A stretch of DNA of 39,822 bases from Candidatus Omnitrophota bacterium. Its GTDB lineage: Bacteria; Omnitrophota; Omnitrophia; Omnitrophales; Danuiimicrobiaceae. The stretch is taken from NCBI GenBank assembly GCA_023247075.1, contig JAHFHD010000004.1, positions 1 through 39,822 of the forward strand, read 5' to 3'. The position numbers and the translations under genes were made by a program. Positions 1-39,822 of the stretch are shown piece by piece (positions within the stretch are counted from its first letter, which is position 1; each line of letters opens with the position of its first letter). Below the pieces are notes generated by a model. That model was not told the DNA's origin, searched no databases, and saw only the letters and a list, made by a program, of their open reading frames with translations.

Positions 1-203
1 CCTCGATAAATAAAAAGAAACTAGTTGTTTGCAGCATCGGAGACAATAGTCAACATTGTCCCGATGCAGTACTTGCGCAACGGCGCAAGACGCCCGTTTA
101 ATTTGAAAATTAAGATTCAATATTTTAATTTACTGTCGCCCGCCCCACATAAAGCGTGGGACTGGCGCAAACCTCGATAAATAAAAAGAAATTAGTTGTT
201 TGC
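1..203. repeat. 32-bp direct repeat (1-32 and 172-203), second copy overlapping the tRNA-Arg 5' end
   Basis: cctcgataaataaaaagaaa(c/t)tagttgtttgc occurs twice with one mismatch; hairpins lie between the copies. The first copy may extend beyond the window start. Confidence 0.85.
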
Positions 204-275
204 GCCCGTAGTTCAATTGGATAGAACGTCTGACTACGGATCAGAAGGTTAGAGGTTCAAGTCCTCTCGGGCGCA
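202..275 (+). tRNA. tRNA-Arg(ACG)
   Basis: Acceptor stem gcgcccg/cgggcgc; anticodon arm tctga-ctACGga-tcaga (ACG at 236-238); T-loop ggttcaagtcc; CCA not encoded. Confidence 0.97.
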
Positions 276-375
276 AATAACTAATTTGGTGCTGCGCTGG
301 CGGCGGCCATAGATGCTGCCGTCCGTGCCGCACATCGTCTTTAATTGTTTCACCCCAATGTAATCCCCCGAAAAA

Positions 376-429
376 TTTACACCGTCTTTACACGGTCGTC
401 ACACAAACATAAAGTGACGCCGCTACTAT
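376..429 (+). promoter_or_regulatory. Putative Pho box (three 11-bp-periodic repeats) plus -10 element
   Basis: tttacac (376), tttacac (387), gtcacac (398) at exact 11-bp spacing, resembling PhoB/PhoP TT(A/T/C)ACA repeats; TACTAT at 424-429; directly upstream of the porin-pst operon. Confidence 0.65.
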
Positions 430-532
430 TTGTTCGTTGCAAGCGGACTACTTACAGACTCATTTCTACTTAATTAAAAATCAATCAGTTCACCCGAAAC
501 GAAACAAAAAAATAAAGAGGAGCTTGAGAATA

Positions 533-1999
533 ATGCGCGACAAAATCATAAAATGGGCAGGCGGCAGTATGTTGTTTGCATTTATTTCCAGCAATTTTGC
601 ATTTGCTGATGAAACAGTGGACACGCTTTCACTGGTGCGCGAACTTCAGGAACAGATGAAGCACATGCAGCAAACCATCAGTCAGCAGCAAGATGAAATC
701 CAAGCCTTAAAACAAGCGCGCGTTTCAATTGCGCCACAAAAAAGCGAAGCTGTTGTTGCGGCTCCTGCTCCTGCCGCGACGGCCATGACAGACGCTGATT
801 TTACCTCCATGCTTGACAACACAACCGGCGGCGCTACCAAATGGCTGAAGGACTTGAAATTTTCAGGAGACCTGAGAATGCGCTACGAAGGTTTACATTA
901 CCACAGCGGAAGTGCAAACGAAACCGACGACCGGAATCGTTTCCGTTACCGTTTGCGTTACGGCTTTGAAAAGAAAATGAATAGTGACATGAAAATTGGA
1001 TTTTCAATGGCTTCAGGCGAACAGTCCAGCGGCGCTAATAGCGACCCAAATTCCACCAACACCACATTTGACAATAATTTCAACTTCAAACCCATTTTTA
1101 TTGAAAGGGCCTACGCAACTTACACACCCAGATACCTAAGTAATCTCGGCCCATTAACCAAAACCGAAATCACCGGCGGAAAAATGACAAATGCTTTTGA
1201 GAAAGGGTCTTCTGACCTTGTTTGGGACCGGGACGTAAAGCCGGAAGGTGTTTATGAAAAAGCCGACTTTACTTTGATCGACACCCCAGACTTTGGTTTG
1301 AATGTGCATGCTACCTTGGGGCAATTTATTTTGGATGAAGACGCAACAGTTGGCGGAGACGCTAATTTATTTGCGTACCAAATCGGCGTTACCCCCTCGT
1401 TTCAATTAATGGACATGCCAGTTTCGTGGCTGCATGCTATTTCTTTCTATGATTTTGACCACTACGCAATCAACAATAATTTTACCGCTCCTGTTAGTTT
1501 GGCGCGTACGAACCCGGACGTTGACGGCATATCCACGGCGCTTGATGCTGGTTCGTTTAAGGTCATCGAGTATTACTCAGAACTTGGCTTCACCATTCTG
1601 AATAGTTTGCCGGCCGGGCTTTATTTGGATCTTGCCGGCAATCCAGCCGACAGAGCGAATGGTTCTAGCGGCACAACGCTTGACGCCAAATTCGGTAATG
1701 ATTTCGCGTGGGCGCTTGGCGCAAAGCTTGGCGGGGTTAAGAAAAAAGGCGATTGGGAAATCGGGTATCAATACAAATATATTGGCGCCGATGCCGTTCC
1801 CGCAGCTTTTAATGACAACGAATTTGGCGACGGATTTACCGGAAAGCGCGGAAGCGTTTTTAAACTTGGTTATGGTCTTACAGACACCATTATTTTTAAT
1901 GGAGCAGCCTTCTTTGTGGAAAATCTGAACCCAGGAACGGCATCAATCATCGATCAACAACAGCGCCGCTTCCAAGTCGATCTCGTTTGGAAGTTTTAA
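533..1999 (+). CDS. Putative outer-membrane porin, probably phosphate-regulated
   Basis: ATG 533 after GAGGA; signal peptide ending AFA|DE; coiled-coil stretch; FSGDLRMRYE and RNRFRYRLR beta-barrel motifs; C-terminal Phe (VDLVWKF); upstream of pstS. Confidence 0.85.
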   Translation: MRDKIIKWAGGSMLFAFISSNFAFADETVDTLSLVRELQEQMKHMQQTISQQQDEIQALKQARVSIAPQKSEAVVAAPAPAATAMTDADFTSMLDNTTGGATKWLKDLKFSGDLRMRYEGLHYHSGSANETDDRNRFRYRLRYGFEKKMNSDMKIGFSMASGEQSSGANSDPNSTNTTFDNNFNFKPIFIERAYATYTPRYLSNLGPLTKTEITGGKMTNAFEKGSSDLVWDRDVKPEGVYEKADFTLIDTPDFGLNVHATLGQFILDEDATVGGDANLFAYQIGVTPSFQLMDMPVSWLHAISFYDFDHYAINNNFTAPVSLARTNPDVDGISTALDAGSFKVIEYYSELGFTILNSLPAGLYLDLAGNPADRANGSSGTTLDAKFGNDFAWALGAKLGGVKKKGDWEIGYQYKYIGADAVPAAFNDNEFGDGFTGKRGSVFKLGYGLTDTIIFNGAAFFVENLNPGTASIIDQQQRRFQVDLVWKF

Positions 2000-2037
2000 T
2001 GCCTCGTTCATTAAGTTCGTGTAAAGTTTGAGAGTCT

Positions 2038-2095
2038 GTCATCCCCGAAATCTTTTGTCGGGGATCCAGATTCTGGATTCCCGCCACTTTCGGAG
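2038..2095. repeat. REP/RPE-like palindrome (GTCATCCCCG...CGGGGATCC class), degenerate
   Basis: gtcatccccgaaatcttttgtcggggatccagattctggattcccgc; related to the copy at 26562-26625. Confidence 0.7.
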
Positions 2096-2233
2096 AAGAA
2101 CGTCGAGTTCTTCCCGAAAAGTGCTTCGCGCATAGGCGCGAGTGTAGAAGCGTGCGGGAAGGACAAACCACCAATGAATTTATAGAACAGCGTACTTATT
2201 ATTAATGAAAAGCATAAAAAGGAGAAAAGCGAG

Positions 2234-3280
2234 ATGCAAAAAACCTTACTAAAATTAACAGCAGTGAGCGCGCTTCTGCTCAGTCTTGCGAGCCCGCAGG
2301 CTTTTGCAGAAGGGAAAAGAATTCTCATTAACGGAGCGGGGGCAACTTTCCCGTACCCAATTTACTCGAAATGGTTTTCAGAGTATTCCAAAGTGGTCAG
2401 ACCAGGCGTTGAATTTAATTACCAATCCATCGGTTCGGGCGGAGGAATTAAACAAATCAGCGCAAGGACTGTTGATTTTGGCGCGTCTGACGCAGCGCTT
2501 ACAAATGAACAATTGCGCTCCGCACCTGGAAAACTTCTGCATATTCCCATGGTCGGCGGCGCTGTTGGAGTCACGTACAATCTTGATGGCGTGACAGGGA
2601 GACTCAATATTTCACCTGAAGTTTTAGCCGGTATTTTCCTGGGTCAGATCAAGCGATGGAATGATCCGCTGCTTATGGCTGATAATGCCAATGCAAATTT
2701 GCCGTCCGCTGAAATTATTGTCGTGCATCGTTCAGATGGCAGCGGAACCTCCAACATTTTTACAGATTACCTTTCTTCAGTTTCTCCCGAATGGAAGCAA
2801 AAAGTTGGAAAAGGCACATCGGTTAGCTGGCCAGCCGGCTTGGGCGGAAAGGGAAATGAAGGCGTTGCCGGAACCATCAAACAAACTCCAGATTCTTTGG
2901 GCTATGTGGAGCTTGCCTACGGCGAAAAAAACAATCTTCCCTTCTTTGCGATTAAAAATAAAGCAGGCAAATTTATCGTACCAAGTTTAGAAGCCACAAC
3001 AGCGGCTATTGAAGGCAAGGCGAATGACATGCCTGCTGATTTCCGGGTTTCACTCGTGAATCCCGATGGAGAAACGGCATACCCAATTGCGGGACTTACC
3101 TGGATTCTGCTCTATCAAAAGCAGTTGGACGGGGCAAAGGGTCAAGAGATGGTTCAGTTTTTGCGCTGGGCAGTTCACGATGGACAAAAATACACCAAGG
3201 ATTTACTCTATGCCCCGTTGCCCCAGCAAATTGTGGCGGCAATTGATCAGCGTCTTTCAGAAATTCAAATTAAGTCTTGA
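2234..3280 (+). CDS. pstS: Phosphate ABC transporter substrate-binding protein
   Basis: GAGATFPYP, YQSIGSGGG, DFGASD and RSDGSGTS motifs; signal peptide; GGAG RBS. Confidence 0.97.
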   Translation: MQKTLLKLTAVSALLLSLASPQAFAEGKRILINGAGATFPYPIYSKWFSEYSKVVRPGVEFNYQSIGSGGGIKQISARTVDFGASDAALTNEQLRSAPGKLLHIPMVGGAVGVTYNLDGVTGRLNISPEVLAGIFLGQIKRWNDPLLMADNANANLPSAEIIVVHRSDGSGTSNIFTDYLSSVSPEWKQKVGKGTSVSWPAGLGGKGNEGVAGTIKQTPDSLGYVELAYGEKNNLPFFAIKNKAGKFIVPSLEATTAAIEGKANDMPADFRVSLVNPDGETAYPIAGLTWILLYQKQLDGAKGQEMVQFLRWAVHDGQKYTKDLLYAPLPQQIVAAIDQRLSEIQIKS

Positions 3281-3290
3281 GTTCTTAACT

Positions 3291-3381
3291 GTCATCCTGA
3301 GCGCCACATCTTGCGAGTGCGCAAAAGCGCGAGCGAAGGATCTAGCGAACGCGAGACTCTTCGGCTTCGCCTCAGAATGAC
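3291..3381. repeat. REP-like palindrome (GTCATCCTGAG...CTCAGAATGAC class)
   Basis: Terminal inverted repeats with a gaaggatct core; lies between pstS and pstC and is followed by a further long hairpin at about 3415-3480. Confidence 0.85.
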
Positions 3382-3493
3382 AGTTGTATAAAACAGGTTT
3401 TTACTTGAGCAACAACTGGCCATCCGGCAAAAAATTTGGCTTTCCCTCTCTTTAGCCAGGTTTTAAAACCGGCCGCCAGTATTATTGTGACAT

Positions 3494-4438
3494 GTGACAA
3501 ACGAAATTCCTTTTAAAAAAATTTGGTGGGAAGACCCGCTGTTTAAAAGCAGCACTGCTTTTCTGGCCTGGTTTGTCTTTGGGCTCAGCGTCCTGCTTGT
3601 CTTCATCCTTGGCAAATTTTCTCTGCCCTCCATCGCACAATTTGGATTGCATTTTTTTTCATCAACCGAATGGAATCCGGTCACCGAAAACTTTGGCGCG
3701 CTCCCTTTTATTTATGGAACCATTGTTTCATCGCTGATTGCAATTTTAATCGCAGTTCCGCTTTCGCTTGGAGTCGCTCTTTACCTTTCAGAGCTTGGCC
3801 CCATGTGGATTCGAAATCCACTTAACTTTTTAATCGAGCTTCTTGCCGCAATTCCCAGCGTGATTTATGGATTGTGGGGGATTTTTGTTCTGGTTCCATT
3901 TGTCCGCAAATATGTAGAACCATTTTTGTCAGCCTGTTTTGGGTTCCATCCGCTTTTTCAAGGGCCGATGTATGGAATAGGCATGCTTTCTGCGGGAATC
4001 ATCTTAAGCATTATGATTATTCCAACCATTTCGTCCATTTCGCGGGAAGTTTTTTCCCTTGTGCCGGCAAGCTTAAAGGAAGGCGCTTTTGCAATCGGAG
4101 CAACTCGATGGGAAATGATTCGCCTTGTGATGCTTCCTTATGGACGCTCAGGAGTATTGGGCGCTGTTATTTTGGGACTTGGCCGCGCGCTCGGAGAAAC
4201 CATGGCAGTCACCATGGTCATTGGAAACCGGCCTGACATTGCCATTTCTCTTTTTGCTCCGGCGCACACTATGTCTTCAGTGATTGCAAATGAATTTAGT
4301 GAAGCAACCACCTCTCTTTACGCCGCGTCTTTGATGGAAATTGGGCTTGCACTTCTTGTCTTAACACTGGCTTTAAATATTCTTGCCAGAATGTTGGTGT
4401 GGTCATTTTATGGGAAAGCAAAAGGTACCCGCGCATGA
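3494..4438 (+). CDS. pstC: Phosphate ABC transporter permease PstC
   Basis: ELLAAIPSVIYGLWG and GRALGETMAV motifs; multiple transmembrane segments; GTG start uncertain. Confidence 0.95.
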   Translation: MTNEIPFKKIWWEDPLFKSSTAFLAWFVFGLSVLLVFILGKFSLPSIAQFGLHFFSSTEWNPVTENFGALPFIYGTIVSSLIAILIAVPLSLGVALYLSELGPMWIRNPLNFLIELLAAIPSVIYGLWGIFVLVPFVRKYVEPFLSACFGFHPLFQGPMYGIGMLSAGIILSIMIIPTISSISREVFSLVPASLKEGAFAIGATRWEMIRLVMLPYGRSGVLGAVILGLGRALGETMAVTMVIGNRPDIAISLFAPAHTMSSVIANEFSEATTSLYAASLMEIGLALLVLTLALNILARMLVWSFYGKAKGTRA

Positions 4439-5277
4439 AATCACATTTAAGAAGACGGGCTGAAAATAAAATCATGACAGGCCTCATGTTTTTGTTTGCC
4501 ATTCTGACCATTATTCCCCTCATTAGTATTTTTGCTTTTGTGATTACAAAAGGAGTTACGAGCATCAATCTCGATTTTTTTACCCATCTTCCAAAACCTG
4601 TGGGAGAGCCGGGCGGCGGCATGGCAAATGCAATTGTGGGAACTCTCTTGCTTGTTTCGCTTGCTTGTCTGTGGGCAATTCCGGTTGGAATTTTGGCCGG
4701 CGTCTACATGGTGGAATTTGCAGGCCCCCGCATTGCTTCCACAATTCGCTTTACAGCAGATGTGTTGAGTGGAATTCCTTCCATTGTGATTGGAGTGTTT
4801 GCTTACAGTTTGATGGTGCTGCCAATGCGCAGCTTCTCGACCATTAGCGGCGCCTTTGCTTTGGGATTTATGTTGATTCCAACTGTGCTGAGAACAACCG
4901 AAGAAATGATCAAACTTGTTCCTCAAACTCTTCGCGAAGGAGCGCTTGCGCTTGGCATCAGCCGATTTAAAACCACCATTCACATCGTGTTGTCTACAAC
5001 ACTTCCGGGAATTATTACCGGAACCCTGCTTGGAGTTGCAAGAATTGCCGGAGAAACCGCACCGCTTCTTTTTACAGCGTTTGGAAATCGCGTTTGGAGT
5101 ACCAATTTGTTTGAGCCCATCGCAGCACTCCCGTTACAAATTTTTGTTTATGCGATTTCACCTTTTGAGGATTGGCAAAGGCAGGCCTGGGCCGGCGCAC
5201 TAGTTTTAATTATGATGGTTTTTGTGTTGTCGGTTGTCAGCCGCAGCGCCACCAAAAGAAAATACAGCTTTTCATAG
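4435..5277 (+). CDS. pstA: Phosphate ABC transporter permease PstA
   Basis: ATGA overlap with the pstC stop; GIPSIVIG and ARIAGETAPLLFT motifs. Confidence 0.95.
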   Translation: MKSHLRRRAENKIMTGLMFLFAILTIIPLISIFAFVITKGVTSINLDFFTHLPKPVGEPGGGMANAIVGTLLLVSLACLWAIPVGILAGVYMVEFAGPRIASTIRFTADVLSGIPSIVIGVFAYSLMVLPMRSFSTISGAFALGFMLIPTVLRTTEEMIKLVPQTLREGALALGISRFKTTIHIVLSTTLPGIITGTLLGVARIAGETAPLLFTAFGNRVWSTNLFEPIAALPLQIFVYAISPFEDWQRQAWAGALVLIMMVFVLSVVSRSATKRKYSFS

Positions 5278-5298
5278 ACATAGAGGTTAGATGAGACA

Positions 5299-6126
5299 AT
5301 GGAAAATGATACAATCGAAACAGAAATGACAGCCGAGCAAACAATGACTCCTTCCCTAGAAGAAACACGAAAAGTTAAAATGTTTACCGAAGACCTAAAA
5401 GCTTACTTCGGCACTTTTCGGGCTTTGCATGGAATTGACATGCGGATTTTTTCAAACCGCGCAACCGCCATCATCGGACCTTCAGGATGCGGAAAATCCA
5501 CTTTTATTCGGTGCCTGAACCGGATGCATGAATTTGTGCCCGGAGCGCGCACAGAGGGCAAAGTTTTTTTGGATGAGAAAGACCTTTTTAAAAAAGACAT
5601 AGATTTAATTGAAATCAGGCGGAGCATCGGCATGGTTTTTCAGCGTCCCAATCCATTTCCCACCCTTTCGATTTATGACAATGTGTGCGCAGGCTTGAAA
5701 TTGAGCGGCATTAAAAATAAAAGCTTTCTCAATCAGGCGGTGGAAGAATCTCTTCTTAAAGCAGCTTTGTGGGAAGAGGTGAAGGACAAATTAAATCATT
5801 CTGGCATGAGCCTTTCGGGAGGGCAGCAGCAGAGGCTTTGCATTGCCCGCGCGCTCGCCGTCAAACCCGAAGTTATTTTGTTTGATGAACCTTGCTCCGC
5901 GCTTGACCCAATCTCAACGGGAAAAGTTGAGGAGCTGATTCACTCTTTAAAGGAAAACTACACGATTGTGATTGTAACCCACAACATGCAACAAGCTGCG
6001 CGCATCAGTGATTACACGGGTTACTTTTACCTGGGCACATTGGTTGAATTCGGCGCGACGAAAAAAATATTTACCAACCCAGACAAGCAAGAAACGGAAG
6101 ATTACATTACCGGAAGATTTGGTTAA
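5299..6126 (+). CDS. pstB: Phosphate ABC transporter ATPase
   Basis: Walker [18 protein letters not shown] signature, [10 protein letters not shown]-terminal YITGRFG. Confidence 0.97.
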
Positions 6127-6136
6127 GAAAACCCTC

Positions 6137-6808
6137 ATGCGACATTTTCACGAAGAATTGCAGGAGCTAAAGCAGAAACTTTTAAAGATGAGTCTTGTGG
6201 TCGAAGAAGTGGTGCGTAAATCAACGGACGCATTGTTTAAACGCGACCTGGATTTGGCCGAGGAAGTTTTTGAAGATGAGAAATTAATCAATCGATTTGA
6301 AATTGAAATTGACGATGACGGTCACGGCCTGCTTGCTTTAGATCAACCGATGGCTGTTGATTTAAGACTCATCACCGCTATTTTAAAAATCAACACTGAT
6401 TTGGAAAGAATGGGCGACCACGCCATCAACATTGCCGAAAGAGCGCTGCTTTTGCTTGGGGCGCCGCCGATTGAAAAAATTGTGGATTTACCCGAGATGG
6501 CCACAACCGTTCGGAAAATGCTTCGGAATGCGCTGGGCTCTTTCGTGAATGATGATCTTGTTTTGGCTGAAAATGTTTTGAAGAGCGATGACCAGGTCGA
6601 TGCGTTTAATGACGGCTTAAATGAGCAACTCCAAAAAATAATGGAGAAAGATTCTTCTGTGATTAAAATCGGGATGATTCTTATTCGTGTGGGACATGAT
6701 TTGGAACGAATCGCTGACCTTGCCAATAATATTGCCGAAGGCGTCATTTACCTCAAACAAGGCAAAGAAGTCCGCCACCATCTCAGGGACGATTGCCCAC
6801 ATTCTTAG
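6137..6808 (+). CDS. phoU: Phosphate signalling protein PhoU
   Basis: Start reassigned to MRHFHEEL; QPMAVDLR, DLERMGDHA and DLERIADLA repeats. Confidence 0.95.
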   Translation: MRHFHEELQELKQKLLKMSLVVEEVVRKSTDALFKRDLDLAEEVFEDEKLINRFEIEIDDDGHGLLALDQPMAVDLRLITAILKINTDLERMGDHAINIAERALLLLGAPPIEKIVDLPEMATTVRKMLRNALGSFVNDDLVLAENVLKSDDQVDAFNDGLNEQLQKIMEKDSSVIKIGMILIRVGHDLERIADLANNIAEGVIYLKQGKEVRHHLRDDCPHS

Positions 6809-6843
6809 AAGAAAATTTAATACCCCAGGGTGCAATCCATTTT

Positions 6844-7335
6844 ATGTCCATTCAAGTTCCGCATGAGTTGTTTATGAAGGAAGCGCTTAAGGAAGCCAAG
6901 AAAGCATTCGGCCGGGGCGAAGTTCCTGTCGGAGCGGTGATTGTGTCGAAGAATAAAATGATTGCGCGCGCTCACAATCAAATGGAAACTTTGCATGACC
7001 CCACCGCTCATGCCGAAATGATTGCAATCACTCAAGCGGCGGATGCATTTCACACAGAAGGCGGAGAGGCGCATCGGGGCTCGCTTGAAAAAGCCACGAT
7101 TTATGTCACGATGGAGCCTTGTCCGATGTGCGCGGGCGCGCTTGTGATGTCGCGTTGTGACGAACTTGTATTCGCCGCGCGCGACCCAAAGGCAGGCGCA
7201 TGTGGAAGTCTTTACAACATTGCTCAAGACGACCGGCTCAATCACCAGCTCAAAGTAACCAGCGGCATCCTAGAAACGGAATCGAAGCTGTTGCTTCAAG
7301 AATTTTTTCGTTTGTTAAGAAAAGAGCGGCGGTAA
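6844..7335 (+). CDS. tadA: tRNA adenosine(34) deaminase
   Basis: EVPVGAV, DPTAHAE, EPCPMC and DPKAGA motifs; start reassigned to MSIQVP. Confidence 0.92.
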   Translation: MSIQVPHELFMKEALKEAKKAFGRGEVPVGAVIVSKNKMIARAHNQMETLHDPTAHAEMIAITQAADAFHTEGGEAHRGSLEKATIYVTMEPCPMCAGALVMSRCDELVFAARDPKAGACGSLYNIAQDDRLNHQLKVTSGILETESKLLLQEFFRLLRKERR

Positions 7336-7469
7336 TTGAGCAGCAATCGTTACGCTTGACTGGAACAGCTCATGGAGAGGTCGCATAGTCCCGCACAAAA
7401 TGCGGGACTGCTTGTGGGAGGCCTCAAGTAGCTAATCAGATTCATACGAACAGAAGTTATCAACAAAAT

Positions 7470-7558
7470 GGAGAGGTCGCATAGCCCGGCCTAGTGCGCT
7501 CGCTTGGAAAGCGAGTAGACCTGAAAGGGTCTCGCGAGTTCAAATCTCGCCCTCTCCG
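7470..7558 (+). tRNA. tRNA-Ser(GGA)
   Basis: Acceptor stem ggagagg/cctctcc; anticodon arm ctcgc-ttGGAaa-gcgag; long variable arm agacctgaaagggtct; T-loop gttcaaatc; discriminator G; CCA not encoded. Confidence 0.96.
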
Positions 7559-7587
7559 AAGTTCTTCAAAACAGTTTGAGGAACTTC
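7558..7587 (+). terminator. Hairpin immediately after tRNA-Ser
   Basis: gaagttcttcaaa-acag-tttgaggaacttc stem-loop; weak U-tract. Confidence 0.45.
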
Positions 7588-7676
7588 TTCGAGGGCTGCG
7601 CAACAGTTGCGACTGCCCTCTCCGAAGTTGACGGACTCGCTTCGCTCACTTACCGCAAGAACCTCACGGCAAGTTT

Positions 7677-7810
7677 TGAGCGAAGCGAAGGATCTAAGTT
7701 CGCTAGATTCTTCCGCCAAACTAATGGCGGACAAGTCGGCTCCGCCTCATCCGCCAGAGGACGGATTCGTCCTTTTGGCGAAGAATGACACACTGAATGA
7801 AGTGGGATGC
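7677..7810. repeat. REP-like element with two nested mini-palindromes
   Basis: Reverse-complement match to 18183-18266, interrupted by tccgcca-aactaa-tggcgga and tccgccagaggacggattcgtccttttggcgaa. Confidence 0.8.
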
Positions 7811-7832
7811 GCACCCGCCAATTTTGACGCCA

Positions 7833-7860
7833 TTGACTTTGGCTTTTCCCATGGTAAAAT
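7833..7860 (+). promoter_or_regulatory. Sigma70-type promoter for ndk
   Basis: TTGACT-N16-TAAAAT with extended -10 TG. Confidence 0.6.
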
Positions 7861-7882
7861 TACCGTTCTTTGCTAGGACTGT

Positions 7883-8434
7883 ATGATGACGATAACAGGA
7901 TTAAAACCAGATTTTGAAGCTACCTTATTAATTGTGAAGCCTGACGGCATTGCCAAGTCACTGACTGGCAATATCCTCACGCGACTTTCTGAAGCAAAAC
8001 TTGAAATTGCGGCGGCAAAATGTTTGCGCGTAAGCCGTGAGCTTGCCTTTGAGCATTACAAACATTTAAAACACAAACCATTTTTTGACGAGATCATTGA
8101 CTATTTGATGGGGCATTACCACCCGGACAGAAAAAAAGTACTTGCGCTCGTGTACGCAGGCGCAAATGCAATTTCAAAAGTCCGTGAACTTGCGGGCGCC
8201 ACGAATCCAGAGGAAGCTGATTCTTGCACCATCCGCGGCCAATTCGGCCGCATTACCACAAAAGGTGTTTATGAAAATGTGATTCATGCTTCTTCAGACC
8301 GCAATGAGGCAGAGCGGGAAATCAAGCTTTGGTTTGAACCAGATGAAATTATTTTTGACCTCTTTCCAACCGTCACCGAAAAAGTGACCACTCAAAAAAA
8401 GGTATGGGCGTCTGTCGCCAGCAAGGCAAATTAA
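7883..8434 (+). CDS. ndk: Nucleoside-diphosphate kinase
   Basis: IVKPDG, GATNP, TIRGQFG and NVIHASS (catalytic His) motifs. Confidence 0.95.
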   Translation: MMTITGLKPDFEATLLIVKPDGIAKSLTGNILTRLSEAKLEIAAAKCLRVSRELAFEHYKHLKHKPFFDEIIDYLMGHYHPDRKKVLALVYAGANAISKVRELAGATNPEEADSCTIRGQFGRITTKGVYENVIHASSDRNEAEREIKLWFEPDEIIFDLFPTVTEKVTTQKKVWASVASKAN

Positions 8435-8455
8435 ATTCCGGTCCATACAACCCAG

Positions 8456-9769
8456 ATGAAATTTAAAAAATTACCAATTCTTACTCTTCTCTCATTTTTG
8501 ATTGTCATTACTGGCTGCAGTAAAAAAACAGAATCCGGGATTACTACTGGACAGCCCAAAGTCATTAGCGTTGCGTTTTGGGGTTCGCCAGAGGAAATCA
8601 GCATTGTCACCAAATCAACAGAGGTATGGCAGAAGGCAAATCCCCAAATCCAAATTCGTTTTGAACACACTCCCTATTCTGGTTACGATTCAAAAATTTT
8701 GACACGCATTGCAGGCGGCGCAGCGCCCGATGTAATTGCCGCCGAGGTCAATTATTTTGTGACTTTTGCAACGCACAATGTGTTTTACGACCTCGCCCCT
8801 TTTATCAAAGCCGACACGGATTTTTCTTTAGATGATTTTTTCCCTTCCATTGTCAACCGTTTTAAGGTGGGGGACGCGGTTTATGCCATTCCAAGAGATG
8901 TGGCGCCTTTCGCCTGTGTTTTTTACAACGAGGATTTGTTTGACCAGGCAGGGCTCGCATACCCAAAAGACGATTGGACTTGGAACGATTTACTTTCAAT
9001 GGCAAAGGCACTTACAAAACGCGACAACACCGGACGCGTTACCCAGTATGGTTTCTACGGCTGGGCCTGGCAGGACTTTGTTTATGGCAATGGCGGCAGC
9101 CTTGTGGATGATGTGGCACATCCAACCAAAACTTTAATTGATGATCCAAAATCAATCGAAGGGCTCCAATTTTTTAGCGACTTGATTAACAAGCACCAAG
9201 TAATGCCCGCTCCAGTAGCGCTTGCCAATATGGGAATGGGCATCGACAACATGTTTGCAGGCGGAAGACTCGCCATGTTTCTCTCCGGAGTTTGGGAAAC
9301 ACCTGCGCTGCGCGAAAAATATTCTTTTCGCTGGAACGTAGCGATGTTTCCAAAGAATCAAAACGGCGTGCGCCGTTTTGGAAGCGGCGGTACAGGTTAT
9401 GGTGTTCTTAAATCAACCCGACATCCAAAAGAAGCGTGGGAAGTAGTGAAGCTGCTCACAAGCGCTCAAGTCCAAGCTGAAAGCGCAAGACGCGGACTTG
9501 CCCAGCCTTCGCGCCGCGCCGTTGCTTTGGGTAAAGATTGGGCAGAGAATAATCTTCCACCTCAAAATAAGCAGATGCTGAATGAAGCGGTTGATTATAT
9601 TGTGTTTGACCCCTTCCATCCAAAGTGGAGGGAGATTGAAGCAAAGCTGATTATTCCAGAACTTGATTTGTTAAAGTCCGGAAAGAAAACAGCCGTGGAG
9701 GCAGCGCATGACATCGCTCCAAAAATCAATCAATTGCTTGTCTCAATTAATAATCATTCAACGTCCTGA
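8456..9769 (+). CDS. Sugar ABC transporter substrate-binding lipoprotein
   Basis: Lipobox ITG|C; AGGAAPDV, FYNEDLFDQAG and WTWNDL motifs of cluster-1 carbohydrate-binding proteins. Confidence 0.9.
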   Translation: MKFKKLPILTLLSFLIVITGCSKKTESGITTGQPKVISVAFWGSPEEISIVTKSTEVWQKANPQIQIRFEHTPYSGYDSKILTRIAGGAAPDVIAAEVNYFVTFATHNVFYDLAPFIKADTDFSLDDFFPSIVNRFKVGDAVYAIPRDVAPFACVFYNEDLFDQAGLAYPKDDWTWNDLLSMAKALTKRDNTGRVTQYGFYGWAWQDFVYGNGGSLVDDVAHPTKTLIDDPKSIEGLQFFSDLINKHQVMPAPVALANMGMGIDNMFAGGRLAMFLSGVWETPALREKYSFRWNVAMFPKNQNGVRRFGSGGTGYGVLKSTRHPKEAWEVVKLLTSAQVQAESARRGLAQPSRRAVALGKDWAENNLPPQNKQMLNEAVDYIVFDPFHPKWREIEAKLIIPELDLLKSGKKTAVEAAHDIAPKINQLLVSINNHSTS

Positions 9770-9906
9770 AATTGGATTAAACATCAGGGCGCAACTTAAA
9801 CTAATGCCGCGTTAAGCCCATTTTGATGGGTGCGCGGCACTGCGCAGATTGAAATGGCGTTTTGGCCGTTTCAATTTTGACAGAGCACTAGGGAGTAAAA
9901 CGAAAG

Positions 9907-12366
9907 ATGAGCGAAACCATGGTGGCAACTAAAAAAAATTCAAGCAGCAAAGATGAATCCCCAAAAGCAGAAGCAAAAGCTTTTGAATCTAAATACGGGC
10001 ATTTCACAAAAGATGGCCGTGAGTATGTCATTACACGGCCGGACACGCCGCGTCCATGGGTCAATGTGCTTTCAAATGGTGATTATGGCGCGATTGAATC
10101 ACAAACCGGTTCCGGATTTTCGTGGCGCGACAATTCCAATCTTTCAAGAATCACGCGCTGGGAACAGGATTTAATTCGGGACAACTACGGCAAATACTTG
10201 TACCTTCGAGACCGAGACTCAGGTAATTACTGGTCTGCAACCTTTAAACCTTGCATGCCCAACTTCGATTTTTTTGAAGCGAGATACGGATTTGGCTACC
10301 TAATCTTAACCAGTGTTTTAAATGAAATCCGCGCAGAGAAAACGGTATTTGTGCTTCAAAATGAACCAGCCGAAGTTTGGCGTCTTGTGCTTACTAATGA
10401 ATCCGACCGGACACGCAATTTGAGCGTGTTCAGTTATTTTGAATGGTGCCTTGGAAACGCAGCCGACACGCATCGGGAATTTCAAAAAACATTTATCGAA
10501 ACCTGGTTTGACGCAAAACTCGGAGCGTTGTGGGGAATGAAACGCGCAGCACTTGTGCCGGGTTTTATTTCAACCGGTTTGTCAGAAAATCCGCTCACGG
10601 CTTTTCTGGCGCTTGCCAACGTCAAACCTGCCGGATTCGAGGGGGCAAAGGAAAACTTTTTAGGTCGCTACGGCGAAATGCATTCTCCCGAAAGTGTTCG
10701 GCTTGGAAAATTAACAAACACAACCGGAAAACATTATGACCCAATGGCGGGCCTTCAGGCCGATGTTTCTCTTGAGCCCGGAGAAAGCAAAACGCTCATC
10801 TTTGTACTGGGCGGAACGAGCGACCAAGCGCAAGCTGCACGAATTGTGAAGCAGGTTGCCAGTGAAGCAAAAGCAGAAACTGCATTAAATGAGGTCAAAC
10901 TATTTTGGCGGGAACTTTTCGACCAAACGATGATTGACACGCCTGACGAAGCGATGAATTTTATGACCAACGGTTGGCTCAAATATCAAGCAATTGCCGG
11001 CCGAATTTGGGCGAAATGCGGTTATTACCAATCAAGCGGCGGTTATGGATTCCGCGACCAACTTCAAGACAGCCACATTTTTCTTCCGCTCAAACCTGAG
11101 TGGACGAAGAAACAAATTTTGGTGCATGCCGAACAGCAATTTGCAGATGGAACGGTGCATCACTGGTGGCATCCGGGAACTAAAATTGCGGCGGTGACTC
11201 ACATGACCGATGATCTTCTGTGGCTCGCGTTTCTCACGCTCCATTATTTGGAAGAGACCGGGGACATGGCGATTTTAAACACCAAGGTTAATTTTTTGCC
11301 GGACCCAAAAACAAAAAAAGTGACAAGCGCCACGCTTTACGACCATTGCGCAAGAGCAATTGATTGCGTGCTTGGCCGGTGGTCAAAGCGCGGACTTCCA
11401 TTAATTGGTGAAGGGGACTGGAATGATGGGTTGAGCCACGTGGGCCTGAAATGGAAGGGCGAATCGATTTGGCTTGGACAATTTCTGTACGGAATTCTTC
11501 AGAAATTTGTACCTCTTTGCGAGCTCAAGAAAGAACGCGCTCGTGCGGCCAAATATTTGAAACGTGCGGAAGCCCTTAAAACAGCCATCAATAAACACGG
11601 CTGGGAAGGCGACCGTTACATTGGCGCAACCCGAGACGATGGCCGTCCACTCGGAAGCAAAACTCAAAAAGAAGGGAAAATTTTCTTAAACACCCAGACA
11701 TGGGCGGTCATTCAAAATGCAGCGACGCCAGAACGGGCAAAAATTTGTATGGAGACAGCAGAGAAACTTCTATTTAAAAAATATGGTCCGCTTCTTCTAA
11801 CGCCTGCCTACACGGTAACGGATCCAACCATCGGTTACCTTTCCCGGTATGCGCCTGCTGTTCGGGAAAACGGCGGCCTTTACACGCATGCCGGCACATG
11901 GGCAATTCAGGCGCTTGCGATGATGGGTAGTGGTGATAAAGCGCATGAGGTGTATCAAAGTTTTTCGCCGATCTTGAGGAGTTCTGACCCAGATCTTTAT
12001 TTCGTGGAGCCTTATGTGTTGCCTGGAAATGTGGATGGACCTGAATCACCACACTTTGGCCGCGGCGGCTGGACTTGGTACACGGGCGCCGCCGGTTGGT
12101 ATTTTAGAGTCGTACTGGATTATGTGCTTGGAATCCACGCCACTTTAGATGGACTTCAAATCAATCCCAGCATTCCAAAAAAATGGGATGGATTTAAAGT
12201 GAAACGTCTCTTTAGGGGCGCCACCTATGAAATCGCGGTTCGGAATCCGAACCACGTTTCATCCGGGGTCAAGAAAATAACAGTTAATGGCGAGCCCATC
12301 GAAGGAAATGTTTTAAAACCACTTAGTGAAAAGGGTCCACACAAGGTAAGCGTAACACTTGGGTAA
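9907..12366 (+). CDS. GH94 glycoside phosphorylase (cellobiose phosphorylase/NdvB-like)
   Basis: TPRPWVNVL, YQSSGGYGFRDQLQD, GDWNDG (catalytic Asp), RENGGLYTHA and GGWTWYTGAA motifs. Confidence 0.93.
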   Translation: MSETMVATKKNSSSKDESPKAEAKAFESKYGHFTKDGREYVITRPDTPRPWVNVLSNGDYGAIESQTGSGFSWRDNSNLSRITRWEQDLIRDNYGKYLYLRDRDSGNYWSATFKPCMPNFDFFEARYGFGYLILTSVLNEIRAEKTVFVLQNEPAEVWRLVLTNESDRTRNLSVFSYFEWCLGNAADTHREFQKTFIETWFDAKLGALWGMKRAALVPGFISTGLSENPLTAFLALANVKPAGFEGAKENFLGRYGEMHSPESVRLGKLTNTTGKHYDPMAGLQADVSLEPGESKTLIFVLGGTSDQAQAARIVKQVASEAKAETALNEVKLFWRELFDQTMIDTPDEAMNFMTNGWLKYQAIAGRIWAKCGYYQSSGGYGFRDQLQDSHIFLPLKPEWTKKQILVHAEQQFADGTVHHWWHPGTKIAAVTHMTDDLLWLAFLTLHYLEETGDMAILNTKVNFLPDPKTKKVTSATLYDHCARAIDCVLGRWSKRGLPLIGEGDWNDGLSHVGLKWKGESIWLGQFLYGILQKFVPLCELKKERARAAKYLKRAEALKTAINKHGWEGDRYIGATRDDGRPLGSKTQKEGKIFLNTQTWAVIQNAATPERAKICMETAEKLLFKKYGPLLLTPAYTVTDPTIGYLSRYAPAVRENGGLYTHAGTWAIQALAMMGSGDKAHEVYQSFSPILRSSDPDLYFVEPYVLPGNVDGPESPHFGRGGWTWYTGAAGWYFRVVLDYVLGIHATLDGLQINPSIPKKWDGFKVKRLFRGATYEIAVRNPNHVSSGVKKITVNGEPIEGNVLKPLSEKGPHKVSVTLG

Positions 12367-12396
12367 TTTTTCAAAGCTTTAATGCTAAGGTATTAA

Positions 12397-12425
12397 TTGA
12401 CTAGGTTTTCAAGCAGCACTATAAT
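12397..12425 (+). promoter_or_regulatory. Near-consensus sigma70 promoter
   Basis: TTGACT-N17-TATAAT upstream of the CDS at 12489. Confidence 0.75.
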
Positions 12426-12488
12426 CAACACACTTTTTTAAAGCTTTTAATTCTTCTCAAAAGAAGTTAATTTACACTCATCAATTTA

Positions 12489-14492
12489 ATGGCTCTGGAA
12501 TTATTTTCCAATTTAAAAGTCAGGGCCGCATTCTTGCTCTTTCTCAGTATGGCAAGCTGTCCAAGTCTAATTTTGGGCGCTCCATTTGATGAAATCTCAC
12601 CACATAAAAATTTTGCCTCAAACAGTAAGTTTCAGGTGATTGATGACTTTGATTCTGGCATTTCTCAAAGTCATGTACAGACAAAATGGGAAATGCGCGG
12701 GTCTGGGGGTTCTGAGATTTCAGCAACCTCCATATCCGAAGATGGTTTTAAAAAATGGGGAAGAGCTGCACAATTAAATTACACCATCTCAAAACACAGC
12801 AGCGTAGAATTTTTCGTGCCGCTTGAGGGGCTTGACGTAAGCCGAGCAAAAGGGCTTATGCTTCTTGTTAAAACAGAAGAACTGAATACACTAGGCAACA
12901 TTACAGTGTCGCTTTCTGACATGGCTGGACATCAAAGAGCAGCAGATTTGAAGCAATTTGTGATGACGCCTACTCCAAAAACAGTTCAATCTGGGTGGAG
13001 TGTAGTTGATGTCCCAATTCAGAAATTCCAATTGCTGGACTTAAGCCGCCTTGAGCGGCTTACTTTCTTGATTGAAAGCGAAAATGCGAGCCATGGGCAA
13101 ATTACTTTTGATGAGCTTGCGTTCTTTGGCACGGGCGACCTTGTATTTGATTCTCATCGGGACAATTTGATTGCATTCCCCAAACAAACTGTCCAGTCAA
13201 AGAGACGCGAGGCGCTTTTGCGTCCCCAAGCCGACGCAACATTTTTTATGGAAATTGCCAAAGATACGTGGGGATATTTTAGAGACGAGACAGACCGCGA
13301 CACAGGGCTTTTGGTTGATCACATCCGGCTTGGGAAACAAAAAAGCATCGGAAGTTATATCAGCCCCACCAACATTGCTTTTTACTGGCTTGCGTGCGTG
13401 GCTGCAAGCGAATTGGAGATTATTTCAAAGCAGGAAGCCATAAAACTTGTTCGAAAAAGCTTTGAGTCTTTTAAAAAGCTGGAACGCTGGGAAAATGGAT
13501 TCCTTTTTAATTTTTATCAAACCAGGAGCTCAATTCCCACACGGCGCTATGTTTCTACGGTTGACAATGGCTGGCTTGCAGCCGCACTTGTTGTTTTAAG
13601 GCAGGCATTTCCAAATGAGTTTGGCGCGGAAGCAACTGCTTACCTTGATGAACTCGATTTTTCAAAATTTTATGACTCAAAAAACGGCCAGCTTCGAATC
13701 GGTTATGACGCTGACAAACATGCATATGCGCCTTATCACTACGGCCTTTTGGTCACTGAAGCGCGCATTGCAAGTTACGTTGCAATTGGAAAAGGAGACA
13801 TTGGCCGCGAGCATTGGGCGAAAATGTACCGAACCCTTCCCGGCTCTTGGGAGTGGCAAAAGCAAGCGCCCGGGGGAGCCGAGAAAACTCTTTTTGGCGT
13901 ACCTGTTTTTGAGGGTCATTACACTCATGCCGAACACTCATTTGTTCCAAGCTGGGGTGGTTCGCTCTTTGAATTTCTAGCACCAACTTTAGTGGTTGAT
14001 GAGCAGGCGTTTGCGCCAAAAAGTTTGGGAAAGAACAATCGATTGGCAGCCCAACTTCATGTAGAATATGCGCTGCATGAAAAAGGCTACCCAGTTTGGG
14101 GGCTTGCGCCATGCGCCATTCAAAACGGAAACGGATGGAGTTACCGAGAATACGGCGCGCCAGAGCTTGGCGCAAAAGGGTATTCGGATCTCGGGATTGT
14201 TGCCCCTTACGCATCTTTGTTAGCAATTGAAATTGATTCTGACGCGGTCAGTCGGAATGCGCGTGAATTTCTGAGCCGTTACAAAACCATTTATGGGCCT
14301 TACGGGTTTTATGATTCAGTTCAGGTTTCAAATAGCGGGATCAATCCCCAGTATCTTGCGCTTGACCAGGGGATGATTTTTATTGCCATTGCAAACTATT
14401 TAAAACACGGCACGATTCGGAACTACTTTCACCAAGATCCGGTTGGAAAAGTAGTTCAGGAGTTGATTCAAGAAGAAGAGTTCTTGCTGTGA
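12489..14492 (+). CDS. Secreted DUF3131/'glucoamylase'-type glycoside hydrolase (GH144/GH189 beta-1,2-glucan clan) with N-terminal CBM-like domain
   Basis: Signal-like N-terminus; SPTNI, YVSTVDNGWL, EARIASY, SWGGSLFEFL, GPYGFYDS and YLALDQGM motifs resemble the cyclic beta-1,2-glucan synthase middle domain and GH144. Confidence 0.8.
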   Translation: MALELFSNLKVRAAFLLFLSMASCPSLILGAPFDEISPHKNFASNSKFQVIDDFDSGISQSHVQTKWEMRGSGGSEISATSISEDGFKKWGRAAQLNYTISKHSSVEFFVPLEGLDVSRAKGLMLLVKTEELNTLGNITVSLSDMAGHQRAADLKQFVMTPTPKTVQSGWSVVDVPIQKFQLLDLSRLERLTFLIESENASHGQITFDELAFFGTGDLVFDSHRDNLIAFPKQTVQSKRREALLRPQADATFFMEIAKDTWGYFRDETDRDTGLLVDHIRLGKQKSIGSYISPTNIAFYWLACVAASELEIISKQEAIKLVRKSFESFKKLERWENGFLFNFYQTRSSIPTRRYVSTVDNGWLAAALVVLRQAFPNEFGAEATAYLDELDFSKFYDSKNGQLRIGYDADKHAYAPYHYGLLVTEARIASYVAIGKGDIGREHWAKMYRTLPGSWEWQKQAPGGAEKTLFGVPVFEGHYTHAEHSFVPSWGGSLFEFLAPTLVVDEQAFAPKSLGKNNRLAAQLHVEYALHEKGYPVWGLAPCAIQNGNGWSYREYGAPELGAKGYSDLGIVAPYASLLAIEIDSDAVSRNAREFLSRYKTIYGPYGFYDSVQVSNSGINPQYLALDQGMIFIAIANYLKHGTIRNYFHQDPVGKVVQELIQEEEFLL

Positions 14493-14596
14493 AGGTGCAA
14501 AATCAGAACTCAAATCAGAAATTAGTTTTTAATCGTTAATACACAAAATTATTTAACAAGCAAATAAAAATCAAATGTTCGAAAGGAGAAACAAAA

Positions 14597-15223
14597 ATGA
14601 TGAAACCATATGCAATTGCGCTTTTAGTGATTGCGCTTGTTTGGTCAACACCAGTGCTGGCAGAAGAAGCTCAGGAATTTCCAGGCGTTTCCAGCGGAAC
14701 AGTTGGCGCAGAACTTGTCATCGCCGATTTTAATTCAGGGGACAAACCGAATAATGTTGGAGGGGATTTTGGTTCTTGGGACAAAGACCCCAATGATGAA
14801 AGCCAGGGCGCCAAGATTAATTTTGAGTCAGGAGACGCTCTTGGCGACGACACAGGTTACTCGCTTCGTATTGACTATGACGTCGACTCTTCAAATCCCG
14901 CGTACAATGGTTTGTGGATGAAACTCCAGAATCTGGACGCCACCAAGTACAATACTCTTTCATTTTATGTTCGCGGAGACGTGCAGCGCGGTTTTACCAA
15001 GCGGGTAAAAATTGAATTGAAAGATAATTCCGGTCAATCATCTCAATTCATCATCACAGGCATTACCGAGCAATGGCAGAAATTTTCAATTCCTTTTGAA
15101 AAATTTCGCCGAATCAAATCTTGGGACGCACTTACTGAGTTTGTATTGGTGTTTGATGACATCAACACAAATCCAAAAACCGGTTCTATTTACGTAGATC
15201 AAATTGCGCTTTCCTCTGAGTAA
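14597..15223 (+). CDS. Secreted carbohydrate-binding (CBM11/CIA30-like) domain protein
   Basis: Signal peptide VLA|EE; LVIADFN, LSFYVRG, WQKFSIPF and GSIYVDQI beta-sandwich pattern; AAGGAG RBS. Confidence 0.75.
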   Translation: MMKPYAIALLVIALVWSTPVLAEEAQEFPGVSSGTVGAELVIADFNSGDKPNNVGGDFGSWDKDPNDESQGAKINFESGDALGDDTGYSLRIDYDVDSSNPAYNGLWMKLQNLDATKYNTLSFYVRGDVQRGFTKRVKIELKDNSGQSSQFIITGITEQWQKFSIPFEKFRRIKSWDALTEFVLVFDDINTNPKTGSIYVDQIALSSE

Positions 15224-15275
15224 TAGCGATGAGAAAAGCACAAGAATATTTAAGTCTTAAGAAAGGAGGGCAATC

Positions 15276-16493
15276 GTGATTAAACAAATGCTTTTGAAGG
15301 ACAGAATTCTCACTGACAGGGAACGGAAAAATCTTGCCATTCTTGAGGTGGTTCGTAAAAACGGGCCTATTTCAAGAACGGATATTTCAAAAATCACCGA
15401 GCTCAACATTGTGACCGTTTCCAATTACGTGGCGCATTACATCAAACAGGGGTTGATTATCGAAGGAGAATTGGATGAATCAACAGGCGGCCGCAAGCCG
15501 GTTTTGGTGGAGCTTAACCCAAAGGCGGGTTACATCGTGGGCGTGGGTCTCAACATGCTCAACATGGTGGGCGTGCTTGTGGATCTTGAAATCAACGTGA
15601 TTACAGAAATCAAGCGGGAACGCATCCCTGAAAACTCTGAAGCAGTCGTCAATCAAATGGTGGACCTGGTTGCAGAGTTAATTGACAAGTCTGACGTAGA
15701 CAAAACTAAAATCGTAGGTGCAGGTGCAGGCATCCCGGGAATCATTGACGAACGCGGGCGAACTGTCCGGTGGCCGCAGAGTTTGGGCGAAAAAGATATT
15801 TCCGTCTGCCTTTCAATCAAGGACACATTTGAACGGCGGCTTAAAATTCCAACCTTCGTTGAAAACGATGCAAACGCGGCCGTTTTGGGCGAGAAATGGC
15901 TTGGGCTTGACCGGGACGTCAAACATCTTTTGTACATGTTTTCAGGCGTCGGTGTCGGCATTATTGTGAACGGGGAAATTTACCGCGGGGTAAGCGGTGC
16001 GGCCGGAGAGCTTGGCATTTCCAGTCCAAAGATTGATGCGAGTGAAGTGCTTGCTTTAGCACCCCAACTCGGGCGATGGGAAATGGATCTTGGCATGACC
16101 CGAAGAGCCCGTGAATTGGTCAAAAAGGGAAACACCTCTGTTTTAAAAGATTTGGCAAGCGGCGACGCAGACAAAATTAGCTTGAAAGATTTTGTGAAAG
16201 CGGTAAAACAAAAAGACCCGCTTGCGCTTCGAGTGGTCGAAGAGGGCGGTTACGCACTTGGCAAAAAGATTGCATTCCTCGTGAATCTTTTGAATCCGGA
16301 AATTGTCGTGATTGGTGGAGGCATTGAAGATTGCGGCGCGCCGCTTTTAGATGCGATTAAGAATGCGGTGAAAGAGTGGGCAATTGAAGAAGCTGCTTCG
16401 CGCGCGAAAATTATTCCGTCTGCTTTTGGAGAAAATGCAGTTGCTTTAGGCGTTGTTGGTATTGTGGCCCGAGAAGTGTTTGCGCAGGCTTAA
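15276..16493 (+). CDS. ROK family transcriptional regulator
   Basis: N-terminal HTH (GPISRTDI...STGGRKP); ENDANAAVLGE, GVGVGII and GAAGELG motifs; AAGGAGG RBS with GTG start. Confidence 0.93.
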   Translation: MIKQMLLKDRILTDRERKNLAILEVVRKNGPISRTDISKITELNIVTVSNYVAHYIKQGLIIEGELDESTGGRKPVLVELNPKAGYIVGVGLNMLNMVGVLVDLEINVITEIKRERIPENSEAVVNQMVDLVAELIDKSDVDKTKIVGAGAGIPGIIDERGRTVRWPQSLGEKDISVCLSIKDTFERRLKIPTFVENDANAAVLGEKWLGLDRDVKHLLYMFSGVGVGIIVNGEIYRGVSGAAGELGISSPKIDASEVLALAPQLGRWEMDLGMTRRARELVKKGNTSVLKDLASGDADKISLKDFVKAVKQKDPLALRVVEEGGYALGKKIAFLVNLLNPEIVVIGGGIEDCGAPLLDAIKNAVKEWAIEEAASRAKIIPSAFGENAVALGVVGIVAREVFAQA

Positions 16494-16529
16494 AAGCCCT
16501 TCGTAAAACAAGCCACTGCTCGGATCAAA

Positions 16530-16598
16530 CACCCGCTTTTACGTACAGATGATGTGCCAGCGCCAATGCGTCGTATGTAAAAGCGGGTGCATCTTTTT
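16530..16598 (+). terminator. Probable terminator hairpin after the ROK gene
   Basis: cacccgcttttacgtac...gtatgtaaaagcgggtg long stem followed by catcttttt. Confidence 0.55.
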
Positions 16599-16684
16599 CA
16601 ATCCCATCAGAAATTTTTTGTAATCCAAATATCATAGAAAAACACAGAATCAATTTTCAATTTATTTCACACAGGAGGACACAA

Positions 16685-17227
16685 ATGTCAACAGGAGTCA
16701 CTGTTTGGTTTACAGGCTTGTCCGGAGCGGGAAAGTCTACTATCGCCAGAATTTTAGAAAAGCGATTGAAAGACATGGGCCGCAAAGTTGAAATTTTGGA
16801 TGGAGACGTTGTTAGAACCAACTTAAGCAAAGGCCTTGGATTTTCAAAAGAAGACCGGGACACCAACATTAAACGGATTGGATTTGTCTGCCATTTGCTT
16901 ACCCGAAATGATGTAATTGCAATTTCCGCAGCCATATCCCCATACCGGGCTGTGCGGGATTATAATCGGAGCTTAATCGGAAATTTTGTAGAGGTGTTCA
17001 CAAAATGTTCCATCGACGAATGTGAGAAGCGCGACGTCAAGGGTCTTTATAAAAAAGCAAGAGCCGGAGAAATCAAAGGCTTCACTGGAGTCGATGACCC
17101 TTACGAGGAGCCGCTTCATGCCGAGGTGGTATGTGAAACAGACAAACAAACACCCGAAGAGTCAGCAGAACAAATTTTAAAAAAACTCGAAGAGCTTGGG
17201 TATATTCACCAAGCGTGCAAAGCATAG
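16685..17227 (+). CDS. cysC: Adenylyl-sulfate kinase
   Basis: [26 protein letters not shown] and FTGVDDPYE motifs; AGGAGG RBS. Confidence 0.97.
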
Positions 17228-17272
17228 ATTTCTTTGTCTAAAGTTAGTAATACTCAAAAGGTTAATTGAGAC

Positions 17273-18133
17273 ATGAAGCGCTGTGACCTCCATATGCATT
17301 CAACACATTCAGATGGTACTGTGCCACCAAGAGAATTGGTTCAGCTTGCCAAGGAGGCAGGACTTGCCTGCATTGCGCTCACAGACCACGACACATTGGA
17401 TGGCGTTAGGGAGGCCCAGGAAGAAGGTCGGCGGCTTGGGGTTGAGGTAATTCCCGGCGTTGAAATCAGCGTTAAGTTTGAGCCGGGCACGCTGCATATT
17501 TTGGGGTATTTCGTAGACCTAAACTCTAAAGAACTCGCCGCAGGACTTGAGAAAGTTCAACAAGCCAGAAAAGAAAGAAACCCAAAAATCATTGAGCTTT
17601 TGAGAACAAGTGGTGTTGAAATTACGCTTGAAGAAGTAGAGCGGGAATCAAATGGCGGTCAAATTGGAAGGCCTCATTTTGCGCGCGTGCTGATTCGAAA
17701 GGGATATGCTAAAGATTCAAAAGAAGCGTTTCAAAAATATCTTTCCAAAGGCGCGTCTGCTTATGTTGACAAACGAAATTTAACCAGTCAGGAAGCGCTT
17801 GACTTAATTAATCGCTCCGGTGGAGTGGCTTCAATTGCGCACCCCAAGCAAATGAAATTAGATGAAACACCCTCACAGCTTGAGGCGGAAGTAAAGCGCC
17901 TCAAAACAGAAGGAATGCTTGGGATTGAAGCTTATTCAAGCTGTCAGTCACGCGAAGAAGCAAGCGTTTACCGAGCGCTTGCCGAGCGGCTTGGTTTGCT
18001 TGTGACGGGTGGAAGCGATTTTCATGGGTCGAACAAGCCAAACATCCGGCTTGGTCAAATGGGACAAGGAGCAGCCATTCCCTATGAAACCGTAGATCAA
18101 ATGAGAAAAATAATTTTAGACCGAAAACTTTAA
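17273..18133 (+). CDS. PHP-domain phosphoesterase (TrpH/YciV-like; possible pAp phosphatase)
   Basis: DLHMHSTHSDG, LTDHDT, GVEIS, GRPHFA, IAHP and GGSDFHG motifs. Confidence 0.9.
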   Translation: MKRCDLHMHSTHSDGTVPPRELVQLAKEAGLACIALTDHDTLDGVREAQEEGRRLGVEVIPGVEISVKFEPGTLHILGYFVDLNSKELAAGLEKVQQARKERNPKIIELLRTSGVEITLEEVERESNGGQIGRPHFARVLIRKGYAKDSKEAFQKYLSKGASAYVDKRNLTSQEALDLINRSGGVASIAHPKQMKLDETPSQLEAEVKRLKTEGMLGIEAYSSCQSREEASVYRALAERLGLLVTGGSDFHGSNKPNIRLGQMGQGAAIPYETVDQMRKIILDRKL

Positions 18134-18203
18134 ATAATACTTTCTGACATTTAATTGTATGGGCAGAAGGTATTGTGCGAGTGCATCCCACTTCATCCAG
18201 TGT

Positions 18204-18266
18204 GTCATTCTGAGGCGAAGCCGAAGAATCTAGCGAACTTAGATCCTTCGCTTCACTCAGGATGAC
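18204..18266. repeat. REP-like palindrome (GTCATTCTGAG...CTCAGGATGAC class)
   Basis: gtcattctgaggcgaagccgaagaatctagcgaacttagatccttcgcttcactcaggatgac. Confidence 0.88.
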
Positions 18267-18331
18267 ATGAAAAACAATTGCATCAAGTGGTATACGCCCG
18301 CATGCCTTTAACTCATACATCGAATACTGGC

Positions 18332-18523
18332 GCACATAATCGTAGGCAACTTTGGACGTTGCCTACGATTAGTGCTGGTGCATTGGCACCTGCATCAGGC
18401 GCCGGCACATCATCGTAGACGGACATCAAGTCCGTCACAATGAGTACTGGCGCATTAGCGCCGGCACATCATCGTAGACGGACATCAAGTCCGTCACAAT
18501 GAGTACTGGCGCATTAGCGCCGG
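18332..18523. repeat. Tandem array of ~59-bp hairpin units (two identical plus one diverged)
   Basis: Identical 59-bp units start at 18399 and 18458, with a partial third at 18517; a diverged unit starts at 18332; each has a GTAG-led hairpin. Confidence 0.85.
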
Positions 18524-18548
18524 AAAAATAAAATGAAACTCGGCACTA

Positions 18549-19322
18549 ATGATTCTGATGAAATCAAGAAACATTGATTTAGAAACTGTCAATGCGCGTT
18601 TTGAAAAAGCACAGCCGGAATTGATTCTTAAATGGGCTATTCAAGAATTCGAGCCGCGCATCGCGCTCACCTCGTCTTTTCAAACCGAGAGCATTGTGCT
18701 TCTTCACATGGTTTCGCAACTGAACCCGGCGATAGAAGTTCTTTTTCTAAACACAGGCTGGCATTTTGAGGAGACGCTTAAATTTAAAAACGAAGTAATC
18801 ACCTCGCTTGGACTTACCAATGTGATGGATCTTGAGGCGCTTCCAGGAAAGCGGGAAAAATCCATCAGCAGTTCGGATGGAAAGCCTTACTTTAAAGACC
18901 CTGACCACTGCTGCTACATTAATAAGGTAGAGCCGCTTGAGCTTGCGCTCAAAGAAGTAGATGCGTGGATTTCTGGGCTGCGCCGCTCACAATCAAAAAC
19001 CAGAAAAGATATTCAAATTGTTGAGGAATATCAAAAAGGTCTTTTTAAAATCAATCCGCTTGCCAATGTCACCTCCGGAGATATTTGGTGGTACATGAAA
19101 GAACACAAGCTGCCGGTGCACCCGCTTTTTGAGAAAGGTTATTTGAGCATTGGCTGCTGGCCATGCACCAAACCGGTTCAGCCCGGGGATGACGAACGTT
19201 CCGGCCGCTGGGCGGGAACCGAGAAAACAGAGTGCGGCATTCACACGTTTTTAAGACCCAAAAAAATAAGCGAGGGAATTTTAGAACAGAAAGAATCTAA
19301 GGAAGAAGGTGGTGGAATATGA
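18549..19322 (+). CDS. cysH: (Phospho)adenylyl-sulfate reductase, Fe-S (APS reductase-type) motifs
   Basis: TSSFQ, CC pair (DHCCYINKVEPL), SIGCWPCT, RSGRW and KTECGIH motifs. Confidence 0.93.
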   Translation: MILMKSRNIDLETVNARFEKAQPELILKWAIQEFEPRIALTSSFQTESIVLLHMVSQLNPAIEVLFLNTGWHFEETLKFKNEVITSLGLTNVMDLEALPGKREKSISSSDGKPYFKDPDHCCYINKVEPLELALKEVDAWISGLRRSQSKTRKDIQIVEEYQKGLFKINPLANVTSGDIWWYMKEHKLPVHPLFEKGYLSIGCWPCTKPVQPGDDERSGRWAGTEKTECGIHTFLRPKKISEGILEQKESKEEGGGI

Positions 19323-20503
19323 AACAAATTGAACCTCATGGAGGAGTGCTCGTATGTCGTGAAGTGACGGGCGCCGCGCGAGCTGAAACAAGTGAAAAAG
19401 CAAAGAAATTAAAATCCATCGTTTTGACTGAGCGCGAAGTCTGCGATTTGGAAATGATTGCAACAGGTGCTATGAGCCCGCTTCAGGGATTTATGATTGA
19501 AAGAGATTACAAAGCTTGTCTTGAATACAAAAGACTTGCAGATGGACTTCCGTGGACAATCCCAATTGTAAAGTCACTCAGCAGGGATGAGAAAGAAATA
19601 GTTGCCAAGGAAAAAGAAATTACCCTTCAAGACTCTAGCGGCCGAGCGCTTGCGATTTTGCAGGTTGAGAGTTTATTTGTTCATGACAAAGCCGAACACG
19701 CGCAGAAGATTTATGGCACGACGGATGAAGCGCATCCAGGAGTCAAGCAAATCAATCAAATGGGAGATTTTTTCCTGGGCGGCCGAATCACACTCTTTGC
19801 CCGCCCCGCCCACCAGGATTATTTAGATCACCGGTTTGACCCTGAGAAAACCCGCGCTTACTTTCGTGAAAAAGGATGGAAGCGCATCGTGGCTTTTCAG
19901 ACACGAAATCCGATTCACCGGGCGCACGAGTATTTGACCAAATGCGCTTTGGAAACTGTTGACGGACTTTTGATTCACCCACTTATGGGTGAAACCAAAA
20001 GCGACGATGTTCCGGCTCGCGTGAGATGGGATTGCTACACCACTTTGGTTGACCGGTATTACCCGAAGGACAAAGTGCTGCTCGGCGTTTTTCCTGCCTC
20101 AATGAGATACGCCGGCCCAAGAGAAGCTGTGTGGCATGCCATTTGCCGGAAAAATTATGGGTGCACGCACTTTATTGTGGGGCGGGACCACGCCGGCTGC
20201 AATCGGCCCGACGGCAAATCCTATTATGGCTCCTATGACGCGCAGCTGATTTTTGACGAGTTTTCCCCAAGTGAAATCGGCATTGAAATTTACAAGTTCG
20301 AGCATTCTTTTTACGACAGAAAATCAGGCGGAATTGTCAGTTACCGAACCGCTCCTCCAGACGCCGACCCATTTGTCGTTTCGGGGACCAAGCTCAGAGA
20401 ACTTTTGCGCGCCGGAGAAATTCCGCCGCCTGAAATCACGCGTCCTGAAGTCGCAAAAATTTTGATTGACGCAATGAGAGAAAACGAAAAAGTAAACCAA
20501 TAA
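19319..20503 (+). CDS. sat: Sulfate adenylyltransferase
   Basis: PHGG, SPLQGFM, AFQTRNPIHRAHEY, GRDHAG and SGTKLR motifs; ATGA overlap with cysH. Confidence 0.97.
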   Translation: MKQIEPHGGVLVCREVTGAARAETSEKAKKLKSIVLTEREVCDLEMIATGAMSPLQGFMIERDYKACLEYKRLADGLPWTIPIVKSLSRDEKEIVAKEKEITLQDSSGRALAILQVESLFVHDKAEHAQKIYGTTDEAHPGVKQINQMGDFFLGGRITLFARPAHQDYLDHRFDPEKTRAYFREKGWKRIVAFQTRNPIHRAHEYLTKCALETVDGLLIHPLMGETKSDDVPARVRWDCYTTLVDRYYPKDKVLLGVFPASMRYAGPREAVWHAICRKNYGCTHFIVGRDHAGCNRPDGKSYYGSYDAQLIFDEFSPSEIGIEIYKFEHSFYDRKSGGIVSYRTAPPDADPFVVSGTKLRELLRAGEIPPPEITRPEVAKILIDAMRENEKVNQ

Positions 20504-20514
20504 ACAGGCAAAAC

Positions 20515-21753
20515 ATGAGCTACGTTAAAGGGCTTAAGTGCAGAGAATGTGCGAGGACGTATCCAGCCGAAGCGATTTATGTCTGCGAATTTTGTTTTGC
20601 ATCGCTTGAGGTGGATTATGACTATGAGGCAATGCGCTCACACGTTACCCGCGCACGTATTGAGTCCGGTCCAAAAAGTTTGTGGCGCTACCGAGACCTC
20701 CTGCCAATTGACCGGGACCCTTCAGAGGGATTTCATTCAGGATTCACACCTCTTGTCCGAGCGGAACGTTTGGCGCAAGCGCTCGGCGTCAAAGAACTAT
20801 TCATTAAAGACGATTCAGTTTGCCACCCCACGCTTTCTTTTAAAGACCGAGTCGTGTCGGTTGCTCTTTCAAAAGCCAAAGAACTTGGTTTTGACACGGT
20901 TGCCTGCGCATCTACGGGAAATCTAGCGAATTCAGTTGCAGCACATGGCGCCAGAGCCGGCCTCAAGCGTTACATCTTTATTCCACATGATTTAGAAGCC
21001 GCAAAAGTTTTGGGGACGCTCATTTATGAGCCAAACCTGATTATGGTGAACGGCAATTACGATGACGTGAATCGTCTGTGTGGAGAAATTGCAGCGAAAT
21101 ACCGCTGGGCTTTTGTGAATGTCAATCTTCGCCCCTATTATGCGGAAGGGTCTAAAACATTTGGGTTTGAAGTGGCAGAACAATTAGGTTGGAAAACCCC
21201 GGCTCACGTGGTGTGCTGCGCGGCAAGCGGTTCGCTCATTACCAAAATTTGGAAAGGGTTTAAAGAATTTGAAAAACTCGACTTGCTTGAAGCGCCAGTT
21301 CAAACAAAACTTCATTGTGCGCAACCCGAAGGTTGTTCCCCCATTTCAGAACTGATTTTAAGCGGTGGCGATGCGCTCAGGCCAGTGAAACCTAAAACCA
21401 TTGCTAAGTCACTTGCCATCGGTAATCCAGCCGACGGCTATTATGCGCGTGACGCAGTACGGGAAAGCGGCGGAAGCGCTGAAGTGGCAACCGACCATGA
21501 AATCAGAGAGGGGATTCAACTACTCGCGCGCACCGAAGGTATTTTTACCGAAACTGCCGGAGGCGTTACCGTAGCCTGCGCCAAAAAATTAATTGAAACG
21601 AAAATAATTCCGAGAAATGACTCAATCGTACTTGCCATCACCGGAAACGGATTAAAGACTCAAGATGCGATTGAATCGGTCATAGAACCTGCCATCAAAA
21701 TCGAACCCCACCTTAAGTCTTTTGAAGAACAAATGCTCGCCGGCCGCAAGTAA
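20515..21753 (+). CDS. thrC: Threonine synthase-family PLP enzyme (N-terminal Cys cluster type)
   Basis: CREC...CEFC, PTLSFKDR (PLP Lys), CASTGNLA, EGSKT and ITGNGLK motifs; the exact reaction is uncertain. Confidence 0.85.
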   Translation: MSYVKGLKCRECARTYPAEAIYVCEFCFASLEVDYDYEAMRSHVTRARIESGPKSLWRYRDLLPIDRDPSEGFHSGFTPLVRAERLAQALGVKELFIKDDSVCHPTLSFKDRVVSVALSKAKELGFDTVACASTGNLANSVAAHGARAGLKRYIFIPHDLEAAKVLGTLIYEPNLIMVNGNYDDVNRLCGEIAAKYRWAFVNVNLRPYYAEGSKTFGFEVAEQLGWKTPAHVVCCAASGSLITKIWKGFKEFEKLDLLEAPVQTKLHCAQPEGCSPISELILSGGDALRPVKPKTIAKSLAIGNPADGYYARDAVRESGGSAEVATDHEIREGIQLLARTEGIFTETAGGVTVACAKKLIETKIIPRNDSIVLAITGNGLKTQDAIESVIEPAIKIEPHLKSFEEQMLAGRK

Positions 21754-21763
21754 CGAGACCTGT

Positions 21764-23179
21764 TTAATTTGATTTTTCGGGGCGGGAAGGCGCAGCAGTC
21801 TCTTTCGCCTCAGGGCCTTCCTCAAGGCGCTTCAGGTTTTCAAATAGTTTTTGGAAAACCCAATTTTGAATTACAAACGGAACAGAATTTCCGTGCATCA
21901 CCGCCGCATACCCATTTTTATCTTCAAGTGGGTCACCAACGTCAAGAATCTGAGGAAGTTCATTTGTCTCATAAATTTCAAGCGCGTATTTGGCAGGCGA
22001 CTTCACTTTTTTCTTTTGTTTTGAATCAAAGACAAGCGCTTTGACTTGAAAACTTTCAATGTCCTTTAGGTAAGCTGCAAGACCCTTCCAGTCCTTTGCG
22101 CCCGGGTCTACGGTGGTGGTTGCTCCATCCGAATGAATCACCAGTTTTTCGAGATGTTCTTTGGTAATCGCAAGCGCCTTTTCCTTAAAAAAGTGACTGT
22201 CATCAATCTGCAAGTTTTCAAATAAAAAAGGGAACAGGTGGAACAAAACAGGAGACCCAGAAACTTGGGCTGGGTAAGACGAGGCGTCTCCGCCTAAGCT
22301 AATTACGCGAAGGTTAATTGCAGGGCTGTTTTTAAACCCAATGTCAATTGTGATTAACGGAGATGAAAAGTCGAGCTTCGCATGTGCGGGGTCAATTGCC
22401 TCCTCAGCTTTTGAAGTTTTGAGAAGTTCTAAAAATTGAACCACCTTTTCACCATCAATTGGAAACGGAAGATCGTTTCGAACAAATTTCCAGCCTTTCT
22501 TAGACGGGTCTTTTGAGTCAGTTTCTAGAAGCGCTTGCGCAGTCACAATTTCTTGACCGTCAAAACGTCTTGCTACTCGAAGCGAAACCACTTGGTTTGT
22601 GTCGAAATCAATCATTTGAGTGGACGCCCAGTAGCCGCTTTCAAGAATTGCATCTGAAGAGTCGCGGTGAATTCCTGTCGCAAGTGGGAAATTGGTGTCG
22701 GTAAAAAATATTTGTTCAGACTCACTGCGCCGCACAAACACTTCTTCTTGTGCTTTCTTTTTTGCGCCAATGAGGAAATGAAGCAGTTCAGAACCGGTGG
22801 AATTGCTTAGCTTTACATGAAAAGCTTCTTCTGGCCCAATTCCAAAGCCAGAAAACAAAGATTTGCTTGTTCCCCGAAGCTCTCCTTTGGCCTCCAGGAT
22901 TTTTTTAAGAAAATTCTCAATTTTTTCTTGATCTGCGTGGGCGTTGGCAAGACTTTTCGCTTGCCAGTTAGCCCCCTCTTTAACGAGGAGAATTCCTTTG
23001 TCTGAACCGGCGCCCTTAAAAATTTCAATCTTTGAAACGCTTGACATGTCAAACGCGAATCCCAGAGAAGCAAATACCTCGGTGGAAAGTTCTTTTGGTT
23101 TTGCGAATTGCTTGAGCGCAACACCAATTGCGAGAAAAGAGAGAATGATTCCGAGAATCAGAAGATGACTACGCTTCAT
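21764..23179 (-). CDS. DUF4340-like membrane-anchored periplasmic protein
   Basis: Start reassigned to MKRSHLL (overlaps the upstream stop); N-terminal anchor; repeated W...AD.EK(I/V) pattern; usual partner of GldG-type ABC systems. Confidence 0.75.
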   Translation of the reverse strand: MKRSHLLILGIILSFLAIGVALKQFAKPKELSTEVFASLGFAFDMSSVSKIEIFKGAGSDKGILLVKEGANWQAKSLANAHADQEKIENFLKKILEAKGELRGTSKSLFSGFGIGPEEAFHVKLSNSTGSELLHFLIGAKKKAQEEVFVRRSESEQIFFTDTNFPLATGIHRDSSDAILESGYWASTQMIDFDTNQVVSLRVARRFDGQEIVTAQALLETDSKDPSKKGWKFVRNDLPFPIDGEKVVQFLELLKTSKAEEAIDPAHAKLDFSSPLITIDIGFKNSPAINLRVISLGGDASSYPAQVSGSPVLFHLFPFLFENLQIDDSHFFKEKALAITKEHLEKLVIHSDGATTTVDPGAKDWKGLAAYLKDIESFQVKALVFDSKQKKKVKSPAKYALEIYETNELPQILDVGDPLEDKNGYAAVMHGNSVPFVIQNWVFQKLFENLKRLEEGPEAKETAAPSRPEKSN

Positions 23180-25695
23180 GGCGTGTGAATCAAAAGGGCT
23201 TTTAGGTAATTGCGTTTTGAACGGCTGCGCATGAACATCCGCATTGCACCTGCCGCTGCAATCAAAGCAGGAATAAAAATGGTTACAAAAAAGCGCCACC
23301 ACACTTTAGTTGCGGTTGAAACATGTCCAAGCGACCGGTTAATCGGCTGCTTGGAGCGTATGGTCACCAAATCTTCGCCAAGTGTAATGGCGTTAATTGA
23401 GTTGAGGAAAAAAGGAAGATGTCCCGCACCCTGGACAAGTTCGCGGTCAAACATTCGAGCGTCTCCGACCAGAAGAAGCTGGCCGGGAGCCGCTGTGAGA
23501 TTTTCAGATTGTTCTGATTTGCTTTCTGGTTTTTTGGCTTGAGGCTCTTCTTCCGAGGTTTCGGTTTCCGGCCACGCGGGAACAACCTGGTTGTGGAATG
23601 TGTTTTCAAATTGTCCCCGCACAAGAACTGCAAGCGGGAATGGGCCATTTTCACTGCTCAAAGTTTTGTTCAGGTCTTTGGGGCGAATTGGGTCTTGGCG
23701 GAATGGAATTTTCCACGAGCGGGCACTTGAAGAAAAAAGTGTTTCGACCTTCAGTTTTTGTTCAGCTACTTTTTTTGAGTCAATTTTAAGGGCAGTGCCC
23801 CAAAGGTAAACAAGCGGAGAAAGATGCGAAGTAATGGACACATTTTGATTCATTCCGGATTGAATAATTCGAATGTGAAGCGGCAGCTTCACCGGAACCG
23901 TAAGGTCAAATGGCCCCATAGAAGAGCCGCCACTTAGATTAATAATGTCATGCTCCTCATCAAGGAGAATCGAATCATCCACTTCAAAACCCCACGGCTT
24001 GGTCAGCGCATTGACGCCCGAATCTTTCCCGCGCGGCATAATGTTAAGACGTGACCCGGCAACGGAATAATCGTACTCATGCTGCTGAACTGCGAGAAAA
24101 ACAGAACCGCCTTGGTAGAGAAATTTATTGATTTCGTAATCTTGACGGTCGCTTAGTTTTTCCGGGTCCAAAATCACAAGTGTTTTCGTACCTTGCGGGA
24201 TGGGCTCAGATTCACTAAGCCGAATTCGTTCGGCGGGAAATCCTTCGTAAGAAAGGGCAAGCCCCACAAGTTCAAACTTGTCGTCACGGTACTGAGGCGG
24301 CACACGACCGCCCCCGAGTTGAGCAAGCAAAGCCTGCATTCCTTTGGGCACCGATTTTTCTTCGTATGGAGCCATGAGCGCAACTTTGGGCTCTTCATCA
24401 AGCGTCATCCGGTAAATTTTAGAAATGACCGTGTATTCAAGCTCGTGAATCGTGTCCGGAATCACTCTGGGAATTACTTCATCAGGCTTATCTTTGTAGG
24501 AAACTGAAAGTGAAGCATAGACAAGCCGCACAGCTACTTCATCTGAAACAATAGCCCTGACTTGAAACGGCTGAATGCCCTTTTGCTGGAGCTGCTCTTC
24601 AAGTGAGCCCCCGTTTTTGCCTGATTCAGCACCCTCAACTACGTTTGCGGCTTCCATGTGGAAAATTTTGTAACGGAAATTGCCTTTTGAAGCAACCACA
24701 AATTCATCCAGCTTGTCGACCACATCCTGCTCAAGTGACTTCATGCCAGTCGGCATTTTGTCGGAAGGCGAAACATAAAACTTCACATTGACAGGAGCTT
24801 CAAGTGCGCGAAGAATTTTCTTGGTCGCTTTTGAAATGGTGTAAATTTTTCCCTGGGTCAGGTCAAAGCGGCCAATCGGAATGCCTGCAAGCAGCCAGTT
24901 TGACAAAAAGAAAATACCCACGCAAGCGGTCACCGCAGTGGTAAAAATTTTCTTCGCATTCGGCCGCATTCGGCCTTCCAGCCAAAATCCGTTCAGGACG
25001 AGAAAAATTCCGGTTCCAAGCAGGAAATAAAGAGCGTCCCGATTGTCAAGAACCCCTTTGCCAAACGATTCAAAGTGACTGGCTGAACCCACATGCGAGC
25101 GAAGTAAGGTGCCAAGACCAGGCAGCCAGCCATCAATAGAAGAAGCAATGTATTCAGTGCCGGTCAGGTGAAGCCCGTAGCAAATAATCATTGCAAGAAT
25201 AAACGCCACAATTTGGTCGCGGCAAAGGCCCGAAATAAAAATGCCGATTGCGAGAAAAAAAGAGCCAAGCAAAATTGCACCCAAATATCCACCCATAATC
25301 ATTCCGAAATCCGGACGGCCGAGCAGGCAAATCATAATGGGAAGGGGAAGCGTGCTTACAAGCGCTGAAAGATAAAACACAAGGCTTGCAAGGAATTTGC
25401 CAAGCACAAGCTCGCGCGTTTCCATTGGAAAGGTGAGCAAAAGTTCAAGCGTGTTGCCCCGCCGTTCCTCAGCCCAAAGGCGCATCGTAACGGCCGGCAG
25501 GAATATGGAAAGGACAAACGGCAGCATTTCAAAAAATGTCCGCATGTCCGCCATGCCAATGAGAAAGAACTGCGTCATAAAAAGCCCGCCGTTCAAAATG
25601 ATAAAGACGATGATGAAGATGTAGGCGATGGCAGAATTAAAATAAGCAGCCATTTCGCGGCGAAATACGGTTAAGAGTCGGGAAACATTAATCAT
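23176..25695 (-). CDS. GldF/GldG-like fused ABC permease plus auxiliary domain
   Basis: TMRLWAEERRGNTLELLLT (GldF-like), RFDLTQGKIYTIS (GldG-like), GPFPLAV; C-terminal transmembrane segment. Confidence 0.88.
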   Translation of the reverse strand: MINVSRLLTVFRREMAAYFNSAIAYIFIIVFIILNGGLFMTQFFLIGMADMRTFFEMLPFVLSIFLPAVTMRLWAEERRGNTLELLLTFPMETRELVLGKFLASLVFYLSALVSTLPLPIMICLLGRPDFGMIMGGYLGAILLGSFFLAIGIFISGLCRDQIVAFILAMIICYGLHLTGTEYIASSIDGWLPGLGTLLRSHVGSASHFESFGKGVLDNRDALYFLLGTGIFLVLNGFWLEGRMRPNAKKIFTTAVTACVGIFFLSNWLLAGIPIGRFDLTQGKIYTISKATKKILRALEAPVNVKFYVSPSDKMPTGMKSLEQDVVDKLDEFVVASKGNFRYKIFHMEAANVVEGAESGKNGGSLEEQLQQKGIQPFQVRAIVSDEVAVRLVYASLSVSYKDKPDEVIPRVIPDTIHELEYTVISKIYRMTLDEEPKVALMAPYEEKSVPKGMQALLAQLGGGRVPPQYRDDKFELVGLALSYEGFPAERIRLSESEPIPQGTKTLVILDPEKLSDRQDYEINKFLYQGGSVFLAVQQHEYDYSVAGSRLNIMPRGKDSGVNALTKPWGFEVDDSILLDEEHDIINLSGGSSMGPFDLTVPVKLPLHIRIIQSGMNQNVSITSHLSPLVYLWGTALKIDSKKVAEQKLKVETLFSSSARSWKIPFRQDPIRPKDLNKTLSSENGPFPLAVLVRGQFENTFHNQVVPAWPETETSEEEPQAKKPESKSEQSENLTAAPGQLLLVGDARMFDRELVQGAGHLPFFLNSINAITLGEDLVTIRSKQPINRSLGHVSTATKVWWRFFVTIFIPALIAAAGAMRMFMRSRSKRNYLKALLIHTP

Positions 25696-26453
25696 ATTCC
25701 AGTTTTCCCTCCACGATTTGGCAAAAGCAGCGCAATAAAAATGTCTTCAAGACTTGGGTTTGATTTCAACTCGCTGCCGCGCAAGCGCACTTCACTTGCA
25801 AGTTCGCTTTGCGTTCCTTGAGAAACAATTTTTCCTTCATTAATAATAACAATTCGGTCAGCCGCAGCCTCTACTTCCTGGAGAATATGTGTTGAAAAAA
25901 TAATGGTTTTTTCTTTAGCTAAATTTCGAATCAATTCCCGGATTCCAATGATTTGAAGCGGGTCAAGTCCTGAGGTGGGCTCATCAAGAATAAGCACTTT
26001 CGGGTCGTGGATGAGCGCTTGGGCAAGTCCAACGCGCTGGCGAAACCCTTTTGAAAGTTCCGAGATCAAATGCTTCCAAACAGATTCAAGATTGCAGGCT
26101 TCGCGCACCCAGCGCAGCCGCTCCGTTAATTTTTGTCCTTGAAGACCACGCGCACTTCCAACAAATGTGAGATATTCCTCAGTTTGCATGTCAGGGTAAA
26201 GCGGTGCGGTTTCAGGAAGATAACCAATGCATCTGCGGACTTTTTCAGAATTTTCTAAAATGTCGAGGCCATCAATTTTGGCCGTTCCCGATGAGGGGTA
26301 CAGGTAAGTTGTGAGAATACGCATCGCAGTCGTTTTGCCCGCGCCATTTGGCCCAAGAAGCCCGAGCACTTCCCGCTCGTTTGCACGGAACGACACATTT
26401 GAAAGCGCCACATAATTTCCGTAGCGCATGGTAAGAGACCGAACATCAATCAT
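25692..26453 (-). CDS. GldA-like ABC transporter ATPase
   Basis: Start reassigned to MIDVRSL; GPNGAGKTT, LSKGFRQR, DEPTSGLDP and STHILQEVE motifs. Confidence 0.92.
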   Translation of the reverse strand: MIDVRSLTMRYGNYVALSNVSFRANEREVLGLLGPNGAGKTTAMRILTTYLYPSSGTAKIDGLDILENSEKVRRCIGYLPETAPLYPDMQTEEYLTFVGSARGLQGQKLTERLRWVREACNLESVWKHLISELSKGFRQRVGLAQALIHDPKVLILDEPTSGLDPLQIIGIRELIRNLAKEKTIIFSTHILQEVEAAADRIVIINEGKIVSQGTQSELASEVRLRGSELKSNPSLEDIFIALLLPNRGGKTGI

Positions 26454-26561
26454 AACTGCTCCAAAGTTTGAATTACATTTTACACACCCTGTCAAGAGTA
26501 CGGCCCTGACTGCGCCATTAAAATTGTGTTCTTTGCCTGTAAAGCAGCACTGCTTCACTGT

Positions 26562-26625
26562 GTCATTCCCGCGAAAGCGGGAATCCACTAATCCTGGATC
26601 CCCGCTTAAAGAGTGCGGGGATGAC
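26562..26625. repeat. RPE/REP-like palindrome (GTCATTCCCGCGAAAGCGGGAATCC class)
   Basis: gtcattcccgcgaaagcgggaatcc...ggatccccgc...gcggggatgac. Confidence 0.88.
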
Positions 26626-26732
26626 AATGGGGCGCGAAGTAAAGTGCGCAATTTTAGTTTCGGGATTTATGGTTTTATGCGCAAGGAATTTCTTTTGCGC
26701 GGCAGAGCTTGATCAGCTAGAATACAAATCCT

Positions 26733-27008
26733 ATGGCAATTAAAGTAAGAATTCCAACGCCTCTACAAAAACTAACGCAAGAAAAGCCTGAAGTGGAACT
26801 TCACGCAAGCTCGATCGAACACTTAATTCAGGAGCTTGAACATGCCTACCCCGGGATGAAAGCCCGCATTTGTGATGAGTCGGGGAATGTCAGGCGCTTC
26901 ATTAATATCTTCCTCAATGAAGAAGACATCCGGTTCCTGAGCCGGGAAAAAACAGCGCTTAAAGACGGGGATGAAGTCTCCATTCTGCCGGCAATTGCGG
27001 GCGGCTAA
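26733..27008 (+). CDS. MoaD/ThiS/CysO-family ubiquitin-like sulfur carrier
   Basis: VRIPTPL, RRFINIFLNEEDIR and C-terminal ILPAIAGG di-glycine. Confidence 0.92.
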   Translation: MAIKVRIPTPLQKLTQEKPEVELHASSIEHLIQELEHAYPGMKARICDESGNVRRFINIFLNEEDIRFLSREKTALKDGDEVSILPAIAGG

Positions 27009-27016
27009 CTCCCTTC

Positions 27017-28003
27017 ATGGCACTGACCCTAGACCTAATTTCTGACCTCAAAGAGCGTGTGATTGAAGGTGGTGAAATCACGCGCGAAGAAGCTTGTTTG
27101 CTTATGTCTGTAGAGGGCACTGATTTATTTGAAGCACTGCTTTGCGCTGCCCATGACATCACTTTAGCGTACCACTCAAAAAGAGCAGGACTTTGCTCGC
27201 TCATTAACGCAAAAAGTTATTTGTGCGCGGAAGATTGTGGATTTTGCGCGCAATCCGTCCGCTTTGAAACTTCTGCTGCGCGGTATGAATTACTTGAGCC
27301 GGATGTGATTATTGCCGCGGCAAAAAAAGCCGAGGAAAATGGCGCCCAAAATTTTTGCATTGTGACAAGCGGTGGCGCTTTAAGCGATGACGAATTCGAA
27401 AAAATGCTTCCGATTATCCGCCGGTTGAAGAACGAGACAAAACTTGGCATTGATGGCTCACTCGGATTTTTAACCGCTGAGCGTGTCACTCAATTGAAAG
27501 CTGCAGGACTCAGGCGTTTCAACAGCAATCTTCAAACCTCCCGTGAATTTTACCCCGAAATTGTGTCCACTCATTCCTATGACAAACGCATTGAGACACT
27601 TGAACTTCTTCGCGAGGGCGAACTTGAAATGTGTTCAGGGGGAATTTTAGGAATGGGCGAAAGCGCAGAAGACCGTGTAAATATGGTTTTTGAACTCAAG
27701 CGTTTCAAGCCTGAATGTCTTCCAGTAAATATTTTAAATCCACGCCCTGGCACGCCGCTTGAACAAGTCACCAAACTTTCATCCGAAGAAATTCTTAAAA
27801 CCATAGCGGTTTACCGATTTGTTCTTCCACAATCCAACATCAAGCTTTCAGGAGGAAGGGAAGTGAATCTCTCGCAATTGGAACAAGAACAGGCGCTTCG
27901 CGGCGGCGCAAACGGACTAATTGTCGGCGGCTACCTCACGACAGGCGCAAATCCGGTGAAGCAGGATCTTGAGATGCTCAAACGCGCCGGCTACGAATTT
28001 TAG
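27017..28003 (+). CDS. bioB: Biotin synthase
   Basis: INAKS then CAEDCGFCAQS radical SAM motif; CSGGILGMGE, PVNILNPRPGTP, SGGRE and GYLTT motifs. Confidence 0.95.
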   Translation: MALTLDLISDLKERVIEGGEITREEACLLMSVEGTDLFEALLCAAHDITLAYHSKRAGLCSLINAKSYLCAEDCGFCAQSVRFETSAARYELLEPDVIIAAAKKAEENGAQNFCIVTSGGALSDDEFEKMLPIIRRLKNETKLGIDGSLGFLTAERVTQLKAAGLRRFNSNLQTSREFYPEIVSTHSYDKRIETLELLREGELEMCSGGILGMGESAEDRVNMVFELKRFKPECLPVNILNPRPGTPLEQVTKLSSEEILKTIAVYRFVLPQSNIKLSGGREVNLSQLEQEQALRGGANGLIVGGYLTTGANPVKQDLEMLKRAGYEF

Positions 28004-28016
28004 GTGCCTAGTTGTT

Positions 28017-28135
28017 GTCATTACGAAGCGGCATTCCATGCAATGCTGACTTGTCCGCCAGTAGTTTGGTGGAAGCAATCCAAAATTTAAATTGCTTCGT
28101 CCCCGCCAGAAAATCTGGCGAGTCCTCGCAATGAC
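28017..28135. repeat. RPE-like palindrome (GTCATT.CGA...GCAATC...CTCGCAATGAC class) with nested ccgcca mini-hairpins
   Basis: Ends gtcattacgaag / cctcgcaatgac; core gaagcaatcc...attgcttc; same class as 32220-32307. Confidence 0.8.
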
Positions 28136-29348
28136 GAACGTCGTAGACATAAATCAAATTGTTATTACAGGCATTGGCGCTGTCACTTCAATCGGTACAA
28201 ATGCACAAGCATTTGGGGAAGGATTGAAGCAAGGCGCAGTCGGTGTCGGCATTGTGCATGACCTTGACTGCGAAGGCCGCTTGAAACCCGAGCGTGCTTT
28301 TCGGGTACGTGATTTTAGCCCACCCAAATACGCCAAAATTCTCGACCCGTTTATTCAATACATTCTTGCCGCGACGGAAGAAGCGCTTGCCGACAGCGCG
28401 CTTGATTTGAGCCGCATTGATTCCAATCGCATTGGAATCGCAGTCAGCTCAAGCAAGGGCGGCATGATGACTTTTGAAAAATTTTTCGAGAGATTCAAAA
28501 AAAGACCAAGTGCGATTCTCGGCGCTCGAATCTACGCAAATTTTATTCCCAATATTGCCGCTCAATGGGTTGCAAGACATTGGAAAATCACGGGACCTGC
28601 CAAACCTGTTTCAGCTGCTTGTGCCACAGGGCTGTTCTCACTGCTCGAAGGAATTCGAATGATTGAAGATGGGGAAATCGATTATTGCATTGCAGGTGCC
28701 GGCGACGCGTCTGTAACGCGCCTCGTGACAGCAGGGTACCGGAACATGGGCGTCCTTTCCTCTGGCTGCATGCGTCCGTTTGACAAGCGGCGTGACGGGT
28801 TTTTAATTGGCGAAGGAGCGGGCATTGTTATTTTTGAAAGAGAGTCATCTGCCCGCGCACGCGGCGCAAAAATCTATGGCCATGTCAAGCGTTACGCTTA
28901 TGGATTTGAGTCGTCGCATCCCTATGCTTTTTCATGTGATGGTGATGGACTTTCAAGCTGCCTCAAAAAACTCATTCGTGATGCAAACATTTACCCGCGG
29001 GAAATAGACTACCTCAATCTTCACGGCACCGCCACGTCACAAGGGGACCGTTACGAGACGGCTCAAATCAAATCAGCGTTTGGAAGCGAAGCAAATAAAA
29101 TTGCGATGAGTTCCACAAAGTCGCTTGTGGGGCACATGATTGGCGCTTCGGGAGCCGTTGAAGTGATTGCATGTTTAATTGCGATGAGAGACAGCTTTGT
29201 TCCACCAACTGCAAATCTTGAAGAGCCTGACCCCGAATGTGATTTAGATTACACGCCGCTTGTGGCAAAAGAAAAAAAAGTAAATTTGAGTTGTTCTATT
29301 TCAATTGGTTTCGGCGGCCATCTCGGCGCAATTTTAATCGAGAAATAA
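28131..29348 (+). CDS. FabF-like beta-ketoacyl-ACP synthase
   Basis: IVITGIG, AACATG (Cys), RPFDKRRDGF, NLHGTAT (His), STKSLVGH (His) and GFGG motifs; start uncertain. Confidence 0.88.
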   Translation: MTNVVDINQIVITGIGAVTSIGTNAQAFGEGLKQGAVGVGIVHDLDCEGRLKPERAFRVRDFSPPKYAKILDPFIQYILAATEEALADSALDLSRIDSNRIGIAVSSSKGGMMTFEKFFERFKKRPSAILGARIYANFIPNIAAQWVARHWKITGPAKPVSAACATGLFSLLEGIRMIEDGEIDYCIAGAGDASVTRLVTAGYRNMGVLSSGCMRPFDKRRDGFLIGEGAGIVIFERESSARARGAKIYGHVKRYAYGFESSHPYAFSCDGDGLSSCLKKLIRDANIYPREIDYLNLHGTATSQGDRYETAQIKSAFGSEANKIAMSSTKSLVGHMIGASGAVEVIACLIAMRDSFVPPTANLEEPDPECDLDYTPLVAKEKKVNLSCSISIGFGGHLGAILIEK

Positions 29349-30526
29349 TGAATTTTACTCAAACCCTTGAAGCGCTTAAAGAAACAAATCTGTACCGCAG
29401 CCCCCGTGTTTTAGAAAACTTAAAAGGTGTTCGCGCAAATTTTGAAGGAAGACCAGTCATTCTTTTTTGTGGCAACGACTATTTAGGTTTAAGCGAACAT
29501 CCTAAAGTAGTGAAAGCTGCGAAAATTGCGCTTGAAGTTTGCGGCGTTGGCTCAGGCAGCGCACGCCTCATTTCTGGAACAGGCACTTTCCACGATGCGC
29601 TTGAGCAAAAAATCGCAAGCTTTCTTCAAAAAGAAAGCGCGCTTCTTTTTTCTTCAGGCTACCTTGCCAATCTCGGAGTTTTGACTGCGCTTACGGACAA
29701 AGACGATTTAATTGCGCTCGACAAATTAAGTCACGCCTCACTGATTGATGCCGCGCAGGCGGCCAAAGCCGAACTTAGAATTTTCCCTCATCGAAACATG
29801 AATTACCTCAGGCGGCTTCTGAGTCGAAGCAAGGCAAAGCGCAAATGGATTGTTACAGATTCGGTATTTAGTATGGATGGCGACCTTGCGCCTATTCAAG
29901 AATTGGTTCAGCTAAAGCATGAATTTAAAGCAGTGCTTATGCTTGATGAAGCACATGGATTCGGCATTTTTGGCAAAGGCGGCCGAGGCGCGGCAGAAGC
30001 AGCGGATGCGCTTGACCAAGTAGACATTGTGATTGGAACTTGCTCAAAAGCACTTGGTTCCGTCGGTGGTTTTGTAAGTGGAACGCGCGAGACCATTGAA
30101 ATGCTTGTCAATTTCGCCCGAACTTTTATTTTTGACACCGCACTTCCTCAGGCAATTTGTGCCGCTTCGCTCGAAGCGCTTCAAATTATTGAAGCGAATC
30201 CCAAAATGAGAGAACATCTTTTTTCAAACACCAAACATTTGCGCGAAGGACTTCACTCAATCAAGGCGCCGGTAATTAAGGGGGAATCGCCCATTGTCCC
30301 GCTCCTGATTGGAGATGAGAAAAATGCGCTTCAAATGTCCACAGCCCTTCTTAAAAAAGGATTCCTCGTGCCAGCGATTCGCTACCCGGCTGTGGCTCGC
30401 GGAAGCGCCCGGCTTCGGCTAACAGTTTCCGTTTCTCACACCTCTGACCAAATCGATTCTCTTTCGATTGCAATCAGGGAATTATTTTCTGGGCGCCAAG
30501 CAAACAACCGACACCTGTCATCCTGA
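29348..30526 (+). CDS. bioF: 8-amino-7-oxononanoate synthase
   Basis: Start MNFTQT with TAATG overlap; NDYLGL, SGYLAN, HASLID, DSVFSMDGD, DEAHG, GTCSKALG and AIRYPAV motifs. Confidence 0.92.
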   Translation: MNFTQTLEALKETNLYRSPRVLENLKGVRANFEGRPVILFCGNDYLGLSEHPKVVKAAKIALEVCGVGSGSARLISGTGTFHDALEQKIASFLQKESALLFSSGYLANLGVLTALTDKDDLIALDKLSHASLIDAAQAAKAELRIFPHRNMNYLRRLLSRSKAKRKWIVTDSVFSMDGDLAPIQELVQLKHEFKAVLMLDEAHGFGIFGKGGRGAAEAADALDQVDIVIGTCSKALGSVGGFVSGTRETIEMLVNFARTFIFDTALPQAICAASLEALQIIEANPKMREHLFSNTKHLREGLHSIKAPVIKGESPIVPLLIGDEKNALQMSTALLKKGFLVPAIRYPAVARGSARLRLTVSVSHTSDQIDSLSIAIRELFSGRQANNRHLSS

Positions 30527-30633
30527 AGCCAGCATTCAAGGCGAAGGCCGAAGGATCTAGAGTTCGGAGTAAACTCCACGAAAAATCGAACAAATGCTAG
30601 ATCCTTCGCTGTCCCTAAGGCGCTCAGGATGAC
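30517..30633. repeat. REP-like palindrome overlapping the bioF stop codon
   Basis: gtcatcctgaag...gaaggatctag...ctagatccttcg...ctcaggatgac. Confidence 0.85.
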
Positions 30634-30689
30634 AAGTGATTAGCTTAAGATAGTGTTTGTTTAGCGTTTTGAAGCACTTCACAAACTAT

Positions 30690-30828
30690 GTCATTCTGAA
30701 GGAGCCCCGTAAATTTATTCTGCGGGGCGAACTGAAGAATCTGGCGAATCTAGATCCTTCACGGAGTTTACCCTGAGCGCCAGATCCTTCACTTCGTTCA
30801 GGATGACAAACGAAGGGCTCAGGATGAC
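30690..30828. repeat. Compound/nested REP-like palindrome
   Basis: gtcattctgaagg start; two agatccttcac cores and two caggatgac ends (30807, 30828). Confidence 0.8.
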
Positions 30829-30925
30829 AAGCCTGTTATGAACTTCAATGGGCTAAACAGTTACTTAAGATAAGGCGAAAAATAACCCTCGTCAGACCTT
30901 TGCCCGCTTGCTGAAAAGAAACAGA

Positions 30926-30954
30926 TTGCGTCATTTTATTAAAAATAGTAAACT
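30926..30954 (+). promoter_or_regulatory. Candidate sigma70 promoter of the giant gene
   Basis: TTGCGT-N17-TAAACT with an AT-rich spacer, about 40 bp upstream of ATG 30994. Confidence 0.5.
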
Positions 30955-30993
30955 TTCTAAACTTCTTAAGAAAGAGAACTATAAAAACTAAAT

Positions 30994-33900
30994 ATGCAAG
31001 GACGTTTTTTAAAGTCTGTTTCACTCATCACCGCTGCTGTATTTTCCATCACCCAATTTTCATTTCCTGAACGTTTAAACGCTTCGGTCATTCCTTCTCC
31101 CGCATTTAATTTTGAACAGGCATCTTCGCGAGTTAGCGCTGCCGCACCTTTTCGACTCTCCATTCCCAAAGAACTTGCTGCAATTAACAACATTCATTCT
31201 GGAGTTGGGCCAAAGTTAATTCATATTCAAACTTCACACATGAGTTTTGAGGCCCAGAAAAAAATCAAAAGCATTTTGAAACACCTTGAGAAAGAAGAGG
31301 GAATCAAAACACTTTTTTTAGAAGGCACTGCTTTTAAGCTAGACCCATCACTCCTTCGCTTTTTCCCAACCCGCCCGGATTTAAACGAAAAAGCGCTTGA
31401 GCAACTCTCCCAAAAATCCTTAGTTGATGGAGCAGAACTTTTTCTTGCTGATTCTCAAAACGCAAGTGCGTACGGCATTGAAGACGCAGAAGTTTACAAA
31501 AAAGGCACCGAAATTTTTCGCGACGTTTTGCGCGCGCGCCGCGGGTCAGAGCAATTCCTTAAAGATTTTGACCAGCAAATTTCCCGCATTGCAAGCACCC
31601 GGCTAAATCCAAAGCTAAGGGATTTTTTAAAAGAGTGCAGCCGCTACACGAGCGGCACAAATAGCCCGAGCAGCCAGATTTCATTTTTAAAACAGCGCGC
31701 ACTAGAAACGCTTGAGCTTGAGTTTACCAATCCGGTGAATCAAGTTGATTGGCCCATGCTCGTGCGGCTTACAAAATTAGAAAAATGGGAAAAGGAAATT
31801 AATCAAGCCGCACTCAAAAAAGAAAAAGATTTGTTTCTTGCGGTAGTCTCAAAAAAACTTACCCCATCTCTTGCGGCTTTAATTGAAGAATTGCTTTCCT
31901 CGCCGCTTGTGTCTTCAACCAGGTCAAGCGACGGCTTCGACCTAATTTTTGAAGAGATGGCGGACAAGCTGCCTCGAGATTTTAATTACGCAGCTTACCC
32001 AAATCTAAATCGTGCCATTGGTTTTCGCCTGTTAAATAGCGAAATCGACCCCTCTTTGCTCATGAAGGAAGTCGAACAGCTGAGTCAAAAAATCGCAGAG
32101 TCACTGGCGCAAAGCCAAACCGAGAAAAAAATCCTCGACGTGCTTAACAAACATCGTTTGCTTCGAAAACTATTTGCACTTGAGCTCGGCCCAGATGATT
32201 ACGAAGAAATTCAACAGCTGTCATTGCGAGAAGCCCCGAATGGGGCGACGAAGCAATCTCAGTTCTGGATTGCTTCGTCAACACTTGGAACGCTTCCTCG
32301 CAATGACGAAACGTCAAAGCGCTTACGGGCATATTTTCAACCATCTCAGCTAATTCAAGAATTGCTCGCACTTTGCGTGTCCGAACATGTAAGCGTTGCT
32401 GCATTTGACAGTCATCTAGGAGAAATCGACCAGTTGTTTCGCCGAGCACTTGATTTTTACGCGGTGGTCAAAGAGCGTGACCAGTGCATGATTCGAAATG
32501 TGGAACGCCGATTTAAAGAAACGGGTGTGGATAAAGCAGTGGTAATTACCGGCGGTTTTCACTCACGACCGTTTCAGGAATATTTTTCAAAACACGGTTA
32601 TCGCTACGCGCTTCTTTCGCCTAATTTTACTTCTGGTTCAAAAGAAGATTCTGAAGAGGGCAAAGCGGGTTACATCCGATTCATTCTTGAAACTGACCCG
32701 CGGAAGCTCGAAACTCAAACCCACGCAGCCACTCCAATTGCGCAGGACGAAGTTAATTTCGCGCCGCTTGGTTATGATTTCAAAATTACCGCAACACTTG
32801 TCCGGGATGAGTTGAGAGCCACCTTCGGGACAACGCCTTCATCAGCCTTTAACCCAAAGGTTGCTGCCCATTGGGGGATTCAACTTCCCGCTTCCGTTAT
32901 TGATAAAGGAATTGCTCCTCGCCAGGAAGTGCGCTCCTCAGCGCATAGCTCAAAAGCGCCGGAGCCCGCTCGTCAACACCGCCAAGGGATACGCGGTTTT
33001 TACAATGAAGAAATTAGCTTTGTGGAACTTATGTTGATTACCGCTTTATTGTCCTTTCTGTCTTTAGGTTTTTTCCCATTTTTTGTTGCGCACGGCATTC
33101 AACAAAAGAATAGATTTTTAGTTATCGTAGCTGGTATCCCAAGCGCTTTAGCAGCAGTTGGATTTTTGGGAGCGCTTGCCTATTTTCTCAACTGGAGTAT
33201 CCAACGACGCTTGAAAAAGAGCAACACCACAATTGCCGGCGAAGTTCCTAGAAAAGAACTTCGCGCGAGCAAAAACCCACTGTCTTTAGGAAAGTATTTA
33301 GCAGGAACGGCGTTTAGATTAGCAGCTTCCTTCGCGCTTGCGGGAACGCTTTTTGTAACATCCGTTTTTGCTCAATCAGATTCTCAAGGACAAACCGGCC
33401 GCCCAACAACTAATTCAACTGCGCTGGTTCGACAAAGAAAATCGGACGGCGGATCGACGATTGAAATTTTTAGCCCAGACGGAGCAAAAATAAAGCTCAC
33501 AAAACTTGTTGCTCAGTCCATGAAAACGCCAGGCGGCGATTGGTCGCTAATTTATTCCGAGCCCGGCAGCCGTTTTCTTAGCGGCCGCGCTCAAGCGCGT
33601 GATTTAGAGACAAAGGAGTCGGGATGGGTTACAAGGTTTCAAGCGGAGCTGCCCGAGTTTGATTTGATATTTACCTTTACGAGTCAAAAGCCCGACCAAT
33701 TTGAAGTTACAGTTACTGGCATGAACGGCAGCCAAATTAACCCCCGTCCTGAACTGCGGAGTAAATTATCCTCATCACGCCCCAAAATCCATCCCAAACA
33801 ACCTCCTTGGAGGTTTGTTAGGAGGCTTAAGGAGATCGCCGCCAGTAAAACTGTCTCCACGAAAGGCAGCGTTCCTCCTGCACGGGTTTTTACGGGGCGA

Positions 33901-36900
33901 AGAAATTTATCGAAAACGAAGCAAGCGCCTCAACCGGCGGTTTTCCACCCGAGAAAAAAATGGGCATCTACCGTATCAGCCAAAAGACAGTTGGACAGAA
34001 ACAGAGAAAGAGAAGGGCCTGCAAAAACATATCAACAAAAGGGCCTGGGCGCGAAGGGTGGAAGCACAGGGAACGGTCACACACGACAACTCAGCGGACG
34101 CATGGGGCGGCTAAGGGCTTTTGTGGTTCAGTTTGGTTTTGGATTTCTTATGTGGTCGGCTGATTTGGTTGCTCAGGACGCACCTCAACAAGGCCAGAAC
34201 TTTTTGCGTTCGTCTGGAGAGGTTATCAATCCAAACGCAGCTACCTACGCGCACGCTGAACTGCGAAGCAGCGAAAGGCTGGTTCAATTAATTGATTCCC
34301 GAAGCGCATGGGAAGACGTTGACAGTTTTGTAAAACAATTTGAGCGTCAAGCTAAAAAGCGCATTGCGGCAAATTTAATGAGCACAAGCGGTCCATTACT
34401 TAACGAGTTTTTTGAGGGACTTGATTTTACCCATGACTGGATTCATTTCTCTAGTTCTCACAAAAATCGGCTAATCATTTTGAAATTTGGAAAAGTGGGA
34501 ACAACTAAAACAGGAGCGAGCGTTTACACAATAGAACTGGATTTCAAAAATCAAAAATCGTACGTTGCGAAAAACTCGCTGGATAATCTTTTATTTAAGC
34601 CGCTTCCCATCGAACTCAATCAATTACGCGCAATCGAATTTGATTTTAAGCGCGGCATAATCCATTTCAAATTCACTTCACCGCCCAATCTTGAATCTTT
34701 AAAAAGCGCACTCGGGCCAGATTTATTTGAGCGAGTCAAGTTTGAGATGTTTGAAGAAGTGACACACGGCAAAGTTTCTGTGCCGCAGGATTTTCAAACG
34801 TACGCTTCGCTTTTGCAAAATGAACGTCGCCACAGCGCGCGCGACTTTGCAGACTATGTGAATGCCATGTTAATTAAGTATCCAGACGGCAGAACCACTG
34901 GCGCCGACCAAAAGTTTGATGATGAAGTGACGGCTCTTCATCCAGAAATCGCAACACTTTGGTTTATGGTTTCAATCGCTAGCAAGGTGGTTGAAAATCC
35001 AGCCGCTCCACCGAACAGTTATTTTGGAAGCTTTGAGCAAGCTTATTTGCGGCGTTTCGACAAATACAAAATGTTTGAAGCAACAAGAAAACAAATACAC
35101 ACAATCCAAGTTTCCCGAAAAAGTAGAGAATTCCCCAAACTTGTTTTTCCTACTCTAAATATCTCGCTCCCATTGACTCAAACGGACACACTTCAATTTG
35201 AATTGGAAGCTGGCAATCGTCAAGAGCTTCGGAGCAATTTATTTCAATTCAGCAGAAGGGGAATTATCTTTGCATCTTTAATGGGTTTTATTGCTGTAAG
35301 CGAGCTTCTTACACCTGCAGTCGCTAGCGATGAAAGTTTGCCAGTTACTGATGAGCAAACAGTGAGCACTCAAAGCGAAAGCCCCGCTCCTTTAACAGAC
35401 CTGTATCCGTTGGTTCAAGCGCCATCTGATTTGGCACAGGCCATCCCGTATCTTGAAAAGAAACTGACTGAGTTTGAAATCGAAGGGGGCGGCGGTCTGC
35501 TCCGCTCCTATTATGTTGATGATCGAGACAAACAGTTTCTCGAATTTAAAAATATCACCTGCATTTATGATCAAGCTATTGCGATCGTCGCGATGACCGC
35601 TTTAGGCCGGCAGGAAACAGCAGAGCGTTGGATGCGGGCATTAATTCGATCTGCACATCCTGACGGGCAATTTCCATTTTTTGTTCGCTACGACAAGAAT
35701 GAGTCAGATCCCTACTACAGGACAGGCTCCCAAATGTGGGCAGCATATGCGATGGGATTTTTCTTACAAAAATTTCCAGAAAGTTCGCTAACTCCTCACA
35801 TTAAAGCGGCACTCAAAAAGCACTTGGATGCCATGATTAAAAACTATTGGCTTGAAGGAAGTGAACAAGGCACTCAGGAAGATACTTTCACCGGAGGCAA
35901 AGGCCAGTACCCAAATTACCCAAAAACGGAAGGTTTCGATCCAAAACCTAAGCAGTGGAGCAGCACGAAGCAGAATATCGATGCTTATTTTACTTTGGAG
36001 CTAGCCGGCAGGGTTTTGGGCGACTCAAAATATACCGCCATCGCTCAGCGCGTCAAAAAGGCTCTCCTCAATCGACTCTGGAACAATGAAAGCAATGAAG
36101 CGTATCAAGGGGTTACGGGCCCTGCCGGTCAAGATAAAAATCACGCTCTGGATGTCGGTTCCTGGTACAGCATCTTTGCTTCTTTGGTTGGTGAACACGA
36201 TCGCGCGAAGCTGGCTTTAAAAAGCACGGATCAGTATCTGGTTGTTGAAGAAGGCGTCCGTGGATACACACCTTATCTAAAGGAAAGAGGATATCCTGAA
36301 GCGGCGGGCGGAATTTGGGGCGAGGGAACAGCAGGCGTCCTCCTCGCAAAAAGATTGGCGCCGCGACCTGCAGAGACAGAAGTTGTAGATGATGTTGAGA
36401 ATTTATTAAAGCTGATGACAGACCATGGCCTTTTGGATCACACCCAAAATGTCGAGATTGATGATTTAAAACGTTTGCCTTCTGCGGTCTCGACAGCCTG
36501 GACTTTAATCGCTCTCCATCCGAATGGGTTTTGGAACACGGATGTGCCTCCGCTAGGTGCAAAACCCGTGGAAGCACCTGCCAGAGAAATTCGTAAGGAA
36601 CTTCGAAGCAATCCATTTCAATTCAGCAGAAGGGGAATTGTCTTTGCATCTTTAATGGGTTTTATTGCTGTAAGCGAGCTTCTTACACCTGCAGTCGCTA
36701 GCGATGAAAATTTACCAGCCGCTGATGAGCAAACAGTGAGCGCTCAAAGCGAAAGCCCCGCTCCTTTATTTGACATACCGTTGGCTGGATTTGATTCTCA
36801 AATAGGCAGGGTTGTTAATAAAAAGCTTACAGTGACGAAGGGTAGCGACGGCAAAATAACGGCTAGGATTGTTGAAGACTTTGAATTGTCAGAAACTCCA

Positions 36901-39822
36901 AAACGTGAAGCGGCCCCCGCCATATCTACTTCTCCCCAAAAAATTGTTTTGACCGGACAAACTCAGGATGAAAAAAAAGTGTCTTTCATTGGCTCGAAAG
37001 GCGAGAAAAATAACTACGCTGGAATTGTCATTTTTGAAACACAGGTTACTTCCGAGTTTTTTGACGCCCCCCTGCTTCTTAAAGAGATGTACACAGTATC
37101 AAGCGACCAGGCTTCTGAAAAGAATAGTGAATGGTATGACAATAATAAAGTCTTGGTTCAAAAAATTAATTCAGACGGTTCCATCGAACTCTTCAGTCCC
37201 AAGAAAAGTTTGACGGTGCATATTTCAAAAGAAGATGCCAACGGCCGCCAAAGTTTAACCATCCACACCCCTTCTGCTCAAGGTAATGTTGAGGGAAAAG
37301 CATGGACTGAAAAATCCTCAGGACTTGTGGAAGGTGTTAATGGAAATAGCTTCAATAACCCCGGGTGGAGCCTCTTCGTTAAAAGGCTCGAAGATGGGTC
37401 GCTCAAGGTTTTTCTTACGAACCTGTATCCATTGGTTCAAGCGCCATCTGATTTGGCGCAGGCCATCTCGGATCTTGAAGCGAAACTGATTGATTTTGAA
37501 ATCGAAGGAGGAGGCGGCCTCCTTCGTTCTTATTACGTCAATGACCGAGACGAGCAATATTTGTGGGTTAAAGACATCACCTACATTTATGATCAAGCGG
37601 CTGCAATAGTTGCGATGACTGCTTTAGGCCGGCAAGAAATAGCAGAACGTTGGATGCAGGCGCTGATTCGGTCTGCACATCCTGACGGGCAATTTCCATT
37701 TTTTGTTCGCTACGACAGGGTTAAGTCAGATCCTTACTACAGGACAGGCTCCCAAATGTGGGCAGCATATGCGATGGGATTTTTCTTACAAAAATTTCCA
37801 GAAAGTTCGCTAACTCCTCACATTAAAGCGGCACTCAAAAAGAACTTGGATGTCATGATTGAAAAGTATTGGCTTGAGGGAAGTGAACAAGGCACTCAGG
37901 AAGATACTTTCATGGGAGGCAAAGGCGTTTATCCAAATTACCCAAAAACGAAAGGCTTCAATCCAAACATTAAAAAAGAGTGGAGCAGCACAGAGCATAA
38001 TATCGATGCTTATTTTGCTTTGGAGCTAGCCGGCAGGGTTTTGGGTGATTCAAGATACGCTGCCATCGCTCAGCGCGTCAAAAAGTCTCTCCTCAATCGA
38101 CTTTGGAATAATGAAAGCAATGAAGCGTATCAAGGAACTAGCCATGAAGGTCCAGATAAAGATCATGCTCTGGACGTCGCTTCTTGGTACAGCCTTTTTG
38201 CTTCTTCGGTCGGGGAACACGACCGCGCGAAGCTGGCTTTAAAAAGTGCGGATCAATATCTGGTTGTTGAAGAAGGCATCCGTGGATACCCACCCTATCT
38301 AAGGGAAAAAGGATATTCTAAAGCGACGGGCGGAGTTTGGGGCGAGGGAACAGCAGGCGTCCTCCTCGCAAAAAGATTGGCGCTGCGACCTGCAGAGACA
38401 GAAGTTGTAGATGATGTTGAGAATTTATTAAAGCTGATGACAAACCATGGCCTTTTGTATCACACCCAAAACGCGGCTTATGATTCAAAACATTTGCCTT
38501 CTGTGGTCTCGACAGCCTGGACCTTAATCGCTATCCATCCGAATGGGTTTTGGAATACGGATGTGCCCATGTTAGGCGCAAAACCCGCGGAAGCACCTGC
38601 CAGAGAAATTCGTAAGGAACTTCGGAACAATCCGTTTAAATCCAGCAGAAAAAGAATTGTTTCCGCATCTTTAGCAGGTCTTATTGCTGTGGGCGAGTTT
38701 TTTACACCCGCACCCGTTTCACAAGCCTCTAGCGATGGAAGTTTACCAGCTACTGATGAGCAAACAGTGAGCGCTCAAAACAAAAGTCCCGCTCCTTTAT
38801 TTGAAATGCCGTTCGGCGCTGAGCTTGACTCTCAAACAGGCAAAGTTATTAATGGAAAGCTTATGGTGACGAAAAATGGCGGCGGCAAAATAACGGCTAG
38901 GATTTTTGGCGGCCCCGTTTCCGAGACACTCATTAAAGAATTTGAATTGTCAGGAATTCCAGAACGCGAAGACACTCCCACTACTCCTAACTCCCCAAGA
39001 AAGATTGTTTTGACCGGACAAACTCTGGATGGAAAGAAAGTGTCTTTCATTGGCTTGAAAGGCAAGAAAAATAGCTACGCCGGCGTTTTCATCGTTGAAA
39101 CCGAAGTCACTTCCGAGTTTTTTGACGCCCCCGTACGTCTTAAAAAGATGTACACAGTATCAGGGGGCAAGGTTTCTGAAAAGGGCAGTGAATGGTATGA
39201 CAAAAATAAAACCTTAATTCAAAAGACTAATCCAGACGGTTCCATTGAATTATTCGATTCCAAGAAAAGTTTGACGGTGCATATTTCAAAAGAAGATGCC
39301 AACGGCCGCCGGAGTGTAACCACCCTCTTTTCAGGTGAAATCCCTTCTGCTCAAGGCTATGTTGAGGGAAAAGCATGGACTGAAGAATCCTCAGGGCTTG
39401 TGGAAGGTGTTAGTGGAAATAGCTTCAACAACCCTGGGTGGCGCCTCGTCGTTAAAAGACTCGAAAATGGGTTGCTGTTTGTGTTACGGAAGTATGTGAA
39501 TACTGACGAAAGCGGCGCTCCAGACCCCCGCTCGTTGTTACCGCCTCTTCCGGCGCAAGATAAGCAAACACCTAATACTGACGAACGGCGTGAGTTGCGC
39601 AGCAGTTCCAAAATAAATTTTTCAAACGCAATACCGGACAGCCATCAGGCCGCAGAATTCCAAACCGTTTCTTTGGGGGGCAAAAATTTAATTATTGGTC
39701 CCAACGGAGCTATGACAAAAATAAAATTAGGAGAATCTTTTGACGATGCCATTGCACGTTACCTTGAAGAAAGACAGCCCGAAAGCGATTCCCTTTCCGC
39801 GCAATATGCCCGCACCGGCGGC
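30994..39822 (+). CDS. Giant multi-module protein, 3' truncated by the window (at least 2943 aa); putative self-processing polyprotein
   Basis: Hand translation of frame +1 found no stop from ATG 30994 (MQGRFLKSVSLITAAVFSITQFSF...) to the window end; in-frame TAA stops lie just upstream. Omitted from the ORF track. Existence of the ORF is secure; function is inferred. Confidence 0.93.
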   Translation, partial: MQGRFLKSVSLITAAVFSITQFSFPERLNASVIPSPAFNFEQASSRVSAAAPFRLSIPKELAAINNIHSGVGPKLIHIQTSHMSFEAQKKIKSILKHLEKEEGIKTLFLEGTAFKLDPSLLRFFPTRPDLNEKALEQLSQKSLVDGAELFLADSQNASAYGIEDAEVYKKGTEIFRDVLRARRGSEQFLKDFDQQISRIASTRLNPKLRDFLKECSRYTSGTNSPSSQISFLKQRALETLELEFTNPVNQVDWPMLVRLTKLEKWEKEINQAALKKEKDLFLAVVSKKLTPSLAALIEELLSSPLVSSTRSSDGFDLIFEEMADKLPRDFNYAAYPNLNRAIGFRLLNSEIDPSLLMKEVEQLSQKIAESLAQSQTEKKILDVLNKHRLLRKLFALELGPDDYEEIQQLSLREAPNGATKQSQFWIASSTLGTLPRNDETSKRLRAYFQPSQLIQELLALCVSEHVSVAAFDSHLGEIDQLFRRALDFYAVVKERDQCMIRNVERRFKETGVDKAVVITGGFHSRPFQEYFSKHGYRYALLSPNFTSGSKEDSEEGKAGYIRFILETDPRKLETQTHAATPIAQDEVNFAPLGYDFKITATLVRDELRATFGTTPSSAFNPKVAAHWGIQLPASVIDKGIAPRQEVRSSAHSSKAPEPARQHRQGIRGFYNEEISFVELMLITALLSFLSLGFFPFFVAHGIQQKNRFLVIVAGIPSALAAVGFLGALAYFLNWSIQRRLKKSNTTIAGEVPRKELRASKNPLSLGKYLAGTAFRLAASFALAGTLFVTSVFAQSDSQGQTGRPTTNSTALVRQRKSDGGSTIEIFSPDGAKIKLTKLVAQSMKTPGGDWSLIYSEPGSRFLSGRAQARDLETKESGWVTRFQAELPEFDLIFTFTSQKPDQFEVTVTGMNGSQINPRPELRSKLSSSRPKIHPKQPPWRFVRRLKEIAASKTVSTKGSVPPARVFTGRRNLSKTKQAPQPAVFHPRKKWASTVSAKRQLDRNREREGPAKTYQQKGLGAKGGSTGNGHTRQLSGRMGRLRAFVVQFGFGFLMWSADLVAQDAPQQGQNFLRSSGEVINPNAATYAHAELRSSERLVQLIDSRSAWEDVDSFVKQFERQAKKRIAANLMSTSGPLLNEFFEGLDFTHDWIHFSSSHKNRLIILKFGKVGTTKTGASVYTIELDFKNQKSYVAKNSLDNLLFKPLPIELNQLRAIEFDFKRGIIHFKFTSPPNLESLKSALGPDLFERVKFEMFEEVTHGKVSVPQDFQTYASLLQNERRHSARDFADYVNAMLIKYPDGRTTGADQKFDDEVTALHPEIATLWFMVSIASKVVENPAAPPNSYFGSFEQAYLRRFDKYKMFEATRKQIHTIQVSRKSREFPKLVFPTLNISLPLTQTDTLQFELEAGNRQELRSNLFQFSRRGIIFASLMGFIAVSELLTPAVASDESLPVTDEQTVSTQSESPAPLTDLYPLVQAPSDLAQAIPYLEKKLTEFEIEGGGGLLRSYYVDDRDKQFLEFKNITCIYDQAIAIVAMTALGRQETAERWMRALIRSAHPDGQFPFFVRYDKNESDPYYRTGSQMWAAYAMGFFLQKFPESSLTPHIKAALKKHLDAMIKNYWLEGSEQGTQEDTFTGGKGQYPNYPKTEGFDPKPKQWSSTKQNIDAYFTLELAGRVLGDSKYTAIAQRVKKALLNRLWNNESNEAYQGVTGPAGQDKNHALDVGSWYSIFASLVGEHDRAKLALKSTDQYLVVEEGVRGYTPYLKERGYPEAAGGIWGEGTAGVLLAKRLAPRPAETEVVDDVENLLKLMTDHGLLDHTQNVEIDDLKRLPSAVSTAWTLIALHPNGFWNTDVPPLGAKPVEAPAREIRKELRSNPFQFSRRGIVFASLMGFIAVSELLTPAVASDENLPAADEQTVSAQSESPAPLFDIPLAGFDSQIGRVVNKKLTVTKGSDGKITARIVEDFELSETPKREAAPAISTSPQKIVLTGQTQDEKKVSFIGSKGEKNNYAGIVIFETQVTSEFFDAPLLLKEMYTVSSDQASEKNSEWYDNNKVLVQKINSDGSIELFSPKKSLTVHISKEDANGRQSLTIHTPSAQGNVEGKAWTEKSSGLVEGVNGNSFNNPGWSLFVKRLEDGSLKVFLTNLYPLVQAPSDLAQAISDLEAKLIDFEIEGGGGLLRSYYVNDRDEQYLWVKDITYIYDQAAAIVAMTALGRQEIAERWMQALIRSAHPDGQFPFFVRYDRVKSDPYYRTGSQMWAAYAMGFFLQKFPESSLTPHIKAALKKNLDVMIEKYWLEGSEQGTQEDTFMGGKGVYPNYPKTKGFNPNIKKEWSSTEHNIDAYFALELAGRVLGDSRYAAIAQRVKKSLLNRLWNNESNEAYQGTSHEGPDKDHALDVASWYSLFASSVGEHDRAKLALKSADQYLVVEEGIRGYPPYLREKGYSKATGGVWGEGTAGVLLAKRLALRPAETEVVDDVENLLKLMTNHGLLYHTQNAAYDSKHLPSVVSTAWTLIAIHPNGFWNTDVPMLGAKPAEAPAREIRKELRNNPFKSSRKRIVSASLAGLIAVGEFFTPAPVSQASSDGSLPATDEQTVSAQNKSPAPLFEMPFGAELDSQTGKVINGKLMVTKNGGGKITARIFGGPVSETLIKEFELSGIPEREDTPTTPNSPRKIVLTGQTLDGKKVSFIGLKGKKNSYAGVFIVETEVTSEFFDAPVRLKKMYTVSGGKVSEKGSEWYDKNKTLIQKTNPDGSIELFDSKKSLTVHISKEDANGRRSVTTLFSGEIPSAQGYVEGKAWTEESSGLVEGVSGNSFNNPGWRLVVKRLENGLLFVLRKYVNTDESGAPDPRSLLPPLPAQDKQTPNTDERRELRSSSKINFSNAIPDSHQAAEFQTVSLGGKNLIIGPNGAMTKIKLGESFDDAIARYLEERQPESDSLSAQYARTGG
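32220..32307. repeat. RPE-like palindrome inside the giant CDS, read in frame
   Basis: gtcattgcgag...gacgaagcaatc...gattgcttcgtc...ctcgcaatgac, translated as SLREAPNGATKQSQFWIASSTLGTLPRND. Confidence 0.88.
35398..38625 (+). repeat. Intragenic duplication of domain A (~35398-36606 and ~37421-38625), six-hairpin glycosidase-like
   Basis: Two ~1.2-kb copies from LYPLVQAPSD to REIRKELR with long identical DNA tracts. Confidence 0.9.
36607..39480 (+). repeat. Intragenic duplication of signal peptide, linker and beta-rich domain B (~36607-37420 and ~38626-39480)
   Basis: Shared KIVLTGQT, TSEFFDAP, SLTVHISKEDANGR, VEGKAWTE and GNSFNNPGW; a third signal/linker copy lies at 35233-35394. Confidence 0.9.

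Follow-up and report, generated by a model that had tools for sequence, protein, structure and literature searches.

Giant open reading frames (ORFs) are a hallmark of the Omnitrophota. Their function is described as poorly understood in the accessible sections of PMC10066038, and a lack of cleavage-point information blocks the analysis of the giant proteins (10.1101/2023.11.21.568195). Are these proteins cut and, if so, at which sites and by which enzyme? One contig of a Candidatus Omnitrophota bacterium raises this question (assembly GCA_023247075.1, contig JAHFHD010000004.1, positions 1 to 39,822; the whole stretch of 39,822 nucleotides is called the window here). The frame at 30994..39822 (+ strand) encodes 2943 aa and reads on past the contig end. 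A first-pass annotation, made from the letters alone, had taken the first module of this ORF for a TraB/GumN/Tiki-like metalloprotease that cuts RxELR sites located downstream. The stretch is found in three public DNA sequencing runs from one groundwater study, with no RNA run on record.

The ORF begins with a Sec-type signal peptide (30994..31083, +; aa 1–30), in which the n-region is positive and a hydrophobic core leads to the end ...RLNA. This signal-like N-terminus (MQGRFLKSVSLITAAVFSITQFSFPERLNA), noted in the first pass, has its counterpart in 121 of 150 homologues, where a hydrophobic segment with AxA-like ends lies within the first 70 aa, preceded by a mean of 3.0 K/R and followed by 0.44. 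The head domain (aa 51–575; 31144..32718, +) is therefore discussed below as a module predicted to be exported via a Sec-type signal peptide. Its assignment comes from an AF2 model with structural matches and from a paralogue replicate. In the N-lobe (31174..31488, +) the strands end in H82 (31237), E110 (31321) and E163 (31480), and the C-lobe (32524..32691, +) consists of a strand, the GGFH motif (H523 at 32560) and a second strand. Between the lobes lies an all-helical insert of ∼345 aa (31489..32523, +). Its helices (model residues 115–460, protein residues 165–510) bear out the long helical insert of the first pass. R495 and M499 (32476–32490, +) are on the helix preceding the C-lobe. In model numbering the N-lobe strands are 24–29, 56–59 and 108–111 and the C-lobe strands 464–469 and 487–493, with the insert between 108–111 and 464–469. 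The insert is possibly a lid or a substrate-binding domain.

LIHIQTSH (from aa 75, 31216), LFLEG (aa 107), YGIE (aa 160), ERDQCM (aa 494, with R495 at 32476) and AVVITGGFH (aa 515) all stand where the first-pass annotation had placed them. In the 150 distant homologues, the best of 6215 representative clusters, H82, E110, E163, R495 and H523 are invariant wherever they are aligned. With gaps excluded, the counts are H82 147/147, E110 149/149, E163 150/150, R495 145/145 and H523 143/143, and M499 is kept in 131/145. Across 27 aligned heads the positions conserved in at least 90% are H82, E110, G111, G161, E163, Y168, R495, G520, G521 and H523. The two histidines of LIHIQTSH fared differently: H82 is conserved, but H77, the first His of HIQ, is not and is replaced by Y, L or F in distant paralogues. 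The spacing from H82 to E110 is 28 residues in 126 of 127 homologues, and in the AF2 model H82, E110, E163 and H523 each follow directly on a parallel core strand. Judged by this conservation, the head motifs are not chance.

How do these residues compare with known sites? The TIKI motif definitions used here are in part second-hand, via PMC6254334. That source names HopBA1, Bcr135, ChaN, PMT and RRSP as members of the superfamily, defines a 2His/2Glu site, describes RRSP as a site-specific endopeptidase and gives the His-Glu pairs H85-E113 for Bcr135 and H3902-E3930 for RRSP. The first Glu of the RRSP type (E3900, at position -2 relative to the first His) has no equivalent in the window, where this position is Thr80. 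Among the 150 homologues the H-2 residue is T in 97, E in 28, D in 9, S in 7 and N in 3. From its invariance, E163 of YGIE may stand in for this Glu.

The fold was analyzed with AF2 models of the window's head (pLDDT 83, pTM 0.77) and of a 19%-identical paralogue (pLDDT 87.5), which were searched against 48,161 chains with VIA-align (stated background, Z 7–8). With the window's model, HopBA1 (Z 9.2, 168 residues aligned), EreC (Z 9.2, 165), ChaN (Z 8.4, 163) and 2qgm/2rad (Z 8.4) placed the superfamily at ranks 1–2 and 4–6, that is, five of the top six, and PMT scored Z 7.0. A second structural search with this model gave superfamily structures as all of the top five, with the next scores at 7.5 and 6.6. 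The paralogue model matched HopBA1 (10.1), EreC (8.8), ChaN (8.5), 2qgm (8.4) and 2rad (8.1), and HopBA1, EreC, ChaN and Bcr135/136 took ranks 1–4 and 8. Over both models the scores for HopBA1, EreC, ChaN and Bcr135/136 (Z 8.1–10.1, 148–184 residues aligned) are modest relative to the background of 7–8. Both lobes of both models superpose onto single compact domains of 217–255 aa, which, like the position of the conserved residues behind core strands, would fit one spatial cluster of these residues. The insert falls outside the alignments to TIKI-superfamily chains of 217–408 aa, in which 152–168 residues align.

The fold assignment of the first-pass annotation thus holds in two independent models, each of which ranks structures of the TIKI/EreA/ChaN superfamily at the top. 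Foldseek against the PDB returned no match at E≤0.001 with either model. In Foldseek the paralogue model had EreC as its first hit (E 0.055, probability 0.75), and with the window's model the helical insert dominated and HopBA1 appeared only at rank 50.

Assignment to the TraB/GumN family itself did not stand. The window's head gave no match at E≤10 to PF01963 (gathering threshold 26.8 bits), and one of 27 heads reached 16.6 bits. When the PF01963 HMM was run against the whole genome, the best scores, 22 and 18.8 bits, were both in head C-lobes and below threshold. PF04187 (ChaN, threshold 27.7 bits) matched 6 of 27 heads below its threshold (best E 0.011); those of the matches that were re-scanned scored 14.6–16.2 bits, in the C-lobe only, and the best of the genome scan was 16.5 bits. 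All weak Pfam clan matches are located in the C-lobe. PF05139 (erythromycin esterase) was absent among the first 25 Pfam families listed for the 27 heads. Pfam and NCBIfam scans of the whole ORF found nothing for the window's head, and phmmer and profile searches against PDB sequences returned nothing related (unrelated matches at E≥0.022). In hhalign the C-lobe aligned with the TraB alignment at E 1.9e-4 (probability 47%) and the whole head with a 40-sequence TraB alignment at E 0.0031 (probability 10%), and the N-lobe alone was not significant (E 0.13). Because the Pfam TraB and ChaN scores are sub-threshold, aa 51–575 is, judged from the models and profiles, not a member of TraB but a new family, spread through the phylum, within the TIKI/erythromycin-esterase/ChaN hydrolase superfamily. 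Its His-Glu(+28)...Glu...Arg...His active-site set is intact, and its helical insert is very large.

The ordered motif pattern that had suggested TraB/PrgY/GumN (PF01963; E. coli YbaP) is nevertheless real. The order H...E...G-I-E/D...R-N/D-x-x-M...G-x-x-H is the same, and hhalign sets ERDQCM...GGFH of the head on VRNREM...GAGH of TraB (RNxxM...GAGH). Like TraB/PrgY/GumN, the head is located outside the cytoplasm, as predicted from its signal peptide. Unlike TraB, it stays below the Pfam cut-off and its N-lobe gives no significant alignment. Of 151 genomes from the phylum, a single one contained canonical TraB, whereas a profile search found the head in 151 of 201 sampled genomes.

The other relatives differ in what they share with the head. 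EreC (6XCQ) and Bcr135/Bcr136 (2RAD, 3B55, 2QGM) match it at Z 8.1–9.2 over 148–165 residues, and in Bcr135 the Glu likewise follows the N-terminal His by 28 residues. Erythromycin esterases also have a second His behind the final core strand and a helical region between the lobes, but they have no significant sequence match to the head, whose insert is ∼345 aa, and they are stand-alone enzymes rather than heads of giant proteins. Ere enzymes are known to act on a macrolactone ester rather than on a peptide. HopBA1 (5T09) is the best structural match (Z 9.2 and 10.1), and to our knowledge no biochemical activity has been assigned to it. ChaN (2G5G; Z 8.4 and 8.5), the source of most of the weak Pfam matches (PF04187, 6/27 heads), binds haem. 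Unlike the head, neither ChaN nor HopBA1 is part of a modular giant.

RRSP, an effector of the MARTX toxin (5W6L), is like the head in fold (Z 6.3 over 3883–4058, its catalytic C2 domain, with the paralogue model), has a His/Glu site with an H-E spacing of 28 and sits inside a giant autoprocessed toxin polyprotein. RRSP and vertebrate TIKI1/2 are proven site-specific endopeptidases, which is the activity proposed here for the head. RRSP differs in that it cuts host Ras as an effector and in having E3900 where the window's head has Thr. Junctions in MARTX are cleaved by a separate cysteine protease domain. Metal use in the superfamily is mixed, with TIKI metal-dependent and RRSP and EreB metal-independent, and the superfamily also includes the Ere esterases, the haem binder ChaN and the inactive PMT C2, according to the accessible part of PMC6254334.

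The genome that contains the window is 95% complete, and its frames of at least 900 aa cover 27% of its DNA. It encodes about 25 giant multi-enzyme proteins, and the head, which starts 22 N-complete giant frames, is the only module common to them. The ∼25 paralogous heads have diverged to ∼17–20% identity. Head aside, 12 of 24 putative polyproteins of this genome have no match to another one at E≤1e-6.

What delimits the modules behind the head? In the window the first five-residue motif, RDELR (32803..32817, +; aa 604–608), lies 81 aa past H523, and the sequence in front of aa 604 is free of R.E[LV]R, so that the motifs begin after the domain, as the first-pass annotation had seen. RQEVR (32920..32934, +; aa 643–647) is followed by a pair of transmembrane-like segments (33010..33183, +; aa 673–701 and 707–730, Kyte-Doolittle scan), and RKELR (33250..33264, +; aa 753) by a hydrophobic segment (aa 776–794). 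RPELR is at 33745..33759 (+; aa 918). RQELR (35218..35232, +; aa 1409) precedes a Tat-like signal peptide (FSRRGIIFASLMGFIAVSELLTPAVA, hydrophobic core aa 1423–1441). The same signal-peptide-like segment recurs at aa 1881–1899, after RKELR (36592..36606, +; aa 1867), and another is at aa 2555–2572, after RKELR (38611..38625, +; aa 2540). RRELR (39586..39600, +; aa 2865) is the last motif before the ORF extends past the contig end. Local alignments revealed duplicated payload modules at 35233..38610 (+), with 84% identity between aa 1414–1866 and 1872–2539 (451 aligned residues) and 70% between aa 1872–2139 and 2545–2830. These modules give weak (alpha/alpha)6 glycosidase-like Pfam signals, with PF17167, PF17389 and PF06202 sub-threshold.

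The motif, mostly RxELR in the window, is of the RSExR type family-wide; AREIRKELRSNPF is an example of a junction-peptide sequence. We counted 617 motifs in 150 homologues, with 35 expected from shuffles (17-fold enrichment), and at least one motif was present in 101 of 114 homologues of at least 1500 aa. An unbiased 4-mer scan downstream of the head returned only pieces of RSE[MVLAS]R as its top 22. The comparison was repeated within the genome of the window with frames of at least 900 aa and a complete N-terminus: the 22 head-bearing frames contain 106 motifs in 61,431 aa (at least two motifs in 17/22), whereas the 35 head-less frames contain 11 in 49,705 aa (at least two in 3/35, one of these being a split head). 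The first-pass annotation had raised the possibility that homologues of the domain head proteins with a recurring short motif, and this was the case for the own-genome frames as well as for the 150 homologues.

Motifs avoid domains. None of 100 lies inside a Pfam envelope, although envelopes cover 12.8% of the length (P about 1e-6, our own arithmetic). TIM (1172–1432) is bracketed by sites 1160 and 1437, citrate synthase of the window's genome (1257–1645) by sites 1242 and 1663, and PutA (1815–2993) by sites 1802 and 2999, the internal domain boundaries of PutA being motif-free. The order in P0010 is HTH–773–RR–920–GDH–1485–CsrA–1618. The first motif is 50–206 aa past the last catalytic-type His in 111 of 134 homologues. 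Information content is limited to the five residues, with small residues flanking them. Codons at the motif are synonymous-diverse, so that selection on it acts on the protein; an origin as a DNA-level repeat was rejected because of the same diversity. We conclude that R-x-E-[LVIMAS]-R marks module boundaries.

Head and motif do not always occur together. The motif is absent from 13 of the 114 long homologues, motif density is below 0.7 per 1000 aa in nine proteins of 1800 aa or more, and five of the 22 head-bearing frames of the window's genome contain at most one motif. A DNA-pattern test, crude and too insensitive to lend support, in which MGNWSNGARNTNMGN was compared with the reversed pattern, gave ratios of 0.42–0.74 in eight head-less genomes, with no motif excess without heads, and ratios of 0.35–2.39 in eight head-bearing genomes, of which only four reached at least 0.8.

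The analysis shows the fold class, the residue conservation, the architecture, the motif statistics and the place of the motif at domain boundaries. In this architecture a head is followed by payloads that are interchangeable, among them whole enzymes, regulators and membrane proteins, and that are delimited by R-x-E-[LVIMAS]-R. From co-occurrence and position, the head is the leading, though unproven, candidate for the enzyme that cuts the giants at the five-residue junctions, because it is the only part common to the ∼25 giants. Four steps are inferred: the head works as an enzyme, it acts on peptide, cleavage takes place at the junctions, and the head carries it out. Our tentative proposal, which we rate at somewhat less than an even chance, is that this new TIKI-superfamily head acts as an endopeptidase that forms part of a bacterial polyprotein and cuts it at the R-x-E-[LVIMAS]-R junctions. 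The head would fold first, because its synthesis, and probably its translocation, precedes that of the rest. Cutting by the head would follow, beginning with the site 50–200 residues behind its own C-lobe, and would free the payload modules.

The payloads and their predicted topology complicate this scheme. Payloads include citrate synthase, TIM, GDH, CsrA, HPr, response regulators and HTH proteins, all of cytoplasmic type, and a TM-like segment past the signal peptide is missing from 32 of 114 homologues. Four of the eight window junctions are followed by N-in-type, partly Tat-like, signal-peptide-like segments. In the homologues such segments follow 80 of 921 junctions, compared with 834 of 27,600 random positions. 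TatC is present in the genome. Internal signal peptides together with TatC suggest that cleavage takes place in the cytoplasm, ahead of export and out of reach of an exported head, and this predicted topology counts against the simple version of the head cutting the junctions. A version that takes in re-export is, in our estimate, less likely than not: a substantial share of the proteome would be true polyproteins, a Sec-exported TIKI-fold endopeptidase would cut R-x-E-x-R during or after translocation and so free unrelated enzymes, regulators and membrane proteins by the dozen, and some payloads would be re-exported by signal peptides that become N-terminal only through cleavage.

The same topology speaks for a different cutter. 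The head would then be an exported TIKI-fold hydrolase of another extracytoplasmic substrate (for example an ester, a peptide that serves as a signal, or part of the envelope of a prey or host), placed in front only because Sec signals have to be at the N-terminus, and the junctions would be cut by another, probably cytoplasmic, Arg-directed protease. A head with a classical Sec signal peptide in front of payloads of cytoplasmic type, and head-bearing giants that lack the motif, fit this explanation, as do the esterases and binders that the accessible part of PMC6254334 counts in the superfamily. Nevertheless, a second protease did not emerge from the three families searched in this one 95%-complete genome: no S8 or C14 protease turned up, and C39 is confined to motif-free frames. 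C39 and S8 peptidases were rejected as processing enzymes of these particular proteins on these grounds. Nor does a separate cutter explain why the head is the sole universal module or why the distance from head to first junction is short and nearly fixed, and internal modules with signal peptides of their own indicate that an exported module need not come first. We regard this explanation as somewhat unlikely.

It is improbable, in our estimate, that the motif is a linker or docking element rather than a cleavage site and that the giants are single membrane-associated multi-enzyme chains with the head as terminal enzyme or anchor. Publications do treat the ORFs as single giant proteins, without cleavage data in the accessible sections of PMC10066038 and with no mention of cleavage, polyprotein, motif or linker in 10.64898/2026.06.07.730766. 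However, the motif brackets complete native proteins, including oligomeric enzymes and the ∼50-aa CsrA, and never occurs at the internal domain boundaries of PutA. Five informative residues with small flanking residues are typical of a protease site, and successive N-in signal-like segments with no TM segment between them could not be threaded as one chain.

Least probable of all is that the head is a non-catalytic TIKI-fold module for secretion, tethering or folding, such as a ChaN-like binder or a PMT C2-like scaffold: non-enzymatic members exist (PMC6254334, accessible part) and the RRSP-type first Glu is not conserved, but the His, Glu, Glu, Arg and His residues do not vary among the 150 homologues or among ∼25 paralogues at ∼17–20% identity, and the head family keeps the 2His/2Glu set that PMT lacks according to that source.

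With the head as leading candidate, the closest parallels in working are viral polyproteins and MARTX toxins. In all of them one long ORF combines functionally unrelated modules with a short junction motif that recurs and with a single enzyme module that is always present. The likeness is one of working and not of ancestry, since the fold of the candidate protease differs. The giants also differ in that their payloads are cellular enzymes and regulators, in that ∼25 genes per genome are involved and in that their cleavage is putative. Our literature search returned no paper joining Omnitrophota with polyprotein, and the text of the two giant-gene preprints (10.1101/2023.11.21.568195 and 10.64898/2026.06.07.730766) mentions no TraB, Tiki or polyprotein. 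The head/junction architecture is absent from the searched literature, and the family is new within a known superfamily.

A head enzyme together with a bracketing five-residue motif makes the cutting of the giants, its sites and its agent directly testable, and the junction motif provides a rule for splitting giants before their structures are predicted and their parts annotated. Should the head prove to be the protease, the TIKI superfamily would gain a family, a class of substrates and a biological role that are all new to it, and the giants would be a rare bacterial case of polyprotein gene expression. If a substantial share of the proteome is indeed made as polyproteins, the Omnitrophota would offer a cellular counterpart of viral polyprotein expression, and the missing cleavage points would be supplied.

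The last gene of the window (30994..39822, + strand) stays open over 2943 codons and continues past the contig end. The first-pass annotation had placed a signal-like N-terminus and an ordered set of protease motifs here. The translated frame begins with a classical signal peptide, and all the motifs were found at their coordinates on the + strand of the N-terminal domain (the head, residues 51-575): His82 (31237), Glu110 (31321), Glu163 in YGIE (31480), Arg495 (32476) and His523 (32560). The R.E[LV]R motif was absent before residue 604, in agreement with the first-pass annotation. A 467-bp gap lies directly ahead of the gene. The upstream context (437-30526) is ordinary: porin, pstSCAB-phoU, deaminase, ndk, sugar-binding protein, GH94 phosphorylase, ROK kinase, sulfate assimilation genes (APS kinase, PAPS reductase and ATP sulfurylase), ABC-2 transporter, bioB-like radical SAM protein, ketoacyl synthase and aminotransferase.

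An AlphaFold2 model of the head, built from a 27-sequence alignment (pLDDT 83, pTM 0.77), has a six-stranded alpha/beta core interrupted by a helical insert of ~345 residues. The stretch from YGIE to ERDQCM was predicted to be all-helical, which agrees with the long helical insert noted earlier. Foldseek returned nothing at E<=0.001 with this model, and HopBA1 stood at rank 50, because the insert swamps the comparison. The model was then aligned structurally with all of 48,161 chains. The superfamily matches were HopBA1 (5T09, Z 9.2, 168 residues aligned), EreC (6XCQ, Z 9.2, 165 residues), ChaN (2G5G, Z 8.4, 163 residues), Bcr135/136 (2QGM and 2RAD, Z 8.4, 148 and 152 residues) and PMT (2EBF, Z 7.0, 145 residues); one unrelated methyltransferase reached Z 8.5 over 97 residues only. 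When the Foldseek candidates were re-ranked, five superfamily chains came out on top, followed by a fall to 7.5 and 6.6.

Since Z values of 8-10 only modestly exceed the tool's stated background, the fold comparison was repeated with a paralogue head sharing 19% identity with the window head (pLDDT 87.5). The matches were HopBA1 (Z 10.1), EreC (8.8), ChaN (8.5), 2QGM (8.4), 2RAD (8.1) and, over its catalytic C2 domain, RRSP (6.3). Foldseek placed EreC at rank 1 (E 0.055, probability 0.75). PMC6254334 assigns just the proteins matched by the head models to the TIKI superfamily, and defines its His-Glu pair as H85/E113 in Bcr135 and H3902/E3930 in RRSP. Both pairs are 28 residues apart, as are H82 and E110 of the window head, and this distance was 28 in 126 of 127 head homologues. 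The models thus make it very probable that the head has the TIKI/EreA/ChaN superfamily fold.

Pfam and NCBIfam gave no match for the window head, and PDB sequence and profile searches returned nothing related. Weak similarities in sequence are consistent with this fold. Among 27 heads, Pfam contacts were with ChaN (6/27), DUF5694 (5), DUF5682 (3) and TraB (1); those contacts that were re-checked all lay on the C-lobe and stayed below the cut-off. The TraB HMM matched only two head C-lobes in the whole genome that holds the window. In hhalign with a 40-sequence TraB alignment, RDxxM...GGFH of the head aligned to RNxxM...GAGH; E was 0.0031 with the whole head and 1.9e-4 with only the C-lobe, and the N-lobe was not significant. 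The proposed TraB/GumN/Tiki-like assignment therefore stands at the level of the superfamily, on structural matches of two models, but Pfam TraB/GumN membership does not. Because superfamily fold matches go with sub-threshold Pfam scores, the head is filed, on modelled structure, outside Pfam TraB/GumN and as a new family within the TIKI/EreA/ChaN superfamily. Calling it a metalloprotease is not warranted, since RRSP and EreB work without metal, as stated in PMC6254334.

The window's genome (2.28 Mb, 186 contigs, 95% complete) contains 47 stretches matching the head, in 29 frames by phmmer. Frames with an N-lobe match are mostly very long, and the match starts within approximately the first 200 residues. 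Three heads (C130, 4367-5134 onward; C186, 5174 and 5944; C13, 10631 and 11710) are each broken into two neighbouring frames, either by frameshift or assembly error or because they are pseudogenes. Exhaustive HMMER against 1.84 billion representatives gave 6215 clusters at E<=1e-3, of which 642 also reached E<=1e-30. Among the 6215, the 150 best are mostly 1000-7800 aa long and match at their N-terminus. For the homologues, NCBI names and the ESM Atlas point to Candidatus Omnitrophota. Of 201 genomes sampled from across the phylum, 151 had the head (longest open frame, 15,709 aa), as did 11/11 of the window's own family and, among the families listed, every sampled genome of each family of its order. 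Pairwise identity among 27 aligned heads falls to 17-20%; conservation is 90% or more at H82, E110, G111, G161, E163, Y168, R495, G520, G521 and H523. H82, E110, E163, R495 and H523 were invariant wherever aligned in the best 150 of 6215 homologues, and H77, the first His of 'HIQ', is not conserved among distant paralogues.

An unbiased count behind the head in 131 homologues yielded only fragments of R-S-E-[MVLAS]-R among the top 22 4-mers. In the best 150 of 6215 homologues, R.E[LVI]R occurred 617 times vs. 35 expected from shuffles, and it was present in 101 of 114 homologues of at least 1500 aa; homologues of the head do, then, lead motif-bearing proteins. Among N-terminally complete frames of the window's genome that span at least 900 aa, 22 with the head carried 106 motifs in 61,431 aa (17 frames with at least two), vs. 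11 motifs in 49,705 aa for 35 frames without it (3 with at least two, one being a split head). All synonymous codons are used at about background frequency, therefore selection acts at the protein level. Only the five motif positions carry information content, and small residues flank them on both sides. In the window-head model, the first junction follows a disordered linker. Motifs are few or absent in a minority of the head-bearing giants; P0059, P0043, P0088 and P0152 are nearly devoid of R-x-E-x-R, and A.SLG/ASSLG repeats (9 in P0152, 3 in P0059) may be an alternative delimiter.

The junction motif sits at protein boundaries. Across 13 homologues whose payloads (the modules between junctions) have Pfam annotation, 0 of 100 motifs fell inside Pfam envelopes, which make up 12.8% of the length. 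TIM (1172-1432) is bracketed by sites 1160 and 1437, three-domain PutA (1815-2993) by 1802 and 2999 with none internal, and a citrate synthase of the window's genome (1257-1645) by 1242 and 1663. Enoyl-CoA hydratases and cobalamin adenosyltransferase of that genome are likewise framed. Homologue P0010 reads HTH, site 773, receiver, site 920, glutamate dehydrogenase, site 1485, CsrA, site 1618. The genome has two citrate synthases (C171:15410-16576 and C50:7482-8585), a stand-alone gene (462 bits) and a divergent copy in a head-bearing polyprotein (256 bits); payload enzymes may be extra paralogues rather than housekeeping copies. Payload modules at window 35233-38610 are recent internal duplications (84% and 70% identity), in which Pfam families of (alpha/alpha)6 glycosidase type (GH94, rhamnosidase, GDE_C) score weakly, below threshold; upstream of the giant gene, 9907-14492 holds a true GH94 phosphorylase together with a glucoamylase-like gene. 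Counted from stop to stop, the genome has 95 frames that reach 900 aa or more (618 kb, 27% of 2.28 Mb). The longest, 7758 and 7433 aa (C44 and C59), fill their contigs without R.E[LVI]R and appear to be a different class of giant gene.

Cleavage points of giant Omnitrophota proteins are stated as unknown, and the proteases already proposed for them include S8 and C39 (10.1101/2023.11.21.568195). We found no paper joining Omnitrophota with 'polyprotein', and the main texts of two giant-gene preprints (10.1101/2023.11.21.568195 and 10.64898/2026.06.07.730766) mention neither Tiki/TraB nor the junction motif. The best single explanation, which we hold tentatively, is that the head is a built-in endopeptidase cutting giant polyproteins at the junctions. 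It is favoured because (i) the head is the only universal module, the payloads of 24 own polyproteins having almost nothing else in common (12 of 24 have no similarity to any other outside the head at E<=1e-6); (ii) its catalytic-type residues are invariant; (iii) the superfamily members TIKI and RRSP are site-specific peptidases; (iv) the first junction lies 50-206 residues past the last catalytic-type His in 111 of 134 homologues; and (v) S8 was not found in the genome (95% complete) and C39, present only in its motif-free frames, was rejected as the junction-cutting protease.

Giants with few or no motifs count against the endopeptidase reading. So, to judge from sequence, would topology: the head carries a predicted Sec signal peptide, many payloads are cytoplasmic-type proteins, and 32 of 114 long homologues lack any membrane segment behind the signal peptide. 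N-in segments resembling signal peptides come after four of the 8 window junctions, and three of these segments combine an AxA end with a Tat-like SRRG/SRKR motif; in homologues such segments follow 80 of 921 junctions vs. 834 of 27,600 random positions. TatC is encoded in the genome (C19:27041-27664). The near-identical Tat-like signal peptides right behind three junctions (35233-35330, 36607-36705 and 38626-38720; SNPFQFSRRGIVFASLMGFIAVSELLTPAVA|SDE) would be N-terminal only once the junction is cleaved. Head signal peptides (window 30994-31083; N-termini of P0003-P0034) share an unusual conserved polar pair, ...F.x.TQ...P, inside or ending the hydrophobic core (AVFSITQFSFP, FVFTQFSP, FIVTQLALP), and the internal segments of the window end alike (IAVSELLTP); the pair could be the sign of a dedicated step in targeting or processing.

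Successive N-in segments cannot thread as one chain and suggest cytoplasmic release followed by separate export; a head that is itself exported would be unable to act in that compartment. This is what speaks for another, cytoplasmic protease at the junctions, the head having a different extracytoplasmic job, a possible reading that we rate somewhat lower given that the head alone is universal. That no cleavage occurs at all is improbable with segments that cannot thread together. A non-catalytic head is the least likely, its catalytic-type residues being invariant. As a built-in endopeptidase, the head, first in the chain, would fold ahead of the appearance of its substrates.

Follow-up and report, generated by a model that had tools for sequence, protein, structure and literature searches.

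The giant open reading frame (ORF) analyzed here belongs to a set of about 28 genes for head-plus-modules polyproteins in its Omnitrophota genome, and four of its nine junction-type pentapeptides precede, 8 to 20 amino acids (aa) downstream, a segment that resembles a signal peptide. We give about even chances to the reading that the polyprotein would be cut at the pentapeptide in the cytoplasm and that its modules would then be sorted singly. The window, that is, the whole stretch of 39,822 nucleotides that was analyzed, is the entire contig carrying this ORF, and the C terminus of the protein lies off the contig.

The ORF contains nine [RH]xE[LV]R sites, which are listed with its other parts in Table 1. 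A Pfam scan of its eight modules gave no significant match, weak similarity to GH94/MGH1 being the most that was found. A genetic-code artifact was considered and rejected, since translation with table 11 gives normally sized, ordinary genes for the remaining 24 ORFs of the window.

Table 1. Parts of the giant ORF (nucleotide positions in the window) and sites flanking enzymes in sister ORFs (aa positions); arrows mark putative signal peptidase cleavage points
Feature	Position	Strand	Details
Giant ORF, head-plus-modules polyprotein candidate	30994..39822	+	2943 aa; open at contig end, no stop
N-terminal hydrophobic helix of head, FLKSVSLITAAVFSITQF	31006..31059	+	signal-peptide-like; preceded by MQGR; AF2 helix 2-22
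Conserved head, TIKI/Ere/ChaN-like fold with large helical insert	31141..32718	+	AF2 pLDDT 75
Junction site 1, RDELR, closing the head	32803..32817	+	
Junction site 2, RQEVR (Val variant)	32920..32934	+	TM helix start at +26 aa
Small two-TM module, two strong TM helices	33010..33192	+	19-aa Kyte-Doolittle 2.16 and 2.22
Junction site 3, RKELR	33250..33264	+	
Signal-like segment 1, ASKNPLSLGKYLAGTAFRLAASFALAGTLFVTSVFA↓QSD	33265..33372	+	K3, K10, R18 in n-region; 18-aa uncharged h-region; VFA↓QSD
Junction site 4, RPELR	33745..33759	+	followed by very basic module without N-terminal hydrophobic segment
Junction site 5, HAELR	34252..34266	+	followed by 322-aa module without signal
Junction site 6, RQELR	35218..35232	+	
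Signal-like segment 2, SNLFQFSRRGIIFASLMGFIAVSELLTPAVA↓SDE	35233..35325	+	
GH-like passenger domain, copy 1	35485..36552	+	all-helical; weak GH94/MGH1 Pfam similarity
Junction site 7, RKELR	36592..36606	+	
Signal-like segment 3, paralogue of segment 2	36607..36699	+	31/36 codons identical
GH-like passenger domain, copy 2	37414..38625	+	84% identical to copy 1
Junction site 8, RKELR	38611..38625	+	
Signal-like segment 4, diverged paralogue, NNPFKSSRKRIVSASLAGLIAVGEFFTPAPVSQA↓SSD	38626..38727	+	SRKR replaces SRR; SQA↓SS end
Junction site 9, RRELR	39586..39600	+	next module signal-less, ended by contig end
Sister ORF, citrate synthase	site 1246; domain 1257-1645; site 1667		
Sister ORF, UDP-glucose dehydrogenase	site 592; domain 607-1052		
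Sister ORF, PduO-type adenosyltransferase	site 3804; domain 3814-3987		
Sister ORF, SDR	site 63; domain 80-271		
Sister ORF, MeaB	site 651; domain 691-940		

A candidate junction pentapeptide conserved across the order

The glutamate, leucine, and arginine codons of the motif vary among the sites of the ORF (GAA/GAG, CTT/CTG/TTG, and CGC/CGG/CGA, respectively), indicating that the motif is preserved at the peptide level. In the source genome, the 50 ORFs of at least 1500 aa together contain 135 occurrences of [RH]xELR, compared to 43 among the remaining 1538 ORFs. Position -2 of the ELR sites (n = 179) is occupied by arginine in 105/179 and by histidine in 29/179, and the L, V, A, and M variants of the motif are enriched 7.5- to 15.6-fold. 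The motif is kept in 36 giant ORFs of relatives, where its middle residue is lineage specific. Comparison of Pfam domains with site positions in sister ORFs revealed that the motif flanks whole enzymes (Table 1). These observations support, indirectly, the view that RxELR is a module junction, conserved order-wide as [RH]xE[LVAM]R.

The pentapeptide [RH]-x-E-[LVAM]-R would most likely be an endoproteolytic site. If a cytoplasmic cut fell right after the arginine, P1' should avoid the residues L, F, W, Y, K, and R, and in this N-degron test they were indeed depleted at P1' (57 versus 117.5 expected). However, P2', P3', P6, and P7 were depleted as well, and the depletion at P1' is therefore without specificity. 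Literature searches found no description of the pentapeptide motif or of internal signals after it.

Signal-peptide-like segments downstream of the sites

The sequence-only reading had placed complete internal export signals behind the sites at 33250, 35218, 36592, and 38611, and the coordinates and sequences of these sites and segments proved to be correct. Each segment consists of a charged n-region, an uncharged h-region of 13 to 18 aa, and a small-x-small site. Counted on the sequence, the n-regions of segments 1 to 4 carry charges of +3 (K3, K10, and R18), +2, +2, and +4. With 19-aa Kyte-Doolittle values of 1.56 to 1.80, the four segments are less hydrophobic than the pair of true TM helices in this ORF (2.16 and 2.22). 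Their c-regions end in VFA↓Q, (P)AVA↓S (twice), and (PAP)VSQA↓S, so that positions -3 and -1 hold small residues. Segments 2 and 3 share the layout SN(L/P)FQFSRRGI(I/V)FASLMGFIAVSELLTPAVA↓SDE.

The segments thus agree with Sec-type signal peptides in their charged n-region, in an h-region shorter than a TM helix, and in their small-x-small c-region. They differ in position, being encoded between residues 758 and 2545 of the ORF. Three of the four passed a crude rule-set test for signal peptides, segment 1 failing only at the h-core threshold, and the test scored the n-regions of segments 2 to 4 at the same +2, +2, and +4. In layout and in polarity, the segments after the motif correspond to N-terminal signal peptides, which lends indirect support to their unmasking by a cut at the motif. 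Since three of the four are paralogous, they represent two independent events. Among the post-site segments of relatives, we also found AxA-type and lipobox-like signals.

Twin-arginine (Tat) signals have the consensus S/T-R-R-x-F-L-K. The segments share with them S-R-R-x in the n-region (two copies), an h-region of moderate hydrophobicity, and AxA at the end; they differ in that F-L-K does not follow RR, in that the third paralogue reads R-K-R, and in that no cofactor-binding passenger is evident. As pointed out in the sequence-only reading, the RR motif lacks F-L. The segments read SRRGIIF, SRRGIVF, and SRKRIVS where the consensus would lie, and the RR pair itself is lost in the last of these. 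The 60-aa post-site fragments gave no match to TIGR01409 or PF10518 at E up to 10, although most matches weaker than about 0.1 are removed by the filters of HMMER. With neither profile matching and R-K-R in the third paralogue, we did not retain the twin-arginine assignment that had been made for these segments. The genome does encode Tat machinery, namely, TatC (191 bits; C19:27041-27664) and TatA (75.6 bits; C19:24974-25123).

Hydrophobic segments are enriched after the sites

Hydrophobic segments were defined by a Kyte-Doolittle value of at least 1.7 in a 15-aa window; the giant ORF has nine of them. Five of its nine sites, i.e., four RxELR sites and RQEVR with its TM helix at +26, have a segment that starts within 30 aa downstream, while about 9.5% of ORF positions qualify by chance (binomial P of about 7e-4). 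When the three paralogous copies were taken once, the count became 3/7 (P of about 0.02).

The genome-wide enrichment and that in relatives were scored with the broader motif [RH]xE[LVAM]R. In the source genome, 19/213 sites had a downstream segment, compared to 7.9 ± 2.7 at random (P = 0.001), and the upstream control gave 7/213 (7.8 expected). Similarly, 16 ORFs of relatives yielded 15/173 downstream (random, 6.1 ± 2.4; P = 0.0005) and 1/173 upstream (6.1 expected), and 20 further ORFs of relatives yielded 13/219 downstream (random, 7.1 ± 2.5; P = 0.02) and 5/219 upstream (7.5 expected). With the strict RxELR motif and the giant ORF removed, the source genome gave 8/127 versus 4.6 expected, which was not significant (P = 0.07). 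The crude signal peptide test, a strict one, was passed after 5/213 sites in the source genome (2.8 expected) and 7/173 in relatives (2.4 expected). Hydrophobic segments are about 2.2-fold commoner just after the sites and not before them, an effect that is real and modest in size, and the giant ORF is an unusually rich case of post-site signals.

A GH-like passenger family that is normally exported

An exhaustive HMMER search found 486 representatives of the GH-like passenger family at an E value of ≤0.001. An N-terminal hydrophobic signal was present in 22 of the 26 free-standing homologues examined (391 to 501 aa), several of them with a lipobox or RR, and long homologues bear PASTA, CBM5/12, Big, and glucodextranase-B domains. 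Judged by these sequences, the family is normally exported, or mostly so among the representatives. For the module at 35233-36606, a word-indexed homologue search returned none at 1e-5 among proteins of 251 to 802 aa, none of 40 genomes from the same taxonomic family and order gave a match, and the single-sequence AF2 model (pLDDT 39.6) was unusable.

The idea that cutting at RxELR would unmask internal export signals, put forward in the sequence-only reading together with the twin-arginine assignment, is consistent with the junction motif, with the signal-like layout of the segments, and with the exported passenger family; it is the Tat part of it that was not supported.

The head domain and the composition of the polyproteins

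Residues 10 to 570 of the giant ORF match the head profile, and motif-bearing ORFs open with this conserved domain. The source genome encodes 28 head ORFs, in all of which the head is N terminal, and head matches were obtained in 61/61 genomes of the order. In an alignment of 15 heads, H82, E110, and E163 are invariant, and H77 and H523 (GGFH) are nearly so. These His and Glu residues may correspond in kind to the 2His/2Glu catalytic motif of RRSP as described in PMC6254334. The best matches of the head model fall in the TIKI/erythromycin esterase/ChaN/TraB superfamily (HopBA1, EreC, Bcr135-type proteins, and ChaN), with VIA-align Z scores of 8.6 for HopBA1, 8.4 for EreC, 8.1 for 2rad/2qgm, and 7.8 for ChaN. 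TIKI/Ere/ChaN members occupy five of the top six rows at Z scores of 7.8 to 8.6, the middling range of the tool, with 154 to 183 residues aligned, and PMT appears at rank 32. Unlike these members, the head has a helical insert of roughly 340 aa. Foldseek of the head against the PDB returned nothing at an E value of ≤0.001, and Pfam gave no match to the head at E up to 0.1.

The N terminus of the head is Sec-signal-like in nearly all of the 30 members listed, with an n-region mostly of +1 to +4, an h-region of 15 to 18 aa, and many AxA-like ends. The head, which no other module accompanies as a part shared in cis, is thus probably exported, and cutting in the cytoplasm would then be hard for it to perform. 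The topology puzzle raised by the sequence-only reading, in which a precursor with its own N-terminal signal contains further signals, is therefore real. In the 95%-complete assembly, a search for protease candidates, either Arg specific or proposed before, found no Peptidase_C14 and no S8, and C39 was found twice, both times outside the giant ORF.

Cysteine is about tenfold depleted in all of the giants (0.12%, versus 1.21% in ordinary ORFs). Fourteen enzyme modules contain 3 cysteines in 4743 aa, compared to 36 in 2870 aa of their free-standing paralogues. This depletion is a puzzle, for it would not be accounted for if most modules stayed in the cytoplasm throughout. On the other hand, the MeaB, methylmalonyl-CoA mutase, and PduO modules, which are cofactor dependent and of cytoplasmic type, are the sole copies in the assembly; if the producing cell needs them for its metabolism, export cannot be the fate of every module.

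A proposed mechanism and its alternatives

We propose that a protease would cut at [RH]-x-E-[LVAM]-R in the cytoplasm, while the chain is being translated or shortly thereafter. Released modules without a signal would remain cytoplasmic, and polytopic modules would go into the membrane. In the modules at residues 758-922, 1414-1871, 1872-2544, and 2545-2869, a Sec-type signal would become exposed at the new N terminus, and these four modules would be exported post-translationally, with signal peptidase I trimming them near VFA↓Q, AVA↓S, or SQA↓S.

An uncut giant multidomain protein is the default reading in the Omnitrophota literature, as far as the available portions of that literature go, and no protease or cleavage product is known. 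Applied to the present ORF, it would be one very long membrane protein, in which the pentapeptide serves as a linker or docking motif and the segments serve as TM anchors, which fits the generally polar, small-residue linkers found around the junctions. We nevertheless consider this unlikely. A charged pentapeptide that is strictly kept across the order while its flanks are not would be unusual for a passive linker, and the segments, compared to the genuine TM helices of the ORF, are shorter and of lower hydrophobicity and have proline and small-x-small ends. Moreover, one hydrophobic segment alone separates the two 84%-identical GH-like copies, so that the alternating topology of an uncleaved chain would put these copies, and likewise the paralogous N-terminal parts of modules 7 and 8, on opposite sides of the membrane. 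Production of the modules one by one, by internal translation starts or by a 2A-like skip at the motif and with no protease involved, agrees with their being gene sized and without stops between them but is exceedingly improbable. Internal starts, which the sequence-only reading had named as a competing explanation, do not account for the modules: in none of the four cases is there an in-frame ATG, GTG, or TTG with a Shine-Dalgarno sequence between the motif and the h-region, and the sole ATG after the motif encodes a methionine within the h-region, 17 codons past the motif. The peptide is conserved with synonymous codon changes, which means that the motif is translated, and we know of no 2A-like skipping in bacteria.

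The remaining alternatives move the cut out of the producing cytoplasm. The whole chain could leave through the Sec signal of the head, with the TIKI-like head cutting in cis outside and the segments acting as stop-transfer anchors or tethers. The signal-peptide-like N terminus of the head throughout the family, a fold that fits a superfamily including site-specific endopeptidases such as RRSP (PMC6254334), the single head per polyprotein, which suggests that it acts in cis, and a cysteine content lowered tenfold in all modules, which fits an extracytoplasmic fate, all speak for such a course. We regard it as distinctly unlikely, because a positive n-region has start-transfer polarity (N-terminal flank inside) rather than stop-transfer polarity, the parity problem for the paralogous modules is the same as in the uncut chain, and sole-copy ATP-, CoA-, NAD-, and B12-dependent enzymes would land outside the cytoplasm. 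Delivery of the polyprotein to a prey or host, followed by cutting there, would reconcile the exported head, the cysteine depletion, the cytoplasm-type enzymes, and the start-transfer polarity; the internal signals would use the Sec system of the recipient, and wall-degrading modules would reach the envelope from inside. The phylum has been described as predatory or host dependent (10.1101/2023.11.21.568195). Still, the argument for delivery is wholly inferential, with no tie of the giant ORF to it, and we hold it to be very unlikely. Likewise a long shot is the view of the polyproteins as delivered cargo rather than housekeeping gene fusions, with an exported head leading a cysteine-free chain out of the predator, cutting at [RH]xE[LVAM]R within the prey, internal Sec-type signals relying on the export machinery of the prey, GH-like modules reaching the prey envelope from within, and enzymes rewiring the prey cytoplasm.

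Relation to known systems

MARTX (multifunctional autoprocessing repeats-in-toxin) toxins carry a cysteine protease domain of their own, which processes them once they have entered the eukaryotic host. Like the polyprotein proposed here, they are described as very large bacterial proteins whose effector modules are freed by intermodule proteolysis, and their effector RRSP has a TIKI-superfamily fold, as does the head (PMC6254334). Unlike it, they depend on type I secretion and are not known to have internal Sec signals, and we found no sequence similarity between them and the giant ORF. The proposed unmasking has the mechanism of the alphavirus structural polyprotein, in which, according to PMC5580485, a cytoplasmic cut by the capsid autoprotease releases the upstream protein and exposes the E3/p62 signal at a new N terminus, from where it directs the downstream part to the membrane. 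That system is viral and eukaryotic, with cotranslational ER targeting and one such event per polyprotein, its later junctions being made by TM segments and signalase, whereas the giant ORF lies on a bacterial chromosome and has as many as four independent signals, none of them separated from the next by a stop-transfer segment.

The Omnitrophota giant proteins presented by West-Roberts et al. (2023) are, like those studied here, stop-free ORFs that string together unrelated enzymes; compared to what the available text of that work contains, the junction pentapeptide, the TIKI-like head, and the internal export signals are mapped here. For giant multienzyme proteins of this phylum, cleavage has been suspected and C39 and S8 domains have been named, while information on cleavage points is stated to be lacking (10.1101/2023.11.21.568195). 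A class called "multi-enzyme metabolic cluster" appears in bioRxiv 10.64898/2026.06.07.730766, in which "cleav" and "motif" have zero occurrences. The accessible literature on these giant genes asks whether the products stay whole or are cut, and the junction pentapeptide would provide a testable answer. The signals, apparently of start-transfer type, sit exactly where a new N terminus would arise and on a passenger family that, by its sequences, is normally exported. If the proposed processing is true, roughly a fifth of the coding capacity of a free-living or predatory bacterium would consist of virus-style polyproteins whose products are sorted singly, proteolysis would in effect replace operons, and giant ORFs that now defy annotation could, by the thousands, be read as series of ordinary proteins. 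Two puzzles, namely, the apparent export of the head and the tenfold shortage of cysteine, bear on where, and by what, the chains would be cut.

Other features of the polyproteins

The citrate synthase module was tried as a probe for orthologous polyproteins and rejected: it matched 53/61 genomes and is not a module common to polyproteins, and the matches listed outside the source genome all lie in open frames of at most 480 aa, with 27 to 46% identity. A BLAST comparison of the 11 complete polyproteins of the source genome revealed no shared tail domain, a terminal -[AS]A alone being common. The C-terminal residues are AA or SA in 11/11 of these proteins and in 8/9 of the closed relatives.

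Junction sites and post-motif segments in the giant ORF

The window is one entire contig of a 2.28-Mb assembly (186 contigs, ~95% complete). From position 30994 to the contig end it is a single frame of 2943 codons with zero stops, the giant ORF. Positions 1 to 30900 hold ordinary genes of ordinary lengths, and a genetic-code artefact is therefore excluded as its cause. An antisense ORF of 167 aa lying entirely within the giant ORF is most likely spurious.

The giant ORF has nine junction sites, eight [RH]xELR and one RQEVR, whose E, L, and R codons differ from site to site; conservation is therefore of the peptide and not of the DNA. The sequence-only reading had placed complete export signals after four of these motifs, and on rereading the motif positions and following sequences were as claimed. 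Each of the four is followed, 8 to 20 residues downstream, by the start of an uncharged stretch of 13 to 18 residues with a small-x-small end (VFA before Q, AVA before S twice, SQA before S). After a fifth site, RQEVR, the first of two strong transmembrane (TM) helices begins at +26. Over 19-residue windows, these helices score 2.16 and 2.22 versus 1.56 to 1.80 for the four segments, a difference that gives the latter the look of putative cleavable signal peptides beside true membrane spans. Within the giant ORF, 5 of 9 sites qualify versus 9.5% of positions (P ~7e-4, or ~0.02 once three paralogous copies count as one). The third paralogous copy differs from the others in 13 to 16 of 36 codons, with charge, h-region, and small-x-small end all kept, which is how signal peptides typically diverge.

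A twin-arginine assignment, proposed earlier, found no support: TatA and TatC are encoded in the assembly, but no post-motif segment matched TIGR01409 or PF10518, and the third paralogue reads R-K-R. The lack of a canonical F-L was confirmed, F-L-K after RR being absent from the segments. We therefore read them from sequence as probable signals of Sec type or of undecided type. Internal translation starts as a source of the modules are likewise not borne out, since the stretch from motif to h-region in the giant ORF has no start codon in frame that comes with a Shine-Dalgarno sequence; the sole ATG encodes the Met within the h-region.

One module, running from RPELR to HAELR, is extremely basic and of low complexity. 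Its hydrophobic segment, AFVVQFGFGFLMWSADLVA, lies near the C-terminal end and not at the start, and is possibly a tail anchor.

Features of the window (nucleotides) and of sister ORFs of the same assembly (positions within the ORF)
Feature	Location	Remark
pst operon + phoU, sulfate assimilation genes, bioB/bioF	within 1-30900	
Solute-binding protein gene	8456-9769	adjoins sugar cluster
Sugar cluster	9907-16493	all ordinary separate genes
GH94 phosphorylase	9907-12366	
Glucoamylase-like/DUF3131 gene	12489-14492	
ROK kinase	15276-16493	
RKELR, ahead of segment 1	33250	
Basic module	33760-34266	
Hydrophobic segment of basic module	34117-34173	
RQELR, ahead of segment 2	35218	
Antisense ORF	36113-36616	minus strand
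RKELR, ahead of segment 3	36592	
RKELR, ahead of segment 4	38611	
Citrate synthase (sister ORF)	1257-1645	flanked by sites 1246 and 1667
UDP-glucose dehydrogenase (sister ORF)	607-1052	after site 592
PduO-type adenosyltransferase (sister ORF)	3814-3987	after site 3804
SDR, MeaB, epimerase/mutase block (sister ORFs)		one site ahead of each

Position and polarity of the candidate signals

The passenger of modules 6 and 7 (residues ~85 to 440 of module 6, modules being numbered by junction sites) is a member of a large helical family without a name, with 486 representatives at E <=0.001 and 298 at <=1e-10. In Pfam it resembles GH94 and GH88 weakly, and PASTA, CBM5/12, Big, and glucodextranase-B domains are present in the long members of the family. 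Among 26 homologues of 391 to 501 aa, picked from the 150 matches listed, 22 start with a hydrophobic segment resembling a signal, in some cases with a lipobox or RR, indicating that the family is normally exported. In the window, the candidate signal of the passenger occupies the same place as those of these free-standing relatives.

Hydrophobic segments starting at most 30 aa past a site were counted against random positions in the same ORFs, with the upstream mirror as a control. Downstream, we found 19/213 in the assembly (random, 7.9 ± 2.7), 15/173 in 16 ORFs of relatives (6.1 ± 2.4), and 13/219 in 20 further ORFs (7.1 ± 2.5). Paralogues make the sites non-independent, and the ORFs of relatives had been picked for having a head match and a large frame. 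Upstream there was no excess, or a depletion (7/213, 1/173, and 5/219, with 7.8, 6.1, and 7.5 expected). With the strict motif and the giant ORF removed, the signal in the assembly was weak (8/127, 4.6 expected; P = 0.07). Textbook-looking signals stand right after the motif in relatives' loci L083 (site 1922), L073 (site 4585), L064 (site 6177), L100 (site 4948), and L101 (site 1246). They are lipobox-like (ILGSC) or of AxA type (SALA before Q, ATA before E, AIA before E), and one begins with Met and reads RHAFLKK.

In the post-motif segments, positive charges precede the h-region. This is start-transfer polarity, in which the N-terminal flank stays inside; the motif, which precedes the h-region by 8 to 20 residues, would then be expected to face the cytoplasm as the signal engages. 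Moreover, the signal of module 7 is separated from that of module 6, and from that of module 8, by no other hydrophobic segment, so that an uncut chain threading the membrane would put 84%-identical copies on opposite sides of it.

The motif across the genome and relatives

The assembly has 50 stop-to-stop frames of at least 1500 aa, which add up to 156,304 aa and take up roughly a fifth of it. These giant frames contain 135 [RH]xELR motifs versus 43 in the other 1538 frames (at least 150 aa). At position -2 of ELR sites, giants have R in 105/179 and H in 29/179, versus R in 21/204 in small ORFs. For the full motif, [RH]xE[LVAM]R, the middle residue is L in 135, V in 34, A in 33, and M in 15 cases in giants and L in 28, V in 9, A in 14, and M in 5 in small ORFs. 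In 36 giant ORFs fetched from relatives the motif is present again, and the middle residue favored there differs (V, A, M, or L); in sister ORFs it brackets complete enzymes. We take it to be a genome-wide mark of putative junctions.

No junction site occurs in 19 of the 50 giant frames. Contigs C44, C59, C109, C110, and C166 carry motif-free frames of 4231 to 7758 aa, each running off at least one contig end. The largest motif-free giants cluster (C44, C59, C110, and C166, with C60); they probably represent fragments of another class of giant genes, one of repeat type.

Two adjoining polyprotein ORFs on contig C171 (3673-19447; L018 and L019) encode an SDR, MeaB, an epimerase-like module, methylmalonyl-CoA mutase, a B12-binding domain, citrate synthase, and PGM. 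In the first, the junction context AETIMHSELR is present twice; a 226-aa SDR stretch has a 100% identical duplicate in the upstream frame C171_1244.

The conserved head domain

Motif-bearing ORFs start with a conserved head of ~570 aa. The head profile, made from 15 copies, matched 28 ORFs in the assembly, all N-terminally (start residue 7 to 131), and all 25 head ORFs of at least 800 aa have at least one site. Fifteen headless ORFs of at least 800 aa have at least three sites; in 12 of them the N terminus is off the contig. The head is present in 61/61 sampled genomes of the order; each gives 2 to 37 matches, which lie mostly in frames of 1000 to 15,709 aa.

Foldseek against the PDB with an AF2 model of the head (pLDDT 75) gave no match at E <=0.001. 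In an exhaustive VIA-align comparison of the model, HopBA1, EreC, two Bcr135-type proteins, and ChaN took five of the top six rows (Z, 7.8 to 8.6), with PMT at rank 32. In the available text of PMC6254334, all of these are grouped as the TIKI superfamily, which includes RRSP, a site-specific endopeptidase with a 2His/2Glu catalytic motif. H82, E110, and E163 are invariant in the heads, and H77 and H523 nearly so. From the model, a TIKI-superfamily fold is plausible, although the assignment is not secure.

Fate of the chain

The separate sorting of putatively cleaved modules is the part of the earlier interpretation that we find plausible, together with the junctions themselves; the Tat route is not supported. 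The topology puzzle raised with it also stands: in nearly all of the 30 family members listed, the head N terminus has Sec-signal anatomy (n-region mostly +1 to +4, h-region of 15 to 18 aa, many AxA-like ends). The head, the sole module in cis in every polyprotein, would therefore probably lie outside the cytoplasm, in conflict with the polarity argument, which wants the cut inside. Export of the whole chain would fit such a head and a ~10-fold depletion of cysteine in all giants (0.12% in those that have sites, 0.18% in those that lack them, versus 1.21% in ordinary ORFs of <1000 aa). The giant ORF has 4 Cys in 2946 residues, giants of relatives (L062-L077, L082-L101) have 0.11% (first 16) or 0 to 0.21% (other 20), and 14 enzyme modules have 3 in 4743 residues versus 36/2870 in free-standing paralogues of the same genome. 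Such a loss suggests that the whole chain ends up outside the cytoplasm or passes through an unfolded transit. Against whole-chain export, MeaB, methylmalonyl-CoA mutase, and the PduO-type enzyme occur in the assembly only within polyproteins.

As for a protease, no Peptidase_C14 or S8 was found in the ~95%-complete assembly, and C39 occurs in two ORFs, neither being the giant ORF. Because of the exported-looking head, the cysteine depletion, the polyprotein-only enzymes, and the missing protease match, we give a cut at the motif with separate sorting, our best explanation, an even chance. For the same reasons, whole-chain export is kept as a rival, as is delivery of the polyprotein into prey.

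The closest mechanism to the proposed scheme is the alphavirus structural polyprotein, whose capsid, in the available text of PMC5580485, cuts itself free in the cytoplasm, the next protein's N terminus bearing a signal sequence. Among bacterial systems, MARTX toxins (PMC6254334, available text) come nearest as an example of autoprocessing between modules. The accessible part of a 2023 Omnitrophota preprint (10.1101/2023.11.21.568195) suspects cleavage and states that information on cleavage points is missing; that of a 2026 preprint (10.64898/2026.06.07.730766) describes multi-enzyme giants and nowhere mentions cleavage or motifs. Our literature search found no account of an Omnitrophota polyprotein or of bacterial polyprotein cleavage, although the preprint supplements might list motifs; a search for Omnitrophota cleavage sites returned four papers, apparently unrelated by title and start of abstract. 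The window would be a clean case of internal export-like signals after a junction motif.

C termini of the polyproteins

A C-terminal -AA or -SA ends 11/11 complete polyproteins of the assembly (C17, C6, C131, C38, C146, C175, C25, C171, C13, C8, and C186) and 8/9 closed ORFs of relatives (L062, L066, L067, and L073-L077), versus 35/1431 ordinary ORFs. These -[AS]A ends resemble an ssrA-like C-terminal tag.
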